Shown: positions 1-64,000 of the stretch, piece by piece
Position numbering within the stretch: position 1 is the first letter of the stretch
How the letters are laid out: each line of letters begins with the position of its first letter
NCBI RefSeq assembly: GCF_058153355.1
Contig: NZ_CM177019.1
Reading direction: 5' to 3' (one strand)
DNA: 64,000 bases
Notes under the pieces: model-generated
Told to the model about the DNA's origin: nothing
Seen by the model: the letters and a program-made list of their open reading frames with translations, nothing else
The model's database searches: none
Position numbers and translations under genes: made by a program

Positions 1-830
1 CTGTTTTGCAGCAAATCGTAAAAGAGCAGAACACCATTATCGCGACCGATCGCCAGCTATATCAGAACGGGATTACTTCTTCAGTTGAAGGTGTGGAAAC
101 CGATATTAATGCTAGCAAGACCCGGCAGCAGCTCAACGATGCCGTGGGAAAAATGAAAATTATTGAGGCACGGTTAAGCGCACTTACAAATCACCAGATA
201 AAGTCATTGAAGCTTAAACCGGTTGAGTTGCCGAAAGTGGCAAGTCAGCTTCCTGATGAACTGGGGTATTCATTGCTGGCACGGCGGGCAGATTTGCAGG
301 CAGCGCATTGGTACGTTGAGTCATCGTTAAGCACCATTGATGCGGCAAAAGCGGCATTTTATCCTGACATCAACCTGATGGCCTTCCTGCAACAGGATGC
401 GTTGCACTTAAGCGATTTGTTCCGTCATTCCGCGCAGCAAATGGGCGTTACGGCAGGCCTGACGCTACCCATTTTCGATAGTGGTCGTCTTAACGCCAAC
501 CTCGATATTGCAAAAGCCGAAAGCAACTTGTCTATCGCCAGCTACAACAAAGCGGTGGTTGAAGCGGTGAATGACGTGGCGCGGGCAGCCAGTCAGGTTC
601 AGACGCTGGCGGAGAAAAACCAGCATCAGGCGCAAATTGAGCGCGATGCCTTGCGTGTGGTAGGTCTTGCGCAGGCCCGCTTTAACGCGGGTATCATTGC
701 TGGTTCCCGCGTCAGCGAAGCCAGAATCCCGGCGCTGCGTGAGCGGGCCAATGGCCTGTTATTGCAAGGGCAGTGGCTGGATGCCTCCATTCAACTCACT
801 GGTGCGTTGGGCGGGGGTTACAAACGCTGA
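1..830 (+). CDS. mdtQ: Outer-membrane efflux factor (NodT/TolC-like), C-terminal part; 5' end lies outside the window
   Basis: Reading frame is open from the window edge to the stop at 828-830; the translation (…GLTLPIFDSGRLNANLDIAKAE…) looks like the C-terminal repeat of outer-membrane factor proteins. Whether the gene is intact cannot be judged from this fragment. Confidence 0.65.
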   Translation, partial: VLQQIVKEQNTIIATDRQLYQNGITSSVEGVETDINASKTRQQLNDAVGKMKIIEARLSALTNHQIKSLKLKPVELPKVASQLPDELGYSLLARRADLQAAHWYVESSLSTIDAAKAAFYPDINLMAFLQQDALHLSDLFRHSAQQMGVTAGLTLPIFDSGRLNANLDIAKAESNLSIASYNKAVVEAVNDVARAASQVQTLAEKNQHQAQIERDALRVVGLAQARFNAGIIAGSRVSEARIPALRERANGLLLQGQWLDASIQLTGALGGGYKR

Positions 831-882
831 TGATATACGCCTTCTATACTTAACGTTTATTCAGCGTTAAGTGGAGAACTCG

Positions 883-1644
883 ATGGCACAGGTCGCGATT
901 ATTACCGCTTCCGATTCGGGGATCGGCAAAGAGTGCGCGTTATTACTGGCGCAGCAGGGTTTTGATATTGGTATTACCTGGCACTCAGATGAAGAAGGGG
1001 CAAAAGATACCGCGCGTGAGGTGGTTAGCCACGGCGTACGTGCGGAGATGGTGCAGTTGGATCTCGGTAAACTGCCAGAGGGGGCACTGGCGCTGGAGAA
1101 ACTTATTCAACGGCTGGGGCGCATCGATGTGCTCGTGAATAATGCGGGCACAATGACCAAAGCGCCGTTTCTTGATATGGCTTTCGATGAGTGGCGCAAG
1201 ATTTTTACCGTTGATGTTGATGGTGCATTTTTATGCTCGCAAATTGCGGCCCGCCAGATGGTGAAACAAGGGCAGGGCGGTCGCATCATCAACATTACGT
1301 CGGTACATGAGCATACGCCGCTGCCGGATGCCAGCGCCTATACAGCCGCTAAACATGCACTCGGTGGGCTAACCAAAGCGATGGCGCTTGAGCTGGTCAG
1401 GCATAAGATTTTGGTGAATGCAGTCGCGCCTGGGGCTATCGCCACGCCAATGAATGGCATGGATGACGGCGACGTGAAGCCCGACGCGGAGCCTTCGATT
1501 CCCCTGCGGCGTTTCGGCGCAACGCATGAGATTGCCAGCCTGGTGGCGTGGTTATGCTCTGAAGGCGCAAATTACACCACCGGGCAGTCGTTAATTGTCG
1601 ATGGTGGCTTTATGCTGGCGAATCCGCAGTTCAACCCAGAATAG
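883..1644 (+). CDS. yohF: Short-chain dehydrogenase/reductase family oxidoreductase
   Basis: N-terminal Rossmann glycine motif (TASDSGIGKE) and SDR catalytic YxxxK (YTAAK). Start chosen at the ATG preceded by GGAG (MAQVAIITA…) rather than the upstream ATG at 871. Confidence 0.85.
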   Translation: MAQVAIITASDSGIGKECALLLAQQGFDIGITWHSDEEGAKDTAREVVSHGVRAEMVQLDLGKLPEGALALEKLIQRLGRIDVLVNNAGTMTKAPFLDMAFDEWRKIFTVDVDGAFLCSQIAARQMVKQGQGGRIINITSVHEHTPLPDASAYTAAKHALGGLTKAMALELVRHKILVNAVAPGAIATPMNGMDDGDVKPDAEPSIPLRRFGATHEIASLVAWLCSEGANYTTGQSLIVDGGFMLANPQFNPE

Positions 1645-1654
1645 CACTGTGAGG

Positions 1655-1770
1655 TGCGTGGTTATTTCAATGGGTAATCTTTGGTAGGTATGATAAGACG
1701 CATAAGCGTCGCATCAGGCATGGTGCGACGGATGTCGGATGCGGCGCAAACCGCCTTATCCGAGGCAATG
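1655..1770. repeat. REP/BIME-like palindromic repeat cluster between convergent yohF and yohD
   Basis: Several imperfect GC-rich palindromes of the gcatc(a/c)ggc…gccttatcc type characteristic of E. coli REP elements. Confidence 0.45.
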
Positions 1771-1773
1771 GTT

Positions 1774-2352
1774 TTACGCCTGATCATCCGGCTTTTTCTT
1801 CCCGCGCCGTTTCAGCCACCAGCGCACGCCAACCACCAGAACCACGACCAGAATCAACCAGACCCAGTGCTTCAAATGCTGGTCGAGATTGTGCAACCAC
1901 GGCGCAATCACCTGACCACCAGCATAACCGATAGTGGTAAAAATCAACGCCCAGGCAAATGCGCCGAGAATATTCAGCGGCAGAAAGATTTTCGGCGGCA
2001 GCTGGCTGGCACCAATCAGCGTCGGGCCAATCACCCTAAAGCCATACATAAAACGCGTACCAATGACAAACAGATACGGATGGCGTTGGATAAGTTTCTG
2101 CGCCCGCTCAATTTTATCCTGATGTTTCGAGAAACGGCGTAATAGCTTGCCGCCAAAGCGCCGCCCGCACAGATAAAGCACCTGGTCGCCAATCATGCCG
2201 CCAAGCGCCACAGAAAGTACCACCAGCGGGAACTTTAATAGTCCCTGATGTGCCGCAACGCCTCCCAGCAAAGTCACGGTTTCACCTTCCGCCAGGCTAC
2301 CGATCACCAGCGCGGCATAACCATATTGTGAGATGAGTGTATTGAGATCCAT
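1774..2352 (-). CDS. yohD: DedA-family inner membrane protein
   Basis: 192-aa hydrophobic ORF with DedA-like core (…GDQVLYLCGRRFG…). Confidence 0.8.
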   Translation of the reverse strand: MDLNTLISQYGYAALVIGSLAEGETVTLLGGVAAHQGLLKFPLVVLSVALGGMIGDQVLYLCGRRFGGKLLRRFSKHQDKIERAQKLIQRHPYLFVIGTRFMYGFRVIGPTLIGASQLPPKIFLPLNILGAFAWALIFTTIGYAGGQVIAPWLHNLDQHLKHWVWLILVVVLVVGVRWWLKRRGKKKPDDQA

Positions 2353-2521
2353 AGGCCAGTCTGTCTCCCTTTAGTTGCCTGTAAGCATACACCCTGTGAA
2401 TAGTTAACGCTGAAAAAGGACATACATCAGACGGTGCAAATTACATGAGCGAACAAAAAATAATCACAAGCTGACTTATACTTGAACTGTCAGGTTCATG
2501 AACTCACAACAAGGGGGCGGT

Positions 2522-3109
2522 ATGAGCCATGTCTGGGGACTGTTTTCCCATCCCGATCGTGAAATGCAGGTGATTAATCGCGAAAACGAAACGATTTCTC
2601 ATCACTACACCCACCACGTTTTGCTGATGGCGGCAATTCCGGTGATTTGCGCCTTCATTGGCACCACACAAATTGGCTGGAATTTTGGCGATGGCACCAT
2701 CCTGAAGTTATCCTGGTTTACCGGACTGGCGCTGGCTGTCTTGTTTTATGGCGTTATGCTGGCTGGGGTCGCGGTGATGGGGCGGGTCATCTGGTGGATG
2801 GCGCGCAATTATCCGCAGCGTCCGTCACTTGCGCACTGCATGGTCTTTGCGGGCTACGTTGCAACTCCGCTGTTTTTAAGCGGTCTGGTGGCGCTTTATC
2901 CGCTGGTCTGGTTGTGTGCGCTGGTCGGCACGGTGGCGCTGTTTTACACCGGCTACCTGCTTTATCTCGGTATTCCGAGCTTCCTGAATATCAACAAAGA
3001 GGAAGGCCTTAGCTTCTCCAGTTCGACGCTGGCGATTGGCGTGCTGGTACTGGAAGTGCTGCTCGCCCTTACCGTTATACTATGGGGTTACGGTTATCGT
3101 TTGTTCTAG
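2522..3109 (+). CDS. yohC: Yip1-family inner membrane protein
   Basis: Multi-TM ORF; start placed at MSHVWGLFSHPDRE… (ninth codon of the track ORF). Confidence 0.8.
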   Translation: MSHVWGLFSHPDREMQVINRENETISHHYTHHVLLMAAIPVICAFIGTTQIGWNFGDGTILKLSWFTGLALAVLFYGVMLAGVAVMGRVIWWMARNYPQRPSLAHCMVFAGYVATPLFLSGLVALYPLVWLCALVGTVALFYTGYLLYLGIPSFLNINKEEGLSFSSSTLAIGVLVLEVLLALTVILWGYGYRLF

Positions 3110-3282
3110 CAAGTTCTTTTGTGTTGCATTGCTGGCGTAAATGTCAGCAATGCAGCATTTCCTCACGATTCTCCTTTGACGATCGCACTTTTTGCTCGTT
3201 ATGATGGCGTCGCTAGCCTCAGTAAATCCTTACTCCGGCGGTGCGCAACCTGTGCGCGTGAACCACTATCTGAATGCTCATC

Positions 3283-4215
3283 ATGCCGAAATTTCGAGTT
3301 TCTTTATTTAGCCTGGCCCTGATGCTGGCTGTGCCTTTTGCGCCGCAGGCCGTTGCGAAAACGGCAGCCGCTACCACCGCTTCACAACCGGAAATTGCTT
3401 CCGGTAGCGCGATGATTGTTGATCTGAATACCAACAAAGTGATCTATTCGAACCACCCGGATCTGGTGCGTCCGATTGCGTCTATCAGTAAATTAATGAC
3501 CGCGATGGTCGTGCTGGATGCGCGACTGCCGCTGGATGAAAAACTAAAAGTGGATATCAGCCAGACGCCGGAGATGAAAGGGGTCTATTCGCGCGTACGA
3601 CTGAACAGCGAAATCAGCCGTAAAGATATGCTGTTGCTGGCGCTGATGTCTTCAGAAAACCGCGCGGCGGCAAGCCTTGCGCACCATTATCCCGGTGGCT
3701 ACAAAGCCTTTATTAAGGCGATGAATGCGAAAGCGAAATCGCTCGGAATGAACAACACGCGCTTTGTTGAACCGACCGGATTGTCGGTGCATAACGTTTC
3801 AACTGCCCGTGACTTAACCAAACTGCTTATTGCCAGCAAACAATATCCATTGATCGGGCAGTTAAGTACTACCCGGGAAGATATGGCAACCTTCTCTAAC
3901 CCGACGTATACGCTGCCGTTCCGCAATACTAACCATCTGGTGTATCGCGATAACTGGAATATTCAGTTAACCAAAACCGGTTTTACCAATGCGGCGGGCC
4001 ATTGTCTGGTGATGCGCACGGTTATCAATAATAAACCGGTGGCGCTGGTAGTGATGGATGCGTTTGGCAAATATACCCATTTTGCCGATGCCAGCCGCCT
4101 GCGTACCTGGATTGAAACCGGTAAAGTGATGCCAGTTCCGGCAGCAGCGTTGAGCTATAAAAAACAAAAAGCCGCCCAGATGGCGGCGGCGGGGCAGACG
4201 GCGCAGAACGATTAA
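3283..4215 (+). CDS. pbpG: D-alanyl-D-alanine endopeptidase (PBP7, class C low-molecular-weight PBP)
   Basis: Signal peptide ([25 protein letters not shown]) followed by the active-site SxxK motif (ASISKLMTA) and an SxN motif (SSEN). Confidence 0.9.
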
Positions 4216-4224
4216 GGGTAGGCA

Positions 4225-4300
4225 GAATAAGGCGTTTACGCCGCATCCGGCATTCGGAGCACAATGCCTGATGCGATGCTTCTATTTGCATCAGGCATCC
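4225..4300. repeat. REP element between convergent pbpG and dld
   Basis: ggcgtttacgccgcatccggca … tgcctgatgcg palindromic units typical of REP. Confidence 0.55.
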
Positions 4301-4308
4301 AGCCGTAT

Positions 4309-6024
4309 TTACTCCACTTCCTGCCAGTTTTTCCGCTTACTGGTTTTACCGATCCCCGGATTCATGCTGTTGGTCGGATCGTTCTCGCGATAGAACTTCT
4401 GCAACGTCTCCGGTGCTTTATACAAATGACCGACGTTATGCTCGGCAGGGTATTGCGCGCCGCGCTGCTGTAGCAGTTCCAGCATCTGTTCTTTCAACGC
4501 ATGCACATCCACGCCTTTTTTAACGATGTAATCCTGATGGAAGACATAGCACATAAAATGGCCGTAATAGAGCTTGTGCACCAGCTGGCAGTCGATCTCC
4601 GGCGGTAAATGCTCATACCACTCGGTGTCGTTACGCCGCAGAGCGATATCCAGCGCCAGAATGTCTTCGACTTCATCGGAATGCACGGCCTGATAACGAA
4701 TTGCTGCGCCCGCAGCGGCGAAACGGTGTAAAAACGCTTTGCTGCCTTCCTCCGGCGTACAGACAAAGAAATCGCCCTCGGCCTGTTTGAAATAATCCAC
4801 CAGCCACGATTTAGCTTCGCCGACGCCATCGCCCGCCATTTTTAACAGCAGATGATGTTCATATTTATCGCGCCAGCTTTTCATGCGCGGTGGTAAATGG
4901 CTGGGGAACAAGTGACCGAATTTTTGCATCGCACGGTCGGTAAAATGCGGACGGAAGAATTTCACTTTCTCCAGCATCGCATCGGTGCGTCCCTTGAGAT
5001 TAAAGAAGAACGGCATCTTGTCGGTGCCTAACTTATCAATCATCAGGAAGGTATCTTTGCCGTATTTTTCCGCAATATCGTAGATATCCCGGTGCATATA
5101 TTCCCCGGCAACTGGCAGATTTTCGAAATTAGCCAGAATATGACGGCGGATTTCGGTCAGTACTTCCGGCTGGTTGGTGCCGATATAAAACACCTGCTGG
5201 TTTTTTTCCGCTTCGAAGGTATCAAGACGTACCGCAAAGACGGCCAGTTTACCGGCGCAACCGGAGGATTCAAACAGGCGATCCGGGTCGGCGTTATAAC
5301 GTGCGGGTGTGTCGGCTTCAATATCACGAACGCGGTGGACATAGTCATAATCGTGGGCGTGACGACCATCGTGGCGAATATCATCTTCTTTGATGCGATC
5401 GTCATCCAGCTTGCTAAGGATCTGCTCCGGCGTTTCGCCCAGATCAATCCCCAGATGATTCACCAGCGTCAGTTTGCCTTCTTCATTTATACGCGCGAAT
5501 AACGACATTTCGGTATACGCCGGGCCACGCTGCACCAGCGAGCCGCCGGAGTTGTTACAAATACCGCCGATGACCGATGCGCCTATACACGATGATCCAA
5601 TCACTGAGTGCGGTTCGCGTCCCAGCGGTTTGAGGGCTTTTTCCAGCGAATAGAGTGTGGTGCCCGGATAGGCCAGCACCTGTTCGCCCTTACCGAGTAC
5701 GTGCAGCTTGTCGAGACGCAGGGTGCTGATGATCACGATATCGCGATCATAATCGTTACCGTTTGGCGTCGATCCTTCGGTCAGACCTGTATTGGCGGCC
5801 TGCATCAGAATAATTTTGTCGGCGGTGACGCAGGCTTTCAGCACCCGCCACAATTCCAGTAGTGAGCCAGGGAAAACGACAGCCAGCGCGTCGCCCTGAC
5901 CAGAACGGAAGCCCTTGCGATAGCGGGCCGTTTTTGCGGGATCGGTGAGCAGGTGTGAATGACCGACCAGACGGGCAAGTTCATTCAAAAAGGCTTTATT
6001 ATCAGTTGTTGTCATGGAAGACAT
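4309..6024 (-). CDS. dld: FAD-dependent membrane-associated D-lactate dehydrogenase
   Basis: 571-aa ORF recognised as Dld; start set at MSSMTTTDNK, which has an AAGGAG ribosome-binding site 6 nt upstream (the track ORF begins 11 codons earlier). Confidence 0.9.
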   Translation of the reverse strand: MSSMTTTDNKAFLNELARLVGHSHLLTDPAKTARYRKGFRSGQGDALAVVFPGSLLELWRVLKACVTADKIILMQAANTGLTEGSTPNGNDYDRDIVIISTLRLDKLHVLGKGEQVLAYPGTTLYSLEKALKPLGREPHSVIGSSCIGASVIGGICNNSGGSLVQRGPAYTEMSLFARINEEGKLTLVNHLGIDLGETPEQILSKLDDDRIKEDDIRHDGRHAHDYDYVHRVRDIEADTPARYNADPDRLFESSGCAGKLAVFAVRLDTFEAEKNQQVFYIGTNQPEVLTEIRRHILANFENLPVAGEYMHRDIYDIAEKYGKDTFLMIDKLGTDKMPFFFNLKGRTDAMLEKVKFFRPHFTDRAMQKFGHLFPSHLPPRMKSWRDKYEHHLLLKMAGDGVGEAKSWLVDYFKQAEGDFFVCTPEEGSKAFLHRFAAAGAAIRYQAVHSDEVEDILALDIALRRNDTEWYEHLPPEIDCQLVHKLYYGHFMCYVFHQDYIVKKGVDVHALKEQMLELLQQRGAQYPAEHNVGHLYKAPETLQKFYRENDPTNSMNPGIGKTSKRKNWQEVE

Positions 6025-6219
6025 TTTCCACTCCTTGTGGTGGCGAAAAAATATCACAAACTAGAATAGCGCCTTGTATGACAATTCAGCGAGTGAATAT
6101 TTTGAAAATTCAGACAATAAACTGAGCATTCTTTTTCTCTCTCTATCATGCTTATGGCAAACTACGGTTTTTGCACCATTTTCGCTGCCTCGTCGGGCAA
6201 CAGAGGAAGAAAAATCCAT

Positions 6220-8517
6220 ATGAAATGGCTATGTTCAGTAGGAATCGCGGTGAGTCTGGCCCTGCAGCCAGCACTGGCGGATGATTTATTCGGCAACCAT
6301 CCATTAACGCCCGAAGCGCGGGATGCGTTCGTCACCGAACTGCTTAAGAAAATGACAGTTGATGAGAAAATTGGTCAGCTGCGCTTAATCAGCGTCGGCC
6401 CGGATAATCCGAAAGAGGCGATCCGCGAGATGATCAAAGACGGGCAGGTTGGGGCGATTTTCAACACCGTAACCCGTCAGGATATCCGCGCCATGCAGGA
6501 TCAGGTGATGGAATTAAGCCGCCTGAAAATCCCTCTTTTCTTTGCTTACGACGTGCTGCACGGTCAACGCACGGTTTTCCCGATTAGCCTCGGTCTGGCC
6601 TCTTCTTTTAATCTTGATGCGGTGAAAACGGTCGGGCGTGTCTCTGCTTATGAAGCCGCAGATGATGGCCTGAACATGACCTGGGCACCGATGGTCGATG
6701 TCTCGCGCGATCCGCGCTGGGGACGTGCTTCCGAAGGTTTTGGCGAAGATACGTATCTCACTTCGATTATGGGTAAAACCATGGTGGAAGCGATGCAGGG
6801 TAAAAGCCCGGCAGATCGCTACTCGGTGATGACCAGCGTCAAACACTTTGCCGCTTACGGCGCGGTAGAAGGTGGTAAAGAGTACAACACCGTCGATATG
6901 AGTCCGCAGCGCCTGTTTAATGATTATATGCCGCCGTACAAAGCGGGGCTGGACGCAGGCAGCGGCGCGGTGATGGTGGCGCTGAACTCGCTGAACGGCA
7001 CGCCAGCCACCTCCGACTCCTGGCTGCTGAAAGATGTTCTGCGCGACCAGTGGGGCTTTAAAGGCATCACCGTTTCCGATCACGGCGCAATCAAAGAGCT
7101 GATTAAACATGGCACGGCGGCAGACCCGGAAGATGCGGTGCGCGTGGCACTGAAATCGGGCATCAACATGAGTATGAGCGACGAGTATTACTCGAAGTAT
7201 CTGCCTGGGTTGATCAAATCCGGCAAAGTGACGATGGAAGAGCTGGATGACGCTGCCCGTCATGTACTGAACGTGAAATATGATATGGGGTTGTTTAACG
7301 ACCCGTACAGCCATCTCGGTCCGAAAGAGTCTGACCCGGTGGATACCAATGCCGAAAGCCGCCTGCACCGCAAAGAAGCGCGTGAAGTGGCACGCGAAAG
7401 CCTGGTGTTGCTGAAAAACCGTCTCGAAACGTTACCGCTGAAAAAATCAGCCACCATTGCGGTGGTTGGGCCACTGGCGGACAGCAAACGTGACGTGATG
7501 GGCAGCTGGTCCGCAGCCGGTGTTGCCGATCAATCCGTGACCGTACTGACCGGGATTAAAAATGCCGTCGGTGAAAACGGTAAAGTGCTGTACGCCAAAG
7601 GGGCGAACGTTACCAGTGACAAAGGCATTATCGATTTCCTGAATCAGTATGAAGAGGCGGTCAAAGTCGATCCGCGTTCGCCCCAAGAGATGATTGATGA
7701 AGCGGTGCAAACCGCGAAACAATCTGATGTGGTGGTGGTTGTGGTCGGTGAAGCTCAGGGGATGGCGCACGAGGCTTCCAGCCGTACCGATATTACTATT
7801 CCGCAAAGCCAACGTGACTTGATTGCGGCGCTGAAAGCCACCGGTAAACCGCTGGTGCTGGTGCTGATGAACGGACGTCCACTGGCGCTGGTGAAAGAAG
7901 ATCAGCAGGCTGATGCGATTCTGGAAACCTGGTTTGCGGGGACTGAAGGCGGTAATGCGATTGCCGATGTGTTGTTTGGCGATTACAACCCGTCGGGCAA
8001 GCTGCCGATGTCCTTCCCGCGTTCTGTCGGGCAGATCCCGGTGTACTACAGCCATCTGAATACCGGTCGGCCGTATAATGCCGACAAGCCGAACAAATAC
8101 ACTTCGCGTTATTTTGATGAAGCTAACGGGGCGCTGTATCCGTTCGGCTATGGTCTGAGCTATACCACCTTCACCGTCTCTGATGTGAAACTTTCTGCGC
8201 CGACCATGAAGCGTGACGGCAAAGTGACCGCCAGTGTGCAGGTGACGAACACCGGTAAGCGCGAAGGGGCGACGGTAGTGCAGATGTACTTGCAGGATGT
8301 GACGGCTTCCATGAGTCGCCCGGTGAAGCAGCTGAAAGGCTTTGAGAAAATCACCCTGAAACCGGGCGAAACTCAGACCGTCAGCTTCCCGATTGATATC
8401 GAGGCGCTGAAGTTCTGGAATCAACAGATGAAATATGACGTCGAGCCTGGCAAGTTCAATGTCTTTATCGGCACTGATTCCGCACGCGTTAAGAAAGGCG
8501 AGTTTGAGTTGCTGTAA
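6220..8517 (+). CDS. bglX: Periplasmic beta-glucosidase (glycoside hydrolase family 3)
   Basis: Signal peptide (MKWLCSVGIAVSLALQPALA) and GH3 motifs; start at the ATG after AGAGGAAGA (25th codon of the track ORF). Confidence 0.9.
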   Translation: MKWLCSVGIAVSLALQPALADDLFGNHPLTPEARDAFVTELLKKMTVDEKIGQLRLISVGPDNPKEAIREMIKDGQVGAIFNTVTRQDIRAMQDQVMELSRLKIPLFFAYDVLHGQRTVFPISLGLASSFNLDAVKTVGRVSAYEAADDGLNMTWAPMVDVSRDPRWGRASEGFGEDTYLTSIMGKTMVEAMQGKSPADRYSVMTSVKHFAAYGAVEGGKEYNTVDMSPQRLFNDYMPPYKAGLDAGSGAVMVALNSLNGTPATSDSWLLKDVLRDQWGFKGITVSDHGAIKELIKHGTAADPEDAVRVALKSGINMSMSDEYYSKYLPGLIKSGKVTMEELDDAARHVLNVKYDMGLFNDPYSHLGPKESDPVDTNAESRLHRKEAREVARESLVLLKNRLETLPLKKSATIAVVGPLADSKRDVMGSWSAAGVADQSVTVLTGIKNAVGENGKVLYAKGANVTSDKGIIDFLNQYEEAVKVDPRSPQEMIDEAVQTAKQSDVVVVVVGEAQGMAHEASSRTDITIPQSQRDLIAALKATGKPLVLVLMNGRPLALVKEDQQADAILETWFAGTEGGNAIADVLFGDYNPSGKLPMSFPRSVGQIPVYYSHLNTGRPYNADKPNKYTSRYFDEANGALYPFGYGLSYTTFTVSDVKLSAPTMKRDGKVTASVQVTNTGKREGATVVQMYLQDVTASMSRPVKQLKGFEKITLKPGETQTVSFPIDIEALKFWNQQMKYDVEPGKFNVFIGTDSARVKKGEFELL

Positions 8518-8526
8518 TGCTTTAGT

Positions 8527-8550
8527 AAGGGCGCGACGTCTGCGCCCTTT

Positions 8551-8552
<2 letters not shown>
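8527..8552 (+). terminator. Hairpin downstream of bglX
   Basis: aagggcgc-gacgtct-gcgccctt stem-loop followed by a short T run. Confidence 0.4.
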
Positions 8553-8650
<98 letters not shown>

Positions 8651-8789
8651 AACGCCGGGCAAAATATGCCCTTTAAGTATTTATCTGATTCTGCAACTGA
8701 ATCCTTCCGCTCAGGCTAACCCCGCCATTATCAACTATGCTTTTCTCTTAATTCGCTGAAAACAACAGTAAAAGAATGAGGAAAGCATC

Positions 8790-9707
8790 ATGCCACTCTC
8801 AAAGCTCTGGGCAGGTTCACTGGTTTTGTTGGCAGCCGTGAGCCTGCCGCTACAGGCGGCTTCCCCCGTTAAAGTCGGTTCGAAAATCGATACCGAAGGC
8901 GCGCTACTCGGCAACATTATTTTGCAAGTGCTGGAAAGCCACGGCGTACCGACGGTGAATAAAGTCCAGTTGGGAACCACGCCGGTGGTGCGCGGGGCGA
9001 TTACTTCCGGTGAACTGGATATCTATCCGGAATATACCGGCAATGGCGCGTTTTTCTTTAAAGATGAAAACGATGCGGCGTGGAAAAATGCCGGGCAAGG
9101 CTACGAGAAAGTCAAAAAGCTCGATGCAGAACAAAACAAGTTAATCTGGCTGACGCCTGCGCCTGCAAATAACACCTGGACCATCGCCGTGCGTCAGGAT
9201 GTTGCAGAGAAAAACAAACTCACTTCGCTTGCCGACCTGAGTCGTTATCTGAAAGACGGTGGCACCTTCAAACTGGCGGCCTCAGCAGAGTTTATCGAAC
9301 GCGCCGATGCCTTACCCGCTTTTGAAAAAGCCTATGGCTTTAAGCTCAGTCAGGATCAGTTGCTGTCACTGGCCGGTGGCGACACTGCGGTGACAATCAA
9401 AGCTGCTGCCCAGCAAACATCCGGCGTTAATGCGGCGATGGCTTACGGCACCGACGGCCCGGTCGCGGCGCTGGGGCTGCAAACCTTAAGCGATCCGCAA
9501 GGCGTGCAACCTATCTACGCGCCTGCACCAGTGGTGCGTGAATCGGTGTTGAAGGAGTATCCGCAAATGGCACAGTGGCTACAGCCAGTCTTCGCCAGCC
9601 TCGATGCAAAAACATTGCAGCAACTGAATGCCAGCATTGCTGTGGAAGGACTGGATGCCAAAAAAGTGGCTGCCGACTACCTGAAACAAAAAGGGTGGAC
9701 GAAGTAA
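8790..9707 (+). CDS. osmF: Periplasmic glycine betaine/osmoprotectant-binding protein of an ABC transporter
   Basis: Signal peptide plus substrate-binding protein fold; first gene of a binding-protein/permease/ATPase/permease operon. Confidence 0.9.
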   Translation: MPLSKLWAGSLVLLAAVSLPLQAASPVKVGSKIDTEGALLGNIILQVLESHGVPTVNKVQLGTTPVVRGAITSGELDIYPEYTGNGAFFFKDENDAAWKNAGQGYEKVKKLDAEQNKLIWLTPAPANNTWTIAVRQDVAEKNKLTSLADLSRYLKDGGTFKLAASAEFIERADALPAFEKAYGFKLSQDQLLSLAGGDTAVTIKAAAQQTSGVNAAMAYGTDGPVAALGLQTLSDPQGVQPIYAPAPVVRESVLKEYPQMAQWLQPVFASLDAKTLQQLNASIAVEGLDAKKVAADYLKQKGWTK

Positions 9708-9713
9708 TTTCCC

Positions 9714-10871
9714 GTGACTTATTTCCGTATTAATCCTGTTCTGGCGCTGCTGCTGTTGCTGACGGCAATCGCAGCGGCGCTGCCGTTTATCAGTTACGCG
9801 CCTAATCGTTTAGTCTCGGGTGAGGGGCGTCATCTCTGGCAGCTGTGGCCGCAAACGATCTGGATGCTGGTGGGCGTTGGTTGCGCCTGGCTGACCGCCT
9901 GTTTTATTCCCGGTAAAAAAGGCAGCATTTTTGCACTCATTCTGGCGCAATTCGTCTTCATATTGCTGGTGTGGGGCGCGGGAAAGGCGGCGACACAACT
10001 GGCGCAAAATGGCAGTGCGCTGGCGCGTACCAGCCTCGGCAGTGGTTTCTGGCTGGCTGCGGCGCTGGCATTGCTGGCCTGTAGCGATGCCATCCGCCGA
10101 ATCTCCACGCATCCGCTGTGGCGCTGGTTGTTGCATATGCAGATTGCCATTATTCCGCTGTGGTTGCTGTACTCCGGTACGCTTAACGATCTTTCGCTAA
10201 TGAAAGAATACGCCAACCGTCAGGATGTGTTTAATGACGCGCTGGCGCAACATCTGACGTTGCTGTTTGGTGCGGTGCTGCCTGCGTTAGTGATTGGTGT
10301 GCCGCTGGGCGTCTGGTGCTACTTTTCCACTGCGCGGCAGGGGGCGATTTTTTCTCTGCTGAATGTCATTCAGACCGTGCCTTCGGTGGCGCTCTTTGGC
10401 CTGTTGATTGCGCCGCTTGCCGCGCTGGTTACGGCCTTTCCGTGGCTGGGTAAGCTCGGCATAGCAGGAACCGGAATGACACCCGCACTGATTGCGCTGG
10501 TGCTCTATGCCTTGCTGCCGCTGGTGCGCGGTGTGGTAGTCGGCTTGAACCAGATCCCGCACGATGTGCTGGAGAGCGCCACAGCGATGGGCTTGAACGG
10601 AGCACAGCGATTCCTGCATGTGCAGCTACCGCTGGCGTTACCGGTATTTCTGCGCAGCCTGCGGGTGGTGATGGTGCAAACCGTCGGCATGGCGGTGATT
10701 GCGGCATTAATCGGCGCAGGTGGTTTTGGTGCGCTGGTTTTCCAGGGGCTGCTAAGCAGTGCCATTGATTTAGTGTTGCTGGGGGTGATCCCGGTAATCG
10801 TACTGGCGGTGCTGATCGACGCACTGTTCGATCTGGTTATCGCACTGCTGAAGGTGAAACGTAATGATTGA
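9714..10871 (+). CDS. yehY: ABC transporter permease (osmoprotectant uptake)
   Basis: GTG start; polytopic membrane ORF in the osmF operon. Confidence 0.85.
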
Positions 10872-11790
10872 ATTTAGCCATGTCAGCAAACTGTTCGGCA
10901 CACAAAAAGCCGTTAACGATCTCAATCTCAATTTTCAGGAAGGGAGTTTTTCGGTGCTGATTGGTACATCAGGCTCCGGTAAATCCACCACATTGAAAAT
11001 GATCAACCGTCTGGTAGAGCATGACAGCGGAGTGATCCGCTTTGCCGGAGAAGAAATTCGCTCGCTGCCAGTGCTGGAGTTACGCCGCCGGATGGGCTAT
11101 GCCATTCAATCTATTGGCCTGTTTCCCCACTGGAGCGTGGCGCAAAACATTGCTACTGTGCCGCAATTACAAAAATGGTCGCGGGCGCGGATCGACGACC
11201 GTATCGACGAATTAATGGCGCTACTGGGGCTGGAGCCGAATTTGCGTGAGCGTTATCCGCATCAGCTTTCCGGCGGTCAGCAGCAACGTGTGGGAGTGGC
11301 CCGCGCACTGGCTGCCGATCCGCAAGTCTTACTGATGGATGAACCCTTTGGCGCACTGGACCCGGTAACGCGCGGCGCGTTGCAACAAGAGATGACGCGT
11401 ATTCACCGTTTGTTAGGGCGCACCATTGTGCTGGTCACTCATGATATTGATGAGGCGCTACGGCTGGCAGAACATCTGGTATTGATGGATCACGGTGAAG
11501 TGGTGCAGCAGGGCAATCCGCTGACGATGCTGACTCGTCCGGCGAATGAATTTGTCCGCCAGTTTTTTGGCCGTAGTGAACTGGGTGTGCGCCTGCTTTC
11601 GTTACGTAGCGTGGCGGATTATGTGCGCCGCGAAGAGCGGGCTGAAGGTGAGGCGCTGGCAGAAGAAATGACGCTACGCGATGCGCTCTCCCTGTTTGTC
11701 GCGCGGGGATGCGAAGTGCTGCCGGTGGTGAACACGCAGGGCCAGCCTTGCGGTACGCTGCATTTTCAGGATCTGCTGGTGGAGGCGTAA
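10864..11790 (+). CDS. yehX: ABC transporter ATP-binding protein
   Basis: Walker A (GTSGSGKST), ABC signature (LSGGQQQR), Walker B (LLMDEP); overlaps the yehY stop by 8 nt. Confidence 0.9.
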
Positions 11791-11794
11791 GCGT

Positions 11795-12526
11795 ATGAAG
11801 ATGTTGCGCGATCCGCTGTTCTGGCTCATTGCTCTGTTTGTGGCGCTGATTTTCTGGCTGCCTTACAGCCAGCCGCTGTTTTCTGCCTTGTTCCCACAAC
11901 TGCCACGACCCGTTTATCAGCAAGAAAGTTTTGCCGTCCTGGCGCTGGCCCATTTCTGGCTGGTGGGAATTTCGAGTTTGTTTGCTGTGATCATTGGCGT
12001 TGGTGCCGGAATTGCCGTCACTCGACCGTGGGGTGCGGAATTTCGCCCACTGGTAGAAACTATCGCTGCCGTTGGGCAGACTTTTCCGCCCGTCGCGGTG
12101 CTGGCGATTGCTGTTCCGGTGATGGGGTTTGGTCTGCAACCGGCGATTATCGCCTTGATCCTGTACGGTGTGCTGCCCGTCCTGCAGGCGACACTTGCCG
12201 GGCTGGGATCGATTGATGCCAGCGTGACAGAAGTTGCTAAAGGTATGGGAATGAGCCGTGGTCAGCAACTGCGTAAGGTCGAGCTACCGCTGGCGGCTCC
12301 GGTGATTCTGGCGGGCGTGCGAACTTCGGTGATTATCAACATTGGTACGGCGACGATCGCCTCAACGGTAGGGGCCAGCACGCTGGGTACGCCCATCATC
12401 ATCGGGCTTAGCGGATTTAATACCGCGTATGTGATCCAGGGGGCGTTACTGGTGGCACTGGCGGCGATCATCGCAGACCGCCTGTTTGAAAGGCTGGTGC
12501 AGGCGCTTAGCCAGCACGCAAAATAA
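11795..12526 (+). CDS. yehW: ABC transporter permease
   Basis: Multi-TM permease ORF immediately after yehX. Confidence 0.85.
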
Positions 12527-12614
12527 AGGTATAACCTGCGAGCATGACGCCACCAATTCCGCCTAACGCCATAAACAGGAACAGGGCGATGACCCCAATT
12601 TTAGCTATGCGCAT
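12507..12614 (-). CDS. yohO: 35-aa small membrane protein convergent with, and overlapping, the 3' end of yehW
   Basis: Minus-strand [38 protein letters not shown] with one predicted TM helix; absent from the supplied ORF track because it is below the size cutoff. The gene name is from memory. Confidence 0.5.
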
Positions 12615-12673
12615 AATGCACTCCTTATGTTAACGAAAGGATTGTACAGTAAAGCGCATTTGTTAACGAATCA

Positions 12674-13405
12674 TTAAATGCCGAGTGGGAAAATATCATG
12701 GCCTTGTTCCTGCCAACTGGTAAGTTGCTGCTGTTGGGCAGAGGTTCGATTTTCACCGCACCACACCAGCAATGTACGGCCTTCGAACAGTTCAGGGCGT
12801 AGTTGATTGAGCGAGTGGGCGAGGACATCAATGCGCCAGCCCTGTTGACTGGCAATCCAGCCCTCTAGCCACAGACGGGTGGTATCCTGAATATTCCAGC
12901 CAACCACCAGCGCATCTTTACCCTGTTTTTTACGTGCCGAAGCCAGACAAATGGCGATGTAGTTGATCAGTACGCCGTCGAGGATCGCCAGCAGCGCCTG
13001 GAGAGTCGGTTGTTGGCACTGAAGTCGTCGGCGCAGAGGAATAAACAGGTGCGTGGTGAGTGTCTGGGCGGGGTAATCCTGACCGCGCTCTTTGATCCAC
13101 GTTCGCAGGCTATGCAGATTGCCGCTTTGCAGGTAAGTCAGTAATGTTTCTTGCTGATCGCGCCAGCCGTTCTGCACATCAACATTTTCATTACTGAGCA
13201 GCATTTTAACTTTGCTGACCTGCACGCCGTTGTCGATCCAGCGTTTGATCTCGCGGATCCGGTCAATATCGGCATCATTGAACAGCCGATGACCGCCGTC
13301 TGTCCGTTGCGGTTTCAGCAATCCGTAACGCCTCTGCCACGCGCGTAACGTGACAGGGTTAATATCACAAAGCAACGCCACTTCACCAATTGTGTAAAGC
13401 GCCAT
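12674..13405 (-). CDS. mlrA: MerR-family transcriptional regulator (activator of csgD)
   Basis: N-terminal MerR-type HTH (YTIGEVALLCDINPVTLRAWQRRYGLL). Confidence 0.85.
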   Translation of the reverse strand: MALYTIGEVALLCDINPVTLRAWQRRYGLLKPQRTDGGHRLFNDADIDRIREIKRWIDNGVQVSKVKMLLSNENVDVQNGWRDQQETLLTYLQSGNLHSLRTWIKERGQDYPAQTLTTHLFIPLRRRLQCQQPTLQALLAILDGVLINYIAICLASARKKQGKDALVVGWNIQDTTRLWLEGWIASQQGWRIDVLAHSLNQLRPELFEGRTLLVWCGENRTSAQQQQLTSWQEQGHDIFPLGI

Positions 13406-13626
13406 CGTCTCACCCTTGCTCGCGAGGTCCCAGTTTAACTTTAGACGCAGTTTTGCGAACCAGGTAGTTTTGCCCGTTTTTTGTTCATCTATAGGGTGAT
13501 TTTATTTTTGCCAGGCGATTTTGAGTGATCGTACTCACGAATTCTCATTTTTTTGCAAGAGTTCAAAGAAAGTTAAACGCAGGCAATGTATGTTACGCGT
13601 TTTAAAGGGAAGTGTGGTTTGCGGGT

Positions 13627-15312
13627 ATGTACGATTTTAATCTGGTGTTGCTGCTGCTTCAGCAGATGTGCGTTTTTTTAGTCATTGCGTGGTTAATGAG
13701 TAAAACGCCATTATTCATACCGTTAATGCAGGTCACGGTTCGTCTGCCGCATAAATTTCTCTGCTACATCGTCTTTTCCATCTTCTGCATCATGGGCACT
13801 TGGTTTGGGCTGCACATTGACGATTCTATTGCCAATACCCGTGCGATTGGTGCGGTAATGGGCGGCTTACTCGGCGGTCCGGTCGTCGGTGGGCTGGTTG
13901 GTCTGACCGGCGGGTTACATCGATATTCGATGGGGGGCATGACCGCGCTAAGTTGCATGATCTCGACCATCGTTGAAGGATTGCTCGGCGGCCTGGTACA
14001 CAGCATCCTGATCCGTCGCGGGCGCACTGATAAAGTCTTTAACCCCATTACCGCCGGTGCCGTCACGTTCGTCGCTGAAATGGTGCAAATGTTGATCATC
14101 CTGGCGATCGCCCGACCTTATGAAGATGCGGTGCGTCTGGTGAGTAATATTGCTGCGCCAATGATGGTCACCAATACCGTCGGCGCGGCGCTGTTTATGC
14201 GTATATTGCTCGATAAACGCGCGATGTTTGAAAAATACACTTCGGCTTTTTCTGCTACTGCGCTGAAAGTGGCTGCCTCGACGGAAGGCATTTTGCGCCA
14301 GGGGTTTAACGAAGTGAACAGCATGAAAGTGGCACAGGTGCTGTATCAGGAGCTGGATATTGGTGCAGTCGCGATTACCGATCGAGAGAAATTGCTGGCC
14401 TTTACCGGAATTGGTGACGACCACCATTTACCTGGTAAACCGATTTCTTCGACTTACACCTTAAAAGCGATTGAAACCGGTGAAGTGGTCTACGCCGATG
14501 GCAACGAAGTGCCTTACCGTTGCTCGTTGCATCCGCAATGCAAACTGGGTTCGACGCTGGTGATTCCGTTGCGTGGTGAAAATCAGCGGGTGATGGGCAC
14601 CATCAAATTGTATGAAGCCAAAAACCGTTTGTTCAGTTCAATCAATCGCACGCTGGGCGAGGGGATTGCGCAACTGCTTTCGGCGCAGATCCTCGCCGGG
14701 CAATATGAGCGGCAAAAAGCGATGCTCACCCAGTCAGAGATCAAACTGCTTCACGCTCAGGTGAACCCCCATTTTTTGTTTAATGCGCTTAACACCATTA
14801 AAGCGGTGATCCGCCGCGACAGCGAACAGGCCAGCCAGCTGGTGCAGTATCTTTCCACTTTTTTCCGCAAAAACTTAAAGCGGCCTTCGGAGTTTGTTAC
14901 TCTCGCCGACGAAATTGAACATGTGAACGCTTATCTGCAAATTGAAAAGGCGCGCTTCCAGTCGCGGTTGCAGGTCAGCATTGCTATTCCGCAAGAATTA
15001 TCCCAGCAGCAATTGCCCGCGTTTACCCTGCAACCGATTGTGGAAAACGCCATTAAACATGGGACATCACAACTGCTGGATACAGGGCGAGTAGCAATCA
15101 GCGCCCGACGTGAGGGGCAACATTTGATGCTGGAGATCGAAGACAATGCTGGCTTGTATCAACCGGTAACCAATGCCAGCGGGCTGGGGATGAATCTGGT
15201 GGATAAGCGTTTACGTGAACGGTTTGGCGATGACTATGGGATAAGCGTCGCCTGTGAACCTGATAATTACACCCGAATAACGTTACGACTGCCATGGAGG
15301 GACGAGGCATGA
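13627..15312 (+). CDS. btsS: LytS-type sensor histidine kinase
   Basis: N-terminal multi-TM 5TMR-LYT-like region followed by a histidine-kinase core; start at [12 protein letters not shown]… (ATG downstream of the GTG that opens the track ORF). Confidence 0.9.
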
Positions 15313-16028
15313 TTAAAGTCTTAATTGTCGATGACGAACCGTTAGCACGGGAGAACCTGCGCGTATTTTTGCAGGAGCAGAGTGATATTGAAATTGTCGG
15401 CGAGTGTTCAAACGCTGTAGAAGGGATCGGCGCGGTGCATAAACTGCGCCCGGACGTGCTGTTCCTCGATATCCAGATGCCGCGCATCAGTGGTCTGGAA
15501 ATGGTGGGAATGCTCGACCCGGAACATCGTCCGTATATCGTTTTTCTCACCGCGTTTGACGAATACGCCATTAAAGCCTTTGAAGAACATGCATTTGATT
15601 ATCTCCTGAAGCCAATTGATGAAGCGCGGCTGGAGAAAACGCTGGCGCGTTTGCGTCAGGAGCGCAGCAAGCAGGATGTTTCGCTGTTACCGGAAAATCA
15701 ACAGGCGCTGAAATTTATCCCTTGTACGGGGCATAGTCGGATTTATTTGCTGCAAATGAGAGATGTAGCATTTGTCAGCAGTCGGATGAGCGGTGTCTAC
15801 GTTACCAGCCACGAAGGGAAAGAAGGTTTTACCGAACTGACTTTGCGCACCCTGGAGAGCCGTACACCACTACTGCGCTGCCATCGTCAGTACCTGGTTA
15901 ACCTCGCGCATTTACAGGAGATTCGTCTGGAAGATAACGGCCAGGCCGAGTTGATTTTACGTAATGGCTTAACTGTTCCGGTCAGCCGCCGCTATCTGAA
16001 AAGTTTAAAAGAGGCGATTGGCCTGTAA
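15309..16028 (+). CDS. btsR: LytTR-family response regulator
   Basis: Receiver domain ([15 protein letters not shown]…DIQMP) plus C-terminal LytTR DNA-binding domain; overlaps the btsS stop by 4 nt. Confidence 0.9.
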
Positions 16029-16074
16029 AAGACTGCTAAAATGGTTTTTTGCCTCATCAACACCTGAAGGCCTC

Positions 16075-16545
16075 ATGCTAAGTAACGATATTCTGCGCAG
16101 CGTGCGCTACATTTTGAAAGCCAATAATAACGACTTGGTGCGCATTCTGGCGCTGGGTAATGTCGAAGCCACTGCGGAACAGATCGCCGTCTGGCTACGC
16201 AAAGAAGACGAAGAAGGGTTTCAGCGTTGTCCGGACATTGTTCTGTCTTCATTCCTGAATGGCCTGATTTATGAAAAACGTGGCAAGGATGAGTCAGCTC
16301 CGGCACTGGAGCCGGAACGTCGCATTAATAACAACATCGTGCTGAAAAAATTACGTATCGCGTTTTCGCTGAAAACTGATGATATTCTGGCGATCCTTAC
16401 CGAACAGCAGTTCCGCGTTTCGATGCCGGAAATTACGGCGATGATGCGTGCACCGGATCATAAAAACTTTCGTGAATGCGGCGATCAATTCATGCGTTAT
16501 TTTCTGCGTGGGCTGGCAGCGCGCCAGCATGTGAAGAAAAGCTAA
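16075..16545 (+). CDS. yehS: DUF1456-family protein
   Basis: 156-aa ORF; start at MLSNDILRSV… with GAAGG upstream. Confidence 0.8.
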   Translation: MLSNDILRSVRYILKANNNDLVRILALGNVEATAEQIAVWLRKEDEEGFQRCPDIVLSSFLNGLIYEKRGKDESAPALEPERRINNNIVLKKLRIAFSLKTDDILAILTEQQFRVSMPEITAMMRAPDHKNFRECGDQFMRYFLRGLAARQHVKKS

Positions 16546-16555
16546 GACGGGTATG

Positions 16556-16582
16556 GCGGCCATGCGAAGAACATGGCCGCCG
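16556..16582. terminator. Perfect 10-bp GC-rich hairpin between convergent yehS and yehR
   Basis: ggcggccatg-cgaagaa-catggccgcc. Confidence 0.4.
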
Positions 16583-16587
16583 ACAGA

Positions 16588-17049
16588 TTATTTCACTTCT
16601 TTAAAACCAGCGGCTTTCATCACCAGTTCCATTTGCGCCATAGTGATACCTTTTTTGGCATCTTCAGCAGAAACGTTGATACCTGAAATACCCTGCAGGG
16701 CTTTAAAATCAACTTTTTCCATATCGATAGTCACGTTTTCCTGAGCATAAGTATCGGTAAAGGTTAATTTTTCTTCAACGCCAGGGATGTTTTTATATTT
16801 GGCACTTAACGGCTCAAGTGTCTTGGCAGCATCTTCTTTGGTGGTTGCACCAATGGAAGCAAATTGAATTTTGGTTTCAGAAGATTGCTTAAGAACCTTG
16901 TCACCTTTGTAGACATAGGTAATAGCAATTTCAGTACCGTTCAGATTAGCGCTAAATTTCTTCGATTCTTCTTTGTCACCGCAGCCAGCAAGAGAGAAAA
17001 CCAGAACAGATGCAACAACAAGGGAAAACAGCTTATTGAAAGCCTTCAT
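16588..17049 (-). CDS. yehR: Lipoprotein (DUF1307 family)
   Basis: Lipoprotein signal peptide with lipobox (…VFSLAGCGDKEESKK). Confidence 0.8.
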   Translation of the reverse strand: MKAFNKLFSLVVASVLVFSLAGCGDKEESKKFSANLNGTEIAITYVYKGDKVLKQSSETKIQFASIGATTKEDAAKTLEPLSAKYKNIPGVEEKLTFTDTYAQENVTIDMEKVDFKALQGISGINVSAEDAKKGITMAQMELVMKAAGFKEVK

Positions 17050-17180
17050 GTAAAACTCCATTTTATTTAATCAAGGAACTGGTGACCACACCAGGGGCCA
17101 TATAGGATATGCCTAATACCTTGGCGTGAGCAGTCCGGAACTGGAGTAGAACTCTTTGTAAAAAGCACTATTTGTCCTTG

Positions 17181-19172
17181 TTACTCAAGCAAGGTTAATA
17201 ATTGTTCGCAAAGCAAAACGCAGTTATTCATTGCTTCTCCCCGTGCCTCGCCTTCTGTATTACGAAATTGTCCCAACACATGTGCCAGCCGATAAAAACC
17301 CATCGCGGTGAGTTCATTGACCAGCAACTCTGACTGACTAATGGCACTCTGTTCCTGATAGCGCCAGCCATTATGGAGCAGTTGAATAAGCAACGCCTGA
17401 CAGCGCATCAGTAACTGATGAGTGGTAGACGGTACAGGCAGAACGCTGGCAGAAGGTAGCGGTGCCACAGGCGCAGTTTCTGCGTCCAGCGCCCAGGCGC
17501 GGGTTTTTGTCATCATCACCCGTGGTTCCAGTGTCAATTGCCCCTCTACAAAACTGACAAAGCCAGAAACCAGACTCACGGGGTCGTCTGTTTGTTGTAA
17601 CAGAGCTGCCATGCGTTCAACGGCAAAAGGAGAACAGGCAGATGCCGGAAGGGATAACGTCAGCACATTATCGTCACCTTCGCCACTGATTACCTGCGCA
17701 TCCAGTGTCTGCCGACTGCTGTCCCAACCGAGTGAAATGCACTCTTCTACTGGCAGAATAAATAAGTTATCGACCTGGTTAAGCTGTCGTATGGCGGCTG
17801 GCGGACGTTGGCGTAAATATTCCCGCAAAGCCACAATGCCCGGCTGGCGCAGTGGTGCGCTCAACATTTGCCAGGCATCAGGCGACAGCGGAACAACACT
17901 GCTTAAGCGGTTGCGGGTAGCTAATAGCAACTCGCCATCAGCACTGCGTTTTGCTGCTTGTGAAACAATTTGCCCACCCGCCAGCGCGCCAGCCTGAAAA
18001 CTAAACAGCCGCCGTTTTGCCGCTGGAGAGTTATCCTGTTCACTTCTCGGCCAACTGCGCGAAAGATGCAAAATACTGCCGGTGTCGGGATCGGTGAACC
18101 AGATGCGTAAACCATACCGCTCATTATCCTGCCAGCAACGCATACCTAGTGACACCAGCCGCAAATGATCAAGCTTTGCTTCGCCAGCAATGCCTGCGCC
18201 AATGACCGTGCGCCACGGTATGGGCGGTACTTCACCGACACTGTCACGTCGCGCCATCTCTTGTGCACTGTTCAAGCGACTGGTTAACGCCGCAAGCTGG
18301 CACAAGCATTTTCCGGCATGATAGTAGCTGGCGCGGGCGTGGAAGGCATCAACGCTTGCCCGTAGCTGTCGTAGTGATTCACTTACCCAACGCCAGTTGC
18401 AGCGTTCCGCCGCTTGCTGCGCGCGGCTGAAAGCGGCCTCGTAGTGGATTGACGGTTGGCTGATGCCTCCCAGCCATAATGCCTGACTTAATTGCTGAAC
18501 ATATTGACGACATGCTTTACCTTCGTCGCTGGAAAACGGATCGTCAGATGATGTGACGTGTTCACTGTGCATCTGCCAGATCAAATGAGTAAATTCTGCT
18601 TGTTGATTTTTGGCCTCGACGAAGGCCTGCACAGCCAGTGCTACGTGTTCACACAGCGTTCCTTCAATACAATCACAACGGGCGAAACGAATGCTGCTGC
18701 GGGAATAAAAACGCACATCGCTCATCGGTAAGCGGGCAGAGGGAATTTCGCCCGGCGTGCAGAACAACTCAATGGTGATGCCTTTAGCGACCAGCGCCTG
18801 CGCGCGTTTGCGCGTGGTATTGGGCAGGGTAGCCAGTTCTTCCTGCCAGATTGCCGGATCCCACTCTTCTTCTTTTTCCGTAGGCTGGGCGGTGGCACAA
18901 AGTCGTTGATAACTTAACACCAGCATCACGCGATGACGGCACATGCCGCTGGCCCCGCAGCTGCATTGAGCCTCTTTCAGTGCCTGACTGTTCGCCAGCC
19001 GGGTACGGACACCGTCACTGAACGTGGCGATTAAAGCGCCGTTCTCATGGCAGATTTCCGGGACATTGCCATTTTCCAGTTCCTTAAGGCTGCGCTTCAC
19101 AAAACCAGCATTGCTTAACGCCGTCAGGGCCTGCGGTGTCAGTTCTAATAATTCCGGACGTAGTGAATTCAT
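17181..19172 (-). CDS. yehQ: SWIM zinc-finger protein with two CxC-x(n)-CxH motifs; last gene of the yehLMPQ operon
   Basis: Motifs CSCGASGMCRH and CDCIEGTLCEH. The start ATG overlaps the yehP stop as ATGA, so start is set at MNSLRPELL… (36th codon of the track ORF). Confidence 0.8.
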   Translation of the reverse strand: MNSLRPELLELTPQALTALSNAGFVKRSLKELENGNVPEICHENGALIATFSDGVRTRLANSQALKEAQCSCGASGMCRHRVMLVLSYQRLCATAQPTEKEEEWDPAIWQEELATLPNTTRKRAQALVAKGITIELFCTPGEIPSARLPMSDVRFYSRSSIRFARCDCIEGTLCEHVALAVQAFVEAKNQQAEFTHLIWQMHSEHVTSSDDPFSSDEGKACRQYVQQLSQALWLGGISQPSIHYEAAFSRAQQAAERCNWRWVSESLRQLRASVDAFHARASYYHAGKCLCQLAALTSRLNSAQEMARRDSVGEVPPIPWRTVIGAGIAGEAKLDHLRLVSLGMRCWQDNERYGLRIWFTDPDTGSILHLSRSWPRSEQDNSPAAKRRLFSFQAGALAGGQIVSQAAKRSADGELLLATRNRLSSVVPLSPDAWQMLSAPLRQPGIVALREYLRQRPPAAIRQLNQVDNLFILPVEECISLGWDSSRQTLDAQVISGEGDDNVLTLSLPASACSPFAVERMAALLQQTDDPVSLVSGFVSFVEGQLTLEPRVMMTKTRAWALDAETAPVAPLPSASVLPVPSTTHQLLMRCQALLIQLLHNGWRYQEQSAISQSELLVNELTAMGFYRLAHVLGQFRNTEGEARGEAMNNCVLLCEQLLTLLE

Positions 19173-20305
19173 GACTGAAGATTCTCCGCAAGCCAGGTAG
19201 CCAGTTCGCCCGGCGTCATTGCGGCTATTTGTGCGCCGACATTTACCAGCGCCTGGGCTGTATCGCGGTCGTAGCAAGGTGTTGCGGTGCTATCGAGCGC
19301 TGCCAGTCCCAGCACTTTGATGCCGCTCTGGACACACTTTTTCACCTGATGCGTCAGCAATGATGATGAACCCCCTTCATAAAAATCGCTCACGAGGATG
19401 ATGACGCTTTTCGCTGGTTGTTCAATAAGTTGCCGACCATATTCCACGGCGCTGGCGATATTGGTCCCGCCATCCAGCTGTACTTTCATTAATAACTCTA
19501 CCGGATCGGCAACGTCTGCCGTGAGATCGACGACGCTTGTGTCAAAAGCGACCAGATGGGTGCGGATACCGGGTAACTGCCATAAACAGGCCGCCATCAC
19601 CGCTGAGTGGATCACCGAATCGACCATTGAGCCGCTTTGATCAACCAGTAACACCAGCTGCCATTGTTCGCTATGGCGTTTAATTCGGCTGTTAAAGCGG
19701 GGGGATTCGATATACAACTTGCCGTGTTGCGGGTGCCAGTGTTGCAGGTTGGCGCGCAGAGTACTTTTGAAATCGAAATTACGTGCCAGTGGAATAAATG
19801 AGCGGCGACGGCGATCGCGGACACCTGAAAAAGCCTGACGAACTTCCTTTGCCAGTCGCGCCATAATTTCTTCAACAACCTGGCGCACTATCCGGCGGGC
19901 GGCAGCCAGCACTTCGGGATTCATCAGATGTTTGGTGTGCAAAACGGCGCGTAGCAGGCTTTCAGAAGGCTGCATACGCTCCAGCACGTCGAGATTCGTC
20001 ACCACATCTTCAATGCCGTAGCGCAGTACGGCATCGCTTTCCAGCCGCTCAATCACCCGTTGCGGAAATAGTGTGTGAATACTGTTGATCCACTCAGGGG
20101 TGGTGAGATTTGAGTCACCTAATCCACCGGAGCGTTCACCACGCTGGAGCCGTTCAGGATCGCGCCCATACAGCCACTCCAGCGCGTGGTCTATCTGCCG
20201 GGCATTGTCATCCAGCCCACAAAGCGTCGTTTCTGCCGCTTCGCCAAGAATTAATCGCCAGCGTTGTAGCTCACGAGTGGTCAGAAGATCGTTCAGTTCA
20301 GACAT
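19169..20305 (-). CDS. yehP: von Willebrand factor A domain protein with MIDAS motif
   Basis: DxSxS MIDAS motif (LLVDQSGSM); start at MSELNDLL…, 2 nt after the yehM stop. Confidence 0.8.
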   Translation of the reverse strand: MSELNDLLTTRELQRWRLILGEAAETTLCGLDDNARQIDHALEWLYGRDPERLQRGERSGGLGDSNLTTPEWINSIHTLFPQRVIERLESDAVLRYGIEDVVTNLDVLERMQPSESLLRAVLHTKHLMNPEVLAAARRIVRQVVEEIMARLAKEVRQAFSGVRDRRRRSFIPLARNFDFKSTLRANLQHWHPQHGKLYIESPRFNSRIKRHSEQWQLVLLVDQSGSMVDSVIHSAVMAACLWQLPGIRTHLVAFDTSVVDLTADVADPVELLMKVQLDGGTNIASAVEYGRQLIEQPAKSVIILVSDFYEGGSSSLLTHQVKKCVQSGIKVLGLAALDSTATPCYDRDTAQALVNVGAQIAAMTPGELATWLAENLQS

Positions 20306-22577
20306 GGAAAACTCCCCAGTGTTGCAGTGATGCCAGTGCCTGCTGTTCGAGTTGTTGATGATGTGCAATGGCTTGCGGTGGACAATGCAACGGCATTTGC
20401 AGCGCTGAAACGGGAAGCTGTGCGAGCTGGTAATGCTCAAGCACCTGATGCGCCAGCGTCCCGCGTTCTCGTGGTGGTAGCCAGGCCATCGCCGCGCGTA
20501 AATCGGGCAGGGCGTTAATAAAATCGTCGTCACTCAGTTGATTTAAATGACTACTGAAACCGGCGATAAATGCCGGCTGACAGGCCAGTTGATGGCGGGC
20601 CAGCGCCAGCAAACCGTGCAGCGCCTCGCCAGATTGTGCCGGGGATAATTGTGCCAGCATCGTCAGCGCCGCTTCGGCACTGGCGTTGGGATGTTCCAGA
20701 CGCATCAGCGCGCCAAGGGCCGCACCGCGATCCAGCGCTGGGGCATGAATCGCCTGACTGCGACGTTCCAGTAAGGCTACCGCCGCAGAAAGCGAAACGC
20801 CGGGTAAATTAACGCCGCTATTTAGATCGCGCAGGATATGGCAAAGCGCCTGCCAGCTATGCAGGTGAGCGTGAAACTCCTTCTCATCCGGCCTGCCGTT
20901 GGATTCACATAGCCACAGTGTGCGATCGATAGCCGCGTATAACGTCGTCTGTAATATCTGCGCGCCTTGCATACCGCTGATTTCATCGAGCTGCCACAAG
21001 GCGTAAAGCACTTCCAGCGCCTGGCCCATTTCGGCAAACTGATTTTCCTTGGCGATTAATAATGTGAGTTGTTCCAGTAATTGCTGACTGAAGGACGCCA
21101 GACCCGCTAACGCGGCCTGGCTAAGACATGTGGTGATGCCGCTGATTCCACCCGCGTCCAGCATATCGGCTTCTAATTTATTGCGTGCGGCCTCCTGGAG
21201 TGTGGCACCAAAGCAGGCGGCTTCAATCAATGCCGCATGTTGGCTAAGTGGCTGGGTTAATGTCCAGCGTTCTTCACCGTTGCCCGCCAGCGTCAGTGTA
21301 CTTCCTTGCTCGCGCACAATGCCGGGAATCTCCAGTATTACCAACTGATGTAGCACCTGACTTTGCGCCAGTCCATCGGGGGTAAAGCGATTTAAGGTAA
21401 GCTCCGCCGGAAGAGAGATTCCGGTACGTTCCAGTTCGTAGGTGACATCTTTTGGCAGAGGTGGCTGTGGCGTCGAGGGGGCAAGTTTACCGAATCCGTC
21501 ACCTGCTAATGTGTCTATCAACGTTACCAGTATCGGATCGGTATCGGGATGAATAACGTCGCGATAGCTCCACGGCAACGGCGCATTCAAGGCTTCTTTA
21601 ATCAGCGAGCCTGCTATGGCATCCAGCCAGTCAGTGCGTAACGGTAGTGTATGACCGCGCAACTGTGCCAGCGCCATCGCATGTAAATGAGCGGCAGCCA
21701 TATCCGCGGTTGAAGCAGGCAATTTGTGCTGGCGCAAACGGGTAAGAACCGTTTTTAGTAGTTGTTCACCTGCCTGCTGCAAGCCCCACCGCCAGCACCA
21801 GTTTTGCCAGACCGGGGCAGGCATTCCTGAAAGGTATCCTGCCAGCACATCAAGGCGCTTTTCACTGTATGGCGTGAGATAGCAACCTGTAACGGCATCA
21901 TCCTGTGAGAGCAATTCTGGCTTGTTAATTTCTTGCGGGCATTCGCGCCACATTTTTGCCAGTGCCGGAGCGTGCCAGCCTCCGCAGACGACTAATACGT
22001 CGCCATTATTTTGCTGCATCGCCCATGCAATCCAGCGGGCCATAAAGGCTTCGCGCTGACGATTGAGTGCATCGCCGGAGGCGTCGCCCCGCAGTTGTGC
22101 AAAATAGTGCGCCAGTGCAGAGGGTAATATAGTTTGCTGGCTTTCATCTTCGAACAAGTGATCCCACAAGGTGTCGCTGTTATCCATGCGGGTGGCACGC
22201 AGCAGAAAGGCCTGGCTTTCCTCTTGCATATCAGGCGAATCATCCTCTTCTTCACTTTGTGCCCAGCAAGGCAAATCGATGAAGTAAGTTTGTGCCTGAA
22301 TACGACGTGCGGCTTGTAGCGCCTGCCACTCCGGCGAAAATTCAGCAAATGGCGTCCAGGCACCACGCCCGGGGGCCGCACCGTCCTGATACTGGCAATA
22401 ACTGTAAATAGCTACCGGAAGCTGGTGGGCTAACAACAGTTCGTCTACCCGGTCATTAAAATCAGCCGGGCCTTCAATCAACACGTATCGTGGCCGCTGG
22501 CTTTCGATTAACGATTTCACCAGCCGGGCGCAGGCCGGACTATGATGCCGGATGCCGACAATTAACGGCTCGCTCAT
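20298..22577 (-). CDS. yehM: Large uncharacterised protein (759 aa) encoded between the MoxR ATPase and the vWA protein
   Basis: Start at MSEPLIVGIRHHSP…, 10 nt downstream of the yehL stop with GGAAAG upstream. I recognise no catalytic motif. Confidence 0.75.
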   Translation of the reverse strand: MSEPLIVGIRHHSPACARLVKSLIESQRPRYVLIEGPADFNDRVDELLLAHQLPVAIYSYCQYQDGAAPGRGAWTPFAEFSPEWQALQAARRIQAQTYFIDLPCWAQSEEEDDSPDMQEESQAFLLRATRMDNSDTLWDHLFEDESQQTILPSALAHYFAQLRGDASGDALNRQREAFMARWIAWAMQQNNGDVLVVCGGWHAPALAKMWRECPQEINKPELLSQDDAVTGCYLTPYSEKRLDVLAGYLSGMPAPVWQNWCWRWGLQQAGEQLLKTVLTRLRQHKLPASTADMAAAHLHAMALAQLRGHTLPLRTDWLDAIAGSLIKEALNAPLPWSYRDVIHPDTDPILVTLIDTLAGDGFGKLAPSTPQPPLPKDVTYELERTGISLPAELTLNRFTPDGLAQSQVLHQLVILEIPGIVREQGSTLTLAGNGEERWTLTQPLSQHAALIEAACFGATLQEAARNKLEADMLDAGGISGITTCLSQAALAGLASFSQQLLEQLTLLIAKENQFAEMGQALEVLYALWQLDEISGMQGAQILQTTLYAAIDRTLWLCESNGRPDEKEFHAHLHSWQALCHILRDLNSGVNLPGVSLSAAVALLERRSQAIHAPALDRGAALGALMRLEHPNASAEAALTMLAQLSPAQSGEALHGLLALARHQLACQPAFIAGFSSHLNQLSDDDFINALPDLRAAMAWLPPRERGTLAHQVLEHYQLAQLPVSALQMPLHCPPQAIAHHQQLEQQALASLQHWGVFHV

Positions 22578-22587
22578 GCATCTTTCC

Positions 22588-23676
22588 TCACGGCAGGCGG
22601 TGGCGAGCTTGATAATAAGCCTGCCAGTGAGCTTCTTTATGTGTAGCGACACGTTGTTCGAAGTAACGGCGCAGACGTGCGCGATCTTCTTCGTTATCTT
22701 TGACGATGGTTCCGGCAATACAGTCCACCAGGTCGGCTGGCTCCCCCGCGCGATTCGCTAAAAACCAGGCGCGGACGCCCACGGCGTGGGCCACGTTAAC
22801 GGCTTCAGCGGTGGACATAATCGCTGTAAGGGTATCCATTGACGTTTTCTTTTCGCCGTTGGCACGCAGATCGCGGAAGGTGCGTACCAGTAACTCAAGT
22901 ACCGCGTCAGGCACTTTATGCGGAATACCGCTATGGGCCAACAAACGCGCCGAAGCACTGGCGACCAGTTCCAGCTCCTGGGCGAAATCCATAATCGGAA
23001 AAACCGTTTCAAAATCGAATCGGCGTTTTAGTGCCGCGCTCATTTCATTAACGCCGCGATCGCGGGTATTGGCGGTGACAATAATATTAAAGCCTTCCCG
23101 CGCATAGAGCTGACTGGCTTCACCAGTGAGTTCCGGCACCGTCATAACCCTGTCAGAAAGCATACCTAACAGACAGTCTTGTACTTCCAGTGGTGTACGC
23201 GTTATCTCTTCAAAACGGACAATTTTGCCGTCGCGCATTCCCTGGTAGAGCGGGGCAGGGACCAGCGCTTCCGTTGACGGACCATGATTAATAAGCAGGG
23301 CGTAGTTCCAGCCGTACTTGATTTGATCTTCGGTGGTAGATGCGCCGCCCTGGATAGTTAACCCAGCATCGCCGCTAATAGCGGTTGCCAGTAATTCAGA
23401 CAGGAGAGATTTTGCGGTGCCAGGTTCCCCCACCAACATCAAACCGCGCCCGGTAGCAAGAGTGACTAACATGCGTTCGACAGCGGAGGGACTAATCACG
23501 ACTTTACGGCTGATATTTTGCGCGCTATCGCCAAGAATAAAAGAACGGGCCGCAGGCAAACTTAACTGCCAACCGGGCGGGCAAGGTGCGTTATCATTTT
23601 GCTTTAATTTTGCCAGTTCATCGGCGTATAACACAGCGGCAGGCGGACGCTGCAGATGATTATTCTGCGGTGACAT
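22588..23676 (-). CDS. yehL: MoxR-like AAA+ ATPase
   Basis: Walker A GEPGTAKS (codons at about 23407..23430); size and layout typical of MoxR/RavA-type ATPases that partner with vWA proteins. Confidence 0.85.
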   Translation of the reverse strand: MSPQNNHLQRPPAAVLYADELAKLKQNDNAPCPPGWQLSLPAARSFILGDSAQNISRKVVISPSAVERMLVTLATGRGLMLVGEPGTAKSLLSELLATAISGDAGLTIQGGASTTEDQIKYGWNYALLINHGPSTEALVPAPLYQGMRDGKIVRFEEITRTPLEVQDCLLGMLSDRVMTVPELTGEASQLYAREGFNIIVTANTRDRGVNEMSAALKRRFDFETVFPIMDFAQELELVASASARLLAHSGIPHKVPDAVLELLVRTFRDLRANGEKKTSMDTLTAIMSTAEAVNVAHAVGVRAWFLANRAGEPADLVDCIAGTIVKDNEEDRARLRRYFEQRVATHKEAHWQAYYQARHRLP

Positions 23677-23785
23677 ATATTCATCCCTGAAATGTATTAA
23701 TCAAATAAACGATATTTTACGCGCAATAAATGTTTGGCGCATTAGTTGTTTGAGCGGAAAATATCTGGAAAGCAGATCACAGTAA

Positions 23786-23867
23786 ATAAAAAAACCTGCT
23801 GGTGAGGCAGGTTCTTTTATTTACTACTTTGACGATAACTTGCTGATTGTGCAACATTTCGTACCAA
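23786..23867 (-). ncRNA. orzO: Putative OrzO-like antisense sRNA (type I antitoxin), about 80 nt
   Basis: Minus-strand promoter (-35 TTGCAA, 17-bp spacer, perfect -10 TATAAT), an 18-nt 5' segment complementary to the zorO-like 5' UTR with one G-U wobble, and an intrinsic terminator. Transcript ends are inferred. Confidence 0.5.
23793..23813 (-). terminator. Rho-independent terminator (stronger on the minus strand)
   Basis: 7-bp stem aacctgc/gcaggtt with loop tggtgag, followed on the minus strand by TTTTTTTATTT. Confidence 0.6.
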
Positions 23868-23874
23868 CGAATGA

Positions 23875-23903
23875 ATTATAACCATATCCACATCCCGTTG
23901 CAA
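23875..23903 (-). promoter_or_regulatory. Sigma70-type promoter for the putative sRNA
   Basis: -35 TTGCAA at 23898-23903, 17-bp spacer, -10 TATAAT (reverse complement of 23875-23880). Confidence 0.5.
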
Positions 23904-23925
23904 TTCACTAAGCGAGATTTATAAT
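23898..23925 (+). promoter_or_regulatory. Sigma70-type promoter for the zorO-like mRNA, sharing the palindromic -35 with the divergent sRNA promoter
   Basis: -35 TTGCAA at 23898-23903, 16-bp spacer, -10 TATAAT at 23920-23925; this predicts a 5' UTR of about 175 nt. Confidence 0.45.
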
Positions 23926-24106
23926 CGTGCCCGTTGGGAGGTTGTGCCGGATTGAACCAATTTCAAGTCCTGGCTGCCGGACGGGGGGTGCCGCAGGTGG
24001 TGCCCTGATCCGGAGAGCAACGTTTCGTACCAACATACGTAAACCAGTATCGACAGGCAGTGTAAGGGTAAGGTGCTGGTGTTGCGCTCCTTAATAAGGA
24101 GAGCGG

Positions 24107-24196
24107 ATGGACACGCTGACACAAAAGTCAACCGTGCTCATTGCCGTACTGGAGTTATTAGTGGCTCTGTTGCGGTTGATTGATTTGTTGAAGTAA
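24107..24196 (+). CDS. zorO: 29-aa hydrophobic peptide, type I toxin-like (ZorO/DinQ/TisB class)
   Basis: AAGGAG 5 nt upstream of ATG; translation MDTLTQKSTVLIAVLELLVALLRLIDLLK is a single amphipathic/TM helix resembling known type I toxins. Not in the supplied ORF track (below cutoff). Confidence 0.55.
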   Translation: MDTLTQKSTVLIAVLELLVALLRLIDLLK

Positions 24197-24217
24197 CGGG
24201 CAAATTGAAACGCATCT

Positions 24218-24241
24218 AAGGGGGAATACCGTTTCCCCCTT
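24218..24241. terminator. GC-rich hairpin between the zorO-like ORF and the 3' end of yehK
   Basis: aagggggaa-taccg-ttccccctt 9-bp stem; flanking T tract is weak. Confidence 0.4.
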
Positions 24242-24249
24242 TAATAAAG

Positions 24250-24570
24250 CTATTTTTCTATTTGTTGGATGAATATATTTTGTAGTTCACGATTAAAAAT
24301 TGCTATTACAGTTTTAGGTGATTCACCTCGTAATTTACGCTCATCAATAAATTCATCTCTTATATAAATCAACGCATCATTTATTAGCGGGTCGACATCT
24401 TCTCGATCACGTTGATGAAATGTTGGATGTAGCCGGAATCGCTCCAACCGGTAGACGGAACCAGTAAATAATTCAGAGCATTTATGGATCTCAAGTCTGA
24501 AGGAAAACGGATCTTCAGGTACAGGGACTTCATAATCATAAGTAGCGACCAGCTCTTTTTGCACGATCAT
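24250..24570 (-). CDS. yehK: Small uncharacterised protein (106 aa)
   Basis: Intact ORF 60 bp downstream of yehI on the same strand. Confidence 0.75.
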   Translation of the reverse strand: MIVQKELVATYDYEVPVPEDPFSFRLEIHKCSELFTGSVYRLERFRLHPTFHQRDREDVDPLINDALIYIRDEFIDERKLRGESPKTVIAIFNRELQNIFIQQIEK

Positions 24571-24630
24571 CGCTTTTCCCGGTGGTAAGTCGTGTTGATA
24601 ACGGGCAGTCGCATCACTGCCCGCTGTGTT

Positions 24631-27600
24631 TTAATGGAAAATGACGTCAGGTGCGCTTAACGCTTCACTCAAATCAAACGTATCGAGTTCGGCAAAAGTG
24701 ACAGATTTATTGTCACGGTACACTCGAAGAGAACGGAAGCTCATTAGCGCTTTGCTATCAGCACTGTAGTGGTTAAAACCGGGTGAAAACTTAAGGACCA
24801 GCCGATACTCGCCCAGGTCATAGACACATGCGTCCTCAAAACCTGACTCCCAGCCTTTGTATCGCATTCCCATAAGTTGCCCAACGGTTGCGGATTTACC
24901 TTCCCAGCGAGTCAGGCTGTTACTGGCTGACTCGTCAGGTGTGAGCAGCACTGTGCGCCGCATCAACTGGCGAAAAGGCGGCATAATTTCGTAATCGGCA
25001 AAAACCTGTGCAAATTCACTGCGCATTTCTGCTGTCATTTCTAACGGGTGGGCAATGCCAATCAGAGCATCCGCAGGCAGGTCAATTGGCTCATCTTGTG
25101 CGTTGCAGAACTCCCCCTCAGCGGCCACGCGAAAGGCGTTGAGTAAACGACGCGGTTCATTTGCCGGATAAACCGCCCATATTAATCGCTGAGTAACCAG
25201 GCGAGTAAAGGGATGATTAACAAACAGAGAATGAAAATCTGCCAGCGACCAGCGTCGGGTGGTGCGTAGGGCAGTTTCAAGACGCGGGAGCAGGTTTTTG
25301 CTCACCTGAGTGGCATCTTTTTTTAGCCCTTTTAGTCGGGCCAGTGCCTCGGGTGCTTTCAGCTGATCGTCATCGGCGCGCAACCGGGGAACACTTTTCT
25401 GGCGAACGTTTTGCTGATCAAAGATAACCGGGTTGAGGTTTTCATCGAAGCGAACGGTAAACTGCCGGGGTCCAAAATCAAATATCAACGCCTGCGGATC
25501 ATCCAGGCCCAGTGTTGGGACTAATCTGTCCGCTAACTCTTCCTGGCTTAGTCCACGATTTTCTGCGACCACCTGAAGAAATTCCGCCGCGTTATCACGT
25601 AAGGGACGGGATTTCGCCCGTTGCGATATATGATGCAGCTGTATCAGCGCCATATCATTATTCATCAGGGTAAGTATGTTCAGGCCACTGACGGCGCGGG
25701 CAGATTTGCCTTCCTGTGGCCAGGCGAGGATCTGTGTTGTCAGATCCCGAGCCGTGCTTTCGTCACCAAAGAGACTTAACGCCAAAAAAGCCCAGTTGTC
25801 TTTTGCGGGGGCGCCAGCCTGTTGCCAGGCGGTGAAGAGATCCCAGGCAAAAGCGGCCAGCGTTTGTGGCTGGCAGAACGTTTTCAGTTGTTCCAGCCCA
25901 CAATAAAAACGTCCGCCCTGGGTAAAGCGCAGCATTTCGCCGATAATTTCCAGAGCATCATCAGTAACATGTTGATTATTCGTGATAATTCTCGGTCTGG
26001 ACCACATTGTCGGATGCCAGAAATCAGGGGCTTTGGGAATGCGTGCCGGGTAAATGTCCATTGGACCCTGTTTAAGTAATTGCTCCAGGGCAGGCCATAC
26101 ATCTGTATGCTGCCAGCGGTTTGCCACGGTTTGCAGTAATTCGCCATGCCCTTGTTCATACAGTAAACGCAGAGCGCTGAGTGCCGCTTCGCTGTTATCG
26201 CCAGACCTGGCAAAGATTAATGGGATCAGCGCCGTAGCCGTATGCTCCGGCCATTGTAAAATCCACTGGCGAGCCAGATTACGCTGGCCCGCAAAACGAT
26301 GCCAGACGCGGGCAACGGGCAGCGCCAGTTCTGTTGCGCCAAAATGAATCAGCAGCGGAAATATCTCTTTGGGATGTCGGGCAAAGGCGGTGATTAATCC
26401 GGGCAAAGCATCGGTACCCAGGACACTTAACAGATATTCTACCCCGGTGTAATGAAAATCAGCCGCGACAATTTGTTGCCAGCACGATACCGCCATTTCG
26501 CGCGGCATTTGCGCGATAAGATACAGGTTCCATACTCCCCAACGCTTTTCATCAGTGTAATTAAATTTGCGTTGGAAAGTTCGCCACCCCTCCATCAACG
26601 CAACACTATCTTGTGCCAGTAATGCGCTGGCGGCCTCTTCCCGGTAGTGTTTATTTTCATTCTGTTTTGCCTGATAATTGAGCAATCTTCCTACTGAAGT
26701 ATGTGTCTCTAGTTGATCGGTATCCAGAGCATCCAATTGTCCTTTGAGAATAAACTCATTAAACTTCCACCTGTGATCTTCAAAACCTAATTCCCGCAAG
26801 AAGGTATCCGCCCCTCTGTTAGCAAGACGTTCGTCAAAAGACATGGCGCTAAAATGGTCAATTGCAGTTTGCTGTTCCGGCGTCCAGTGTTTATTCGGCG
26901 ACCTGTACGCTTGCGGTACAAGCGTAAGTTCAGGTAGCGAAAAGTGAGTTATGGAAGCCTTTTTCCTGCCACGCCACGGTGGTGAAACGAGGATTTCAGG
27001 CAGACTACTGTTATCGGTGCTATCAATAACCGGTTTTGGCGAAGCCGATAAATAACTATTCACCACTGCCCGGGCTTGAGTACTTAACGACGGGATCACC
27101 TCTTCTGCCAGTTGTGGCTGCGATGCCATCAGCGTTTGTAACAGCGTACGCCAGTATTCATCACGTGCTTTTTGCTGTGCAGGCAGCTTTTTGTCTTCGA
27201 TGATAGGATAACCAGGGCGCGTAGGGGGGGCTTTTAACGCCAGTAGTTCTGCCAGTGCGGCGAGCGTCGCATGGGGAAAGTTTTTACTGTATTTAGCCAC
27301 ACGCTGCAGGCTGGGTTTGTTTTTATCGGCAACTAACAGCAAGATGCGAATAACTTGCGGATGGTTAATTTGTACCAGCAGGCTACCGCAATCTTCTTTA
27401 TGGGCATACATCGCGAGGCGTGGAACGGCTGCAATTCCTTGTTCGCGCAAAAGGGCGGCGCAGGCCGCGTAGCCGAAGTGGTTTTCATGCGACATGTAGC
27501 TGGCTTCGCGATCGCTAAATATATCCTGGCTCCAGTAGCGTTCGAGTTTTCTCACCGCTCTGGGGTCATTAGCAACAACTTTTAACCACTCCTTAGAATG

Positions 27601-28287
27601 AAAATGAGTCCGCGGGCATTCAAGGCCTACCAACTCATTGGCGATTTCTGGTTTCTCCGGGAGGATGAGTGCAATAAAAGGACGGCGAACTTGGGGTAGT
27701 CCTGGCAGTGCGGCAATGAGTTTGTCGGCGCAACGCTGCCAGCAGCTTTCCTCTGCCAGAGAGAGAGGCTTACGCAGTCGGAGATCGAATTCGTTATAGG
27801 TTTCTGAGCGATAACCATAACCATAGCCATAGTCCTCCTTCTGATACTGCAATGTTACTACCAGAGGATCGTTCTCATAACACCGCGCAATAAACTGGCG
27901 TGCAATCACCACCTCAGTCGCATATTCCAGCCCCTCTTGTTGGACGATTTCGTCGAGCAACTGTTGGCTGTCATTTTGCGCGATACAGGCTAGCGCCGCC
28001 ATTGTCCGGGCCGGAATTGAGGGTTTGTGCTCGCCGATCAAGTTGATGGCTTGCGTAATGGCCGACTGCCACTCCAGTGAAAAATTTTCATAACGCCAGA
28101 CAATGTTTTTTTTCTTCTCAGCAATGTGTAGCAATTTATCACCCAGTGTCTGGATGAGGCTTTCAGTGATAACAGGCACCGGTTCGCCCGGCCAATTGCG
28201 ATGGCTGAGTGGTGTTTTGCCTTTTTTATATTTCAGTTCCAGTTGGGCGTTATCCGCCAGCCACGGTAATTCCTTGTCCATGCTCAT
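24631..28287 (-). CDS. yehI: Very large DUF4132-family protein, paralog of the two upstream MolR-like ORFs but lacking their N-terminal WGR-like domain
   Basis: 1218-aa ORF; central and C-terminal regions align visibly with the two upstream paralogs (for example …DFGPRQFTV.FDE.L.P… and …FADYE..PPF.QL…). Start lies 3 nt after the upstream gene's stop. Confidence 0.8.
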   Translation of the reverse strand: MSMDKELPWLADNAQLELKYKKGKTPLSHRNWPGEPVPVITESLIQTLGDKLLHIAEKKKNIVWRYENFSLEWQSAITQAINLIGEHKPSIPARTMAALACIAQNDSQQLLDEIVQQEGLEYATEVVIARQFIARCYENDPLVVTLQYQKEDYGYGYGYRSETYNEFDLRLRKPLSLAEESCWQRCADKLIAALPGLPQVRRPFIALILPEKPEIANELVGLECPRTHFHSKEWLKVVANDPRAVRKLERYWSQDIFSDREASYMSHENHFGYAACAALLREQGIAAVPRLAMYAHKEDCGSLLVQINHPQVIRILLLVADKNKPSLQRVAKYSKNFPHATLAALAELLALKAPPTRPGYPIIEDKKLPAQQKARDEYWRTLLQTLMASQPQLAEEVIPSLSTQARAVVNSYLSASPKPVIDSTDNSSLPEILVSPPWRGRKKASITHFSLPELTLVPQAYRSPNKHWTPEQQTAIDHFSAMSFDERLANRGADTFLRELGFEDHRWKFNEFILKGQLDALDTDQLETHTSVGRLLNYQAKQNENKHYREEAASALLAQDSVALMEGWRTFQRKFNYTDEKRWGVWNLYLIAQMPREMAVSCWQQIVAADFHYTGVEYLLSVLGTDALPGLITAFARHPKEIFPLLIHFGATELALPVARVWHRFAGQRNLARQWILQWPEHTATALIPLIFARSGDNSEAALSALRLLYEQGHGELLQTVANRWQHTDVWPALEQLLKQGPMDIYPARIPKAPDFWHPTMWSRPRIITNNQHVTDDALEIIGEMLRFTQGGRFYCGLEQLKTFCQPQTLAAFAWDLFTAWQQAGAPAKDNWAFLALSLFGDESTARDLTTQILAWPQEGKSARAVSGLNILTLMNNDMALIQLHHISQRAKSRPLRDNAAEFLQVVAENRGLSQEELADRLVPTLGLDDPQALIFDFGPRQFTVRFDENLNPVIFDQQNVRQKSVPRLRADDDQLKAPEALARLKGLKKDATQVSKNLLPRLETALRTTRRWSLADFHSLFVNHPFTRLVTQRLIWAVYPANEPRRLLNAFRVAAEGEFCNAQDEPIDLPADALIGIAHPLEMTAEMRSEFAQVFADYEIMPPFRQLMRRTVLLTPDESASNSLTRWEGKSATVGQLMGMRYKGWESGFEDACVYDLGEYRLVLKFSPGFNHYSADSKALMSFRSLRVYRDNKSVTFAELDTFDLSEALSAPDVIFH

Positions 28288-28290
28288 TCC

Positions 28291-31200
28291 TTATTCAAAC
28301 AGGGCTTCGATGTCGTTAATTAACTCGCTAGCGGTGATGTCATCGAGTGCGGAGAACTGCGCTTCCTGTGTTGAATTAATCCCCCAGCCATAGCTTTCTG
28401 CTTTGCCTTCCCATAGCCACAGCTTGCTTAAGAGTTGCTCGGCACTGAGTTCGGCTGGCGACATACCAACTGCAAATCCTTCATCGATTTCCATGATTAA
28501 TGACCAGCGGCCCAGAGGTTTGATCATCCAGCCGATCCAGCCACCGTCCTGCGGTTCACCACGCATCCAGCCTTTATTCGCCAGCCCCATTACCCGACCG
28601 CTCGGGCATTTTCTGCCTGCCCAGCGGGTCAATTCGCTGGCATTGCGCTCGGTTTCTGTCAGGGCGTAACTGTTACGGTCGAGCTGGCGGAACGGCGGTA
28701 GCAGTTCGTAGTCGGCAAAAAGCTGACCAAAGGCGGCAGCATCCGTGGGTGATATTTCCAGAACGTGAGGAATGCCAACAGAGATATCGCCTTCCGGCAG
28801 GGTGAAAAGATCATCGTCAGCGGTGCTGTAGCTGTTATCTTCCGCCACACGGAAGCACGCCAGTAACTGGTTGTCTGCGCTATAAATGCCCCAAATCAGA
28901 CGGCGGGTTAAGTGGCAGACCAGCGGATGCTCAACCAGAAAGAGCTGAAAGTTTTCTGGCGACCAGCGGCGGCGCAGGCACATGGCGGATTCCAGCCTTG
29001 CCACCTGCTGGGCGGCAACGGTACGCGCATCTTTTTTCAGCAGTTTGTAGCGGTTAACTGCATCGTTCGCTTGAGTTTCATCATCGCTTTTGTTCGGTTT
29101 AGGCAAGTCTTTCAGGCGGCTGCCGGAAGCATCACGCACAAACGGTTTTAAGGTTTCATCAAAGCTGACGGTGAACTGCCGTGGCCCGAAATCCAGCAGC
29201 AGCGAACCGTTATCATCCAGACCGAGATCCGGTGCTAACCGGTCTTCAAGCTCCGCCACCGTGAGTTCGCGGCTCTCGGCAATGTCGGCAATTTTTTCTT
29301 TTGCCCGCTCCTGTAATGCTTTGAATTTCAGTTTCTGGGCGATGCCGTTAAGCTGCATCAGGGCGATATCACTACCGATAGCAGCGAGAATATCCAGCCC
29401 GACGGTGGCGCGTTTATGCTGGGATTCACCAGGCCAGGCGCGAATCAAAGGCGTCAGTTTGCGGGCGGTATCATCGTTGCCGAGAACACCTAACGCAGTG
29501 AACGCCCAGCTTTCTTTCGACGGTGCGCCAGCGGTCTGCCAGGCGGTAAACAGATCCCAGGCAAATTCAGCCAGTGAGTCGGCGGTACAGGCATCTTTCA
29601 CCTGCAATAACCCCGCATACAGAGCCTCTTCCTGAGGGAAGCGGAGCATTTCACCGAGGTGGAGGAGGGCGTTATCTGGCAGTGATTGGGCGTTTGCTTT
29701 TAATACCGGGCGTGTCCAGAGCGATGGCTGATAAAAGGCCGGAAGTGTCGGGATTTTAGTCGGGTGATTATCTAAGGGATCGAGCGCAAGTAGAGCGTTC
29801 ACCGCATCGGTTACTTCCGGCTGGTTATAACGCTGGGCGATTTCTTGCAGTAATGACGGATAACCACTTTCAATCAACATACGTAAGGCGGCGCGGGCGT
29901 TATCCTGGGCTTCACCAGCTTTGCCGAGTGCCGCAGGCAACAGGCCGATAATGGCATGTTCCGGATATTTCAGCAGCCAGGTGCGGGCGTCTTGTCGTAG
30001 AGTTTTGAGTTTGTTAAAGGCGCGGGCGACGGCAGGAGCCAGTTCCGTTGCGGCAAAATAATTAGCAACCGCAAAACCTTCTTGAGGGTAGCGTGAAAAC
30101 GAGTGTAGAAAACCACTCATACCTGCCAGTCGCAAATAAAGCATGACAGGTTTTACCGCGGTATGCGGCTCTTTGCTGAGAAACTCCCATAGTTTAATCG
30201 CTGTTTGCATAGGTAAAAAGGGAAGTGAGTTGAGATGCCACTCCCCCTGATACGGTGCATGGTGGGCTTTAAACATTTGGATGAGTGTAGCGAAGTCCTC
30301 ACGTTCCCATGCGTCAATTGCCGAGTCAGAAGCGCCGATATATTTATATGTGTCAAAATCCCAGCGGCGATACCCCAGCGAGTAAAGGAAATCTTTAGCA
30401 CCTTCACCTGGCTTATGCGATTCCCAGTCCCAATGAGTTTGAAACTCTTTTGCTTCTGTGTCGGTTATTGTGCATATGGATTTGAGTTTGAGCGGTGCTA
30501 AATCCAACACCGGAATCGTCGATTTTTTCTTTTTCGAAAGCCAGGGAGGTAAGACTAATACGGCTGGCAGTAGAGCGGCGCAGGCATGGTTTGACGGTTG
30601 TATCAGTTGTTGCTGGCATGATTTCAGCACTTCAACTGCGGCTGTCGAGAGCCAGGGAGTGACCTGTTCTGCCAGTGCCGGTTGCGAGATAAGCATCGTC
30701 ATTAGCATAATGCGCCAAGTATTCTCTTCTTTTTGCGCAAGAAGTTCCGCCAGTGCCGCCAGTGCTGCGTGTGGGAACGCAGCGCAAGCTTTCGTCATCC
30801 GATCGTGACAGCGTTTAGTTTGCCCGGCTACACGTATGAGCAGTGTTAATGCGAACGGATGATTGATATGACGCAATACATCTGCGCAGTAGTCACTTGC
30901 GGCATAGGGAGCAAATCTGGGCAGGGCTGCAACACCTTGCTCCTGTAATACGGTGGCTGACAATATCGCACCACAATAGTAATCATCAAAAATGGCATAT
31001 GGCTCGTGATATTTTTCTAATGAGGCAAGAATGTGCTCATCAGTCGCCACTATTTTTAGCCACTCAAGCGAGGGTAATTTTTTTTTCCCCAGTAGACGCT
31101 GGGCAATTTCATGTGCAATTTCTGGTTTTTCGGGTAATAACAAAGCAATTAATGGTTGCCGCCATTCTGGAATATGTGGAATTGCGGCAATAAGTTTTTG

Positions 31201-32079
31201 TGCACATTTTTGCCAGAGAGACTCTTCCGCCAGTGATAAATGTTTCCGTAGGCGTAATTCAAAACTGGAATATTGCTGCAGGTTATCAGGTGCAATACCA
31301 GACGGCAGAATAATAATGGTATTATTCGCATAATCCCATTCAATATCAATCTGTTGAAGATGTATTACTACATCAGTAGCATATTCCAGGCCACCTTCCT
31401 GAACGAGCTGATCCATAACATCCTCACGCTCTTTATATCTCGTGCACTTCAGTTCAAGTGCCGTGAGTACAGCCATTACTGGTGATGGTAACTGTGTTGT
31501 TTTCAGGCAGTCGATCTGACTGAGCGCCTGGGAGATGGCGTTTTGCCATTCTAAAGAACAGGCGCTGAAGTCAAATGTGGCTGTTTTATTATCCCGTTGC
31601 AACACGCTACAGGCTAAGCGGCGTAACTGGGTCAATTCGTCTGCTTGCTGAACAGGAACTCCGGGAAAGCGGCGATGGCTTAACGTGGTGTGTACAACTT
31701 CGGGCGGAAAAACGACAGCAATATCTTTCGCCAGCCACGGTAAAACATCATCTGTATTTTTGTCAGCCACACGGGCTTCTGCTACGCAAAAGGGTTGTTC
31801 CTGAATAATGGTGGATAAGGCCGCTACCTTGAGAGAATCCGTTACCGTTTGGGAAGGTTGCAAAGAATTATCCTTCGCTTGCCCCACATACCCCTTCTTC
31901 ACCTTCTCCGCAATCAGCCTCAGTTCCGCTTTTTCCGCCGCCGCAGCATCAGCAAAGCTTTTTACCTGGCTTTGCCCGTTGGTACTGACTTTGCCCCAAC
32001 TAATATGCAGCTCGTTTCCCTGTTGCTCCACTGCCCAGAATTTATGTGATTTTTCGTCCTGATAAATATAGGTTTTCAT
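28291..32079 (-). CDS. MolR/YehH-family protein: N-terminal WGR-like domain plus DUF4132-type body (paralog A)
   Basis: 1262-aa ORF starting MKTYIYQDEKSHKFWAVEQQGNELHISWGKV…; ends …SVLDDITASELINDIEALFE. Its ribosome-binding site (AAGGAA) overlaps the stop of paralog B. Confidence 0.8.
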   Translation of the reverse strand: MKTYIYQDEKSHKFWAVEQQGNELHISWGKVSTNGQSQVKSFADAAAAEKAELRLIAEKVKKGYVGQAKDNSLQPSQTVTDSLKVAALSTIIQEQPFCVAEARVADKNTDDVLPWLAKDIAVVFPPEVVHTTLSHRRFPGVPVQQADELTQLRRLACSVLQRDNKTATFDFSACSLEWQNAISQALSQIDCLKTTQLPSPVMAVLTALELKCTRYKEREDVMDQLVQEGGLEYATDVVIHLQQIDIEWDYANNTIIILPSGIAPDNLQQYSSFELRLRKHLSLAEESLWQKCAQKLIAAIPHIPEWRQPLIALLLPEKPEIAHEIAQRLLGKKKLPSLEWLKIVATDEHILASLEKYHEPYAIFDDYYCGAILSATVLQEQGVAALPRFAPYAASDYCADVLRHINHPFALTLLIRVAGQTKRCHDRMTKACAAFPHAALAALAELLAQKEENTWRIMLMTMLISQPALAEQVTPWLSTAAVEVLKSCQQQLIQPSNHACAALLPAVLVLPPWLSKKKKSTIPVLDLAPLKLKSICTITDTEAKEFQTHWDWESHKPGEGAKDFLYSLGYRRWDFDTYKYIGASDSAIDAWEREDFATLIQMFKAHHAPYQGEWHLNSLPFLPMQTAIKLWEFLSKEPHTAVKPVMLYLRLAGMSGFLHSFSRYPQEGFAVANYFAATELAPAVARAFNKLKTLRQDARTWLLKYPEHAIIGLLPAALGKAGEAQDNARAALRMLIESGYPSLLQEIAQRYNQPEVTDAVNALLALDPLDNHPTKIPTLPAFYQPSLWTRPVLKANAQSLPDNALLHLGEMLRFPQEEALYAGLLQVKDACTADSLAEFAWDLFTAWQTAGAPSKESWAFTALGVLGNDDTARKLTPLIRAWPGESQHKRATVGLDILAAIGSDIALMQLNGIAQKLKFKALQERAKEKIADIAESRELTVAELEDRLAPDLGLDDNGSLLLDFGPRQFTVSFDETLKPFVRDASGSRLKDLPKPNKSDDETQANDAVNRYKLLKKDARTVAAQQVARLESAMCLRRRWSPENFQLFLVEHPLVCHLTRRLIWGIYSADNQLLACFRVAEDNSYSTADDDLFTLPEGDISVGIPHVLEISPTDAAAFGQLFADYELLPPFRQLDRNSYALTETERNASELTRWAGRKCPSGRVMGLANKGWMRGEPQDGGWIGWMIKPLGRWSLIMEIDEGFAVGMSPAELSAEQLLSKLWLWEGKAESYGWGINSTQEAQFSALDDITASELINDIEALFE

Positions 32080-32091
32080 TGCTAATTCCTT

Positions 32092-35000
32092 TTAATTAAA
32101 CAGTGATTCAATGTCGTTAATCAGCTCGCTGGCGGTGATGTCGTCGAGTACGGAGAAAGTGGGTGAGGATTGCTTACCATAGCGATCATAAGGGGCGATG
32201 ATTTTTACGCTTTCGACAGGCAGCAGGTCGCTATACCCCGTTTCGCCATAAATTAATGAAAAAGGTTCTGTTTCAAGTTCGAGAGCGCCATAAGGGGTAG
32301 ATTTGCGCATCGCATAGACGCTGCCGCTTTCTTCCAGACGTTGCCAGCCTCTGCGTTCCAGCCCGACAATGCGTCCGGCCTGGCAGAGACGTCCGTTCCA
32401 GCGTGACAATTCATGGACATTACGTTCGTTATCAGCAAGGTGGTAACTACCACGTTCGAGCTGTTGGAAGGGGGGAAGCAGTTCGTAATCAGCGTAAATT
32501 TGCCTGAATGCAGCGACAGATTCAGGGGGGATTTCCAGCATATGCGGAATACCGATGTTTCCTGCTGGTAGCGTGAATAGCTCATCCTGCATATCGCTGT
32601 AAGTGCTGTCTTCTGCGACCCGGAAGCAGGCAATCAGCGTGTTTTCCTCAGTATATACTCCCCATAACAGCCGTCGGGTTAAGTGACGTACCAGCGGATG
32701 CTCCACCAGAAACAGGCGGAACTGTTCTGCCGTCCAGCGTCTGCGCTGGCACATAGCCTGCTCCAGACGATCAATCTGCTGACTGGCAATGGCGCGCACA
32801 TCTTTCTTCAATTGTTTGAAGAGGTTAACGGCGTCAGTTGCCAGTGTTTTATCATCGCTCTGATTTGGTTTGGGTAAATCTTTCAGGACTTTGCCGTTTG
32901 CATCGCGCACTACAGGTTTTAAGGTTTCGTCAAAACCAACGGTGAATTGACGTGGGCCGAAATCCAGTATCAGCGAGCCACTGCTATCAAGCCCTAAATC
33001 TGGAGCCAGGCGGTCTTCCAGTTCAGCCATTGTCAGTCCGCGATTTTCGGCGACCATATTGATTTTGTCGCGGGCGTGTTCCTGCAATGCTTTGAATTTA
33101 ATTTTTTGTGCAATGCCATTAAGCAGCATCAGCGCAATATCGCTACCGATACTGGCTAACACATCCAGCCCAGAAACCGCACGTTTATGCTGGGATTCAC
33201 CCGGCCAGACCCGGATAAGCGGGGTTAGTTTACGCGCGGTGTCGTCATTGCCTAAAATCCCCAGCGAGGTAAATGCCCAGTTTTCTTTTGCGGGCGCGCC
33301 AGATTCCATCCATGCCGTGTAGAGATCCCAGCCAAAGTCAGCCAGTGATTCCCGGGTGAAGGTCTCTTTGATGATCGCCAGCCCAGCGTAGGAGGTAATG
33401 TCGCGTGGAAAGCTCAATATTGTGCCCAGGTGGCGCATAGCGTCATCGGGCAGAGGCAGGTTGTTACTTTTAAGCCGTGGTCTGCGCCATAAGGTGAACT
33501 GATAAAAGCCGGGCAGTGGGGCGATTTTTGCAGGATATTCTTCCAGTGGATCGCTATCGAACAATGTTGCCAGCGCAGCTAAAACATCAGGTTGATTATA
33601 TCCCCGGGCGATTTCCTCAATCGTTTCTCGCTGGTTTAAATTCACCAGCAGGCGAAGCGCCTGGCGGGCACAATCACGATCTTTTCCTTTTTTGCCCAGG
33701 GCCACAGGAAGTAGCCCGGCGGCGGCATGGTGTGGGAAGTTAGCCAGCCATTTTCGGGCATCTTCATAAGACATTTTTTTCTGTAATCGCTGCGCCATCG
33801 GTAATGCTAATTCGCTGACGCCCAGGAAAAGGGTGAATATCCACAACTGTTGTGGCTTACGTTGCAGACATTTCATAAACGCAGGAATGGCCGCATCACC
33901 AAAAATCGCCAGAATTTCTCTCTCGCCGGAGAATTGCTCTTCATTAATTATTTGATTGAGAAAAGAAATAGCATGCTGAGTGGGTAGGAAGCAGAGCGCG
34001 TACAACTGCCAGTGTCTGCTTCCTTTATTATGGTATTGCGCAAACTCTGCTTTCAGCGCGGGGAAATCGAAACGTAACAGGGCCTCAACTGCGCTTTGTG
34101 GCATTATTTTTTTTTCGTATTGTTCTTCTCCGGTTCTGCTCCATTCCTTAAACCCCAGTCGCCAAAGGATTTGCTGTTCTGGCGTTAAAGGGATGAAAGA
34201 CGTTTCCCAGCTTTCCTTTTCAATTAGTGGCAGATCGGTAAATAAGGTTTGCTGTGATGCCTGATATTTCGCGATTTCACTGAATCTGGATATGTCAGTG
34301 TGACTGATTAACTCTGTAATTCCAGGTGTGATGTCAGTGACGGAAGGGATGGGAAGTACCGGTAAATCAAATACGGGTATTACATTCTTTTTCTTATTTA
34401 TTGCCCACGGTGGAGCGACAAGCAGTTCTGGCAACATATTCGCAGTGGCATACTCACATTCTTTAGCTACTGACTGAGGACGACATTCAGATAAGATGCC
34501 TGCCGCTTTAGCATTAACCCAGGGAATGACGTCGCGTACTAACTCTGGCGTGACGGTAACCAGTTTGACAAGCGCGTTGCGCCACTGTGCATCTTCATGT
34601 ATTGCCAGCAAAGTAGCATAAGCGGCAATAGCCGCAGCGGGATGTTTTTGGCAGGCTTTGCTTAAGTATTCCAGGTGCTTTTTCTTGCCATTTACACCGA
34701 GGATCAGAATTTGAATCGCATCCGGGTGATTCGTTTTCCATAGCCATTTGACAAGATCTTCAGTCTCGCTGATGCGCTCGAAGAGATAAGTGGGATTGTC
34801 AGAATGCTCTTCCGTAAACTCAGTAAGTATCCGGCTTACACCGCGCCCCCCATTATTTGCCAGCAACATTGCCAGATAAGCGCGAAAATCACGATACAAC
34901 GGTGGGAAGTCGTATTTTTCTGCTGTAGTCAGAGCTATATCATCGGTTACTACCACTCTTAACCAGGTTATCGCCGGAACGTTTTGGTCTGCATAGCGTA

Positions 35001-35889
35001 GAGCCATAGCATTGGCAATATCCGGGCGTTCAGGGAGCAGTAACGCGGCAAAAGGTTGCCGTGCTGGGGATAGCGTCGGAATAGCAGTAAGCACTTTATC
35101 CACACAGCGTTGCCACTCATCTTCTGAAGCGAGTGAAAGATGATGACATAGACGTTGATGCCAACTCGGTAGCGATTCTGCTTCGTGATTAGGTGGAATG
35201 ATGGTGGTTACTGCGCCTTTTACTGGTTTATATTTGAGTTGAAGAGCGAGAAGGGCGATTTCAACGGCACTTTCCAGACCACAGCGAATGACTAAGTCAT
35301 CGACCAGTTCATCTTGAGAGTAAGAGTTCCAAAAGCCCCAGAGCAATGCCGCATCAGATTGCGCACTCCCTGTCTGTTTATTACCCAGAATTCGCATTTG
35401 TACCTCAGCAAAAGCCTGCTGCCAGTTTTCTGGATAAGAACGGTAATTGTTGTCGGGGTCATATGCCCTGGTGTTATTCGCGATGCGCTTCCATATTTGA
35501 CCATCTTTGTGCAGATAATTGATATCTCTGGGGCGAGAGCGATGTGGAAAAGCAAATCGGTTAATATCGTCGGTTAGCGGAATGACTGCATCATCAGCCA
35601 GCCATGGGCGTTTGTTTTTACTCTCGGGTGAAGTTTTAACGTCAGGAGTGACTTTGGTGACGGGGGATATATGCACGTTTGCCGAAGCGTCTTCCACATA
35701 GCCTTTTTTCGTTTTCTCTGCGATAAGCTTCAGTTCCGCTTTTTCCGCTGCTGCAGCATCAGCAAAATTTTTTACCTGGCTTTGCCCTTGGGTACCAACT
35801 TTTCCCCAACTGATATGCAAATCGTTACCTTGCTGCTCCACCGCCCAGAATTTATGCGATTTTTCGTCCTGAAAGATAAAGTGTCTCAT
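32092..35889 (-). CDS. MolR/YehH-family protein: N-terminal WGR-like domain plus DUF4132-type body (paralog B)
   Basis: 1265-aa ORF starting MRHFIFQDEKSHKFWAVEQQGNDLHISWGKV…; same architecture as paralog A, with a diverged middle and near-identical termini. Confidence 0.8.
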   Translation of the reverse strand: MRHFIFQDEKSHKFWAVEQQGNDLHISWGKVGTQGQSQVKNFADAAAAEKAELKLIAEKTKKGYVEDASANVHISPVTKVTPDVKTSPESKNKRPWLADDAVIPLTDDINRFAFPHRSRPRDINYLHKDGQIWKRIANNTRAYDPDNNYRSYPENWQQAFAEVQMRILGNKQTGSAQSDAALLWGFWNSYSQDELVDDLVIRCGLESAVEIALLALQLKYKPVKGAVTTIIPPNHEAESLPSWHQRLCHHLSLASEDEWQRCVDKVLTAIPTLSPARQPFAALLLPERPDIANAMALRYADQNVPAITWLRVVVTDDIALTTAEKYDFPPLYRDFRAYLAMLLANNGGRGVSRILTEFTEEHSDNPTYLFERISETEDLVKWLWKTNHPDAIQILILGVNGKKKHLEYLSKACQKHPAAAIAAYATLLAIHEDAQWRNALVKLVTVTPELVRDVIPWVNAKAAGILSECRPQSVAKECEYATANMLPELLVAPPWAINKKKNVIPVFDLPVLPIPSVTDITPGITELISHTDISRFSEIAKYQASQQTLFTDLPLIEKESWETSFIPLTPEQQILWRLGFKEWSRTGEEQYEKKIMPQSAVEALLRFDFPALKAEFAQYHNKGSRHWQLYALCFLPTQHAISFLNQIINEEQFSGEREILAIFGDAAIPAFMKCLQRKPQQLWIFTLFLGVSELALPMAQRLQKKMSYEDARKWLANFPHHAAAGLLPVALGKKGKDRDCARQALRLLVNLNQRETIEEIARGYNQPDVLAALATLFDSDPLEEYPAKIAPLPGFYQFTLWRRPRLKSNNLPLPDDAMRHLGTILSFPRDITSYAGLAIIKETFTRESLADFGWDLYTAWMESGAPAKENWAFTSLGILGNDDTARKLTPLIRVWPGESQHKRAVSGLDVLASIGSDIALMLLNGIAQKIKFKALQEHARDKINMVAENRGLTMAELEDRLAPDLGLDSSGSLILDFGPRQFTVGFDETLKPVVRDANGKVLKDLPKPNQSDDKTLATDAVNLFKQLKKDVRAIASQQIDRLEQAMCQRRRWTAEQFRLFLVEHPLVRHLTRRLLWGVYTEENTLIACFRVAEDSTYSDMQDELFTLPAGNIGIPHMLEIPPESVAAFRQIYADYELLPPFQQLERGSYHLADNERNVHELSRWNGRLCQAGRIVGLERRGWQRLEESGSVYAMRKSTPYGALELETEPFSLIYGETGYSDLLPVESVKIIAPYDRYGKQSSPTFSVLDDITASELINDIESLFN

Positions 35890-35996
35890 TCTGCATCCCT
35901 GTAATTTTATCCAGTTGAATGCAGATGCTACCAGTATTTATGCGGGTTAGAGAGAGACAAAATCGCAAGAAAACAACTTTAGGAATTTATAAAGAA

Positions 35997-36020
35997 AAGG
36001 CGCTGTCGATACAGCGCCTT
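35997..36020 (-). terminator. Rho-independent terminator downstream of metG
   Basis: aaggcgctg-tcgata-cagcgcctt hairpin followed on the minus strand by TTCTTTATAAATT. Confidence 0.55.
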
Positions 36021-36029
36021 GAAAGGAGA

Positions 36030-38063
36030 TTATTTCACCTGATGACCCGGTTTAGCACCGGCATCCGGGCTTAGCAGGAAAATATCTTTCCCGCCAGGAC
36101 CGGCAGCCATCACCATGCCTTCAGAGATACCGAAGCGCATTTTACGTGGTGCCAGGTTAGCCACCATAATGGTGTGACGACCAATCAGTGCCTGCGGATC
36201 CGGGTAGGCAGAACGAATGCCGGAGAAGACATTGCGTTTTTCACCGCCGAGATCCAGCGTCAGGCGCAGCAGTTTGTCAGAACCTTCAACAAACTCTGCG
36301 TTTTCGATCAACGCCACGCGCAGGTCAACTTTGGCGAAGTCGTCAAAGGTGATGGTTTCCTGAATCGGATCATCTGCCAGCGGGCCAGTAACTGGTGCGG
36401 CAGTGGCTTTCACTTCTTCTTTAGATGCTTCCACCAGTGCTTCAACCTGCTTCATGTCAATACGGTTATACAGTGCTTTGAACGGATTCACTTTATGGCC
36501 CAGCAGCGGTTGCTGGATACCATCCCAGGTCAGTTCCGTATTCAGGAATGCTTCCGCTCGTTCAGTCAGTTTCGGCAGTACCGGTTTCAGGTAGGTCATC
36601 AGCACGCGGAACAGGTTAATGCCCATCGAGCAAATCGCCTGCAGATCGGCATCGCGACCTTCCTGCTTCGCCACCACCCACGGAGCCTGTTCATCGACAT
36701 AGCGGTTAGCCAGATCAGCCAGCGCCATAATTTCGCGCACTGCTTTACCAAATTCGCGGCTTTCCCATGCTTCACCAATCACTTCAGCGGCATCCGTGAA
36801 GGTTTTGTACAACTGCGGGTCAGCCAGTTCGCTTGCCAACACGCCGTCAAAACGCTTGTTGATAAAGCCCGCGTTACGGGATGCCAGGTTTACAACCTTA
36901 TTAACGATATCGGCATTCACGCGCTGGACGAAATCCTCGAGATTGAGATCGATATCATCAATGCGCGAAGAGAGTTTCGCAGTGTAGTAGTAACGCAGGC
37001 TGTCAGCGTCAAAATGATTCAGCCAGGTGCTGGCTTTAATAAAGGTGCCGCGAGACTTGGACATCTTCGCGCCGTTCACCGTTACATAGCCGTGAACAAA
37101 CAGGTTGGTCGGCTTGCGGAAGTTGCTACCTTCCAACATGGCAGGCCAGAACAGGCTGTGGAAGTAAACAATATCTTTACCGATGAAGTGGTACAGCTCG
37201 GCGGTGGAGTCTTTCTTCCAGTATTCATCGAAGCTTACGCTGTCGCCGCGCTTGTCACACAGATTCTTGAAAGAACCCATGTAGCCAATCGGTGCGTCCA
37301 GCCAGACGTAGAAATATTTGCCCGGCGCGTTCGGAATTTCAAAACCGAAGTACGGTGCATCGCGGGAGATATCCCATTGTTGCAGGCCAGATTCAAACCA
37401 CTCCTGCATTTTGTTTGCCACCTGCTCCTGCAACGCACCGCTGCGGGTCCATGCCTGCAGCATTTCGCTGAAAGAGGGCAGATCAAAGAAGAAGTGTTCA
37501 GAATCACGCATTACCGGGGTAGCGCCAGAAACCACCGATTTCGGCTCGATCAATTCAGTCGGGCTATATGTTGCGCCGCAGACTTCACAGTTATCGCCGT
37601 ATTGATCCGGTGATTTACATTTCGGGCAGGTGCCTTTCACAAAACGGTCCGGCAGGAACATGCCTTTTTCCGGATCGTACAGTTGAGAGATGGTGCGGTT
37701 TTTAATAAAACCGTTTTCCTTCAGGCGAGTATAGATAAGTTCTGACAACTGGCGGTTCTCTTCGCTGTGCGTCGAGTGATAGTTGTCATAGCTGATGTTA
37801 AAGCCTGCAAAATCAGTCTGATGTTCCTGACTCATTTCGCCAATCATCTGCTCCGGAGTGATACCAAGCTGCTGAGCTTTCAGCATGATCGGTGTACCGT
37901 GGGCATCGTCGGCGCAGATGAAGTTGACCTCGTGGCCGCGCATTCGCTGGTAACGGACCCAGACATCAGCCTGGATGTGCTCCAGCATATGGCCGAGGTG
38001 GATTGAGCCGTTAGCGTACGGCAGTGCGCACGTCACCAGAATTTTCTTCGCGACTTGAGTCAT
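36030..38063 (-). CDS. metG: Methionyl-tRNA synthetase
   Basis: Class I aaRS HIGH motif (…NGSIHLGHM…), KMSKS motif, zinc-binding CPKC…CEVC knuckle; start at [10 protein letters not shown]…. Confidence 0.95.
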
Positions 38064-38194
38064 AGTAGGCATTACTTCTTAATAGTGAAAAGGGGTTAGA
38101 TAGTACCAAATGGGAAAATGTTAAGTAAGTACTTCTCTATATTCTTCAGGTAAACTATCAGCTGATGGTTTATCTATACAAAAAAGGAGTCGGG

Positions 38195-39304
38195 ATGAAC
38201 GAACAATCCCAGGCCAAATCACCAGAAGCCTTGCGCGCAATGGTCGCCGGGACACTGGCCAATTTTCAGCACCCAACCCTGAAGCATAACCTCACCACGC
38301 TGAAAGCGTTGCACCATGTCGCCTGGATGGACGACACGTTGCATGTGGAACTGGTTATGCCGTTTGTCTGGCATAGCGCGTTCGAAGAGTTAAAAGAGCA
38401 ATGTAGCGCCGAACTGCTGCGCATCACCGGGGCGAAAGCTATCGACTGGAAACTGTCGCACAATATCGCCACCTTAAAACGCGTGAAGAATCAGCCGGGA
38501 ATTAACGGCGTGAAGAACATCATTGCGGTCAGCTCCGGTAAAGGCGGCGTGGGTAAATCCTCCACGGCGGTAAATCTGGCGCTGGCACTGGCGGCGGAAG
38601 GGGCGAAAGTCGGCATTCTGGACGCCGATATCTACGGCCCATCAATACCCACCATGCTGGGCGCAGAAAATCAGCGTCCAACTTCGCCGGACGGTACCCA
38701 TATGGCACCGATTATGTCTCATGGACTGGCAACCAATTCAATTGGTTATCTGGTCACTGACGACAATGCGATGGTGTGGCGTGGTCCGATGGCGAGCAAG
38801 GCGTTAATGCAGATGTTGCAGGAAACCTTGTGGCCGGATCTCGACTATCTGGTGCTTGATATGCCGCCAGGCACCGGTGACATTCAATTGACACTGGCAC
38901 AAAATATTCCAGTAACTGGCGCGGTAGTGGTCACCACCCCGCAGGACATTGCGTTGATCGATGCGAAAAAAGGCATTGTGATGTTCGAGAAAGTCGAGGT
39001 TCCGGTGCTCGGTATTGTCGAGAACATGAGTGTGCATATTTGCAGTAACTGTGGTCACCATGAACCGATTTTCGGTACCGGTGGTGCAGAGAAACTGGCC
39101 GAGAAATACCACACGCAGTTGCTGGGGCAGATGCCGTTACACATTTCCTTACGTGAAGATCTCGATAAAGGCACGCCAACAGTTATCAGCCGTCCGGAGA
39201 GCGAATTTACTGCTATCTACCGCCAGCTGGCTGACCGCGTTGCAGCCCAGCTTTATTGGCAGGGAGAAGTCATTCCTGGCGAGATTTCCTTCCGCGCGGT
39301 CTGA
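38195..39304 (+). CDS. apbC: Mrp/ApbC-family P-loop ATPase (iron-sulfur cluster carrier)
   Basis: Deviant Walker A (SGKGGVGKSS) and CxxC (CSNCGH); start at MNEQSQAK… with AGGAG upstream. Confidence 0.9.
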   Translation: MNEQSQAKSPEALRAMVAGTLANFQHPTLKHNLTTLKALHHVAWMDDTLHVELVMPFVWHSAFEELKEQCSAELLRITGAKAIDWKLSHNIATLKRVKNQPGINGVKNIIAVSSGKGGVGKSSTAVNLALALAAEGAKVGILDADIYGPSIPTMLGAENQRPTSPDGTHMAPIMSHGLATNSIGYLVTDDNAMVWRGPMASKALMQMLQETLWPDLDYLVLDMPPGTGDIQLTLAQNIPVTGAVVVTTPQDIALIDAKKGIVMFEKVEVPVLGIVENMSVHICSNCGHHEPIFGTGGAEKLAEKYHTQLLGQMPLHISLREDLDKGTPTVISRPESEFTAIYRQLADRVAAQLYWQGEVIPGEISFRAV

Positions 39305-39334
39305 CGCGCATTAACCTTTTTGGTTGTTTTTCAT

Positions 39335-39376
39335 ACACCGCAGAGATGTTACATTGATGCGGTGTATTTGTTTTTG
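39335..39376 (+). terminator. Terminator downstream of apbC
   Basis: acaccgca…tgcggtgt stem followed by ATTTGTTTTTG. Confidence 0.5.
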
Positions 39377-39566
39377 CCGCATTAATGAACACTTATTTAA
39401 TGCTGCGAATATTCTGCGGACCTTCGTCCGAAACTCTATAAAGTCGATTGATCGTACAGGCAATGCTTCATTATCATCCTTCGTGGCTGTGTAGTGGATG
39501 TACAGCTATAGTTTGTTATGCACTCATTCTATCCAGGCATAACCTTTACTACAGGGATAACGTTCA

Positions 39567-39848
39567 ATGAATAAGTACTGGCTGTCAGGAATTATTTTTC
39601 TTGCCTATGGAATGGCTTCTCCCGCGTTCTCTTCACAGACTGCCACATTAACGATTAATGGCAGGATCAGTCCCCCAACATGCAGTATGGCTATGGTTAA
39701 TGGTCAACCTCAACAGCATTGTGGTCAGTTAACGTATGATGTTGATACCCGTCATCAGGTTTCTTCGCCAGTCAAAGGTGTGACGACAGAAGTGGTTGTT
39801 GCAGGTAGTGATAGCAAACGTCGAATCGTGTTAAATCGCTACGATTAA
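39567..39848 (+). CDS. yehE: Small exported protein preceding the fimbrial operon
   Basis: 93-aa ORF with signal peptide (…LAYGMASPAFSSQTA). Confidence 0.7.
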   Translation: MNKYWLSGIIFLAYGMASPAFSSQTATLTINGRISPPTCSMAMVNGQPQQHCGQLTYDVDTRHQVSSPVKGVTTEVVVAGSDSKRRIVLNRYD

Positions 39849-39879
39849 TTTGCCACCCTGGTTTTTTAAGCGGATTTAG

Positions 39880-39925
39880 AAAGCTGAAATCATTCGTGTG
39901 AATGATTTCAGCTTTTTTATTGATA
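39880..39925 (+). terminator. Strong Rho-independent terminator after yehE
   Basis: aagctgaaatcattc/gaatgatttcagctt long stem followed by TTTTTTATTG. Confidence 0.6.
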
Positions 39926-40143
39926 TTAATAATACCATTTAAAAAAATCTGCATTAATTAATAGATGTGATAAATATTTAATATGCTTAAGTATTTGTTG
40001 TATTTATATTGCAATAGTTAATTTGTTTTAAATCAATAAAACAATATGTTTACATTGCGGCAACTTTTTTGATGTGAGAAATTTGTTTCCAAGAGATACA
40101 GACTCTTAACAACCAAAAAATAAATTTTATTAAGGAACATATT

Positions 40144-40686
40144 ATGAAACGTTCAATTATTGCTGCCGCTGTCTTTTCTTCTTTTTTTATGAGCGCTGGG
40201 GTATTTGCCGCAGACGTTGATACCGGAACATTAACCATTAAAGGGAATATTGCAGAATCTCCGTGTAAATTCGAAGCGGGTGGCGATTCAGTAAGTATTA
40301 ATATGCCAACTGTACCAACCACTGTCTTTGAAGGTAAAGCTAAATACTCGACCTATGATGATGCAGTCGGTGTAACCAGCAGCATGTTAAAAATTAGCTG
40401 TCCGAAAGAAGTTGCTGGTGTAAAACTCTCGTTGATTACCAACGATAAAATAACCGGAAACGATAAGGCGATAGCCAGTAGCAACGATACCGTGGGGTAC
40501 TATCTCTATTTAGGTGATAACAGCGATGTCCTGGATGTTTCTGCGCCTTTTAACATTGAAAGTTATAAAACAGCGGAAGGTCAATATGCCATTCCGTTTA
40601 AAGCGAAATATCTGAAACTGACAGATAACTCAGTGCAATCAGGTGATGTGTTATCTTCTCTGGTTATGCGTGTGGCGCAGGATTAA
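40144..40686 (+). CDS. yehD: Fimbrial major subunit (chaperone-usher pathway)
   Basis: Signal peptide and fimbrial-subunit-like size and composition; AAGGAA ribosome-binding site. Confidence 0.8.
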   Translation: MKRSIIAAAVFSSFFMSAGVFAADVDTGTLTIKGNIAESPCKFEAGGDSVSINMPTVPTTVFEGKAKYSTYDDAVGVTSSMLKISCPKEVAGVKLSLITNDKITGNDKAIASSNDTVGYYLYLGDNSDVLDVSAPFNIESYKTAEGQYAIPFKAKYLKLTDNSVQSGDVLSSLVMRVAQD

Positions 40687-40720
40687 TAAATAAAATTTCA
40701 AATTTCTCCAGGTAATAAAC

Positions 40721-40750
40721 ATGGCCGCTATCCCCATGGCGGCCTTTTAA
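40721..40750 (+). terminator. Intra-operon hairpin/attenuator between the subunit and chaperone genes
   Basis: ggccgc-tatccccat-gcggcc stem followed by TTTTAATTT, between yehD and yehC. Confidence 0.4.
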
Positions 40751-40766
40751 TTTAAGAGGCATTAAG

Positions 40767-41441
40767 ATGAAAGGATTATTAGCTTTACTTATTTCTTCTA
40801 TGGTCCTTCCTGCGCATGCCGGAATTGTTATCTACGGGACGCGCATTATTTACCCGGCAGAAAATAAAGAAGTGATGGTGCAGTTGATGAACCAGGGAAA
40901 CCGTTCTTCGCTGCTGCAGGCGTGGATTGATGATGGCGATACGTCGTTACCACCAGAAAAAATTCAGGTTCCTTTCATGTTAACGCCACCAGTGGCAAAA
41001 ATAGGGGCAAATTCCGGGCAGCAAGTAAAAATCAAAATTATGTCGAATAAACTGCCCACTAATAAAGAGAGCATTTTTTATCTGAATGTTCTGGATATTC
41101 CACCAAATAGTCCAGAGCAAGAGGGCAAGAATGCACTGAAATTTGCAATGCAAAACAGAATCAAATTGTTTTACCGGCCTGCGGGTATTGCACCGGTAAA
41201 TAAAGCGACATTTAAAAAGTTACTGGTAAATCGCAGTGGCAATGGATTGGTGATAAAAAATGACTCAGCAAATTGGGTAACGATTTCGGATGTCAAAGCT
41301 AATAATGTTAAAGTCAATTATGAAATTATCATGATTGCACCATTGGAAAGTCAGAGTGTTAATGTCAAAACTAATAATGCGAATAGCTGGCATCTGACCA
41401 TTATCGATGACCATGGCAACTATATTAGTGACAAAATTTAA
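40767..41441 (+). CDS. yehC: Periplasmic fimbrial chaperone (PapD-like)
   Basis: Signal peptide (…VLPAHA) and PapD-like N-terminal sequence (GIVIYGTRIIYPAE…). Confidence 0.85.
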   Translation: MKGLLALLISSMVLPAHAGIVIYGTRIIYPAENKEVMVQLMNQGNRSSLLQAWIDDGDTSLPPEKIQVPFMLTPPVAKIGANSGQQVKIKIMSNKLPTNKESIFYLNVLDIPPNSPEQEGKNALKFAMQNRIKLFYRPAGIAPVNKATFKKLLVNRSGNGLVIKNDSANWVTISDVKANNVKVNYEIIMIAPLESQSVNVKTNNANSWHLTIIDDHGNYISDKI

Positions 41442-41456
41442 TTGCAGGAGCTACCT

Positions 41457-43937
41457 ATGTTGAGAATGACCCCACTTGCATCAGCAATCGTAGCGTTATT
41501 GCTTGGCATTGAAGCTTATGCGGCTGAAGAAACTTTTGATACTCATTTTATGATAGGTGGAATGAAAGACCAGCAGGTTGCAAATATTCGTCTTGATGAT
41601 AATCAACCCTTGCCAGGGCAGTATGAAATCGATATTTATGTCAATAAGCAATGGCGAGGGAAATACGAGGTTATCGTTAAAGATAATCACGAAGAAACAT
41701 GCCTGGAAAGGGAAATTATAAAGCGATTGGGTTTTAATACCGATAACTTTGCCAGCGGTAAGCAATGTTTAACATTTGAGCAACTTGTTCACGGTGGGAG
41801 CTATACCTGGGATATCGGAGTTTTTCGTCTCGATTTCAGTGTACCGCAGGCGTGGGTGGAAGAACTGGAAAGTGGCTATGTTCCACCGGAAAACTGGGAG
41901 CGGGGTATTAATGCGTTTTATACCTCTTATTATGTGAGTCAGTATTACAGCGACTATAAAGCGTCGGGTAATAGCAAGAGTACATATGTACGTTTTAACA
42001 GCGGGTTAAACTTACTGGGGTGGCAACTGCATTCTGATGCCAGTTTAAGTAAAACAAATAGCAATCCAGGGGTGTGGAAAAGCAATACCCTGTATCTGGA
42101 ACGTGGATTTGCCCAACTTCTCGGCACGCTTCGCGTGGGTGATATGTACACATCAAGCGATATTTTTGATTCTGTTCGCTTCAGCGGTGTGCGGTTGTTT
42201 CGTGATATGCAGATGTTGCCTAACTCGAAACAAAATTTTACTCCACGGGTGCAGGGGATTGCTCAGAGTAACGCGCTGGTAACTATTGAACAGAACGGTT
42301 TTGTGGTTTATCAGAAAGAGGTTCCTCCTGGCCCGTTTGCGATTACAGATTTGCAGTTGGCCGGTGGTGGAGCAGATCTTGATGTCAGCGTGAAAGAGGC
42401 GGACGGTTCGGTAACCACCTATCTGGTGCCTTATGCAGCAGTGCCGAATATGCTGCAACCCGGCGTGTCGAAATATGATTTTGCGGCAGGTCGTAGCCAT
42501 ATTGAAGGGGCGAGCAAACAAAGTGATTTTGTTCAGGCGGGTTATCAGTATGGTTTTAATAACTTATTGACGCTGTATGGCGGATCGATGGTCGCGAATA
42601 ATTATTACGCGTTCACTTTGGGGACTGGCTGGAATACACGCATTGGTGCCATTTCCGTCGATGCCACGAAGTCGCATAGTAAACAAGACAACGGCGATGT
42701 GTTTGACGGGCAAAGTTATCAAATTGCCTACAACAAATTTGTGAGCCAAACGTCGACGCGTTTTGGTCTGGCGGCCTGGCGTTATTCGTCGCGTGATTAC
42801 CGGACATTTAACGATCACGTTTGGGCAAACAATAAAGATAATTATCGCCGTGATGAAAACGATATCTATGACATTGCCGATTATTACCAGAACGATTTTG
42901 GCCGTAAAAATAGCTTTTCTGCCAATATGAGCCAGTCATTGCCAGAAGGCTGGGGTTCTGTGTCTTTAAGTACGTTATGGCGAGATTACTGGGGGCGTAG
43001 CGGCAGCAGTAAGGATTATCAGTTGAGTTATTCCAACAACCTGCGACGGATAAGCTATACCCTCGCGGCAAGCCAGGCTTATGACGAGAATCATCATGAA
43101 GAGAAACGTTTTAATATTTTTATATCGATTCCCTTTGATTGGGGTGATGACGTTACGACGCCTCGTCGGCAAATATATATGTCTAACTCAACGACGTTTG
43201 ATGATCAGGGTTTTGCCTCAAATAATACGGGATTATCGGGAACCTTTGGAAGCCGGGATCAATTTAACTATGGGGTCAACCTGAGTCATCAGCATCAGGG
43301 AAATGAAACGACAGCTGGAGCGAATTTAACCTGGAACGCGCCGGTTGCGACAGTGAATGGCAGTTATAGTCAGTCGAGTGCTTATCGACAAGCTGGAGCC
43401 AGTATTTCAGGGGGCATTGTCGCCTGGTCGGGTGGCGTTAATCTGGCGAACCGTCTTTCCGAAACGTTTGCTGTAATGAACGCACCTGGAATTAAAGATG
43501 CTTATGTCAATGGGCAAAAATATCGTACAACAAATCGTAATGGAGTGGTGGTATACGACGGAATGACACCTTATCGGGAAAATCACCTGATGCTGGATGT
43601 GTCGCAAAGCGATAGTGAAACAGAATTACGTGGTAACCGGAAAATTGCCGCACCTTATCGCGGCGCGGTCGTACTGGTTAATTTTGATACCGATCAGCGC
43701 AAGCCCTGGTTTATAAAAGCGTTAAGAGCGGATGGGCAACCATTAACGTTTGGTTATGAAGTCAATGATATCCACGGTCACAATATTGGTGTTGTCGGTC
43801 AGGGAAGCCAGTTATTTATTCGCACTAATGATGTACCGCCATCGGTTAATGTGGCAATTGATAAACAACAAGGGCTCTCATGCACAATCACCTTCGGTAA
43901 AGAGATTGATGAAAATAGGAACTATATTTGCCAGTAA
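41457..43937 (+). CDS. yehB: Fimbrial outer-membrane usher
   Basis: 826-aa beta-barrel usher; start at MLRMTPLASA… with GCAGGAG upstream. Confidence 0.85.
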   Translation: MLRMTPLASAIVALLLGIEAYAAEETFDTHFMIGGMKDQQVANIRLDDNQPLPGQYEIDIYVNKQWRGKYEVIVKDNHEETCLEREIIKRLGFNTDNFASGKQCLTFEQLVHGGSYTWDIGVFRLDFSVPQAWVEELESGYVPPENWERGINAFYTSYYVSQYYSDYKASGNSKSTYVRFNSGLNLLGWQLHSDASLSKTNSNPGVWKSNTLYLERGFAQLLGTLRVGDMYTSSDIFDSVRFSGVRLFRDMQMLPNSKQNFTPRVQGIAQSNALVTIEQNGFVVYQKEVPPGPFAITDLQLAGGGADLDVSVKEADGSVTTYLVPYAAVPNMLQPGVSKYDFAAGRSHIEGASKQSDFVQAGYQYGFNNLLTLYGGSMVANNYYAFTLGTGWNTRIGAISVDATKSHSKQDNGDVFDGQSYQIAYNKFVSQTSTRFGLAAWRYSSRDYRTFNDHVWANNKDNYRRDENDIYDIADYYQNDFGRKNSFSANMSQSLPEGWGSVSLSTLWRDYWGRSGSSKDYQLSYSNNLRRISYTLAASQAYDENHHEEKRFNIFISIPFDWGDDVTTPRRQIYMSNSTTFDDQGFASNNTGLSGTFGSRDQFNYGVNLSHQHQGNETTAGANLTWNAPVATVNGSYSQSSAYRQAGASISGGIVAWSGGVNLANRLSETFAVMNAPGIKDAYVNGQKYRTTNRNGVVVYDGMTPYRENHLMLDVSQSDSETELRGNRKIAAPYRGAVVLVNFDTDQRKPWFIKALRADGQPLTFGYEVNDIHGHNIGVVGQGSQLFIRTNDVPPSVNVAIDKQQGLSCTITFGKEIDENRNYICQ

Positions 43938-43952
43938 TAATCGGGTGGCTCT

Positions 43953-44987
43953 ATGAAAATTCGCATAATGTTATTTATATTAATTATGATGGTAATGCCT
44001 GTGAGTTATGCAGCATGTTATGGAGAGTTATCTGCCCAGCATAATTTTGCTGTTCAGGGGGATTTTGCACTTACTCAAACACAAATGGCAACATATGAGC
44101 ATAATTTTAATGATTCGTCATGCGTGAGTACAAATACTATCACCCCTATGAGCCCGTCGGATATTATTGTTGGACTTTATAACGATACCATTAAATTAAA
44201 TTTACATTTTGAATGGATCAATAAAAACAACATCACGTTGTCAAATAATCAGACCAGTTTCACCAATGGTTATTCGGTAACGGTGACACCTGCGGCCAGT
44301 AATGCAAAAGTGAATGTTTCTGCGGGGGGCGGCGGTTCAGTGATGATTAATGGTGTTGCGACATTATCCAGTGCTTCATCATCGACACGCGGGAGTGCTG
44401 CAGTACAATTTTTACTGTGTTTATTCGGTGGCAAGTCATGGGATGCATGTGTAAATAGCTACAGAAATGCATTGGCACAAAATGCAGGTGTCTATTCCTT
44501 TAATCTGACATTGTCATACAACCCGATAACCACAACCTGCAAACCGGACGATTTATTAATTACTTTAGAGAGTATTCCCGTTTCACAATTACCAGCTACA
44601 GGTAACAAAGCAACAATAAATAGTAACAAAGGGGATATTGTTCTGCGTTGTAAAAACTTATTAGGTCAACAAAATCAAACATCACGGAAAATGCAGGTGT
44701 ATTTATCAAGTTCTGACTTGTTAACCAACAGCAACACAATACTGAAAGGTGCGGAAGATAATGGCGTAGGATTTATTCTTGAAAGTAATGGTTCTCCAGT
44801 CACACTTTTAAATATCACTAACAGCAGTAAAGAATACACAAATTTAAAAGAAATTGCGGCAAAGTCAAAACTTACAGATACAACGGTTTCAATTCCGATA
44901 ACTGCCAGTTACTACGTCTACGATACAAATAAAATTAAATCTGGCGCACTGGAGGCAACCGCATTAATCAACGTGAAATACGACTAA
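43953..44987 (+). CDS. yehA: Fimbrial protein, adhesin-like
   Basis: 344-aa exported ORF, last gene of the chaperone-usher operon. Confidence 0.75.
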   Translation: MKIRIMLFILIMMVMPVSYAACYGELSAQHNFAVQGDFALTQTQMATYEHNFNDSSCVSTNTITPMSPSDIIVGLYNDTIKLNLHFEWINKNNITLSNNQTSFTNGYSVTVTPAASNAKVNVSAGGGGSVMINGVATLSSASSSTRGSAAVQFLLCLFGGKSWDACVNSYRNALAQNAGVYSFNLTLSYNPITTTCKPDDLLITLESIPVSQLPATGNKATINSNKGDIVLRCKNLLGQQNQTSRKMQVYLSSSDLLTNSNTILKGAEDNGVGFILESNGSPVTLLNITNSSKEYTNLKEIAAKSKLTDTTVSIPITASYYVYDTNKIKSGALEATALINVKYD

Positions 44988-45043
44988 TAACAAGCAAGAC
45001 GAGCAAGTGGCTAATAATAAAAAATAACAAGGTGTCTGCATTT

Positions 45044-45070
45044 CCCCCTCATGATGAGGGGGCTTTTTTT
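45044..45070 (+). terminator. Rho-independent terminator after yehA
   Basis: ccccctc-atgat-gaggggg stem followed by CTTTTTTT. Confidence 0.6.
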
Positions 45071-45407
45071 AGCGATGATAAAAAATCTCACCATCGTAGG
45101 CTTTAATGATTTTACCGTCGGTGTCGCTGATCAACACGTACGCGCCACCCATATAGGTCCAGTGCGTCCCGGCATCAGGCGCGGGCAGGTTACGTAACTG
45201 CCACTGCTTAATGTTGTACTCATCGGTGCGGTACATCTCTGGGACGGTATCGCCTGGTTTGAAATGCTTAAAGTCAGCAATGAAACTGCTTAACTCATAC
45301 TTAGAAATTCCCGAGGTATTGGTCGAACCCGCGGTGGCTGGTGCGGCCCAGGCGGCACTGGTAACCAGCAAAAGCACACCCAGCAACATCTTATTTTTAA
45401 TGGTCAT
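45069..45407 (-). CDS. rcnB: Periplasmic protein modulating Ni/Co efflux
   Basis: 112-aa product with signal peptide, MTIKNKMLLGVLLLVTSAAWA…; the track ORF extends 60 codons upstream of this start. Confidence 0.8.
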   Translation of the reverse strand: MTIKNKMLLGVLLLVTSAAWAAPATAGSTNTSGISKYELSSFIADFKHFKPGDTVPEMYRTDEYNIKQWQLRNLPAPDAGTHWTYMGGAYVLISDTDGKIIKAYDGEIFYHR

Positions 45408-45625
45408 AAACTCTCCACTTTGGGGATCTGTAATATCAGTCGCATATCTTTCCTGCCATACAATATAACTGACAAGCGATATTTTGTTAGTGATCCCATG
45501 ATTTCGTAAAAAGTGTAAATGAAAGGATGCCCTAAAAGCATCCTTAGCGAGCAGAGAGCCAGCGGAAATAGCTGATTTAAGAATCATCCTGGGCTGAAGA
45601 TAACATGCAAGCCTAAAGGATTGAG

Positions 45626-46447
45626 TTATCGCATTATGCCCATAAAGCCATGTACGCCCATATACACACCAACTAAGCCAATCAACAGACTGGAAAAATA
45701 GGGGGCGCGTTTAGCGAGAGTGTTAAATCCGCTCCAGCGTTTTGCGACCTGCTGAACGCTGATTGCTGCGCCAATGCCTACGGTGACCAGCGTTAACGCA
45801 AGGCCAATGCTGAAACTGACGACCAGTGTTGCGCCCAGTGTCAGGGCTTTCAACTGAATGCAAATCAACAGCACGGTAATTGCTGCCGGGCAGGGGATAA
45901 GGCCACCGGTTAAGCCAAATAACAAAATTTGCCAGTTGGTGACCTCTCTACCATCGAAGCGTCGTTTAATGTCATTGGCATGGGCTCGTGCATGAGCATC
46001 CTGATACTCCCCATGTTCGTGATGGTGATGATGTCCATGGTCGTGGTGATCTTCGTGATCGTGATGATACTCATGATCATGCCCGTGCATATTCTCCAGC
46101 CAGTTGCGTTCGCCGCGCCAGGTACGCCAGAACATCCAGAACGCGGTGCCAATAATGATCACCGCGGAAATCAACTGGAGCCACGGTTCTGCAGATTGAG
46201 CAGTAAAACGTTTGCTGATCACCATCCCGCCAAAGGCAATCAACCAGACCACCGCGGTATGCGAAATGGTTGCTGCCAGTCCGAGCATCACCGCCTGTTT
46301 AATGGTGCCTTTGATGGCGATGATAAACGCCGCCATCATCGTTTTTGAGTGCCCTGGTTCCAGGCCATGAAGCGCACCAAGTAAGATGGCGCTGGGGATG
46401 AAGAACCAGGCATTTCCTTGCTGAAGAAGAGTGGTAAATTCGGTCAT
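45626..46447 (-). CDS. rcnA: Nickel/cobalt efflux membrane protein
   Basis: Polytopic ORF with an extremely His-rich loop (HGHDHEYHHDHEDHHDHGHHHHHEHG). Confidence 0.9.
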   Translation of the reverse strand: MTEFTTLLQQGNAWFFIPSAILLGALHGLEPGHSKTMMAAFIIAIKGTIKQAVMLGLAATISHTAVVWLIAFGGMVISKRFTAQSAEPWLQLISAVIIIGTAFWMFWRTWRGERNWLENMHGHDHEYHHDHEDHHDHGHHHHHEHGEYQDAHARAHANDIKRRFDGREVTNWQILLFGLTGGLIPCPAAITVLLICIQLKALTLGATLVVSFSIGLALTLVTVGIGAAISVQQVAKRWSGFNTLAKRAPYFSSLLIGLVGVYMGVHGFMGIMR

Positions 46448-46484
46448 GATAATAATTCTTAGTATTAATTCGGCAATCCGATTC

Positions 46485-46518
46485 TACTCCCCCCCAGTAC
46501 CTGATACTACCCCCAGTA
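46485..46518. promoter_or_regulatory. Tandem RcnR operator sites in the rcnA-rcnR divergent promoter
   Basis: TACT-C7-AGTA at 46485-46499 and TACT-AC5-AGTA at 46505-46518, the G/C-tract inverted repeats described for RcnR/CsoR-family binding. Confidence 0.6.
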
Positions 46519-46566
46519 GAATAATAGTGCTATGATTTTTCATGTTCTTGTTAACCAGGTGTTGCC

Positions 46567-46839
46567 ATGTCTCATACAATCCGTGATAAACAGAAACTGA
46601 AAGCGCGTGCCAGTAAGATTCAGGGCCAGGTCGTGGCGCTCAAGAAAATGCTCGACGAGCCGCACGAATGCGCAGCTGTTCTACAACAGATTGCTGCTAT
46701 CCGTGGCGCGGTAAACGGCCTGATGCGCGAAGTGATTAAGGGGCATCTGACGGAACACATCGTTCACCAGGGGGATGAGCTAAAACGTGAAGAAGATCTG
46801 GATGTCGTTCTGAAGGTGCTGGATTCTTATATCAAATGA
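46567..46839 (+). CDS. rcnR: Ni/Co-responsive repressor (CsoR/RcnR family)
   Basis: 90-aa ORF recognised as RcnR. Confidence 0.9.
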
Positions 46840-46908
46840 AAGTGCCTAATATGGCCGTAGTTGAGGCAATAAATAGAGGGACAAGTGACGTTAAGCTGAA
46901 TTAGAGTA

Positions 46909-46932
46909 AATGGCGTGAGGACACACGCCATT
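46909..46932. terminator. Hairpin between rcnR and the convergent small-protein gene
   Basis: aatggcgtg-aggaca-cacgccatt. Confidence 0.4.
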
Positions 46933-46948
46933 CGAGGATATAGTTTGA

Positions 46949-47263
46949 TTAATTTTCGAAAAATTGCTTCACAGCCCAGCCACCATGACCACCTGGAGTT
47001 ATGAATGAAACAAAACCTTTGTCATCGACGCTCTGGATTTCTACTGTCATTGATTCATCTAACACGCGACATTTATTGGATGTAATGAGACTCAGCATAG
47101 CCTGTTGGTCATTGTCCTGGATGTAACTGATCATCTCGTAAAAGTCAGTTAACTTTTTACAGTTAAATGTACCTTCTTTAAGTGTTGCGCTGTCTCCGTG
47201 ACTTAGTGCGAATGCATTTGGCATCATTGCCACAAAGATGACGGTAACGAGTAGTTTTTTCAT
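46949..47263 (-). CDS. Small secreted hypothetical protein (104 aa)
   Basis: Signal peptide (MKKLLVTVIFVAMMPNAFA); lies in a visibly AT-rich segment. Confidence 0.55.
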   Translation of the reverse strand: MKKLLVTVIFVAMMPNAFALSHGDSATLKEGTFNCKKLTDFYEMISYIQDNDQQAMLSLITSNKCRVLDESMTVEIQSVDDKGFVSFITPGGHGGWAVKQFFEN

Positions 47264-47272
47264 TGTAGCCTC

Positions 47273-47620
47273 TTATAATTCAGAACATTCACTGATGTTG
47301 TAAGTGCCTTTTCTACCATCATCGTTTACGAGATGTAGCACGAAGATGATGGGATTGGCATCAATGAAAGATACAGAGACGTTCCCGCTTTCGGTGCTAT
47401 ACATCTTTGCAATCTGTTTTTCACCAATATATGAAAGATCCCAACTCACTCCGTTCAAGCTAAAATGCATCTGTTTGCCGTCAATATCGATGGAGGATTG
47501 TGCCGTAACGGTTTTCCCATTGCTGCCAATTTGACCCTGCTGAAGAGCATCACATTTATAGGAGCTTGCATAAGTAAATAGAGGTAGTAGCAGAAGTGCA
47601 GCAAAAATTTTACTCTTCAT
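47273..47620 (-). CDS. Small secreted hypothetical protein (115 aa)
   Basis: Signal peptide (MKSKIFAALLLLPLFTYASS), two Cys residues; 9 nt upstream of the 104-aa ORF, so probably a bicistron. Confidence 0.55.
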   Translation of the reverse strand: MKSKIFAALLLLPLFTYASSYKCDALQQGQIGSNGKTVTAQSSIDIDGKQMHFSLNGVSWDLSYIGEKQIAKMYSTESGNVSVSFIDANPIIFVLHLVNDDGRKGTYNISECSEL

Positions 47621-48258
47621 ATTTTCCCTTTGCTTGGATTTGAGTTACCTATTTTGGGGTAGTCATTATAAAACTATTAATTAGTAAAATGAACAAGTTT
47701 TCATTTGTTTAGTAATGGTATTGTTTAGGTTTGAAATTATTACGTACTTTCATAGCAATAGGTTGGATAAACAGCAGTTCAGAGAACAAGTTGCACTATC
47801 TACATACTTTCCCGCTTTCCATTGTATGTTAGGTAATAGATAGCCTTTGCCCGTAAGACTAAAAATATTAGAAATGACTCATTCGAATACCTTCTATTCA
47901 CCTTAATATAGGTTTGATTATTGTAATCGTTTAATGTGTCTTATGGATTTTTTCCTACTTTTCATTTGCATAATATAGGGGGCACAGCATGCTCTTGAAA
48001 TTAATTATTAAGATATTTAAATTTTACAGCACACAACTACTTTTCGTTGTCTTATGTGTTGAACGTACTTCGAGTATAGGTAGGGTTGTATATATATTGC
48101 GTGGGTAGAGTTAGAATAGAGGAGGCATCATTTATAGAATATTCAAGAACGTTAACCTGTGATCAATAAATAAAAATATCAAATGGTGTTCAAACATATT
48201 TTTCTATGAAAAATCCAGCCATCTATGATGAATTTTTAGATCCATTTTAATTAAAGTA

Positions 48259-48537
48259 TGATTATGAACCAATATTTAGCCAAGAATGGTGGTATAGCGC
48301 GTATCCAATGACACCGGAAAACGCATCTATGAAGTCCTTGTTTATCTCTATAAGAGGAAATCAACACTAATAAAATATAGTGATGTAACACATCGAGCAG
48401 GTTGCTCTGATGCTGGTCTTCAACTGTGGCTTAAACAGCTATCAAACTTCGGTGTTATTGAGATGAAAGAATTATCTTTCTCAACTTTCAATCTCAAAAA
48501 GCTAGAGGAAATAGACCTTAATTATTCCACTCTCTAA
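48259..48537 (+). pseudogene. Possible frameshifted gene remnant
   Basis: ATG-initiated frame MIMNQYLAKNGGIARIQ* continues after a +1 shift as …VSNDTGKRIYEVLVYLYKRKSTLIKYSDVTHRAGCSDAGLQLWLKQLSNFGVIEMKELSFSTFNLKKLEEIDLNYSTL*; no clean start or RBS for the long frame. Confidence 0.2.
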
Positions 48538-48673
48538 ACTTATCTCTTTATTTAAAGTAAAAATGAAAATATTATGGTATCAGCTACGTGGTGGTAACTG
48601 GTGTTTATGATCATAGGTACACATATACAGGGAACCCTGGAAAACAAAAGTAATATATTGATGATTTCGTTTG

Positions 48674-48913
48674 TTATAACTTCGTGGTATCAAGTCCGGC
48701 GGCTTTGAGTCGCTCGGTAAGATTTCTCATTTTGCTGAACTCTGTACCAAAGCTGGCTTTAAGTCCTACACCTTCGCAAAACTCTTTTGCCGTGACGTTT
48801 TTAAGATGGTCAGCGTATTTGATCATCTGGAGGTGCATTTCCATCGTTTGGCTATTTCGTGGTGCGCTGCTAATGGCTTGCTTAATGTTCTCGTAGATCT
48901 GGGTTTCTGTCAT
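48674..48913 (-). CDS. Hypothetical 79-aa protein
   Basis: Intact ORF (MTETQIYENIKQAISSAPRNSQ…) with AT-rich upstream region containing tandem direct repeats. Confidence 0.5.
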   Translation of the reverse strand: MTETQIYENIKQAISSAPRNSQTMEMHLQMIKYADHLKNVTAKEFCEGVGLKASFGTEFSKMRNLTERLKAAGLDTTKL

Positions 48914-48934
48914 TTTTTATCTCACCTATCAAAT

Positions 48935-48964
48935 TTAGATAAATAATATAAATTAGATAAATAA
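48935..48964. promoter_or_regulatory. Two direct repeats TTAGATAAATAA (18-bp register) just upstream of the 79-aa ORF
   Basis: Exact 12-nt repeats at 48935-48946 and 48953-48964. Confidence 0.3.
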
Positions 48965-49129
48965 GATAATCAATAGTTTTTACCATATGAATAATGGATG
49001 TGGATTGTTTCTTTTTCATTTCTGATATGGAGTACAAAATGGGGTCACAATGAAGAAGCGATGAATGGAGGCGAGCTTGCATCTGCAAGCCTCTTCCCCT
49101 AATCTGGCACAAAATATAGAGATTCAACC

Positions 49130-49258
49130 AAACGACTCGGGGTGCCCTTCTGCGTGAAGGCTGAGAAATACCCGTATCACCTGATCTGGATAATGCCAGC
49201 GTAGGGAAGTCACGGACCACCAGGTCATTGCTTCTTCACGTTATGGCAGGAGCAAACT
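49130..49258 (+). ncRNA. TPP (THI-box) riboswitch in the thiM leader
   Basis: cggggtgcccttctgcgtgaaggctgagaaatacccgtatcacctgatctggataatgccagcgtagggaa matches the canonical thiM aptamer; the expression platform runs into the thiM ribosome-binding site. Confidence 0.8.
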
Positions 49259-50047
49259 ATGCAAGTCGACCTGCTGAGTTCCGCGCAATCTGCGCACGCG
49301 TTACACCTTTTTCACCAACATTCCCCTCTTGTGCATTGCATGACCAATGATGTGGTGCAAACCTTTACTGCCAATACCTTGCTGGCGCTCGGTGCATCGC
49401 CAGCGATGGTTATCGAAACCGAAGAAGCCAGTCAGTTTGCGGCTATCGCCAGTGCCTTGCTAATTAACGTCGGCACGCAGACGCAGCCACGCGCACAGGC
49501 GATGCGTGCTGCCGTTGAACAGGCAACACACTCTCAAACCCCCTGGACGCTTGATCCGGTCGCGGTTGGCGCACTCGATTATCGTCGCCGTTTTTGTCAT
49601 GAACTTTTATCTTTTAAACCGGCAGCGATACGTGGTAATGCTTCGGAAATCATGGCATTAGCTGGCGTTGCTAATGGTGGACGGGGAGTGGACACCACTG
49701 ACGCCGCAGCTAATGCGATACCCGCTGCACAAACACTGGCACGGGAAACTGGCGCAATCGTCGTGGTCACAGGCGAGGTGGATTATGTTACCGATGGTCG
49801 TCGCACCGTTGGCATTCACGGCGGCAATCCGTTAATGACCAAAGTGGTAGGAACTGGCTGTGCATTATCGGCAGTTGTCACTGCCTGTTGCGCATTACCA
49901 GGCGATATGCTGGAAAATATCGCATCTGCCTGTCACTGGATGAAACAAGCCGGAGAACGCGCCGTCGCCAGAAGTGAAGGGCCTGGCAGTTTTGTTCCCC
50001 ATTTTCTTGATGCGCTCTGGCAATTGACGAAGGAGGTGCAGGCATGA
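49259..50047 (+). CDS. thiM: Hydroxyethylthiazole kinase
   Basis: 262-aa ORF recognised as ThiM, directly downstream of the riboswitch. Confidence 0.9.
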
Positions 50048-50844
50048 AACGGATTAACGCTCTGACAATTGCAGGCACTGATCCCAGTGGTGGTGCGGGG
50101 ATTCAGGCAGATCTCAAAACGTTCTCGGCACTTGGTGCTTATGGTTGCTCAGTGATTACTGCACTGGTGGCGCAAAATACCCGTGGCGTACAGTCGGTGT
50201 ATCGCATTGAGCCTGATTTTGTCGCCGCCCAGCTCGATTCGGTGTTCAGCGATGTGCGAATCGACACCACTAAAATCGGTATGTTGGCGGAAACCGATAT
50301 TGTTGAAGCGGTGGCAGAACGGTTGCAACATTATCAGATCCAAAACGTGGTACTCGACACCGTTATGCTGGCAAAAAGCGGCGACCCTCTGCTTTCACCT
50401 TCGGCGGTTGCCACGCTGCGCAGTCGATTATTGCCACAGGTTTCATTAATAACGCCAAACTTGCCCGAAGCAGCTGCCTTGCTCGACGTGCCACACGCGC
50501 GCAACGAACAGGAAATGCTGGAACAAGGACGAGCGCTGTTAGCGATGGGCTGTGGCGCAGTGCTGATGAAAGGCGGTCATCTGGATGATGAGCAAAGCCC
50601 GGACTGGCTGTTTACCCGAGAGGGGGAACAACGGTTTACTGCACCGCGCATTATGACCAAAAACACCCACGGCACTGGTTGTACGATCTCTGCGGCGTTG
50701 GCTGTACTACGCCCGCGCCATACAAACTGGGCTGACACCGTTCAGGAGGCAAAAAGCTGGCTTTCATCGGCGTTAGCCCAGGCCGACACGCTGGAAGTTG
50801 GTCACGGTATTGGTCCGGTTCACCACTTCCACGCGTGGTGGTGA
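50044..50844 (+). CDS. thiD: Hydroxymethylpyrimidine/phosphomethylpyrimidine kinase
   Basis: 266-aa ORF; ATGA overlap with thiM. Confidence 0.9.
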
Positions 50845-50899
50845 GCACCTTACTATAGCTGCTTTGGTTATTGTCAGTATTTGGCGCTGACATTCAGGG

Positions 50900-51727
50900 A
50901 TGAAACCAATGCAGCTGAGAATCACCAGTCGAAAAAAATTCACCGCTTTATTATGCGCTCTTGGGCTAATTTCCATCGTTGCAATTTATCCGCGTCAGAC
51001 GGTGAATTTTTTCTATTCGACAGCTATTCAGATTAAAGACTACATCCACTTCTACGGTTATCGCCCGGTTAAATCTTTCGCTATTCGCATTCCTGCCAGT
51101 TACACCATTCACGGAATAGATGTTTCGCGCTGGCAGGAGCGGATCGACTGGCAGCGGGTGGCTAAAATGCGCGATAACGGTATTCGCTTGCAATTTGCCT
51201 TTATCAAGGCGACGGAAGGCGAAAAGCTGGTGGACCCGTATTTTTCGCGTAACTGGCAACTAAGCCGCGAAAATGGCCTGTTGCGTGGGGCGTATCATTA
51301 TTTTTCCCCGTCGGTATCCGCCTCAGTTCAGGCGCGATTATTTCTGCAAACGGTGGATTTCTCACAAGGCGATCTCCCTGCCGTGCTGGACGTAGAAGAA
51401 CGGGGAAAATTATCGGCAAAAGAATTACGCAAGCGGGTAAGTCAGTGGCTAAAAATGGTCGAAAAACGCACGGGAAAAAAGCCGATTATTTACTCAGGAG
51501 CCGTTTTTTATCACACCAATCTGGCGGGCTATTTCAATGAATATCCGTGGTGGGTGGCTCACTATTATCAACGTCGTCCGGACAATGACGGCATGGCCTG
51601 GCGCTTCTGGCAGCATTCCGACCGTGGACAGGTAGATGGCATTAATGGTCCGGTGGATTTTAATGTGTTTAATGGCACGGTGGAGGAGTTGCAGGCATTC
51701 GTTGGTGGGATTAAAGAAACGCCTTAA
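50900..51727 (+). CDS. yegX: Glycoside hydrolase family 25-like (lysozyme-type) exported protein
   Basis: N-terminal hydrophobic segment followed by a GH25-like sequence (…HGIDVSRWQERIDWQRV…); start codon is uncertain by 3 codons. Confidence 0.75.
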   Translation: MKPMQLRITSRKKFTALLCALGLISIVAIYPRQTVNFFYSTAIQIKDYIHFYGYRPVKSFAIRIPASYTIHGIDVSRWQERIDWQRVAKMRDNGIRLQFAFIKATEGEKLVDPYFSRNWQLSRENGLLRGAYHYFSPSVSASVQARLFLQTVDFSQGDLPAVLDVEERGKLSAKELRKRVSQWLKMVEKRTGKKPIIYSGAVFYHTNLAGYFNEYPWWVAHYYQRRPDNDGMAWRFWQHSDRGQVDGINGPVDFNVFNGTVEELQAFVGGIKETP

Positions 51728-51778
51728 ATAAGAAGCAGTGATATACTCCCACCAGACTCCCTGGCAGGAAAAAGACAA

Positions 51779-52525
51779 ATGGAACAAGCGCATACCCAGC
51801 TGATTGCCCAACTGAACGAACGTATTTTAGCGGCGGATAACACGCCGCTTTATATTAAGTTTGCCGAAACGGTGAAAAATGCCGTGCGCAGCGGGGTGCT
51901 GGAACATGGCAATATTTTACCCGGCGAGCGCGATTTAAGTCAGTTAACCGGCGTTTCGCGTATTACGGTGCGCAAGGCGATGCAGGCGCTGGAAGAAGAG
52001 GGCGTGGTGACACGTTCGCGCGGCTACGGCACGCAGATTAATAACATCTTTGAATACTCGTTAAAAGAAGCGCGAGGATTTTCTCAGCAGGTGGTGTTGC
52101 GCGGGAAAAAGCCCGATACGCTATGGGTTAACAAGCGAATGGTTAAATGCCCTGAAGAGGTGGCGCAGCAATTGGCGGTCGAAGCGGGTAGTGATGTCTT
52201 TTTGCTTAAGCGTATTCGCTATGTTGATGAAGAAGCGGTCTCTATTGAGGAGTCGTGGGTTCCGGCGCATTTAATTCATGATGTTGATGCCATCGGAATC
52301 TCTCTTTATGACTACTTCCGCAGTCAGCATATTTTTCCAAAGCGTACCCGTTCCCGCGTTAGCGCCCGGATGCCGGATGCCGAGTTTCAGTCACATATTC
52401 AATTAGATAGTAAAATACCGGTGCTGGTGATCAAGCAAGTGGCGCTTGACCAACAGCAACGGCCTATTGAGTACAGCATCAGCCACTGTCGCAGTGATCT
52501 ATACGTTTTTGTGTGTGAGGAGTAG
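51779..52525 (+). CDS. yegW: GntR/HutC-family transcriptional regulator
   Basis: N-terminal winged HTH (…SVRITVRKAMQALEEEG…) and UTRA-like C-terminal domain. Confidence 0.8.
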   Translation: MEQAHTQLIAQLNERILAADNTPLYIKFAETVKNAVRSGVLEHGNILPGERDLSQLTGVSRITVRKAMQALEEEGVVTRSRGYGTQINNIFEYSLKEARGFSQQVVLRGKKPDTLWVNKRMVKCPEEVAQQLAVEAGSDVFLLKRIRYVDEEAVSIEESWVPAHLIHDVDAIGISLYDYFRSQHIFPKRTRSRVSARMPDAEFQSHIQLDSKIPVLVIKQVALDQQQRPIEYSISHCRSDLYVFVCEE

Positions 52526-53464
52526 TTCCTCGCGGGTTGGCGCGCAATCACCGCCGCGATGCCCGACAACCCACGACGCCACTGCATTGCCCAGCAATAC
52601 GGCATCCGCCAGTGGCAAACCAGAGGCCAGTCCAGCTAATACGCCACCTGCATGACTGTCGCCCGCCCCAATGGTGTCTACAACTTGCGTTGGAAATGCC
52701 GGGATGCAGCCAGAAGCGTTATTGCTGAAATACCATGCGCCTTCTTTATCCAGACGGACGATCAACGACGCGGCAAATTTCTCCTGCCATTGTTTGCCAA
52801 GTGTTGTTATCTCTGCGGATAAAGCAAAACGTTCGGCGGCAATCTCAGCCTCTTGACGATTGAGTGACACTAAAGGTCGACAGGCCATGATCCGCGCCAG
52901 TAATGCATCCGGGATATCGCCAATACGTGGGCCAAAATCGATGAACGGCGTCACGTCTTGCAGACTCTCCAGCCATTCCACTAATAATTCACCGCAGGGC
53001 GAGGCCAGTTGATAACCGGAAAAATAGAGCAGGCTGCCAGGCGCAACGGTTAATCGCGCCAACCATTCGCGATTCCACTGATTTTCCACACCACTGAACG
53101 ACATAAACGTGCGTTCACCATCAGGCTCAACCAGCGCCAGACACCAGCCGTTATCGCCTTCGGCGTTATCGATGAGGCTGATTAATCCTTCTTTCGCCAT
53201 CCGGTTACGAATAATTTCCGCCCACACACCCTGGCCGAGCGGCAGGGCATTACCCGCTTCGATACCGAGGCGATTTAACGCCACGGCAATATTCAGTGCA
53301 CAGCCGCCAACGTTAACGCTCTGCTGTTTCAGTTCGATATCGCACCCACGCCAGGGTAGGGCATAAGCGTCGGCGATCACATCAATGACCGCCGCGCCGA
53401 CGACCATCACCGGCTGACGCGTGGTTAATTCAGGCAGCAGCGTGTGTAATCGAGCGCCGCTCAT
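52499..53464 (-). CDS. yegV: PfkB-family carbohydrate/nucleoside kinase
   Basis: PfkB-like motifs (DTIGAGDSHAGG); its 3' end overlaps the 3' end of convergent yegW by 27 bp. Confidence 0.8.
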   Translation of the reverse strand: MSGARLHTLLPELTTRQPVMVVGAAVIDVIADAYALPWRGCDIELKQQSVNVGGCALNIAVALNRLGIEAGNALPLGQGVWAEIIRNRMAKEGLISLIDNAEGDNGWCLALVEPDGERTFMSFSGVENQWNREWLARLTVAPGSLLYFSGYQLASPCGELLVEWLESLQDVTPFIDFGPRIGDIPDALLARIMACRPLVSLNRQEAEIAAERFALSAEITTLGKQWQEKFAASLIVRLDKEGAWYFSNNASGCIPAFPTQVVDTIGAGDSHAGGVLAGLASGLPLADAVLLGNAVASWVVGHRGGDCAPTREELLLTHKNV

Positions 53465-54465
53465 ACCGCCTCCCGTTGTTGGCGATACTTCGCCAGCGCC
53501 GTGGCGTAATGATTAAAATCAAGCTGATTTACCGCATCCAGCTCCGTCTTAAACGCAGGATCGATAGCGTTAACGCCATGCAATGCGCCGCAAATCGCCG
53601 TCGCCATAGCGCCGATGGTGTCTGTGTCGCCGCCAAGATTGGCGCACAGAATGGCGCAGCGATTCGGGTCGGTTTGTGCCAGTTCAACCAGCGCAATGGC
53701 GCACGGAACGGACTCAATAGTGCTGGTACCTGCGCCAATGACCTGGTAAAGCTGTTCGCTGGCGGATTCGGTGCCGTCGGCATTGCGCACAATTTTCAGC
53801 GCAATCTCCAGACGTGCTGCCAGTGAGGCGCTGAAGGTAGTGATGCGTTTTTGCTGTGCATGTCGCGCAATTGAAGGCAGTGAATCAACAATCGCTGACC
53901 AGCTTTCTCCGTCAATGGCACGAGAAACCGCCCATGCGATGACTACCGCGCCTGCCACCGCCAGATCGGATTTATGAGTCGGGCTGGACGCCAGCGCTAC
54001 ATCATCAATAAAGGAATCAACATCACGCGCCGGAAGCAAACAACCTAATGGCGAGACGCGCATCGCTGCGCCGTTAGTCACGCCATTGTTTTCCAGTTCA
54101 GCAACGGGTTTACCGTCGCGAATGGCGTTAAGCGCAATCTTCGAAGTTGGGCCAAGCACGTTTTTGTTAAAGGCGTTGAAACGCAGCGCCCAGTCGAGAA
54201 TATTACGCCCAATCAGATCCGGATCGATCTCGCCTTCACGTTCCAGTAACGCATCCGCCAGACACAGCGCCATTGAGGTATCGTCGGTGAATTCGGCGCG
54301 GTTAAAATAACAGGCCGCGTTATTCTCCTTTGGTCCAGGCAGAAAACGGTCAATCCAGCCAAAGTGTGCTTTAACGCGGCTGCGTGGCCAAAGCTCGGAG
54401 GGCATCCCCATCGCATCCCCTAACGCCTGCCCATAAAGAGCACCGAGAATACGTTCTGTTTTCAT
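53461..54465 (-). CDS. yegU: ADP-ribosylglycohydrolase-family protein
   Basis: 334-aa ORF with ADP-ribosylglycohydrolase-like N-terminus; ATGA overlap with yegV. Confidence 0.75.
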   Translation of the reverse strand: MKTERILGALYGQALGDAMGMPSELWPRSRVKAHFGWIDRFLPGPKENNAACYFNRAEFTDDTSMALCLADALLEREGEIDPDLIGRNILDWALRFNAFNKNVLGPTSKIALNAIRDGKPVAELENNGVTNGAAMRVSPLGCLLPARDVDSFIDDVALASSPTHKSDLAVAGAVVIAWAVSRAIDGESWSAIVDSLPSIARHAQQKRITTFSASLAARLEIALKIVRNADGTESASEQLYQVIGAGTSTIESVPCAIALVELAQTDPNRCAILCANLGGDTDTIGAMATAICGALHGVNAIDPAFKTELDAVNQLDFNHYATALAKYRQQREAV

Positions 54466-55739
54466 TTAACTTCCCCTTGTGTCAACGCAATATCGCGATC
54501 ATCGACCTTGATAGCCGTAATTTCGTTGTCGGATTCGCGGAAAAAAATCATGAACAGCACGGCGATAATGGCAATCATCACCGCGCCGAAAGTCCACATC
54601 CCGGACCAGTTGAAAGTCAGTCCGTTTACCGGTTCCGGATAAGCGAACATTTTCTCCATCATCACACCGCCAAGACGATAGCCGAGCAAACTGCCGAATC
54701 CCTGGCAGCAGAGCGTGATCAGCCCCTGCGCAGCGGTACGCATATGCACGGGGGCTTTTTTATCGACATAGATGTAAGCGGTAACGTAGTAAAAATCGTA
54801 ACTTACTCCATGCAGCAAAATGCCAAGGAACAGTAACGCGTAGGTGAAATATTCATCCGCACTACCGTAAATAAAGAAGCCATAGCGGATCGCAGCGGTG
54901 ACCAGACCAAGTAATAATACCTTTTTGATACCAAAGCGTTTGGTAAAAAACGGCAATGCCAGCATAAAGAAGATTTCAGAGAACTGGCCGAGCGTCATCC
55001 AGCCGGTGGCGTTTTTCATGCCGACTTCTGTCAGATAACCGTTGGCAAAGATGTAATAGAACGCCAGTGGCATCGCAAACAGGAATGAACAGAAGAAAAA
55101 GACGAGGAAGTTTTTATCGCGCAGCAGGATCAGCGCATCCAGGCCTAGCATGACTTTAATGTCCATTTTGCCGGTGCTTTTTGGCGGCGTGTCGGGCAGG
55201 AAAAACGCAAACACACCGAGTAATGCGGAGCTTCCGGCGGTAATTAATAGTGGAATATTGGTCGGTGAGATATCGTCATATCCCAGCATCTGAGGCAGGA
55301 ATCCGCAGACCAGGCCAGAGGCAATCCAGCCTATAGTCCCCAGTACGCGAATGCGCGGAAAATCGCGCTCCACATCCGGGACGTTAGCAAACGCGATGCT
55401 GTTAGTCAGCGCAATGGTCGGCATATAGGTCAATGAGTAGGCCAGCAGTAACGGGAAGAACCCGGCAAAAGTAGTCTGTTGCGCAGCGAAATACATCAGC
55501 ACCGCACCAGCGAACATCAATACCGCCAGCACTTTCTGCGCCGAGAAAAAGCGGTCAGTGATGGAGCCAACCAGAATTGGCGACAGGATCGCCGCAATGG
55601 CGGTACAGGCATACGACCAGCCAATTTCCCCGGCACTAAAACCGCTTTTACTTAACCACAACCACAATGGCACAAACCACGCGCCCCAGATAAACCATTC
55701 AACAAACATCATGAACGACAGCTTTGCTGTTGTTTTCAT
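54462..55739 (-). CDS. yegT: Nucleoside:H+ symporter-family transporter (MFS)
   Basis: 425-aa 12-TM ORF; ATGA overlap with yegU. Confidence 0.8.
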   Translation of the reverse strand: MKTTAKLSFMMFVEWFIWGAWFVPLWLWLSKSGFSAGEIGWSYACTAIAAILSPILVGSITDRFFSAQKVLAVLMFAGAVLMYFAAQQTTFAGFFPLLLAYSLTYMPTIALTNSIAFANVPDVERDFPRIRVLGTIGWIASGLVCGFLPQMLGYDDISPTNIPLLITAGSSALLGVFAFFLPDTPPKSTGKMDIKVMLGLDALILLRDKNFLVFFFCSFLFAMPLAFYYIFANGYLTEVGMKNATGWMTLGQFSEIFFMLALPFFTKRFGIKKVLLLGLVTAAIRYGFFIYGSADEYFTYALLFLGILLHGVSYDFYYVTAYIYVDKKAPVHMRTAAQGLITLCCQGFGSLLGYRLGGVMMEKMFAYPEPVNGLTFNWSGMWTFGAVMIAIIAVLFMIFFRESDNEITAIKVDDRDIALTQGEVK

Positions 55740-55995
55740 CTTTTAATTCCTTCATGACAGGTAATGTAAGGTACGCGATGACAATACCATTTAATAATAC
55801 CTTTTAAATACCTTTGCGGTGAAAACTTGACCGCGGTAACATTTTTTCTGATGAATCGAGCCAACAGAAAACGCTGAAAAAACATCCAAAAGATGGAAAA
55901 ACTCGCCTGTAACGACCAGGATTATGATTGCCCGCAAAAGGCGGGCCAGGACAATCCATAGCCGATATCCAATCGGAATTTACGGGAGCATAGTA

Positions 55996-57048
55996 ATGAC
56001 AGATATTGCGCAGTTGCTTGGCAAAGACGCCGACAACCTTTTACAGCACCGTTGTATGACTATTCCTTCTGACCAGCTTTATCTCCCCGGACATGACTAC
56101 GTAGACCGCGTGATGATTGACAATAATCGCCCGCCAGCGGTGTTACGTAATATGCAGACGTTGTACAACACCGGGCGCCTGGCTGGCACAGGATATCTTT
56201 CTATTCTGCCGGTTGACCAGGGCGTTGAGCACTCTGCCGGAGCTTCATTTGCCGCTAACCCGCTCTACTTTGACCCGAAAAACATTGTTGAACTGGCGAT
56301 CGAAGCGGGCTGTAACTGTGTGGCGTCAACCTACGGCGTGCTGGCATCGGTATCGCGGCGTTACGCGCATCGCATTCCATTCCTCGTCAAACTTAATCAC
56401 AACGAGACGCTAAGTTACCCGAATACCTACGATCAAACGCTGTATGCCAGCGTGGAGCAGGCGTTCAACATGGGCGCGGTGGCGGTTGGCGCGACCATCT
56501 ATTTTGGCTCGGAAGAGTCACGTCGCCAGATTGAAGAAATTTCTGCGGCCTTTGAACGTGCGCACGAACTGGGCATGGTGACCGTGCTGTGGGCCTATTT
56601 GCGTAACTCCGCCTTTAAGAAAGATGGCGTTGATTACCATGTTTCCGCCGACCTGACAGGTCAGGCGAACCATCTGGCGGCAACCATAGGTGCAGATATC
56701 GTCAAACAAAAAATGGCGGAAAATAACGGCGGTTATAAAGCGATTAATTACGGTTATACCGACGATCGCGTGTACAGCAAGTTGACCAGCGAAAACCCGA
56801 TTGATCTGGTGCGTTATCAGTTAGCTAACTGCTATATGGGCCGGGCAGGGTTGATAAACTCCGGCGGTGCTGCAGGCGGTGAAACTGACCTCAGCGATGC
56901 AGTGCGTACTGCGGTCATCAACAAACGCGCTGGCGGAATGGGGCTGATTCTTGGACGTAAGGCGTTCAAGAAATCGATGGCTGACGGCGTGAAACTGATT
57001 AACGCCGTGCAGGACGTTTATCTCGATAGCAAAATTACTATCGCCTGA
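55996..57048 (+). CDS. fbaB: Class I fructose-bisphosphate aldolase
   Basis: 350-aa ORF; start at [11 protein letters not shown]… with GGGAG upstream. Confidence 0.9.
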
Positions 57049-57064
57049 TACGCCTCATACGAAC

Positions 57065-57210
57065 AGCACTACCCCGTAGGGCGGATAAGGCGTTCACACC
57101 GCATCCGGCAACCTATGCCTGATGCGACGCTGAAGCGTCTTATCATGCCTACACAGCGCTGCCACGTATGCCGGATAAGGCGTTTACGTTGCATCTGGCA
57201 TAAAAACACG
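57065..57210. repeat. REP/BIME cluster (about three REP units) after fbaB
   Basis: Repeated ggataaggcgtt(c/t)ac(a/g)c(c/t)gcatc(c/t)ggca and tgcctgatgcgacgc units. Confidence 0.55.
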
Positions 57211-57217
57211 CGCACTT

Positions 57218-57248
57218 CGTTACGGCTTCCCCCGGGAGGCCGTTTTTT
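57218..57248 (+). terminator. Rho-independent terminator
   Basis: cggcttccc-cc-gggaggccg stem followed by eight T. Confidence 0.6.
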
Positions 57249-57298
57249 TTACCTGTCATTCTGATTAATTTTCATATTGTCGTTTTTGTGATCGTTAT

Positions 57299-58232
<934 letters not shown>

Positions 58233-58233
58233 A

Positions 58234-59510
<1,277 letters not shown>

Positions 59511-59519
59511 GGACGGTAT

Positions 59520-59969
59520 ATGACTAACCTGTTTGTTCGTAGCGGAATTTCTTTTGTCGATCGTAGCGAAGTTTTAACCCATATCGGTAATGAGATGATC
59601 GCGAAAGGTGTGGTTCATGAAACCTGGCCACAGGCATTAATTGCCAGAGAAGCAGAATTCCCCACCGGGATAATGCTTGAACAGCACGCCATTGCAATAC
59701 CGCATTGTGAGGCGATTCATGCTAAGTCGTCAGCTATTTATCTGTTAAGACCGGCGAATAAAATAAAGTTTCAGCAAGCTGATGATGATAACGACGTGGC
59801 GGTGTCGTTGATTATCGCGCTGATTGTCGAAAATCCGCAGCAGCAACTGAAGCTTTTGCGGTGCTTATTTGGCAAGTTGCAGCAACCAGATATCGTTGAA
59901 ACGCTAATCACCATTTCTGAATCGCAATTAAAGGAATATTTCACACAGCATATTTTAGATTCCGAATAA
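59520..59969 (+). CDS. gatA: Galactitol PTS enzyme IIA
   Basis: 149-aa ORF with PTS IIA-like sequence. Confidence 0.85.
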   Translation: MTNLFVRSGISFVDRSEVLTHIGNEMIAKGVVHETWPQALIAREAEFPTGIMLEQHAIAIPHCEAIHAKSSAIYLLRPANKIKFQQADDDNDVAVSLIIALIVENPQQQLKLLRCLFGKLQQPDIVETLITISESQLKEYFTQHILDSE

Positions 59970-60003
59970 CCAAAAACCTCTGTACCAATAAAAAGGATTG
60001 ATT

Positions 60004-60294
60004 ATGAAACGCAAGATAATTGTCGCTTGCGGAGGCGCGGTTGCGACCTCTACGATGGCGGCGGAAGAAATTAAAGAGTTGTGCCATAGCCATAATATCC
60101 CCGTTGAAGTAATCCAGTGTCGGGTTAATGATAATGAAATAGAAACCTATATGGATGGCGTACATCTTATTTGTACTACCGCCAGAGTTGACCGCAGTTT
60201 TGGCGATATTCCGTTAGTTCACGGCATGCCTTTTGTTTCTGGTGTCGGTATCGAAGCATTACAAAATAAAATTCTGACTATCTTACAGGGGTGA
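60004..60294 (+). CDS. gatB: Galactitol PTS enzyme IIB
   Basis: Small ORF with the active-site Cys near the N-terminus ([16 protein letters not shown]…). Confidence 0.85.
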
Positions 60295-60297
60295 CCT

Positions 60298-61653
60298 ATG
60301 TTTTCAGAAGTCATGCGTTATATTCTCGACCTCGGCCCTACGGTCATGTTGCCGATTGTCATCATTATTTTTTCTAAGATATTAGGCATGAAGGCAGGCG
60401 ATTGCTTTAAAGCGGGTCTGCATATCGGGATTGGCTTTGTTGGTATCGGCCTGGTGATTGGCTTAATGCTGGATTCCATTGGCCCGGCGGCGAAAGCAAT
60501 GGCGGAAAATTTCGACCTGAATCTGCATGTGGTCGATGTCGGCTGGCCGGGCTCTTCACCAATGACCTAGGCGTCGCAAATTGCGCTGGTGGCGATTCCG
60601 ATTGCGATTCTGGTTAACGTGGCGATGCTACTGACCCGTATGACGCGGGTGGTAAATGTTGATATATGGAATATCTGGCATATGACCTTCACCGGCGCAT
60701 TGCTGCATCTGGCAACCGGTTCATGGATGATAGGGATGGCGGGTGTGGTAATTCACGCGGCGTTTGTTTATAAGCTCGGCGACTGGTTTGCCCGCGATAC
60801 CCGAAATTTCTTTGAGCTGGAAGGCATTGCTATTCCGCACGGTACGTCGGCGTATCTGGGGCCAATTGCGGTGCTGGTCGATGTTATCATCGAGAAAATC
60901 CCAGGGGTTAACCGTATTAAATTTAGCGCCGACGATATTCAGCGCAAATTTGGCCCATTTGGCGAACCTGTCACCGTGGGCTTTGTGATGGGGCTGATTA
61001 TCGGCATCCTCGCGGGTTACGATGTCAAAGGTGTATTACAGCTGGCGGTAAAAACGGCGGCAGTTATGCTGCTGATGCCACGGGTGATTAAACCCATCAT
61101 GGATGGTTTAACGCCCATCGCTAAGCAGGCCCGTAGTCGTTTACAGGCGAAGTTCGGCGGTCAGGAGTTCCTGATTGGCCTTGATCCGGCGTTGCTGCTG
61201 GGGCATACGGCGGTGGTATCGGCAAGCCTGATTTTTATCCCGCTCACCATTTTAATTGCTGTTTGTGTTCCGGGTAATCAGGTACTGCCGTTTGGCGACC
61301 TTGCCACCATCGGCTTCTTTGTTGCGATGGCAGTTGCCGTGCATCGTGGAAATCTGTTCCGCACCTTAATCTCGGGTGTCATCATTATGAGCATCACCCT
61401 GTGGATCGCGACGCAAACTATTGGTTTGCACACCCAACTGGCGGCTAATGCTGGGGCGTTAAAAGCCGGGGGCATGGTGGCTTCAATGGATCAGGGCGGT
61501 TCTCCCATTACCTGGTTACTGATTCAGGTTTTCTCCCCGCAAAATATTCCCGGTTTCATTATTATCGGTGCCATTTATCTTACCGGTATTTTCATGACCT
61601 GGCGTAGAGCGCGCGGCTTTATTAAACAAGAGAAAGCCGTTCTCGCAGAATAA
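60298..61653 (+). pseudogene. gatC: Galactitol PTS enzyme IIC interrupted by an in-frame TAG at codon 91
   Basis: The two track ORFs 60298..60570 and 60589..61653 are in the same frame and separated only by TAG at 60568-60570 (…GWPGSSPMT*ASQIALVAIPIAILVN…). Confidence 0.8.
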
Positions 61654-61700
61654 TTTTTACCTGAGGGGGAGTTTATCCCCCTTAATAATCAGGAGTTTTT

Positions 61701-62205
61701 ATGAAATCAGTGGTGAATGATACTGATGGTATCGTACGCGTTGCCCAACGAGTCATTCCTGAAATTAAACATCAGGATGAGGTGCGGGTAAAAATTGCCA
61801 GCTCGGGATTATGTGGTTCCGATTTACCCAGAATTTTTAAAAATGGTGCACATTATTATCCAATAACGTTAGGCCATGAATTTAGCGGCTATATTGATGC
61901 TGTGGGATCCGGTGTTGATGATTTACATCCTGGCGATGCGGTTGCCTGTGTGCCGTTATTACCCTGTTTTACTTGTCCAGAGTGTCTGAAAGGGTTTTAT
62001 TCCCAGTGCGCAAAATATGATTTTATTGGCTCACGGCGTGATGGTGGGTTTGCCGAATATATTGTCGTTAAGCGGAAAAATGTCTTTGCTCTACCTGCGC
62101 ATATGCCTATTGAGGATGGGGCTTTTATTGAACCGATTACCGTTGGCCTGCATGCTTTCCATTTAGCGCAAGGTTGTGAGAATAAAAACGTTATTATTAT
62201 TGGTG
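61701..62205 (+). pseudogene. gatD: Galactitol-1-phosphate dehydrogenase, 5' fragment, truncated by IS4
   Basis: Zn-dependent alcohol dehydrogenase N-terminus (…GLCGSDLPR…HEFSGY…) ending …ENKNVIIIG at the IS junction. Confidence 0.85.
62193..62205. repeat. Target-site duplication, left copy (ATTATTATTGGTG)
   Basis: Identical 13-bp sequence recurs at 63632-63644, immediately flanking the IS. Confidence 0.8.
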
Positions 62206-63631
62206 TAATGCCAGTCAGTTAAGCAACTGACTGGCTCTTTTTCGGGGCTGTGGGGTATTTCCAGGGCCTCTCCTTTACCACTCTCGGGAAGGCCCTTTCC
62301 CTTCTTGTCGGTAATTTCACAAGTTGTCCCATACTTGCAAGATCGCGCATCAGCTCCGGTATACGTCCCGGTGAAGCGCCCTGCAATGTCATCAGCATTC
62401 TCATCACCATTCCGCATGATTCTGAGAAACTCAGTTGATTCGGCCAGTAACCTTTCAGATGTTCCGCCATTTTAATCATCTGATATCTCACCAGATTATA
62501 AGCCAGTAAGACACCCCACAGCTCTTGCTCCACAAGCTCCGGCTTTTTACTTCTCAGCGTCAGCCTGCTCAGTTGCATCGTCTGTTTTATCTCCCTGTAT
62601 CCCAGTTCGATTTCCCAGCGATGACTGTACAGATCCGCCATTTCTCCTCCGGGGAAGCGCATGGCGTCCGTCATCGACGTCAGCAGATGGCAGACTTTTC
62701 CTTTGCGCGTCACGGTCAGCAGGCGGGCTGTCACTTCATTTCCCAGTCCCGGCCACTTTTTTCGTGCCTGCGGGCTGGTTTTCAGCTTCACCAGATGATC
62801 GCCTTTACCCAGTTTTCTGATCTCTTCATATTGCGCTCCCTTTCTGAGAGGTATCATCCAGTGGCGGTGTTCTCCCGCCAGGCTCCAGGCATTTAACAGT
62901 CCCAGTGAGTAATAACCTTTATCCATTAACGTCAGAGTGTTATCGCCGGTTTGTTCTATAAGTTGCTCAGCAAGCTCATTTTCGCTGTTCTTCATCGTGC
63001 CGAAGGCTGCAGCCGTCAGCAGATGGCTGGTCAGTTCCATCTGGCAGACCATTTTGACCTGCGGGTAGAGCGCCGGGTTCCCGGCATGTGTCTGGCGGGG
63101 GAAGGCTGCATCGTTCTCTGGTGTATCCGGTGTGCGCCAGAACACACCATCGATGGCCAGCAGGGTCAGGCCGCACCAGTGCGGATGCGGCGTGGCGTTA
63201 TGCCAGAGCTGCGCTGTTTTCGTGAACACGCGGCGGACAGCCTCACTTCCCAGGCGCTGGCGGGCCTGAATAACGGCACTGGGGGCAACGAAGGGGCGAT
63301 TGCCCGGCAGCATGATGTCCAGGCGATTCACAATCTGGTGAAGAGGTTCTTTACGCTCAAGCGCCATGCCAACAATACACCAGACCATCATTTCGAGGGG
63401 AAGACGGCGCTTGCGTAGCGTTACAGTACCTGATTCGGCAAGGCAACGAGAGATGAGTTCGGGGTCGAGGTAATCCCCCAGAGAAGTCAGTGGGTTACGC
63501 AGAGAATCGTAACGGGATACCAGATCAAGAGCCTGTCCAATGTGCATAAAAAAATCCGGAAACAAGTGAGCGTTTCCGGATTCTTACACAGCCACTGGAT
63601 CGGTCAACTGATCCTTAACTGATCGGCATTA
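62206..63631 (-). mobile_element. IS4 insertion sequence (1426 bp)
   Basis: 18-bp imperfect terminal inverted repeats (taatgccagtcagttaag versus reverse complement taatgccgatcagttaag, 16/18), a single transposase ORF, 13-bp direct target duplication. Confidence 0.85.
62219..63547 (-). CDS. insG: IS4 DDE transposase
   Basis: 442-aa ORF from [15 protein letters not shown]…, recognised as the IS4 transposase. Confidence 0.85.
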
Positions 63632-63644
63632 ATTATTATTGGTG
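63632..63644. repeat. Target-site duplication, right copy (ATTATTATTGGTG)
   Basis: Exact repeat of 62193-62205. Confidence 0.8.
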
Positions 63645-64000
63645 CCGGAACCATTGGCCTGCTGGCCATTCAGTGCGCTGTCGCGCTGGGAGCAAAGAGT
63701 GTGACGGCTATCGACATTAGCTCAGAAAAACTGGCACTGGCAAAATCTTTCGGTGCGATGCAAACATTTAACAGCCTTGAAATGAGCGCGCCGCAAATGC
63801 AGCCCGTTTTACGCGAGCTGCGCTTTAATCAGCTTATCCTCGAGACGGCTGGCGTCCCGCAAACCGTCGAACTGGCGGTAGAGATTGCCGGGCCTCATGC
63901 CCAGCTGGCGCTGGTGGGCACGTTGCATCAGGATCTGCATTTAACATCGACAACGTTTGGCAAAATATTACGTAAAGAGCTGACGGTTATCGGCAGTTGG
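63632..64000 (+). pseudogene. gatD: Galactitol-1-phosphate dehydrogenase, 3' fragment (continues beyond the window)
   Basis: Reading frame resumes …IIIGAGTIGLLAIQCAVALGAKSVTAIDISSEKLALAKSFGA… (Rossmann GxGxxG). Confidence 0.85.

Follow-up and report, generated by a model that had tools for sequence, protein, structure and literature searches.

The window, a 64,000-nucleotide stretch of RefSeq contig NZ_CM177019.1 (assembly GCF_058153355.1), carries on its minus strand a 35-codon open reading frame (ORF) with an ATG start and a TAA stop, situated between the convergent gene yehW and the same-strand gene mlrA (Table 1). An earlier note, made from the letters alone, had proposed here a gene for a 35-aa small protein with a single transmembrane (TM) segment, and the sequence agrees exactly with the coordinates and translation given for it; what the earlier note missed is that this gene is already known, having been named, annotated and experimentally detected as yohO. 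The RefSeq call at the matching position between yehW and mlrA is 'protein YohO' (WP_001216963.1), the NCBIfam equivalog NF010225 ('protein YohO') matches with 80.1 bits against a cutoff of 57, with residues 1-35 on positions 1-35 of the 35-position profile, and an exact-sequence look-up returned 'UPF0387 membrane protein YohO' (RepID=YOHO_ECOLI) as well as 'protein YohO [Escherichia coli]'. By its identical sequence, length and position, the window protein is a member of the YohO/UPF0387 family. In the E. coli genome used for comparison, yohO lies on the strand opposite to yehW, overlaps it by 20 nt and is located 59 nt downstream of mlrA, which is the layout of the window, and positions 12300-12900 were matched by 5,423 of 5,426 complete E. 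coli genomes in a megablast search, the RefSeq label under the match being 'yohO: protein YohO'. Pfam PF27791 (UPF0387_membrane) is a precomputed label on YohO homologues; a search with the peptide against a local Pfam copy without this family gave no significant match, and a sub-threshold score for B12D was dismissed as noise. No yohO paralogue was found within the window.

Only 106 out of 5,425 records for E. coli match 12300-12900 with an identity of at least 99%, the others lying at 95-99%, which suggests a minority lineage of Escherichia as the origin of the window. The palindrome in which the ORF had been said to start, ATGCGCAT, is indeed present at 12607..12614, but it is incidental and not conserved across genera: in the upstream alignment, yohO of other genera starts with ATGAGC, ATGAAG, ATGAAA or ATGAAC, and because the start sequence differs in this way, we attach no meaning to it.

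Table 1 Features at the yohO locus, in positions of the window.
Feature	Position	Strand	Source or remark
yehW, final gene of the glycine betaine ABC transporter operon yehZYXW	11795..12526	+	ORF list, RefSeq
yohO coding sequence; small single-pass membrane protein YohO / UPF0387	12507..12614	-	ORF list, RefSeq, NF010225, YOHO_ECOLI
20 nt shared tail-to-tail by the yohO and yehW coding sequences	12507..12526		ORF coordinates
Shine-Dalgarno sequence AAGGAG, 6 nt 5' of the yohO ATG	12621..12626	-	Sequence, alignment
Conserved leader motif GTTAACA	12628..12634	-	Upstream alignment; (G)TTAACA in most genera, also Klebsiella
-10-like hexamer TACAAT, 26 nt 5' of the ATG; putative yohO promoter	12641..12646	-	TAtAAT column block
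Conserved block TTAATGATTCGTTAACA; candidate -35 or operator region	12661..12677	-	Conserved across genera
mlrA, same-strand neighbour upstream of yohO	12674..13405	-	ORF list, annotation

Considering length alone, an ORF of this size does not exceed what chance provides, since the 3.5-kb stretch around yohO is overlapped by 52 ORFs of 20 aa or more; this density and the lack of a significant local Pfam match would suit a chance antisense frame at the end of yehW, and no gene at all. What places yohO above chance is the combination of AAGGAG 6 nt 5' of its ATG, conservation in frame and the substitution pattern. We anchored the comparison on the neighbour mlrA rather than on yohO, so that loss or decay of yohO would be visible, and obtained 80 loci, taken from contigs at one genome per species and representing about 20 genera. 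An intact ORF of 35-37 aa with an ATG start and a Shine-Dalgarno sequence about 6 nt 5' of it was present in 79 of them. In the sole disrupted copy, that of Citrobacter amalonaticus AUH_CA_2023_1 (L009:3790-3900), a T5 run carries an additional T compared with the intact locus L016 of the same species, which shifts the frame; the likely cause is either a sequencing error in the homopolymer or very recent pseudogene formation.

The substitution analysis comprised 80 distinct nucleotide sequences and 45 distinct proteins. Outside the overlap with yehW, entropy at codon positions 1/2/3 of yohO was 0.59/0.24/1.25, and the pooled Nei-Gojobori dN/dS was 0.18 for codons 2-29 and 0.05 for codons 15-28, as compared with 1.1, 3.2, 1.1, 0.32 and 2.5 for the other five frames of the same nucleotides. 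In-frame conservation, codon-position entropy and a dN/dS that is low relative to the other frames thus demonstrate that yohO is under protein-level purifying selection, with ORF, Shine-Dalgarno sequence and frame conserved in about 20 enterobacterial genera. Conservation and ribosome profiling were among the checks that the earlier note had suggested for its candidate; the former turned out positive, and evidence of the latter kind is present in the literature, where Ribo-seq coverage of yohO has been shown and where the protein was detected by top-down mass spectrometry in 2025 (<50% sequence coverage, PMC12529367). Together with the three-base periodicity and the match to a curated NCBIfam equivalog, the conservation analysis and the published detection refute the reading as a spurious ORF, to which we assign a practically negligible probability, and we hold with high confidence that the 35-codon ORF is yohO, a genuine gene that is translated into a small membrane protein.

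Membrane localisation and tagging of YohO are attributed to Hemm 2008 in a secondary citation of that work. The protein itself is uncharged from residue 6 to residue 32 (27 residues, between K5 and R33), its best 19-aa Kyte-Doolittle mean is 2.41, and AlphaFold2, run on a 20-sequence alignment, predicts one helix spanning residues 3-34 with a mean pLDDT of 88.4. Residues M15, A16, G19, I20, G22, V23, M24, L25, G27, Y28 and I31 are invariant and together make up the C-terminal half of the predicted helix; in the N-terminal half of the hydrophobic stretch, hydrophobic residues vary freely among themselves. The invariant segment shows the small-xxx-small spacing (G/S18-G22-A26 and G19-V23-G27) that is typical of tight helix-helix packing. 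A net charge of +1 to +2 at the N-terminus and of 0 to +1 at the C-terminus weakly favours an N-in/C-out topology. YohO would accordingly be expected to act as a protein inside the membrane, where its invariant glycine-rich helix segment may pack against a second transmembrane helix that belongs to a larger partner or to YohO itself.

Within the 75 nt 5' of yohO, conserved blocks follow each other in the order TTAATG.TTCATTAACA, about 14 nt, TAtAAT, about 8 nt, (G)TTAACA, AAGGAG, about 6 nt and ATG. The first of these is the consensus of the block at 12661..12677, which in the window spans the mlrA stop codon; the -10-like hexamer is TATAAT in most other genera in an alignment of 70 upstream regions; and the Shine-Dalgarno sequence of the aligned loci is AAGGAG or CAGGAG, rarely ATGGAG, AAGGAA or GAGGAG. 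The same blocks are found in Klebsiella, Mangrovibacter and Shimwellia, each with another gene upstream, and because they are kept where the upstream gene differs, they belong to yohO and not to mlrA. Going by this alignment, they probably represent a promoter belonging to yohO and a leader roughly 20 nt long, with GTTAACA placed at or just after the putative transcription start. A sigma-70 consensus scan of the yohO strand called no promoter, TACAAT going uncalled because it has no good -35 hexamer.

A 10-nt direct repeat, TTCGTTAACA, flanks TACAAT at 12670-12661 and 12637-12628 (minus strand), the upstream block of most genera is an inverted repeat of the type TTAAT-N5-ATTAA, and GTTAAC too is palindromic; the repeats around TACAAT could serve as operator for some regulator. 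The E. coli TGTACAAT bears what we take to be a resemblance to a half-site of the MlrA box, and other genera have CGTATAAT in its place. Regarding published regulation data, a genomic-SELEX peak of the RpoE holoenzyme inside yehW, next to yohO, is intragenic and weak, its 4.0-fold value being at the cutoff (PMC5493296), and in Shigella flexneri the yohO mRNA is about 8-fold lower under anaerobic conditions (log2FC -2.96), with no FNR effect listed (PMC4229854). A 29-kb region including yohO is deleted in the viable reduced-genome strain DGF-298 (PMC10652928), yohO therefore being dispensable.

The 20-nt convergent overlap with yehW, with both stop codons counted, is likewise as first described. 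Its length is 20, 23 or 26 nt in all 80 loci and in the window, which keeps the relative frame of the two genes constant, and it also exists where mlrA is absent (Mangrovibacter 20 nt, Shimwellia 20 nt, Klebsiella pneumoniae 26 nt). The length classes co-vary, YohO proteins of 35/36/37 aa going with overlaps of 20/23/26 nt and YehW having 243 or 245 aa in the two main overlap classes; this fits single in-frame indels in the shared segment, by which both proteins would grow longer together.

Upstream of the overlap, entropy at codon positions 1/2/3 of yehW was 0.45/0.22/1.11 (0.37/0.16/1.13 in the 26-nt class), and inside it 0.27/0.88/0.50 in the 20-nt class and 0.02/0.81/0.08 in the 26-nt class. 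In the same segment yohO shows its normal periodicity (0.43/0.41/1.10), the second codon positions of yehW pairing with the third positions of yohO. The C-terminus of YohO is conserved as F/V-I-L/V-R/H-A/G-G, and the C-termini of YehW are diverse (…SQHAK, …TRHVK, …SRHRREQ, …TRYEG). Selection in the shared segment is set by the YohO frame, and the YehW tail therefore drifts.

Because the coding sequences overlap, full-length yohO and yehZYXW mRNAs are complementary at their 3' ends. We found no convincing intrinsic terminator between yohO and yehW, in agreement with the overlap in published RNA-seq data, where the pair is one of 165 convergent excludons present in at least 50% of 58 MG1655 samples (ExcludonFinder, PMC12288877). 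A terminator-like hairpin inside yohO (12597-12582) was rejected, its frequency being no higher than in shuffled sequence. Like convergent excludons in general, yohO and yehW are neighbours with necessarily overlapping mRNAs, and by transcript overlap they belong to this class; unlike in the usual case, the coding sequences themselves overlap, beyond the untranslated regions. The coupling of yohO and yehW expression through the overlap, as raised in the earlier note, is plausible and the pair already catalogued.

Taken further, the RNA might outweigh the peptide: through colliding polymerases or through cutting of the duplex by RNase III, yohO and yehZYXW would come to exclude each other, with the peptide as a passenger. 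The complementarity in every locus examined, the terminator search and the entry of the pair in the MG1655 'excludome' argue for such an arrangement; however, a pure antisense role needs neither a dN/dS of 0.05-0.18 nor a conserved Shine-Dalgarno sequence, PMC12288877 offers a catalogue entry without reciprocal-expression or RNase III data for this pair, and the overlap may last only because its removal damages a coding sequence. As the main role of the locus we regard mutual exclusion at the RNA level as unlikely. It is compatible with the explanation that accounts best for the data, in which yohO is a translated gene in its own short transcription unit and encodes a 35-aa single-pass inner-membrane protein of the UPF0387 family. 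The complementary 3' ends would then add an antisense layer of mutual interference, which we rank as secondary and non-exclusive, since an antisense role leaves the selection on the amino acids unexplained.

With respect to its range, phmmer, run exhaustively against 1.84 billion representative proteins, gave only 17 clusters at E <=0.001. All of them are closely related proteins or versions with a frameshift or a fusion, and among the intact members those of Mangrovibacter and Shimwellia blattae diverge most. In these two genera and in Klebsiella pneumoniae there is no mlrA at the position: upstream of yohO lies metG or an HTH_5 regulator in Mangrovibacter and a TonB-dependent receptor in Shimwellia, and in Klebsiella pneumoniae yohO is divergent from btsS. 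Beyond the yehW-type permease, all three carry the rest of the yehZYXW operon and then bglX. This shows that yohO travels with yehW and not with mlrA: irrespective of the gene on its upstream side, it converges on the 3' end of yehW and overlaps it. No neighbour other than yehW is constant, and mlrA, btsS, metG and the TonB-dependent receptor are present in some lineages and absent from others.

The listed YehW homologues were otherwise all at least 77% identical, and outgroups were taken from a plasmid collection, namely Yersinia pseudotuberculosis (65% YehW identity) and Azospirillum oryzae (61%), both with the four-gene transporter operon. Neither of these yehZYXW-type operons has a yohO-like ORF, the best profile score being 6 bits as against 77.6 bits for the Klebsiella control, from which it follows that the transporter predates yohO and has a wider distribution. 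That yohO is specific to Enterobacteriaceae, and fixed there tail-to-tail to yehW, is well supported.

Variation on the yehW side was also encountered. In Escherichia sp. MOD1-EC7003, an internal yehZ'-'yehW deletion (L002:3883-4080) leaves the last ~46 yehW codons, fused to a 5' part that by its look is presumably the YehZ signal-peptide region; yohO (L002:3792-3899) is intact there and 100% identical to the window's protein, despite the loss of most of yehZYXW. In Leclercia adecarboxylata NCTC13032 (L037:3898-4619), the alignment of yehW falls into two pieces that overlap each other (residues 1-97 and 78-241), pointing to a frameshift or a small duplication, and yohO is intact there as well.

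Small single-pass proteins that modulate transporters or membrane complexes include KdpF (KdpABC), AcrZ (AcrB), MgtS (MgtA) and CydX (CydAB). YohO may be likened to them in its way of working, as a protein in the range of about 30-50 aa with one hydrophobic helix and a strongly conserved helix segment; this is an analogy and not membership, there being no sequence relationship. Like kdpF and cydX, yohO adjoins the operon of its putative partner; unlike these, which are co-transcribed within the partner operon, it converges on that operon from a putative promoter of its own.

Very short hydrophobic membrane peptides whose genes are overlapped by an opposite-strand transcript are also known as type I toxins (Ibs/Sib, Ldr/Rdl, Hok/Sok, TisB/IstR), and YohO is like them in both respects. 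In contrast to them, yohO is single copy at a fixed core-genome position across the family, the only opposing transcript to be expected is an operon mRNA (yehZYXW) in place of a dedicated small RNA, and, unlike tightly repressed toxins, it has a strong Shine-Dalgarno sequence and a protein detectable in normal cultures. A search of both strands of 12200-12900 at E up to 1 matched no Rfam family. We rated the toxin reading unlikely.

Our literature search, which covered work other than the primary small-protein papers, returned neither a function assignment nor a functional experiment for YohO. Since no gene except yehW is constantly found with yohO, the most economical candidate for a partner is the YehW/YehY permease of the betaine transporter YehZYXW, a possible but doubtful assignment that has synteny as its one line of evidence. 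Such synteny may come from the overlap alone, because any breakpoint between the two genes destroys one of them. The co-occurrence expected of a KdpF-like accessory subunit is not what the outgroups display, and as Yersinia and Azospirillum possess the transporter but lack yohO, YohO is no core transporter subunit. It could instead be an Enterobacteriaceae-specific add-on to YehZYXW, the helix binding YehW/YehY and tuning or inhibiting transport, with the overlap making the two mRNAs antagonistic; we consider this combination improbable in its full form. As a related point, we put forward that yohO originated in the 3' flank of yehW once the Yersiniaceae had branched off, and that it has taken over selection in the shared 20-26 nt.

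Alternatively, YohO may be functional with a target other than the Yeh transporter, such as another complex, a sensor kinase (e.g., the nearby BtsS) or a homo-oligomer, and its adjacency to yehW would then reflect lock-in by the overlap. Small proteins with targets encoded elsewhere are familiar from AcrZ on AcrB and MgrB on PhoQ, and a target of this kind would agree with the Yersinia and Azospirillum transporters that do without yohO, with the intact yohO of the Escherichia genome that has lost most of the operon, with the conserved putative promoter region of yohO, which is not co-transcribed with the operon, and with the oxygen-responsive mRNA in Shigella. On the other hand, yehW is the constant neighbour in all lineages, and no data found here indicate another partner; we take a target outside the Yeh system as a serious possibility that nonetheless falls short of an even chance.

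As a discovery, the locus carries little weight, since yohO is named, annotated and detected and its overlap with yehW is catalogued, and the comparative details given here are modest refinements that leave the classification unchanged. Possibly new among them are the linkage of yohO to yehW and not to mlrA, the overlap of 20/23/26 nt, the selection that follows the yohO frame within it, the promoter-like block conserved upstream of yohO, and the Yersinia and Azospirillum transporters without yohO. A first-stage reader was nevertheless able to recognise a genuine small-protein gene in bare sequence. For the family, the comparative results point to the relation between YohO and YehZYXW, and to the separation of peptide from transcript effects, as the questions to be asked; if YohO were indeed an add-on to the transporter and the two mRNAs antagonistic, a single locus would combine a protein-level with an antisense-level switch.

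What the first reader, a model, noticed from the sequence alone, without database searches (positions are those of the whole stretch)
17181..23676. yehLMPQ: tightly coupled MoxR AAA+ / unknown / vWA-MIDAS / double-SWIM operon as a candidate NTP-dependent nucleic-acid-sensing or conflict system
Four minus-strand genes are packed with 10-nt, 2-nt and ATGA-overlap junctions, which implies co-translation and a stoichiometric complex. YehL carries a MoxR-type Walker A (GEPGTAKS). YehP carries an intact MIDAS motif (DQSGS), and MoxR ATPases characteristically remodel vWA partners. YehQ has two CxC-x(n)-CxH SWIM zinc-finger motifs, a fold associated with nucleic-acid or protein binding. YehM (759 aa) has no motif I recognise. 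To my knowledge none of the four has an experimentally defined function. The combination of MoxR, vWA and a nucleic-acid-binding module recurs in diversifying bacterial conflict systems, so a role in phage or plasmid defence or stress-triggered remodelling is plausible but unproven.
Basis: partly seen in the sequence, partly recalled or inferred. Interest (0 to 1): 0.8.

Follow-up and report, generated by a model that had tools for sequence, protein, structure and literature searches.

The report
Conserved MoxR–vWA five-protein machine, function unknown
The yehLMPQ operon is real and is the motor half of a five-part gene cassette conserved from E. coli to actinobacteria. The cassette combines an ATP-driven remodelling pair with predicted DNA-binding modules and a predicted hydrolase, but nothing tested here shows that it is a phage-defence system.

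Summary
Four overlapping or near-abutting minus-strand genes encode a MoxR ATPase (YehL), DUF5682 (YehM), a CoxE-type vWA protein with a full MIDAS motif (YehP) and a SWIM protein (YehQ). One correction: the yehM–yehP junction is an 8-nt overlap, not a 2-nt gap. All four domain calls are already in the K-12 annotation, and "YehL" has been a named MoxR subfamily since 2006.

New here:
- The unit is larger. One to three or more WGR–DUF4132 genes precede L-M-P-Q in about 80 of 85 loci from Enterobacterales, Burkholderiales, Xanthomonadales, Myxococcota and Actinomycetota.
- YehQ carries a tandem OB module resembling HIN/RPA70.
- The first DUF4132 gene has the published LexA box, which is conserved in Klebsiella and Intestinirhabdus.

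Against a classical defence role: no PADLOC hits, 0 of 60 sampled neighbours are defence genes, the locus is present in 98.7% of E. coli genomes, it is syntenic within genera, and it is essentially absent from phages.

Best reading (confidence about 0.4): an ATP-gated machine that engages DNA and has a hydrolase output, used under genome stress. It is a new variant of the MoxR–vWA systems. The function remains untested.

The parts
22588..23676 (-). yehL: MoxR-family AAA+ ATPase (YehL subfamily), 362 aa.
   Evidence: ORF. Walker A is at residues 83-90. Walker A, Walker B (E156 E157), N203 and R218/R219 are at least 95% conserved in 83 homologues. Orthologues carry Pfam AAA_5. The closest solved sequence is the Midasin AAA domains (E 2.7e-8). 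YehL is a named MoxR subfamily (PMC3893208). It is 63% identical between this window and actinobacteria.
20298..22577 (-). yehM: DUF5682 protein, 759 aa. Residues about 1-260 form a TIKI/TraB/ChaN-fold alpha/beta domain. The remainder is largely helical-repeat (HEAT/ARM-like), with some short beta-strands.
21798..22577 (-). Predicted TIKI-like hydrolase domain of YehM (aa 1-260). The motifs are G8-x-x-H11(H12) after strand 1, E35 at the end of strand 2, and G199-G-x-H202 after the strand at residues 194-199.
   Evidence: Based. The motif order and spacing parallel E. coli TraB-family YbaP (GSIH41 … E67 … GALH252) and the 2His/2Glu site of RRSP (PMC6254334). Sequence-profile tests did not confirm the link: hhalign probability 0.6% and a PDB profile search found nothing.
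19169..20305 (-). yehP: CoxE-type vWA protein, 378 aa, with a complete MIDAS site and an N-terminal region of about 200 aa.
   Evidence: MIDAS D222 S224 S226 T281 D307 are at least 95% conserved in 85 homologues. Orthologues carry Pfam VWA_CoxE and VWA_2. It is fused to DUF5682 in L006.
17181..19172 (-). yehQ: 663 aa. It contains two SWIM zinc fingers, a helical bundle, a tandem OB-fold module (about aa 330-560) and C-terminal helices.
18933..18965 (-). SWIM-1 of YehQ, CSCGASGMCRH (aa 70-80).
   Evidence: C70 C72 C78 H80 are invariant in 76/76 homologues.
18645..18677 (-). SWIM-2 of YehQ, CDCIEGTLCEH (aa 166-176).
   Evidence: The motif is kept in 37/76 homologues (proteobacteria and Myxococcota). 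The cysteines are lost in actinobacteria, while D167 is invariant.
32092..35889 (-). DUF4132 paralog 1 (molR / yehF-yehH equivalent), 1265 aa: N-terminal WGR domain, a region of about 900 aa that was not analysed, and a C-terminal DUF4132 domain.
   Evidence: Pfam WGR E 3e-18 and DUF4132 E 1e-50. The WGR region matches PDB 2ra8_A at E 2e-19. It is 44% identical to paralog 2.
28291..32079 (-). DUF4132 paralog 2, 1262 aa: WGR plus DUF4132.
   Evidence: It starts 12 nt after paralog 1 ends.
24631..28287 (-). DUF4132 paralog 3 (yehI equivalent), 1218 aa: DUF4132 without a WGR domain.
   Evidence: It starts 3 nt after paralog 2 ends. It is 32-37% identical to the other two paralogs.
35897..35916 (-). 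LexA (SOS) box AACTGGATAAAATTACAGGG. Its CTG-N10-CAG core (35899-35914) ends 9 nt upstream of the paralog-1 ATG.
   Evidence: It is the only match of at least 13/20 to the LexA consensus in the 64-kb window. The same box sits at the same place in Klebsiella grimontii (L008) and Intestinirhabdus (L011). molR is listed among genes with a known SOS box (PMC6590174).
24250..24570 (-). yehK: 106-aa ORF between the DUF4132 array and yehL. It is a lineage-specific accessory gene, and whether it belongs to the system is uncertain.
   Evidence: No Pfam match. Among the 85 loci a homologue was found only in Escherichia. An unrelated 144-aa ORF occupies the same position in Variovorax.

Best explanation
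yehLMPQ is the conserved engine of a self-contained five-component cassette: one to three WGR–DUF4132 proteins, the YehL MoxR AAA+ ATPase, YehM, the YehP vWA/MIDAS adaptor, and YehQ.

Proposed mechanism, with the basis for each step:
1. YehL forms an ATP-hydrolysing ring. Shown: its motifs are intact and extremely conserved. The ring itself is inferred.
2. YehP uses its MIDAS site to grip an acidic residue of a partner and transmits the ATPase stroke. This is inferred from RavA–ViaA, CoxD–CoxE, CbbQ–CbbO and Midasin.
3. YehM is physically attached to YehP. This is inferred from recurrent DUF5682–vWA gene fusions and from overlapping genes. YehM supplies a helical scaffold plus a TIKI/TraB-fold domain whose invariant His/Glu/His set would hydrolyse a peptide or ester bond. 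This domain is the catalytic output. The fold is shown; activity and substrate are inferred.
4. YehQ (SWIM plus tandem OB) and the WGR domains of the DUF4132 proteins place the complex on DNA or make it respond to a DNA structure. The folds and domains are shown; binding is inferred.
5. The fast-evolving, copy-number-variable DUF4132 proteins are the sensors or clients that the motor remodels.

Biological setting I consider most likely: a response to genome stress (DNA damage or aberrant DNA), rather than a classical mobile anti-phage island. In Escherichia, Klebsiella and Intestinirhabdus the first DUF4132 gene carries a LexA box.
For: - Conserved order D(1-3+)-L-M-P-Q in Enterobacterales, Burkholderiales, Xanthomonadales, Myxococcota and Actinomycetota. 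There were at least 563 hits in the scan of 100,044 species genomes, which is a lower bound. L, P, Q and DUF4132 are present in 84, 83, 81 and 80 of 85 loci.
- The cassette sits in unrelated genomic contexts, so it is self-contained: next to metG here, recJ in Variovorax, between dnaG and rpoD in Comamonas, and next to rpoH in Xanthomonadales.
- Overlapping junctions are conserved.
- DUF5682–vWA fusion in L006, and several representatives of 1120-1185 aa.
- ATPase and MIDAS residues are at least 95% conserved.
- Identity gradient from this window to other clades: YehL 63-98% > YehP 55-98% > YehM 38-91% > YehQ 27-89%, similar to DUF4132 at 31-90%. That is a conserved engine with variable periphery.
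- YehQ tandem OB resembles HIN/RPA70/LEF-3/POT1.
- WGR domains in paralogs 1 and 2, and in at least one DUF4132 protein at each locus whose Pfam content was looked up (Serratia fonticola, Variovorax, and the contigs L005 and L006).
- LexA box conserved in three genera, and molR is a known SOS-box gene (PMC6590174).
- In Deinococcus, a DUF4132 protein (DRA0166) and a WGR protein (DR2173) are induced by mitomycin C through DdrO/IrrE (PMC8533742).
- DUF4132 copy number varies within E. coli: only 538 of 5426 genomes carry the three-paralog array.
Against: - No biochemical or genetic data exist for any component.
- The TIKI assignment is by predicted fold only. Profile–profile comparison with TraB/YbaP gave probability 0.6%, and a PDB profile search found nothing. 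ChaN and HopBA1 show that the fold is not always a hydrolase.
- OB and SWIM folds also mediate protein–protein contacts. The Foldseek TM-scores are modest (0.37-0.41 normalised to the target).
- The SOS link is lineage-specific. No lineage-appropriate LexA boxes were enriched upstream of the cassette in beta-proteobacteria, Xanthomonadales or actinobacteria.
- In this window a zorO/orzO insertion and a terminator separate the SOS-controlled DUF4132 genes from yehL. No LexA box lies before yehL.
- yehL and yehM are reported to be H-NS/StpA-repressed rather than SOS-induced (PMC3686432).
- The Deinococcus genes are stand-alone, not part of a cassette.
Confidence: 0.4

Rival explanations
1. The cassette is an anti-phage or anti-plasmid defence (abortive-infection) system. 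The DUF4132 and YehQ proteins sense invader DNA or an invader protein. The MoxR–vWA pair sets an ATP-dependent threshold. The YehM hydrolase is released as the toxic effector.
For: - Patchy phyletic distribution with very high YehL identity across phyla (63% between E. coli and actinobacteria), which suggests horizontal transfer.
- The presumed sensors are fast-evolving, paralogous and variable in copy number.
- H-NS/StpA silencing of yehL and yehM (PMC3686432).
- On the 76-kb MOBP plasmid of Iodobacter fluviatilis the cassette is flanked by IS elements and a type I R-M system. It also occurs on Streptomyces, Rhizobium and Sinorhizobium plasmids.
- It matches the logic of the MoxR–vWA 'thresholding' conflict systems of Kaur et al. 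2020 (PMC7159879).
- The HIN-like tandem OB recalls the AIM2/IFI16 DNA sensors.
Against: - No PADLOC model matches any of the seven proteins tested: YehL/M/P/Q, one DUF4132 paralog, YehK and YehR.
- 0 of 60 flanking proteins in 18 genera are genuine defence proteins.
- The locus is present in 98.7% of complete E. coli genomes at one site between metG and yehR.
- Flanks are conserved within Lentzea (21/21 pairs), Glycomyces (21/21) and the Escherichia/Klebsiella group (6/6). That indicates stable vertical inheritance rather than island turnover.
- It is essentially absent from 50,697 phage records.
- Unlike the Kaur systems, no variable effector domains are fused to the vWA protein.
Confidence: 0.2
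2. The cassette is a dedicated cofactor or metal-centre assembly chaperone, like CoxD–CoxE, NorQ–NorD, CbbQ–CbbO or the class I chelatases (AAA+ subunit, vWA subunit and a large substrate-binding subunit of about 1250 aa). The DUF4132 proteins or an unlinked enzyme would be the client. The ChaN-like YehM domain would bind a metal or tetrapyrrole rather than hydrolyse anything.
For: - YehP falls in Pfam VWA_CoxE.
- Every experimentally understood MoxR–vWA pair is a maturation or remodelling chaperone (PMC3893208; PMC7159879).
- The three-part size pattern resembles CobS/CobT/CobN. YehP has a weak match to a cobaltochelatase model (E 0.0037).
- ChaN, the second-best structural match of YehM, binds haem.
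[quoted passage not shown] 1990, as cited in PMC7824862).
- The locus is stable and core-like, with housekeeping neighbours.
Against: - No client enzyme is linked in any of the contexts examined, unlike the cox, nor, cbb and bch/cob loci.
- WGR, SWIM and tandem OB modules have no precedent in metal-centre assembly.
- The invariant His/Glu/His set of YehM fits the hydrolytic TIKI members better than ChaN.
- In Deinococcus, molybdenum-metabolism genes did not change together with the DUF4132 and WGR genes (PMC8533742).
- SOS and BglJ–RcsB control of molR is not what one expects of a cofactor pathway.
Confidence: 0.15
3. The cassette is a regulatory module. The WGR–DUF4132 proteins are DNA-binding transcription factors ('MolR-like TFs'). 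The MoxR–vWA–YehM–YehQ machine switches them on or off, by remodelling or clipping them, so the output is altered gene expression.
For: - WGR has been described as the DNA-binding domain of 'bacterial MolR-like TFs' (PMC7824862).
- The DUF4132 genes always lie upstream of, and in the same orientation as, the motor genes.
- molR has a dedicated promoter controlled by LexA and by BglJ–RcsB.
- A TIKI-type endopeptidase could process a regulator, by analogy with RRSP and Tiki1 acting on signalling proteins.
Against: - Proteins of 1200-1400 aa present in up to three or more paralogs are atypical for transcription factors.
- Paralog 3 (YehI) lacks the WGR domain altogether.
- No regulon or DNA motif is known.
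- The K-12 copy is a pseudogene without any reported regulatory defect.
Confidence: 0.12

Closest known systems
Characterised MoxR–vWA chaperone pairs (RavA–ViaA, CoxD–CoxE, NorQ–NorD, CbbQ–CbbO)
   Same: These pairs also consist of an adjacent, co-transcribed MoxR AAA+ ATPase and a vWA protein with an intact MIDAS site. YehP belongs to the CoxE-type vWA family. YehL is one of the seven named MoxR subfamilies.
   Different: Here no client enzyme is linked. Three further conserved partners (DUF5682, the SWIM/OB protein and WGR–DUF4132) travel with the pair as a mobile unit. The predicted nucleic-acid-binding modules are unprecedented for these chaperones.
MoxR–vWA 'ternary' conflict systems of Kaur, Burroughs, Iyer & Aravind 2020 (VMAP, iSTAND, FtsH and beta-propeller classes)
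   Same: These systems have a MoxR–vWA core plus additional conserved components. The vWA protein has a CoxE-like N-terminal helical region. They are enriched in actinobacteria, Myxococcota and other large-genome bacteria. The periphery is variable and the engine conserved.
   Different: The third components here are none of VMAP, iSTAND, FtsH or a beta-propeller. No hypervariable effector domains are fused to the vWA protein. WGR and YehL are never mentioned in that paper, and SWIM was not counted in it either. The cassette is stably inherited and core in E. coli.
Midasin / Rea1 (eukaryotic ribosome-assembly AAA+ protein with a MIDAS domain)
   Same: Midasin's AAA domains are the closest solved sequence relative of YehL (E 2.7e-8). 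Like this system it combines a MoxR-type AAA domain, a MIDAS domain and long helical regions, here split over YehL, YehP and YehM.
   Different: Midasin is a single 4,700-4,900-residue polypeptide with six AAA domains. It acts on pre-60S particles through UBL-domain ligands. It has no TIKI, SWIM, OB or WGR modules.
TIKI superfamily (TraB/PrgY/GumN, Tiki1/2, RRSP, erythromycin esterases, ChaN, HopBA1)
   Same: The predicted fold of YehM residues 1-260 is the parallel-sheet alpha/beta core of this superfamily. The three best PDB matches all belong to it. The His … Glu … His order and spacing match TraB-family YbaP and RRSP.
   Different: There is no detectable sequence-profile similarity. YehM has extra invariant residues (R10, H51, E83, D101, R175). 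The domain is fused to a 500-residue helical repeat and embedded in a MoxR–vWA operon, a context not described for this superfamily.
HIN-200 / RPA70-type tandem OB DNA binders (AIM2, p202, RPA70 DBD-A/B, LEF-3, POT1)
   Same: These are the best Foldseek matches of YehQ over about 230 columns, with probability 0.97-1.0.
   Different: Sequence identity is 8-11% and TM-scores are modest. In YehQ the module is flanked by two SWIM fingers and helical bundles. No DNA binding has been shown.
Class I chelatases (BchI/BchD/BchH; CobS/CobT/CobN)
   Different: The DUF4132 proteins show no similarity to CobN/BchH: the PDB search returned only the WGR match. No tetrapyrrole genes are linked.

Membership tests
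MoxR AAA+ ATPases (YehL subfamily) | AAA+ core with Walker A, Walker B, sensor-1 and arginine finger; Pfam AAA_5. | tested here: met
   GEPGTAKS 83-90, E156 E157, N203 and R218 R219 are at least 95% conserved. Orthologues carry AAA_5. Midasin is the best PDB sequence match.
MoxR AAA+ ATPases (YehL subfamily) | A vWA-protein gene lies in the immediate neighbourhood. | tested here: met
   A vWA gene is found in 83 of 85 loci, always two genes downstream.
MoxR AAA+ ATPases (YehL subfamily) | Hexameric ring with ATPase activity stimulated by the vWA partner. | not testable with these tools
   This needs biochemistry.
vWA / MIDAS proteins, CoxE type | Complete MIDAS site: DxSxS … T … D. | tested here: met
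   D222 S224 S226 T281 D307 are at least 95% conserved in 85 homologues.
vWA / MIDAS proteins, CoxE type | Match to Pfam VWA_CoxE (PF05762). | tested here: met
   The precomputed Pfam annotation of orthologues in Serratia, Variovorax and two metagenomic or MAG loci shows VWA_CoxE. The window protein itself was not scanned against Pfam.
SWIM zinc-finger proteins | CxC-x(n)-CxH zinc-binding signature. | tested here: met
TIKI / TraB / ChaN / erythromycin-esterase superfamily | Parallel beta-sheet alpha/beta core fold. | tested here: met
TIKI / TraB / ChaN / erythromycin-esterase superfamily | Catalytic His/Glu residues (GxxH … E … GxxH) at the strand ends. | tested here: inconclusive
   Invariant H11, E35 and H202 lie after the strands at residues 5-9, 31-37 and 194-199 of the model, with TraB-like spacing. 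No structural superposition of side chains could be made.
TIKI / TraB / ChaN / erythromycin-esterase superfamily | Detectable sequence or profile homology to a member family. | tested here: not met
   hhalign of the YehM N-terminal profile against the YbaP/TraB profile gave probability 0.6% and E 0.089. PDB profile searches found no TIKI member. Pfam reports only DUF5682. The TraB profile was shallow (14 sequences, at least 65% identical).
Kaur et al. 2020 MoxR–vWA ternary conflict systems | The third core component is VMAP, iSTAND, FtsH or a beta-propeller fused to the vWA protein. | tested here: not met
   The partners here are DUF5682, SWIM/OB and WGR–DUF4132 proteins. YehM has its alpha/beta domain at the N-terminus and its helical part at the C-terminus, the reverse of the described VMAP layout. 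This comparison is with the published description only, because no VMAP sequences were available.
Kaur et al. 2020 MoxR–vWA ternary conflict systems | Variable effector domains fused C-terminally to the vWA component. | tested here: not met
   YehP homologues are uniformly 355-395 aa and end with the vWA domain.
Known or candidate anti-phage defence systems (PADLOC-DB v2) | Match of the component proteins to a defence-system model. | tested here: not met
   There were no hits at E <= 0.01 for YehL, YehM, YehP, YehQ, one DUF4132 paralog, YehK or YehR.
Known or candidate anti-phage defence systems (PADLOC-DB v2) | Residence in defence islands, meaning enrichment of defence genes among the neighbours. 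| tested here: not met
   Of 60 flanking proteins from 18 genera, the only hits were RpoH (twice), RpoD, DnaG and a subtilase. One counter-example is the Iodobacter plasmid, where a type I R-M system is adjacent.
Known or candidate anti-phage defence systems (PADLOC-DB v2) | Protection against phage or plasmid when expressed. | not testable with these tools
   This needs an experiment.
E. coli LexA (SOS) regulon | A LexA box (CTG-N10-CAG, close to consensus) in the promoter region. | tested here: met
   This holds for the first DUF4132 gene only: AACTGGATAAAATTACAGGG at 35897-35916, conserved in Klebsiella and Intestinirhabdus and listed as a known SOS box. No such box lies upstream of yehL.
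Class I chelatase / CoxDE-type metal-centre assembly systems | Genetic linkage to the client enzyme or cofactor pathway. | tested here: not met
   No common neighbour lies outside the cassette in the Serratia, Variovorax and metagenomic loci or in the 18 genera sampled.

The most novel reading that the evidence does not exclude
The cassette is a previously unrecognised kind of bacterial genome-surveillance machine. A MoxR–vWA motor is targeted to damaged or foreign DNA by WGR (PARP-like) and HIN/RPA-like OB modules. It then uses a TIKI-type protease to cut a DNA-bound protein. That could mean clearing DNA–protein crosslinks or stalled nucleoprotein complexes during SOS, or executing an immune response. 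Either way it would be a functional analogue of the eukaryotic p97–SPRTN or AIM2-type pathways, assembled from unrelated parts.
Probability: 0.15. Interest if true: 0.85.

Novelty: new variant of a known kind. Interest (0 to 1): 0.58.

Why it matters
YehL is one of only two MoxR ATPases in E. coli and names one of the seven MoxR subfamilies, yet the literature library holds no function for it.

This work shows that YehL belongs to a tightly conserved five-component cassette found in at least several hundred species across three phyla. The cassette includes a predicted hydrolase (YehM), two kinds of predicted DNA-binding module, and an SOS-controlled, copy-number-variable partner family (DUF4132, 'MolR'). 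That turns four 'y-genes' into a defined system with specific point mutants to test.

There is also a practical warning. K-12 carries a degraded copy: the first paralog is split into yehF plus the yehH pseudogene, and YehQ is truncated by a nonsense codon. Negative results from K-12 or Keio screens therefore say little. Experiments should use an intact allele such as the one in this window.

If the DNA-stress reading is right, the system would add a new ATP-dependent player to the SOS response. If the defence reading is right, it would be a new immune system sitting in the E. coli core genome.

Tried and rejected
- NCBIfam scan of the four proteins: nothing above the curated cut-offs, only generic AAA/vWA similarity to GvpN, MadB, McrB and a cobaltochelatase model.
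- PADLOC on the components: no hits.
- PDB sequence or profile searches for YehM, YehP and YehQ: nothing meaningful.
- Sequence-level proof of the TIKI link by hhalign against a TraB/YbaP profile: failed, probability 0.6%. The TraB alignment was shallow, so the result is inconclusive rather than negative.
- Lineage-specific SOS boxes upstream of the cassette outside Enterobacteriaceae (E. coli-type, actinobacterial TCGAAC-N4-GTTCGA, Xanthomonad type): no enrichment, 4 observed against 3.65 expected, 0 against 2.5, and 0 against 0.05. I therefore do not claim general SOS control.
- The strict CTGT-N8-ACAG search missed the real box, which reads CTGG…ACAG. Its only hit, inside yehQ at 17588, is a chance-level match: 1 found, 0.54 expected.
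- PADLOC hits among the neighbours (MzaA, RT_UG29, RTasDnaG-like) looked like defence genes, but NCBIfam showed them to be RpoH, RpoD and DnaG.
- PHROG hits with near-perfect scores were rejected as evidence of phage origin, because they look like host DNA inside prophage calls and phage genomes lack the genes.
- E. coli-derived 'fusion' proteins in the protein database (P0001, P0004, P0011; single members at 94-95% identity) were discounted as assembly or frameshift artefacts. Only the fusion confirmed in a distant lineage (P0231, L006) was used. Five other long representatives (P0168, P0171, P0220, P0237, P0267) may be fusions too but were not checked.
- Promoter scan: no convincing sigma-70 promoter directly upstream of yehL. 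The two 10/12 matches belong to the zorO/orzO module. Terminator-like sites inside the operon are at chance level, 13 found against 9.1 ± 2.9 expected.
- Literature searches for any phenotype of yehL, yehM, yehP, yehQ, yehI or yehK returned only deletion lists, the H-NS study and the zor/orz paper.

Full report
**1. What is in the sequence**

Four minus-strand ORFs fill 17181-23676:
- yehL 23676..22588, 362 aa
- yehM 22577..20298, 759 aa
- yehP 20305..19169, 378 aa
- yehQ 19172..17181, 663 aa

Junctions:
- L–M is a 10-nt spacer containing a GGAAAG Shine-Dalgarno-like run.
- P–Q is an ATGA overlap.
The yehP ATG precedes the yehM TGA (ATGTCTGA), so the genes overlap by 8 nt. RefSeq annotates the same overlap.

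Motifs at the stated places:
- Walker A GEPGTAKS
- MIDAS DQSGS
- two CxC-x5-CxH motifs

Inside the operon, terminator-like sites are no more frequent than in shuffled sequence.

The window comes from a divergent Escherichia lineage. metG is at best 98.1% identical to sequenced E. coli, and yehLMPQ is about 93% identical to most strains and 97.8% to strain EC42405.

**2. It is known as annotation, unknown as function**

K-12 annotates the genes as:
- 'putative AAA(+) MoxR family ATPase YehL'
- 'uncharacterized protein YehM'
- 'VWA domain-containing protein YehP'
- 'SWIM zinc finger domains-containing protein YehQ'

YehL names one of the seven MoxR subfamilies of Snider & Houry 2006, as cited in PMC3893208. 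Pfam places YehM in DUF5682 (E 5e-96).

Ten literature searches found no functional study. They returned only:
- H-NS/StpA repression of yehL and yehM (PMC3686432)
- loss of yehM, yehL and zorO in Shigella sonnei lineages 2 and 3 (PMC12795559)
- membership in deletion lists

**3. The unit is bigger than the finding**

Searching with YehM found 2263 representative clusters at 50% identity.

I called ORFs in 85 loci and classified them with iterated HMMs. The order DUF4132(×1 to ×3 or more)–MoxR–DUF5682–vWA–SWIM is almost universal. MoxR is present in 84 loci, vWA in 83, the SWIM protein in 81 and DUF4132 in 80. The taxa are:
- Enterobacterales: Escherichia, Klebsiella, Intestinirhabdus, Erwinia, Serratia
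- Burkholderiales
- Xanthomonadales
- Neisseriales
- Myxococcota
- many Actinomycetota

Independent Pfam-annotated contigs show the same architecture: WGR+DUF4132 → AAA_5 → DUF5682 → VWA_CoxE → SWIM.

Other linkage evidence:
- Overlaps at M–P and P–Q are conserved.
- DUF5682–vWA fusion proteins occur.
- The surrounding genes differ between orders: metG/yehR here, recJ in Variovorax, dnaG–rpoD in Comamonas, rpoH in Xanthomonadales. The cassette is therefore self-contained.
- Within a genus the flanks are conserved: Lentzea 21/21 pairs, Glycomyces 21/21, Escherichia/Klebsiella/Intestinirhabdus 6/6.

In this window the fifth component is three paralogs:
- 35889..32092: WGR plus DUF4132
- 32079..28291: WGR plus DUF4132
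- 28287..24631: DUF4132 only

They are 32-44% identical to one another. They are followed by the Escherichia-specific yehK. A 573-nt gap then holds a zorO/orzO type I toxin–antitoxin module.

**4. What each part looks like**

*YehL.* All catalytic AAA+ residues are at least 95% conserved. It is 63% identical between this window and actinobacteria. Its nearest solved relative by sequence is Midasin.

*YehP.* The five MIDAS residues are at least 95% conserved. Orthologues are VWA_CoxE.

*YehM.*
- An AlphaFold2 model built on 89 sequences has pLDDT 93.
- Bcr-type esterase homologues, EreC and RRSP follow further down. All belong to the TIKI superfamily (PMC6254334).
- The invariant residues H11, E35 and H202 sit at strand ends. 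Their order and spacing match TraB-family YbaP (H41, E67, H252) and the catalytic His/Glu set of RRSP.
- This is a fold-level assignment only. hhalign against a shallow TraB profile gave probability 0.6%, and PDB profile searches were empty.
- Residues about 260-759 are mostly helical repeats.

*YehQ.*
- The model has pLDDT 92.
- SWIM-1 is invariant in 76/76 homologues.
- SWIM-2 is kept only in proteobacteria and Myxococcota.
- Foldseek matches a stretch of about 230 columns to tandem-OB DNA binders: p202 and AIM2 HIN domains, RPA70 DBD-A/B, LEF-3, CST and POT1, with probability up to 1.0.

*Divergence.* It rises from the engine to the periphery: YehL > YehP > YehM > YehQ, which is similar to DUF4132. 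The DUF4132 array also varies in copy number within E. coli. Only 538 of 5426 genomes have all three paralogs.

**5. Regulation**

- The published molR SOS box lies just upstream of paralog 1: AACTGGATAAAATTACAGGG at 35897-35916, with its core ending 9 nt before the ATG.
- It is the only match of at least 13/20 to the LexA consensus in the 64-kb window.
- It is conserved in Klebsiella and Intestinirhabdus (PMC6590174).
- The same promoter is activated by BglJ–RcsB (PMC3950696).
- In Deinococcus, stand-alone DUF4132 and WGR proteins are induced by mitomycin C through DdrO/IrrE (PMC8533742).
- I found no lineage-appropriate SOS boxes upstream of the cassette in other clades, and none before yehL.

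The DNA-damage link is therefore real for the DUF4132 genes of Enterobacteriaceae. It is not shown for the engine.

**6. Is it a defence system?**

The tests I could run say 'not shown':
- No PADLOC hit for any component.
- Among 60 neighbours from 18 genera, every apparent hit turned out to be a sigma factor, DnaG or a generic subtilase.
- The locus is present in 98.7% of complete E. coli genomes at a fixed site.
- Inheritance within genera is stable.
- There is one doubtful, unannotated 'phage' contig among 50,697 records.

In favour of a defence role:
- patchy distribution across phyla
- unusually high cross-phylum identity of YehL
- variable paralogous partners
- H-NS silencing
- occurrence on plasmids, including a mobilizable Iodobacter plasmid where the cassette is flanked by IS elements and a type I R-M system

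The system is also not a member of the four MoxR–vWA ternary classes of Kaur et al. 2020.

**7. Most likely mechanism**

I propose an ATP-gated machine (confidence 0.4):
- YehL is the motor.
- YehP is the MIDAS adaptor.
- YehM is the scaffold and the hydrolytic output.
- YehQ and the WGR domains provide the DNA interface.
- The DUF4132 paralogs are the remodelled sensors or clients.
- The machine is used during genome stress.

Shown:
- gene linkage
- intact motifs
- predicted folds
- the LexA box

Inferred:
- complex formation
- DNA binding
- hydrolase activity
- the direction of signalling

Rivals:
- anti-phage or anti-plasmid defence using the same parts (0.2)
- a CoxDE- or chelatase-like cofactor-assembly chaperone (0.15)
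- a module that switches MolR-like DNA-binding regulators (0.12)

**8. Novelty and value**

The operon and its three recognisable domains are already known. The following are, as far as the library shows, not described:
- the definition of the five-part cassette and its breadth
- the TIKI-fold domain in DUF5682
- the tandem OB module in YehQ
- the tie to the SOS-controlled WGR–DUF4132 family

I rate the finding a new variant of the MoxR–vWA kind, with interest of about 0.58.

A practical point for any follow-up is that K-12 has a decayed copy. The first paralog is split into yehF plus the yehH pseudogene. YehQ is cut at codon 615 by a nonsense codon, with 49 conserved codons still in frame behind it. 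Experiments should use an intact allele.

Noticed in passing
window 23788-23861 (-) and 24107-24196 (+): A type I toxin–antitoxin module lies in the yehK–yehL gap. It consists of OrzO-P antitoxin RNA (Rfam RF02083, 90.6 bits) and a 29-aa ZorO-like ORF (MDTLTQKSTVLIAVLELLVALLRLIDLLK). There is one copy here, two in strain EC42405 (L001) and none in K-12. The module separates the SOS-controlled DUF4132 genes from yehL and supplies the only strong promoter-like and terminator-like sites upstream of yehL.
   Followed up: yes
L088 (E. coli K-12 MG1655 2192000-2216000), yehF/yehH and yehQ: K-12 carries a degraded system. The first DUF4132 paralog is split into yehF (the WGR fragment) plus the pseudogene yehH. 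YehQ ends at codon 615 at an in-frame stop codon, with 49 conserved codons continuing in frame. K-12 or Keio phenotypes are therefore poor evidence about the intact system.
   Followed up: yes
window 24631-35889, compared with 5426 E. coli genomes: The DUF4132 array varies in copy number within the species. Only 538 genomes cover at least 80% of the three-paralog array, and most cover 57-63%, which corresponds to two paralogs. E. whittamii (L007) also has two.
   Followed up: partly
L028 (Comamonas composti) 2311-20371; L018 and L032 about 15700-16650: In Comamonas the whole cassette sits between dnaG and rpoD, that is, inside the conserved macromolecular-synthesis gene pair. In Rhodanobacteraceae and Tahibacter, rpoH lies directly downstream of the SWIM gene. 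PADLOC mislabels these sigma factors as MzaA and DnaG as RT_UG29.
   Followed up: partly
L006 (GCA_022841245.1) 3227-23468: Two cassettes lie in tandem. The first has a DUF5682–vWA fusion protein of 1180 aa and two DUF4132 genes. The second is preceded by a 501-aa protein and a HEAT_2 protein instead of DUF4132. An ATP-dependent DNA ligase domain gene lies upstream.
   Followed up: no
window proteins vs PHROGs (phrog_30700, 33984, 31592, 29006, 20839, 36602, 28101, 36295): Several PHROG families are near-identical to these chromosomal proteins, with full-length matches of up to about 1600 bits. However, the YehM search of phage genomes found only one doubtful relative. These families probably derive from host DNA included in prophage predictions.
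   Followed up: partly
PLSDB records H29-H31 (NZ_CP141089.1, NZ_CP134663.1, NZ_OL790696.1): These records are listed as plasmids but are 4.8-4.9 Mb long, so they are evidently chromosomes. They inflate the count of 'plasmid-borne' copies.
   Followed up: no
H43, MT835988.1 10602-12770: An unannotated 14-kb 'Bacteriophage sp.' contig from human faeces encodes a 25%-identical, full-length YehM relative. It could be a mis-binned bacterial contig or a distant branch of the family.
   Followed up: no
proteins P0026 and P0044 (Intestinirhabdus, Erwinia): UniRef names these DUF5682 proteins '4-aminobutyrate aminotransferase'. Nothing in the sequence supports that name, so it is probably a propagated mis-annotation.
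   Followed up: no
window 17181-23676 vs 36030-38072: The window is unusually distant from typical E. coli. yehLMPQ is about 93% identical to 5337 records, and metG is at best 98.1%. The nearest genome is the bovine strain EC42405 (97.8%), so the source is a divergent Escherichia lineage.
   Followed up: partly

What the first reader, a model, noticed from the sequence alone, without database searches (positions are those of the whole stretch)
23786..24241. Compact type I toxin-antitoxin-like module (zorO/orzO-like) between yehK and yehL
An unlisted 29-codon ORF (24107..24196) with a strong AAGGAG ribosome-binding site encodes MDTLTQKSTVLIAVLELLVALLRLIDLLK, a single amphipathic/TM helix closely resembling type I toxins (TisB, DinQ, ZorO). 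A palindromic TTGCAA at 23898-23903 serves as -35 for two back-to-back promoters, each with a perfect TATAAT -10. The plus-strand promoter would give the peptide mRNA a 5' UTR of about 175 nt. The minus-strand promoter would give an roughly 80-nt RNA ending at a strong intrinsic terminator (23793-23813 followed by a T7 run). The first 18 nt of that small RNA are complementary to 24017-24034 in the peptide mRNA's 5' UTR with one G-U wobble, seen as the direct repeat GCAAC(A/G)TTTCGTACCAAC. This is the architecture of an sRNA-repressed toxin. From memory the peptide matches ZorO from enterohaemorrhagic E. coli, a locus I believe is absent from K-12.
Basis: partly seen in the sequence, partly recalled or inferred. 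Interest (0 to 1): 0.6.

Follow-up and report, generated by a model that had tools for sequence, protein, structure and literature searches.

The report
Known zorO-orzO toxin-antitoxin locus

Summary
The module is not merely zorO/orzO-like. It is the zorO-orzO locus first described in E. coli O157:H7 EDL933 (Fozo 2010; Wen 2014, 2017; the 2024 mSystems survey).

- **sRNA:** the minus-strand RNA (23868 to 23788) matches Rfam OrzO-P (RF02083) at 90.6 bits, against a gathering score of 60.
- **Toxin:** the peptide is ZorO with one substitution, L8S (28 of 29 residues).
- **Landmarks:** the shared -35 TTGCAA, both TATAAT -10 boxes, the 174-nt 5' UTR, the AAGGAG RBS at +164..+169 and the OrzO target at +85..+102 all fall on the published positions. 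The V1 triplet GAA marks it as O-type.
- **Location and copy number:** it is a single copy between yehL and yehK, the published location.

There are two small corrections. K-12 lacks zor but keeps an orphan orzP. The G-U wobble is also present in the O157:H7 copy.

The only unusual point is L8S. It is absent from 5,426 complete E. coli genomes and from a 15-billion-protein set. It is also the single difference in 5 kb from the nearest public assembly. It lies in the N-terminal part shown to be dispensable for toxicity. The finding is ordinary and already known.

The parts
23788..23868 (-). orzO antitoxin sRNA gene (81 nt, from the inferred TSS at G23868 to the end of the U-run)
   Evidence: Rfam RF02083 OrzO-P covers 23861 to 23788 at 90.6 bits (gathering score 60, E = 6.8e-15). 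It is 78/81 identical to O157:H7 orzO. The fold energy is -22 kcal/mol, z = -3.85.
23851..23868 (-). OrzO 5' seed, GUUGGUACGAAAUGUUGC. Positions +9..+11 are GAA, the O-type V1 triplet.
   Evidence: It forms 17 Watson-Crick pairs plus 1 G-U with 24017-24034. GAA is the published V1 of OrzO and ACG that of OrzP (PMC3919570).
23793..23813 (-). orzO intrinsic terminator stem-loop, followed by the U-run ending at 23788
   Evidence: The terminator scan found it on the + strand reading of the palindrome, with 8 pairs. It appears in the fold and in the Rfam consensus 3' hairpin.
23875..23880 (-). orzO -10 box, TATAAT
   Evidence: It matches the conserved element in Table 3 of PMC11264685.
23898..23903 (.). 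Palindromic TTGCAA, the shared -35 for both divergent promoters
   Evidence: Spacers are 16 nt (+ strand) and 17 nt (- strand). TTGCAA is listed as the -35 of both zor and orz in PMC11264685.
23920..23925 (+). zorO -10 box, TATAAT
23933..24106 (+). zorO 5' UTR, 174 nt from the inferred TSS at G23933
   Evidence: The length equals the published 174 nt (PMC5397157). It is 169/174 identical to the O157:H7 zorO UTR. The TSS is inferred by homology and was not measured here.
23933..23960 (+). First 28 nt of the UTR, removed in the translationally more active delta-28 form of the EDL933 mRNA
   Evidence: Mapped by position from PMC5397157. In the predicted fold, +1..+7 pairs with +96..+102 and the following bases pair with +85..+91, which closes the OrzO target.
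24005..24034 (+). EAP region (+73..+102), the putative ribosome standby site. It contains GGAGAG at 24012-24017.
   Evidence: Positions come from PMC5397157. The conserved GGAG(T/A)G motif is required for full toxicity (PMC11264685). Predicted unpaired probability of the target rises from 0.36 in the full-length mRNA to 0.53 in the delta-28 form.
24017..24034 (+). OrzO target site (+85..+102), GCAACGUUUCGUACCAAC
   Evidence: It is identical to the O-type target in O157-like, R32_14_1F and E. whittamii copies.
24087..24101 (+). RBS hairpin CUCCUU-AAU-AAGGAG. The RBS AAGGAG is at 24096-24101 (+164..+169).
   Evidence: Fold. RBS unpaired probability is 0.07 to 0.08 in both mRNA forms. The published RBS position is +164..+169 and it is sequestered in a stem (PMC5397157).
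24107..24196 (+). zorO ORF, 29 codons: MDTLTQKSTVLIAVLELLVALLRLIDLLK (ZorO with L8S)
   Evidence: It is 28/29 identical to ZORO_ECO57. Across 9 copies, residues 9-29 carry only synonymous changes.
24129..24129 (+). The T-to-C difference (TTA to TCA) that produces L8S
   Evidence: It is the only mismatch in 5,089 bp against GCA_043012465.1 and one of 3 mismatches plus one 2-nt indel in 21 kb.
24218..24241 (+). zorO 3' terminator-like hairpin (AAGGGGGAAUACCGUUUCCCCCUU), abutting the yehK stop codon
   Evidence: Fold. The 3' segment is 45/45 identical to O157:H7. The simple terminator scan did not flag it because its T-run is short.

Best explanation
[quoted passage not shown] The mechanism below is taken from experiments on the EDL933 allele and applied here by near-identity.

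1. Two divergent sigma-70 promoters share one palindromic -35.
2. The + strand promoter makes the zorO mRNA with a 174-nt 5' UTR. The RBS is locked in a hairpin, and the 5' end folds onto the +73..+102 (EAP) region, so the primary transcript is poorly translated.
3. Removal of the first 28 nt exposes the EAP region, a probable ribosome standby site, and boosts translation of the 29-residue inner-membrane toxin. The toxin depolarises and damages the membrane.
4. The - strand promoter makes the 81-nt OrzO RNA. Its first 18 nt pair with +85..+102 of the zorO UTR. This blocks standby loading and triggers RNase III-dependent decay, without needing Hfq.

Shown here: the identity and position of every sequence element. 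Inferred: that both RNAs are expressed in this strain, and that the L8S toxin is still toxic.
For: - Rfam OrzO-P match at 90.6 bits against a gathering score of 60. It is the only such match in the 64-kb window.
- The peptide is 28/29 identical to UniProt ZORO_ECO57.
- Identity to the O157:H7 O copy is 169/174 (UTR), 88/90 (ORF), 45/45 (3' end) and 78/81 (orzO). All are higher than to the P copy.
- The promoter hexamers, the RBS and the 29-codon ORF match the elements conserved in 99% or more of 2,439 zor/orz loci.
- The 18-nt seed and target pair, and the V1 triplet GAA, are identical to O-type.
- Across three specificity types (O, P and a third), the seed and its cognate target change together while remaining 16-17 Watson-Crick pairs at +85.
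- The ORF shows 8 synonymous against 3 nonsynonymous changes, with every nonsynonymous change in residues 3, 6 and 8.
- The predicted fold sequesters the RBS and pairs the 5' end with the target.
- The location between yehK and yehL equals the published yehI-yehL interval.
- Experimental literature: toxicity, northern blots and TSS mapping (PMC2887945); rescue by OrzO, RNase III dependence and the V1 rule (PMC3919570); UTR processing and the EAP region (PMC5397157).
- The ALLRL motif (residues 20-24) is needed for toxicity and the N-terminal 13 residues are dispensable (PMC6669753). ALLRL is intact here and L8S falls in the dispensable part.
Against: Nothing contradicts the identification. There are four caveats.

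- No expression data exist for this strain.
- The L8S allele has never been tested. It was not found in 5,426 complete E. coli genomes (best ORF match 98.2%) or in the 15-billion-protein set.
- The in-silico opening of the EAP region on removal of 28 nt is modest (0.36 to 0.53).
- NCBIfam has no model for the peptide, and RefSeq leaves the locus unannotated in the genomes inspected.
Confidence: 0.95

Rival explanations
1. The module is a genuine zorO-orzO locus, but the toxin is attenuated or inactive in this strain. L8S would replace a hydrophobic residue at the N-terminal edge of the membrane helix with a polar one, as a first step towards the orz-only state seen in about 30% of E. coli.
For: L8S is the only difference in 5 kb from the nearest public assembly, which encodes canonical ZorO. 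One of about 4 differences in 21 kb falls in a 90-nt ORF, where about 0.02 would be expected per difference set. The allele is absent from large collections. Toxin loss with the antitoxin retained is common at this locus (PMC11264685).
Against: Deleting the first 8 or 13 residues of ZorO leaves toxicity intact, and ALLRL (20-24) is the required part. ALLRL is unchanged here (PMC6669753). Hydrophobicity of residues 9-28 is unchanged. The promoter, RBS, UTR and pairing site are all intact. A single hit on the ORF is an after-the-fact observation.
Confidence: 0.08
2. The C at 24129 is a sequencing or assembly error, in which case the locus encodes canonical ZorO.
For: It is a private single-base difference from an otherwise 99.98% identical assembly. 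It was found nowhere else.
Against: The site is not in a homopolymer or a repeat. The two other substitutions and one dinucleotide-repeat indel in 21 kb are what closely related strains would show. No read data are available to decide.
Confidence: 0.15
3. The resemblance is due to chance: a non-coding spacer with a fortuitous small ORF, promoter-like hexamers and a repeat.
For: Promoter-like and terminator-like matches alone are not above shuffle expectation in this 750-bp region (2 against 1.5, and 1 against 0.9).
Against: The Rfam score is far above gathering. There is 97% nucleotide identity to an experimentally characterised locus at the same chromosomal position. The 17/18 repeat compares with at most 14/18 in shuffles. 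Seed and target covary across types. The substitution pattern in the ORF is biased towards synonymous changes.
Confidence: 0.01

Closest known systems
zorO-orzO (z3289/sRNA-1) of E. coli O157:H7 EDL933
   Same: Chromosomal position (yehK/yehI to yehL), divergent layout, shared -35, both -10 boxes, 174-nt UTR, RBS position, 18-nt seed and target including the G-U, V1 = GAA, 29-residue toxin with ALLRL, and both terminators. Nucleotide identity is 96 to 100% per element.
   Different: The toxin carries L8S. The locus is single-copy here, whereas EDL933 has the tandem zorP-orzP plus zorO-orzO pair. There are 5 substitutions in the UTR and 3 in orzO, all outside the seed. The host genome is a divergent Escherichia lineage: the yeh region is about 93% identical to most E. 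coli and the best metG match is 98.1%.
zorP-orzP (z3290/sRNA-2) and the third (Q-like) zor/orz type
   Same: Same family, same architecture and the same Rfam model.
   Different: The seed and V1 differ (P is GUUGGAACACGAUGUUGC, V1 = ACG). The toxins differ (T3S in ZorP, A20S in ZorQ). OrzP does not repress zorO (PMC3919570). The window copy is clearly O-type.
tisB-istR1 and shoB-ohsC (E. coli type I TA with a divergent, trans-acting sRNA)
   Same: A divergently encoded sRNA pairs through its 5' end with a long, structured toxin 5' UTR. A processed mRNA is the active form, and a standby-site mechanism is involved. The toxins are small inner-membrane peptides.
   Different: There is no sequence homology. 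The Rfam ohsC model scores only 28.5 bits against a gathering score of 50, driven by the terminator. tisB is under LexA control, and no such control is known for zorO.

Membership tests
zor-orz type I toxin-antitoxin family (ZorO/OrzO) | 29-residue hydrophobic Zor peptide | tested here: met
   It is 28/29 identical to ZORO_ECO57. The ORF is 29 codons long. ALLRL at residues 20-24 is intact.
zor-orz type I toxin-antitoxin family (ZorO/OrzO) | Divergently encoded Orz sRNA that matches the curated OrzO-P covariance model | tested here: met
   RF02083 at 90.6 bits against a gathering score of 60, full length 1-76.
zor-orz type I toxin-antitoxin family (ZorO/OrzO) | The 5' 18 nt of Orz are complementary to the cognate zor 5' UTR (at least 15 continuous or 17 discontinuous pairs). 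The V1 triplet sets the O or P specificity. | tested here: met
   17 Watson-Crick pairs plus 1 G-U at +85..+102. V1 = GAA, which is O-type. The sequence is identical to the O157:H7 O copy.
zor-orz type I toxin-antitoxin family (ZorO/OrzO) | Conserved expression signals: -35 TTGCAA, -10 TATAAT on both sides, RBS AAGGAG at +164..+169, and a 174-nt UTR | tested here: met
zor-orz type I toxin-antitoxin family (ZorO/OrzO) | Chromosomal location in the yehI/yehK to yehL interval | tested here: met
   The flanking ORFs are yehL and yehK. The position is the same in R32_14_1F, strain 112 and O157:H7 TR01 and in the original description.
zor-orz type I toxin-antitoxin family (ZorO/OrzO) | The RBS is sequestered in a stem, and the 5' end occludes the EAP/target region until processing | tested here: inconclusive
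   The thermodynamic prediction agrees on the RBS (unpaired probability 0.07) and on pairing of the 5' end with the target. Predicted opening after removal of 28 nt is modest. Structure probing exists only for the EDL933 allele.
zor-orz type I toxin-antitoxin family (ZorO/OrzO) | The peptide is toxic on overproduction, and OrzO rescues this in a pairing-dependent and RNase III-dependent way | not testable with these tools
   This was shown for the EDL933 allele (PMC2887945 and PMC3919570). The L8S allele is untested.
zor-orz type I toxin-antitoxin family (ZorO/OrzO) | Both RNAs are transcribed in the host | not testable with these tools
   No transcriptome is available for this strain. Northern blots and primer extension exist for EDL933, and for OrzPmg in MG1655.
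shoB-ohsC | The sRNA matches the ohsC model | tested here: not met
   28.5 bits against a gathering score of 50. The alignment rests on the terminator hairpin.

The most novel reading that the evidence does not exclude
The L8S change may be a very recent, selected alteration of the toxin rather than noise. It is the only difference in 5 kb from the nearest public genome and is unseen in thousands of E. coli genomes. It could tune membrane insertion or lower toxicity, and it could be a snapshot of the path by which lineages lose zor while keeping orz.
Probability: 0.08. Interest if true: 0.25.

Novelty: already known. Interest (0 to 1): 0.08.

Why it matters
This matters little beyond correct annotation. 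RefSeq leaves zorO and orzO unannotated in every genome inspected here, so recognising the locus from raw sequence is a useful annotation catch. The system, its mechanism, its location, its copy-number variation and its sequence variants have all been published. The single-residue variant (L8S) and the presence of the locus in a divergent Escherichia lineage and in E. whittamii are only minor additions to the known distribution.

Tried and rejected
- **NCBIfam scan of the peptide:** no family. This is uninformative for a 29-residue peptide.
- **Sub-threshold Rfam hits** (ohsC, STnc370, Thr and Trp leaders, rliD, and a + strand OrzO-P hit at 25 bits): all sit on the terminator palindrome and fall below their gathering scores, so they were rejected.
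- **Whole-RNA duplex prediction of OrzO against the zorO mRNA:** it did not separate from shuffled controls (-54.9 against a shuffle minimum of -54.1 kcal/mol). It was not used. The argument rests on the exact 18-nt seed and its covariation.
- **Exact 41-nt UTR pattern against one genome per species:** only E. whittamii was found. An exact pattern misses diverged copies, so this says little about distribution. That locus is only 86-90% identical to the window, so it is not the source.
- **Other ORFs overlapping the UTR** (55 aa on the + strand, 70 aa and 53 aa on the - strand): these were treated as spurious, because the region is explained by the UTR.
- **Not run:** a metagenome scan for the L8S allele was judged not worth the cost.

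Full report
**Observation**

- A 29-codon ORF at 24107-24196 encodes MDTLTQKSTVLIAVLELLVALLRLIDLLK. AAGGAG lies at 24096-24101.
- There is a single palindromic TTGCAA at 23898-23903.
- TATAAT boxes lie 16 nt away on the + strand (23920-23925) and 17 nt away on the - strand (23880-23875). These are the only two promoter-like sites found in 23600-24350.
- On the minus strand a strong stem-loop (23813 to 23793) runs into seven U ending at 23788. An RNA starting at G23868 would therefore be 81 nt. It folds better than all 200 shuffles (z = -3.85).
- The 18-mers at 23851-23868 and 24017-24034 agree at 17 of 18 positions. The single A/G difference gives a G-U pair in the sRNA:mRNA duplex. Shuffles of the intergenic region never exceeded 14 of 18.
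- The flanking genes are yehL (22588-23676, minus strand) and yehK (24250-24570, minus strand).

**Identity**

- The minus-strand RNA matches the curated Rfam family OrzO-P (RF02083) over its full length at 90.6 bits, against a gathering score of 60. It is the only such match in the 64-kb window.
- An exact look-up shows that MDTLTQKLTVLIAVLELLVALLRLIDLLK is the protein UniProt calls Small toxic protein ZorO (ZORO_ECO57). The T3S variant is ZorP. The window peptide is therefore ZorO with L8S.
- Compared with the two tandem copies in an O157:H7 genome, the window module is closer to zorO-orzO than to zorP-orzP:

| Element | Identity to zorO-orzO | Identity to zorP-orzP |
|---|---|---|
| 5' UTR | 169/174 | 163/174 |
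| ORF | 88/90 | 84/90 |
| 3' end | 45/45 | 43/45 |
| orz | 78/81 | 65/81 |

- The seed GUUGGUACGAAAUGUUGC carries GAA at +9..+11. This is the V1 triplet that Wen et al. showed defines OrzO as opposed to OrzP, which has ACG (PMC3919570).
- The seed and target are identical, G-U included, to those of the O copy in O157-like strain 112, in strain R32_14_1F and in Escherichia whittamii.

**Landmarks**

With +1 at G23933, the published coordinates of the EDL933 mRNA fall exactly on the window features (PMC5397157):

| Published landmark | Window position |
|---|---|
| 5' UTR, 174 nt | 23933-24106 |
| RBS, +164..+169 | 24096-24101 (AAGGAG) |
| EAP region, +73..+102 | 24005-24034 |

The RBS-like GGAG(T/A)G motif that is needed for full toxicity (PMC11264685) is GGAGAG at 24012-24017. 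The -35, -10, RBS and ORF-length values are those conserved in 99% or more of 2,439 surveyed loci.

**Location and copy number**

Fozo et al. 2010 placed z3289 and z3290 between yehI and yehL. They noted tandem or single copies in most E. coli, in Shigella and in E. fergusonii, and a 0.3-kb interval in MG1655 against 1.2 kb in EDL933 (PMC2887945). I confirmed the same flanks in three annotated genomes, none of which annotates the locus. The window has a single copy in a 573-bp interval. About 25% of E. coli share that state. Of 5,426 complete E. coli genomes, 3,393 carry at least 80% of the interval. Many others match only the orz half.

**Mechanism**

The mechanism is taken from experiments on the EDL933 allele and applied here by near-identity.

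1. ZorO overproduction arrests growth, and OrzO rescues it. The rescue needs RNase III but not Hfq, and the first 18 nt of OrzO suffice.
2. The full-length UTR hinders translation. A processed delta-28 form exposes the EAP region, a probable standby site, and is translated better.
3. OrzO pairing at the EAP region also blocks translation.
4. ZorO sits in the inner membrane. It damages membrane integrity and potential and provokes hydroxyl radicals.

- **Fold:** the predicted fold of the window mRNA puts the RBS in a CUCCUU/AAGGAG hairpin, with unpaired probability 0.07-0.08. It pairs +1..+7 with +96..+102. Removing 28 nt raises the unpaired probability of the target from 0.36 to 0.53, which is only modest support.
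- **Covariation:** across three specificity types, the seed and its cognate target change together and keep 16-17 Watson-Crick pairs at +85.
- **Coding constraint:** across nine ORF copies there are 8 synonymous and 3 nonsynonymous changes. All nonsynonymous changes are at residues 3, 6 and 8, and residues 9-29 are invariant at the protein level.

**The one unusual point: L8S**

- No complete E. coli genome has the window's ORF exactly. The best match is 98.2% over 111 nt.
- The exact peptide is absent from the 15-billion-protein collection.
- An exact look-up of the window's YehL found a public assembly, GCA_043012465.1. It is identical to the window over 5,089 bp except at 24129, the T-to-C change that makes L8S. 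That assembly encodes canonical ZorO.
- Over 21 kb the two sequences differ by 3 substitutions and one GT-repeat indel.
- L8S is therefore private and very recent, or it is an error.
- Otsuka et al. found that deleting the N-terminal 8 or 13 residues does not affect toxicity, and that ALLRL (20-24) is required. ALLRL is intact here, so I infer that the allele is still toxic. This has not been tested.

**Source organism**

The yeh region is about 93% identical to most E. coli and at most 97% to a handful of genomes. The best metG match is 98.1%. The window therefore comes from a divergent Escherichia lineage that is not represented among complete RefSeq E. coli genomes. It is not E. whittamii, whose locus is 86-90% identical.

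- K-12 is not empty at this site. It keeps an orphan P-type orz, with Rfam score 99.9 bits and seed GUUGGAACACGAUGUUGC. This was already published as OrzPmg.
- The peptide is 28/29 identical to ZorO, not identical.
- The G-U wobble belongs to the canonical pairing.

**Verdict**

The feature is already known, and interest is low.

Noticed in passing
window 24129: The base that creates L8S in ZorO is the only mismatch in 5,089 bp against the nearest public assembly (GCA_043012465.1, contig DAXYJU010000009.1). That assembly encodes canonical ZorO. Over 21 kb the two differ by 3 substitutions and one indel.
   Followed up: partly
window 24631-35889 (minus strand): There are three tandem large paralogous ORFs (1218, 1262 and 1265 aa; DUF4132, with a WGR domain in one) upstream of yehK. 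In K-12 only yehI is intact, and the neighbours are yehH (pseudogene) and yehF. In GCA_043012465.1 no gene is called across the middle paralog. At 31686-31692 that assembly has (GT)2 where the window has (GT)3, a 2-nt difference that would shift the reading frame.
   Followed up: partly
L004 8410-8485 (E. coli K-12 MG1655, yehK-yehL spacer): K-12 keeps an orphan orzP antitoxin gene without any zor toxin (Rfam 99.9 bits). This is consistent with the published OrzPmg. Its function without a target is unknown.
   Followed up: partly
L003 about 12000-13281 (Escherichia whittamii Sa2BVA5): [quoted passage not shown] The P-type toxin has Q6R. [quoted passage not shown]
   Followed up: partly
window 18000-30000 and 36030-38072: The host genome is unusually divergent for E. 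coli. The yeh region is about 93% identical to almost all 5,426 complete genomes and 97% at best. The best metG match is 98.1%. It may belong to a cryptic or peripheral Escherichia lineage.
   Followed up: partly
window 3198-3278 (+): Rfam Peptidase-S11 RNA motif (73.1 bits) immediately upstream of the ORF at 3274-4215.
   Followed up: no
window 49128-49224 (+): TPP riboswitch (71.2 bits) upstream of the ORFs at 49259-50844. This is presumably the thiM-thiD leader.
   Followed up: no
window 57079-57149 (+): Match to naRNA4 (CssrE, a REP-derived nucleoid-associated RNA) at 60.0 bits, just above its gathering score of 59.5.
   Followed up: no
window 23677-23868: orzO is transcribed towards yehL, in the same direction, and its terminator lies about 110 nt before the yehL start codon. 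On the other side, the zorO terminator hairpin abuts the yehK stop codon. The module therefore sits inside what is a short yehK-yehL spacer in K-12, and it could influence read-through into yehL.
   Followed up: no

What the first reader, a model, noticed from the sequence alone, without database searches (positions are those of the whole stretch)
24631..35889. Three tandem paralogs of very large WGR/DUF4132-type proteins directly upstream of yehK-yehLMPQ
Three consecutive minus-strand ORFs of 1265, 1262 and 1218 aa share a conserved C-terminal body (for example DFGPRQFTV.FDE…, FADYE..PPF.QL). The two upstream copies add a roughly 65-aa N-terminal WGR-like domain (…HISWGKV…); WGR domains sense nucleic acid in PARP-type proteins. 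Gene junctions are 3 and 12 nt, so the three are probably co-transcribed. From memory, E. coli K-12 carries only one MolR-type gene here, annotated as a multi-fragment pseudogene, next to yehI; if that is right, copy number and intactness at this locus vary between strains. Tandem diversified paralogs of a sensor-like protein next to an ATPase operon is a pattern typical of conflict systems.
Basis: partly seen in the sequence, partly recalled or inferred. Interest (0 to 1): 0.75.

Follow-up and report, generated by a model that had tools for sequence, protein, structure and literature searches.

The report
SOS-controlled DUF4132 triplet beside YehLMPQ
Three intact, anciently duplicated genes sit behind the DNA-damage (SOS) switch known from the E. 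coli K-12 pseudogene molR; they are the variable partner of a five-gene ATPase module conserved in at least three bacterial phyla whose function nobody has tested.

Summary
Three minus-strand ORFs of 1265, 1262 and 1218 aa (A, B, C) lie between metG and yehK-yehLMPQ, separated by 12 and 3 nt. A and B have WGR plus DUF4132; C (YehI) has DUF4132 only. They are old paralogs (32-44% aa identity), and each has its own Klebsiella ortholog in the same order. The window is E. coli. K-12 "molR" is a decayed A/B chimera left by a deletion between the two WGR-coding 5' ends. The known molR LexA box lies 9-28 nt upstream of A. DUF4132 genes adjoin YehL (MoxR AAA+), YehM (DUF5682), YehP (VWA/MIDAS) and YehQ (2x SWIM) homologs in 59 of 75 loci across phyla. 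The protein is a helical solenoid followed by a highly conserved 480-aa C-terminal module. Its centre carries allelic cassettes only 20-65% identical within the species. Copy number runs from 1 to at least 7, and E. coli strains have inactivated the system repeatedly. My best reading is that these are SOS-induced, interchangeable target-recognition subunits of a MoxR-VWA remodelling machine. A defence role is not supported: no PADLOC or phage hits, no effector domain, and a stable chromosomal position. It is not excluded either. The genes are annotated but uncharacterised, so this is a moderately interesting lead.

The parts
32092..35889 (-). Copy A: WGR + helical solenoid + DUF4132, 1265 aa. 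Absent from K-12-type strains.
   Evidence: ORF; Pfam WGR and DUF4132; A-type N-terminal part found in 1,643 of 5,426 E. coli genomes; orthologous to Klebsiella copy 1.
28291..32079 (-). Copy B: WGR + solenoid + DUF4132, 1262 aa. Ortholog of the body of the K-12 molR pseudogene.
   Evidence: ORF; 82-94% aa identity to the translated K-12 pseudogene, against 40-59% for A; WGR-type N-terminus; found in 4,233 of 5,426 genomes.
24631..28287 (-). Copy C: YehI ortholog, solenoid + DUF4132 without WGR, 1218 aa.
   Evidence: ORF; Pfam DUF4132 only; found in 5,322 of 5,426 genomes; AlphaFold2 model with pLDDT 88 and pTM 0.82.
35897..35916 (-). LexA (SOS) box AACTGGATAAAATTACAGGG, 9-28 nt upstream of the ATG of A.
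   Evidence: Sequence. One of only 5 CTG-N10-CAG boxes with an AT-rich spacer in 64 kb, and the best match to consensus at 13 of 20. Conserved in 7 E. coli loci, Escherichia sp. E1V33, K. oxytoca and K. grimontii. molR is listed as LexA-regulated with a known SOS box (PMC6590174).
35683..35877 (-). WGR domain of A (residues 5-69).
   Evidence: Pfam PF05406, E 3.3e-18; phmmer hit to PDB 2ra8, E 2e-19.
31846..32079 (-). WGR-type N-terminus of B (residues 1-78).
   Evidence: 83% identical to A over the first 60 aa; NF047464 N-terminal match, E 7.6e-15. Not scanned with Pfam.
33685..34497 (-). Hypervariable central cassette of A (residues about 465-735).
   Evidence: 58-68% aa identity to E. coli EC42405 with saturated dS, while flanks are 90-100%. 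Two main allelic classes at about 70% identity among 121 Escherichia proteins. Only 28 genomes exceed 90% nt identity.
26248..27102 (-). Hypervariable central cassette of C (residues about 396-680).
   Evidence: 20-47% aa identity to K-12 YehI here, against 92-100% in the flanks. At least 3 classes at about 45% identity while the C-terminal module is mostly 92-97% identical across classes. Only 48 of 5,319 genomes cover at least 80% of this segment.
24634..26061 (-). Conserved C-terminal module of C (last 476 aa: helical repeats plus the alpha/beta DUF4132 core). The equivalent modules are at 28294-29763 in B and 32095-33564 in A.
   Evidence: 66% mean column identity and about 70 invariant residues across 42 sequences from several phyla; model pLDDT 89; Pfam DUF4132 lies inside it.
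24250..24570 (-). yehK, 106 aa, found only in Escherichia.
   Evidence: ORF; 96% identical to annotated YehK; homologs in only 2 of 75 loci, both Escherichia.
22588..23676 (-). yehL: MoxR-type AAA+ ATPase (YehL subfamily).
   Evidence: 99% identical to annotated YehL; Walker A GEPGTAKS and an FEEITR Walker-B-like motif conserved in at least 90% of 58 homologs; nearest PDB sequences are midasin AAA domains; subfamily named in PMC3893208.
20298..22577 (-). yehM: DUF5682 protein, 759 aa.
   Evidence: Pfam PF18934, E 5e-96; all 23 homologs hit only DUF5682; no PDB relative by profile search.
19169..20305 (-). yehP: VWA protein with an intact MIDAS motif.
   Evidence: 98.7% identical to annotated YehP; DQSGS...GGT...SDF conserved in at least 90% of 55 homologs.
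17181..19172 (-). yehQ: protein with two SWIM zinc fingers, 663 aa, intact here.
   Evidence: Pfam SWIM at 60-88 and 160-183, weak; both CxC...CxH motifs conserved in at least 90% of 53 homologs; pseudogene in K-12 and O157.
35997..36020 (-). Terminator-like hairpin just downstream of metG, which sets the array apart as its own transcription unit.
   Evidence: 10-bp stem with 6 GC pairs followed by a T-run.

Best explanation
A, B and C are three anciently diverged paralogs of the WGR / helical-solenoid / DUF4132 family. This family is the fifth, variable component of a widely conserved five-gene module whose other members are YehL (MoxR AAA+ ATPase), YehM (DUF5682), YehP (VWA protein with a MIDAS site) and YehQ (two SWIM zinc fingers). 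In Escherichia and Klebsiella the array lies behind a LexA box, so DNA damage should switch on A, B and C together. Proposed mechanism: each DUF4132 protein docks on the YehLMPQ machine through its nearly invariant 480-aa C-terminal module. It selects a target through its variable solenoid centre and, in A and B, through the WGR domain, which is a candidate DNA-binding domain. The MoxR hexamer and the MIDAS cofactor then remodel or extract that target with ATP, as in other MoxR-VWA pairs. On this view the paralogs and their allelic central cassettes are alternative specificity subunits for one motor. Shown here: paralogy, domain content, conservation pattern, cross-phylum synteny, conserved motor motifs, the conserved LexA box, and the population polymorphism. 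Inferred: co-transcription, physical docking, the adaptor role, and a target on DNA.
For: Synteny: YehL/M/P/Q homologs sit next to DUF4132 genes on the same strand in 59 of 75 loci from Gamma-, Beta- and Deltaproteobacteria and Actinobacteria. The same order appears in the annotated Bacillus mycoides and Streptomyces records. No sixth conserved partner was found. One motor, many partners: copy number ranges from 1 to at least 7 beside a single YehLMPQ set, and Massilia also has orphan copies elsewhere in the genome. Constant versus variable parts: the C-terminal module has 66% mean column identity across phyla, against 27% for the whole protein. Central cassettes drop to 20-65% identity within the species while the C-terminal module is mostly 92-97% identical. 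Structure: a HEAT-like solenoid plus an alpha/beta C-terminus with no enzyme-like fold match. Motor competence: Walker A and a Walker-B-like motif, MIDAS and both SWIM motifs are conserved in at least 90% of homologs, and yehL and yehP have dN/dS of 0.04-0.07. SOS control: the LexA box at 35897-35916 is conserved in Escherichia and Klebsiella, and molR is listed as a LexA-regulon gene with a known SOS box. K-12 molR carries A's upstream region. Independent support: in Deinococcus, a DUF4132 gene and a WGR gene are strongly induced in the DdrO DNA-damage regulon. MoxR-VWA pairs are described as chaperone-like remodellers (PMC3893208).
Against: No experiment links DUF4132 proteins physically or genetically to YehLMPQ. 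The adaptor role rests on synteny and on the conservation pattern alone. In Escherichia, yehK and a type I toxin-antitoxin locus separate the array from yehL, and no LexA box precedes yehK or yehL, so the motor may not be co-induced. The LexA box is absent from the 60 other loci tested and no Cheo boxes occur in the Gram-positive loci, so damage control is not universal. WGR binding to DNA is an extrapolation from PARP-type proteins, and C lacks WGR altogether. Frequent inactivation of both the array and the motor in E. coli shows the system is dispensable in many niches. The same pattern would also fit the DUF4132 proteins being clients rather than adaptors.
Confidence: 0.5

Rival explanations
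1. Anti-phage or other conflict system. The DUF4132 paralogs would be a diversified repertoire of invader sensors that signal through the MoxR-VWA motor, as proposed for vWA-MoxR ternary conflict systems, and the outcome would be growth arrest or death.
For: Tandem paralog expansions up to at least 7 copies. Deeply divergent allelic cassettes and mosaic breakpoints in the centre of the protein. Alleles closest to E. fergusonii inside an E. coli background. Presence/absence polymorphism and repeated pseudogenisation. dN/dS is 3-6 times higher than for yehL and yehP. MoxR-vWA conflict systems with variable sensors have been proposed in the literature. SOS induction is compatible with sensing of prophages or phage infection.
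Against: No PADLOC match for any of the 8 proteins, even at E=1 for the yeh proteins. No NCBIfam match to any conflict-system family. No recognisable effector domain. No phage copies, and plasmid copies in only 31 of 72,556 records. The locus is vertically inherited between metG and btsSR in Escherichia, and the three paralog lineages with their gene order are shared with Klebsiella. Recurrent neighbours are LysR, ABC and GGDEF genes rather than defence or mobile genes. Cassette diversity is modest, at 2-3 classes per gene.
Confidence: 0.2
2. Clients rather than adaptors. The DUF4132 proteins would be the substrates that the MoxR-VWA chaperone matures or activates. This would resemble the large third subunit of AAA+/VWA chelatases, or Rubisco for CbbQ-CbbO. 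The paralogs would then be isoforms of one working protein.
For: The same synteny and conservation data apply. Known MoxR-VWA pairs act on dedicated client complexes. YehP gives a faint hit to a putative cobaltochelatase family, E 0.004 and far below cutoff. The size of about 1,200-1,270 aa resembles the large chelatase subunits; that comparison is from memory and was not tested.
Against: No enzyme-like fold and no cofactor-binding family was detected in the DUF4132 proteins. A client would be expected to keep its working surface conserved, not to carry a hypervariable centre.
Confidence: 0.15
3. A decaying relic. The array would be a dispensable remnant evolving almost neutrally in Escherichia, and the paralog differences and polymorphism would carry no functional meaning.
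For: Independent inactivating events: K-12 (B and yehQ), O157:H7 (A, B, yehM, yehQ), JEB8 (yehL, yehM), E09 and AR_0015 (a yehI-to-yehM deletion), Nissle (yehK), and ST131 L1a (a transposon insertion).
Against: All eight genes are intact in this window. dN/dS of 0.19-0.30 for A, B and C indicates purifying selection. The three lineages have been kept since before the Escherichia-Klebsiella split. The C-terminal module is 66% identical across phyla. The LexA box is conserved across genera.
Confidence: 0.12
4. MolR-type transcription factors that regulate molybdate metabolism, as the historical gene name and some database labels state.
For: The names 'molybdate metabolism regulator' and 'MolR family transcriptional regulator' persist in databases. 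One comparative paper calls WGR the DNA-binding domain of MolR-like transcription factors.
Against: No HTH or other transcription-factor domain was found. The K-12 gene is a pseudogene, so it cannot be required for molybdate use in K-12. No molybdenum-related gene recurs in the neighbourhood, whereas the ATPase module is the conserved neighbour. In Deinococcus, molybdate genes did not co-vary with the DUF4132 and WGR genes.
Confidence: 0.03

Closest known systems
MoxR AAA+ / VWA chaperone-like pairs (RavA-ViaA, CbbQ-CbbO, NorQ-NorD), specifically the YehL subfamily of MoxR
   Same: yehL is the founding member of the YehL MoxR subfamily (PMC3893208). An adjacent VWA gene with an intact MIDAS motif is conserved. 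ATP-driven remodelling of a dedicated partner is the accepted working model for this class.
   Different: Here the pair is always accompanied by three further large proteins: DUF5682, a double-SWIM protein, and one to many WGR/DUF4132 proteins. No client or phenotype is known. The partner gene is expandable and polymorphic, which has not been described for RavA, CbbQ or NorQ systems.
E. coli K-12 molR, an orphan member of the LexA/SOS regulon
   Same: It has the same upstream region and the same SOS box. The K-12 gene body is orthologous to copy B.
   Different: K-12 molR is a frameshifted A/B chimera with no A copy. This window has the ancestral three-gene array, intact, next to an intact yehLMPQ.
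vWA-MoxR ternary conflict systems (VMAP systems), as summarised in bioRxiv 10.1101/2023.09.22.558884
   Same: A MoxR ATPase plus a vWA protein plus a large third protein, with variable or diversified putative sensor parts.
   Different: No VMAP, peptidase, TIR, cyclase, NACHT or other effector domain is present, and there are no PADLOC or NCBIfam matches. Variation comes from paralogs and allelic cassettes rather than from a diversity-generating retroelement. The context is chromosomal and housekeeping.
Midasin/Rea1
   Same: It provides the nearest solved sequences to YehL (E 3e-8 to 4e-7). It combines MoxR-like AAA domains with a MIDAS domain that grips a ligand in order to pull factors off a large complex.
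   Different: Midasin is a single eukaryotic giant polypeptide acting on pre-ribosomes. The similarity is limited to the AAA domains.
WGR domain of PARP-type enzymes, and bacterial WGR proteins such as B. fragilis 2ra8
   Same: A and B begin with a clear WGR domain (Pfam E 3e-18; 2ra8 E 2e-19). As in 2ra8 and the LIC_11051 family, the WGR sits at the N-terminus of a larger protein.
   Different: There is no PARP catalytic domain. Nucleic-acid binding by this WGR has not been tested, and copy C lacks the domain.

Membership tests
Pfam DUF4132 (PF13569) family | Significant match to the DUF4132 profile near the C-terminus | tested here: met
   A: E 1.1e-50, full model 1-179. C: E 8.2e-47. B was not scanned, but it is 70-80% identical to A across this region.
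WGR domain proteins (PF05406) | Significant match to the WGR profile | tested here: met
   A: E 3.3e-18. B: inferred from 83% identity to A over the first 60 aa and from the NF047464 N-terminal hit. C: no WGR.
YehL-type MoxR five-gene module (DUF4132 / MoxR AAA+ / DUF5682 / VWA / SWIM) | All five gene families adjacent and co-oriented | tested here: met
   Window order is A-B-C-yehK-yehL-yehM-yehP-yehQ. The same set is found in 51 of 75 loci and partial sets in 8 more, and also in Bacillus and Streptomyces.
YehL-type MoxR five-gene module | Catalytically competent motor: Walker A and B in the AAA+ protein and a MIDAS motif in the VWA protein | tested here: met
   GEPGTAKS, FEEITR and DQSGS...GGT...SDF are conserved in at least 90% of 55-58 homologs and are present in the window proteins.
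YehL-type MoxR five-gene module | Physical complex between the DUF4132 protein and YehLMPQ | not testable with these tools
   No multimer prediction or interaction data were available.
LexA (SOS) regulon | LexA box (CTG-N10-CAG with an AT-rich spacer) in the promoter or leader region | tested here: met
   AACTGGATAAAATTACAGGG at 35897-35916 matches consensus at 13 of 20 positions and is conserved in Escherichia and Klebsiella.
LexA (SOS) regulon | LexA binding and damage-dependent induction | not testable with these tools
   This is reported for K-12 molR only through secondary sources: a review table based on Fernandez De Henestrosa 2000 and Courcelle 2001. It has not been measured for an intact three-gene array.
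Known anti-phage defence systems (PADLOC-DB 2.0) | Match of any component to a defence-system protein model | tested here: not met
   Zero families for A, B, C, YehK and YehL at E 0.01, and zero for YehK, L, M, P and Q at E 1.
vWA-MoxR ternary (VMAP) conflict systems | A VMAP-type third protein, or effector domains (peptidase, TIR, cyclase, EAD) | tested here: not met
   Pfam and NCBIfam find only WGR, DUF4132, DUF5682 and SWIM.
MolR-type transcription factors | A recognised DNA-binding transcription-factor domain (HTH or similar) | tested here: not met
   The only HTH-like hit is HTH_WhiA at E 9.7, which is not significant. The protein is a 1,200-aa solenoid.

The most novel reading that the evidence does not exclude
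The YehLMPQ module with its WGR/DUF4132 partners could be a previously unrecognised, widespread system induced by DNA damage. An expandable repertoire of solenoid receptors with swappable central cassettes would detect foreign or aberrant nucleoprotein targets, such as phage or plasmid replication intermediates or protein-DNA adducts, and pass them to a MoxR-VWA motor. That would amount to a new class of bacterial immune or genome-surveillance machinery with an NLR-like receptor array but no known effector. The orphan SOS gene molR would be its decayed remnant in K-12.
Probability: 0.2. Interest if true: 0.85.

Novelty: new variant of a known kind. Interest (0 to 1): 0.55.

Why it matters
molR has been listed in the E. 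coli SOS regulon since about 2000 without a function, largely because the K-12 copy is a pseudogene. This window shows what the intact locus looks like. It has three co-oriented WGR/DUF4132 genes behind the same LexA box, next to an intact YehL-type MoxR-VWA-SWIM-DUF5682 operon, and these gene families are partners in at least three phyla. That turns two long-standing unknowns into one testable hypothesis, and it identifies natural strains in which the test can be done: the orphan SOS gene molR and the uncharacterised YehL subfamily of MoxR ATPases. The separate induction of DUF4132 and WGR genes in the Deinococcus DNA-damage regulon suggests the link to genome stress may be general. The locus is also a recurrent site of inactivation and of resistance-transposon insertion in the pandemic ST131 lineage, so it is relevant to population genomics.

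Tried and rejected
1. Assembly or duplication artefact. Rejected: the copies are 32-44% identical and each has its own Klebsiella ortholog.

2. Window from E. fergusonii. I suspected this from the best protein hits. Rejected: metG, apbC, btsR, yehR and yehD are 100% identical in protein to an E. coli strain, and control regions are 95-99% identical in nucleotides to essentially all E. coli genomes.

3. Gene conversion of central cassettes between A, B and C. Rejected: the central segments of the paralogs are only 19-41% identical.

4. Defence-system membership. PADLOC is negative, and there are no phage homologs.

6. YehM N-terminus. Its conserved G-RHHSP-C / VVCGG-HAP pattern reminded me of TraB/Tiki-like hydrolases. 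That was from memory, and neither Pfam nor the PDB profile search supported it, so I make no such claim.

7. A strict LexA pattern, CTGT-N8-ACAG, missed the real box.

8. A relaxed CTG-N10-CAG scan appeared enriched, with 38 of 63 loci hit. This is an artefact: the hits are the WGR coding motif F-W-E-V-E-Q, TTCTGGGAAGTGGAGCAG.

9. Cheo-type LexA boxes upstream of the Bacillus, Streptomyces and Mycolicibacterium modules: none found.

10. A sixth conserved partner or a recurrent defence or mobile neighbour: none. Only LysR, ABC ATPase and GGDEF families recur.

11. Literature on DUF4132, the yeh genes and DUF5682: no functional study in the held library.

Full report
**1.

The window has three consecutive minus-strand ORFs:
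- A: 32092-35889, 1265 aa
- B: 28291-32079, 1262 aa
- C: 24631-28287, 1218 aa

The gaps are 12 and 3 nt. The quoted motifs are in the translations. Pfam finds WGR (residues 5-69, E 3e-18) and DUF4132 (E 1e-50) in A, and DUF4132 alone in C. B shares A's WGR-type N-terminus, with 83% identity over the first 60 aa. Pairwise identity is 44% for A/B, 37% for B/C and 32% for A/C over nearly the full length. These are old paralogs, not a recent duplication or an assembly artefact. Downstream on the same strand lie yehK, yehL, yehM, yehP and yehQ, all intact.

**2. The organism and the K-12 comparison**

I first suspected another species, because nucleotide identity to E. coli genomes across the region is only 91-95% and the best protein hits are from E. 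fergusonii.
- The flanking proteins MetG, ApbC, BtsR, YehR and YehD are 100% identical to those of E. coli EC42405.
- Control segments (metG, and pbpG-dld-yohCD) are 95-99% identical to essentially all 5,426 complete E. coli genomes, best 98.1%.

The window is therefore a somewhat divergent E. coli, and the extra divergence is specific to the DUF4132 genes.

K-12-type strains carry metG, one frameshifted DUF4132 pseudogene (molR), an intact yehI, yehK and yehLMP, plus a yehQ with an internal stop. The molR body is orthologous to B (82-94% aa) and not to A (40-59%).

**3. Origin of the copy-number polymorphism**

A neighbour-joining tree pairs A, B and C each with its own ortholog in the Klebsiella oxytoca complex. 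The gene order is also the same: WGR, WGR, no WGR. The triplet therefore predates the Escherichia-Klebsiella split.

In K-12 and Nissle:
- The 141 nt upstream of the single WGR-type gene match A at 94-100%, and the first ~100 coding nt are also A-like (88-94%).
- From about +160 onward the gene matches B at 92-98%.
- The switch lies in the WGR-coding stretch, where A and B are 80-92% identical.

The two-copy haplotype is thus a deletion caused by recombination between the 5' ends of A and B, and "molR" is an A/B chimera.

By megablast, among 5,426 genomes:

| Part searched | Genomes with a match |
|---|---|
| A-specific N-terminal part | 1,643 |
| B-specific N-terminal part | 4,233 |
| C-specific N-terminal part | 5,322 |
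| At least 80% of the whole three-gene query | 631 |

Every A-carrying genome I inspected also had B. Very divergent alleles may be missed by megablast.

**4. Repeated decay in E. coli**

| Strain or lineage | State |
|---|---|
| K-12 | B and yehQ broken; A absent |
| O157:H7 TT12B | A, B, yehM and yehQ broken |
| JEB8 | yehL and yehM broken |
| E09 and AR_0015 | same deletion fusing yehI to yehM |
| Nissle 1917 | yehK frameshifted |
| ST131 sublineage L1a | resistance transposon inserted in this region (PMC9334617) |

The window is a fully intact version.

**5. Pattern of sequence variation**

Nei-Gojobori dN/dS against two E. coli loci:

| Gene | dN/dS |
|---|---|
| A | 0.28 |
| B | 0.19 |
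| C | 0.25-0.30 |
| yehL | 0.04-0.06 |
| yehP | 0.04-0.07 |
| yehM | 0.10-0.13 |
| yehQ | 0.19 |
| metG | about 0 |

The divergence is concentrated in the centre of the protein.
- In A (about residues 465-735) and C (about 396-680), identity between E. coli alleles falls to 20-65% and dS is saturated, while the flanks are 90-100% identical.
- The breakpoints differ between comparisons, which indicates a mosaic.
- Among Escherichia proteins, YehI has at least three central classes about 45% identical, while the C-terminal module is mostly 92-97% identical across classes. A has two main classes at about 70%.
- This window's C cassette is at least 80% covered in only 48 of 5,319 genomes.
- The window's A and C alleles are closest to E. 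fergusonii proteins (95-97%), although the flanking genes are E. coli-like.

**6. The family and its partners**

- The family has 5,656 clusters at 50% identity with E below 1e-3.
- Most members start with WGR.
- The last ~480 aa are very well conserved, with 66% mean column identity and about 70 invariant residues across 42 sequences from several phyla. The whole protein averages 27%.

A scan of one genome per species returned 75 loci.
- In 59 of them, YehL/M/P/Q homologs are adjacent on the same strand.
- The usual order is DUF4132-L-M-P-Q. In Burkholderia it is L-M-P-Q-DUF4132.
- Most of the remaining loci are short contigs, long tandem arrays, or solitary copies in Massilia.
- Independent annotations show the same five-gene order in Bacillus mycoides and Streptomyces.
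- Copy number is 1 in most genomes, 2-3 in Escherichia, Klebsiella, Duganella and Chitinibacter, and at least 7 in Massilia. These expansions are lineage-specific.
- No sixth family recurs. The recurrent neighbours are LysR regulators, ABC ATPases and GGDEF proteins.
- One relative fuses a histidine kinase to WGR-DUF4132, next to a response regulator and a MoxR gene.

**7. Structure and motifs**

The AlphaFold2 model of C (pLDDT 88, pTM 0.82) is a long helical solenoid of about 900 residues followed by an alpha/beta C-terminal part. The C-terminal module modelled alone has pLDDT 89.
- AFDB50 returns only family members.
- PDB sequence and profile searches give nothing significant for C, the C-terminal module, YehM, YehP or YehQ.
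- YehL is closest to midasin AAA domains and belongs to the named YehL subfamily of MoxR ATPases.

The partner proteins keep their functional motifs in at least 90% of 53-58 homologs:
- YehL: Walker A and a Walker-B-like motif
- YehP: MIDAS
- YehQ: two SWIM CxC...CxH fingers

**8. Regulation**

A paper on the Deinococcus DdrO/IrrE regulon reports strong induction of a DUF4132 gene (DRA0166) and a WGR gene (DR2173). It also notes that E. coli molR belongs to the LexA regulon. A review table lists molR among the LexA-regulated genes with a known SOS box.

In the window, AACTGGATAAAATTACAGGG lies 9-28 nt upstream of A's ATG, at 35897-35916.
- It is one of only five CTG-N10-CAG boxes with an AT-rich spacer in 64 kb, and it is the closest of the five to the consensus.
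- It is conserved at the same position in seven E. coli loci, in Escherichia sp. E1V33, and in K. oxytoca and K. grimontii.
- A strong terminator-like hairpin follows metG, so the array has its own control region.
- No such box precedes yehK or yehL, and none was found upstream of the array in the other 60 loci tested.
- An apparent enrichment with a relaxed pattern was an artefact of the WGR coding motif FWEVEQ.

**9. Interpretation**

The most economical reading has four parts:
- The DUF4132 proteins are the variable subunit of a MoxR-VWA remodelling machine.
- The invariant C-terminal module docks on the conserved YehLMPQ proteins.
- The variable solenoid centre, together with WGR in A and B, selects the target.
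- In enterobacteria, DNA damage induces the array through LexA.

Synteny, the conservation pattern, the motifs and the LexA box are shown here. Docking, the adaptor role and a target on DNA are inferred.

It fails every direct test available:
- no PADLOC hits
- no effector domains
- no phage copies and very few plasmid copies
- a stable, vertically inherited chromosomal position

I rate it about 0.2. The other rivals are clients rather than adaptors, a neutral relic, and a molybdate regulator; they are weighed in the rival list.

**10. Novelty and score**

The genes are annotated, the YehL subfamily has been named since 2006, and molR is a listed SOS gene, so none of the parts is new. No function is known for any of them. 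As far as the held literature shows, three connections made here have not been made before:
- the molR SOS box fronts an ancestral three-gene array
- K-12 molR is an A/B deletion chimera
- the array is the expandable partner of a five-gene MoxR module conserved across phyla

I class it as a new variant of a known kind (MoxR-VWA systems), with interest 0.55.

Noticed in passing
window 23788-23861 (-) and 24107-24196 (+): A zor-orz type I toxin-antitoxin locus lies in the 573-nt yehK-yehL spacer. Rfam finds an OrzO-P antitoxin RNA (90.6 bits), and there is a 29-aa ZorO-type ORF, MDTLTQKSTVLIAVLELLVALLRLIDLLK. It matches the locus that Fozo et al. 2010 described between yehI and yehL, which MG1655 lacks. 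It splits the DUF4132 array from yehLMPQ in Escherichia.
   Followed up: partly
L002 13023-16958 (K-12 MC4100) and L084 5826-9754 (Nissle 1917): The single WGR-type gene of two-copy strains is an A/B chimera. Its promoter and first ~100 nt come from A and its body from B, with the crossover inside the WGR-coding region.
   Followed up: yes
L083 1487-5179 (E09) and L088 1-2736 (AR_0015): Two clinical E. coli strains share the same deletion. It fuses a truncated yehI to a truncated yehM and removes yehK and yehL, while A and B remain intact ORFs. The ST131 paper separately reports transposon TnMB1860, carrying blaCTX-M-15, inserted in this region.
   Followed up: partly
L017, L038, L047, L062, L069, L073 (Massilia spp.): Tandem arrays of at least 5-8 DUF4132 ORF segments in a row, orthologous between Massilia species. 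The same genomes also carry solitary DUF4132 genes with no YehLMPQ within 10 kb (L024, L027, L048, L049, L065, L070, L076).
   Followed up: partly
L078 6883-12213: A 1,776-aa metagenomic protein fuses histidine-kinase domains (HisKA, HATPase_c) to WGR and DUF4132. It lies directly after an OmpR-type response regulator and before a MoxR AAA_5 gene. This hints at a signalling input in some lineages.
   Followed up: no
window 32092-35889 and 24631-28287: The A and C alleles here are closest to E. fergusonii proteins (95-97% aa) and only 83-93% identical to common E. coli alleles, although the flanking genes are E. coli-like. This suggests allele sharing or transfer between species at this locus.
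   Followed up: partly
window 36030-38063 (metG): metG matches 219 places on E. coli plasmid records, nearly all covering at least 80% of the gene. Plasmid-borne copies of an essential tRNA ligase gene are unexpected, and I did not examine them.
   Followed up: no
loci L008-L077, first ~100 nt of the WGR-type genes: The conserved WGR coding motif F-W-E-V-E-Q, TTCTGGGAAGTGGAGCAG, mimics a CTG-N10-CAG LexA half-site pattern. It produces false SOS-box hits in 38 of 63 loci.
   Followed up: yes
L079 and L080, 10001-15022: A 1,673-aa DUF4132 protein sits next to a DinG-like helicase (DEAD_2/Helicase_C_2) and a ParA-like ATPase, with no MoxR module within 10 kb. Not every family member is tied to YehLMPQ.
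   Followed up: no
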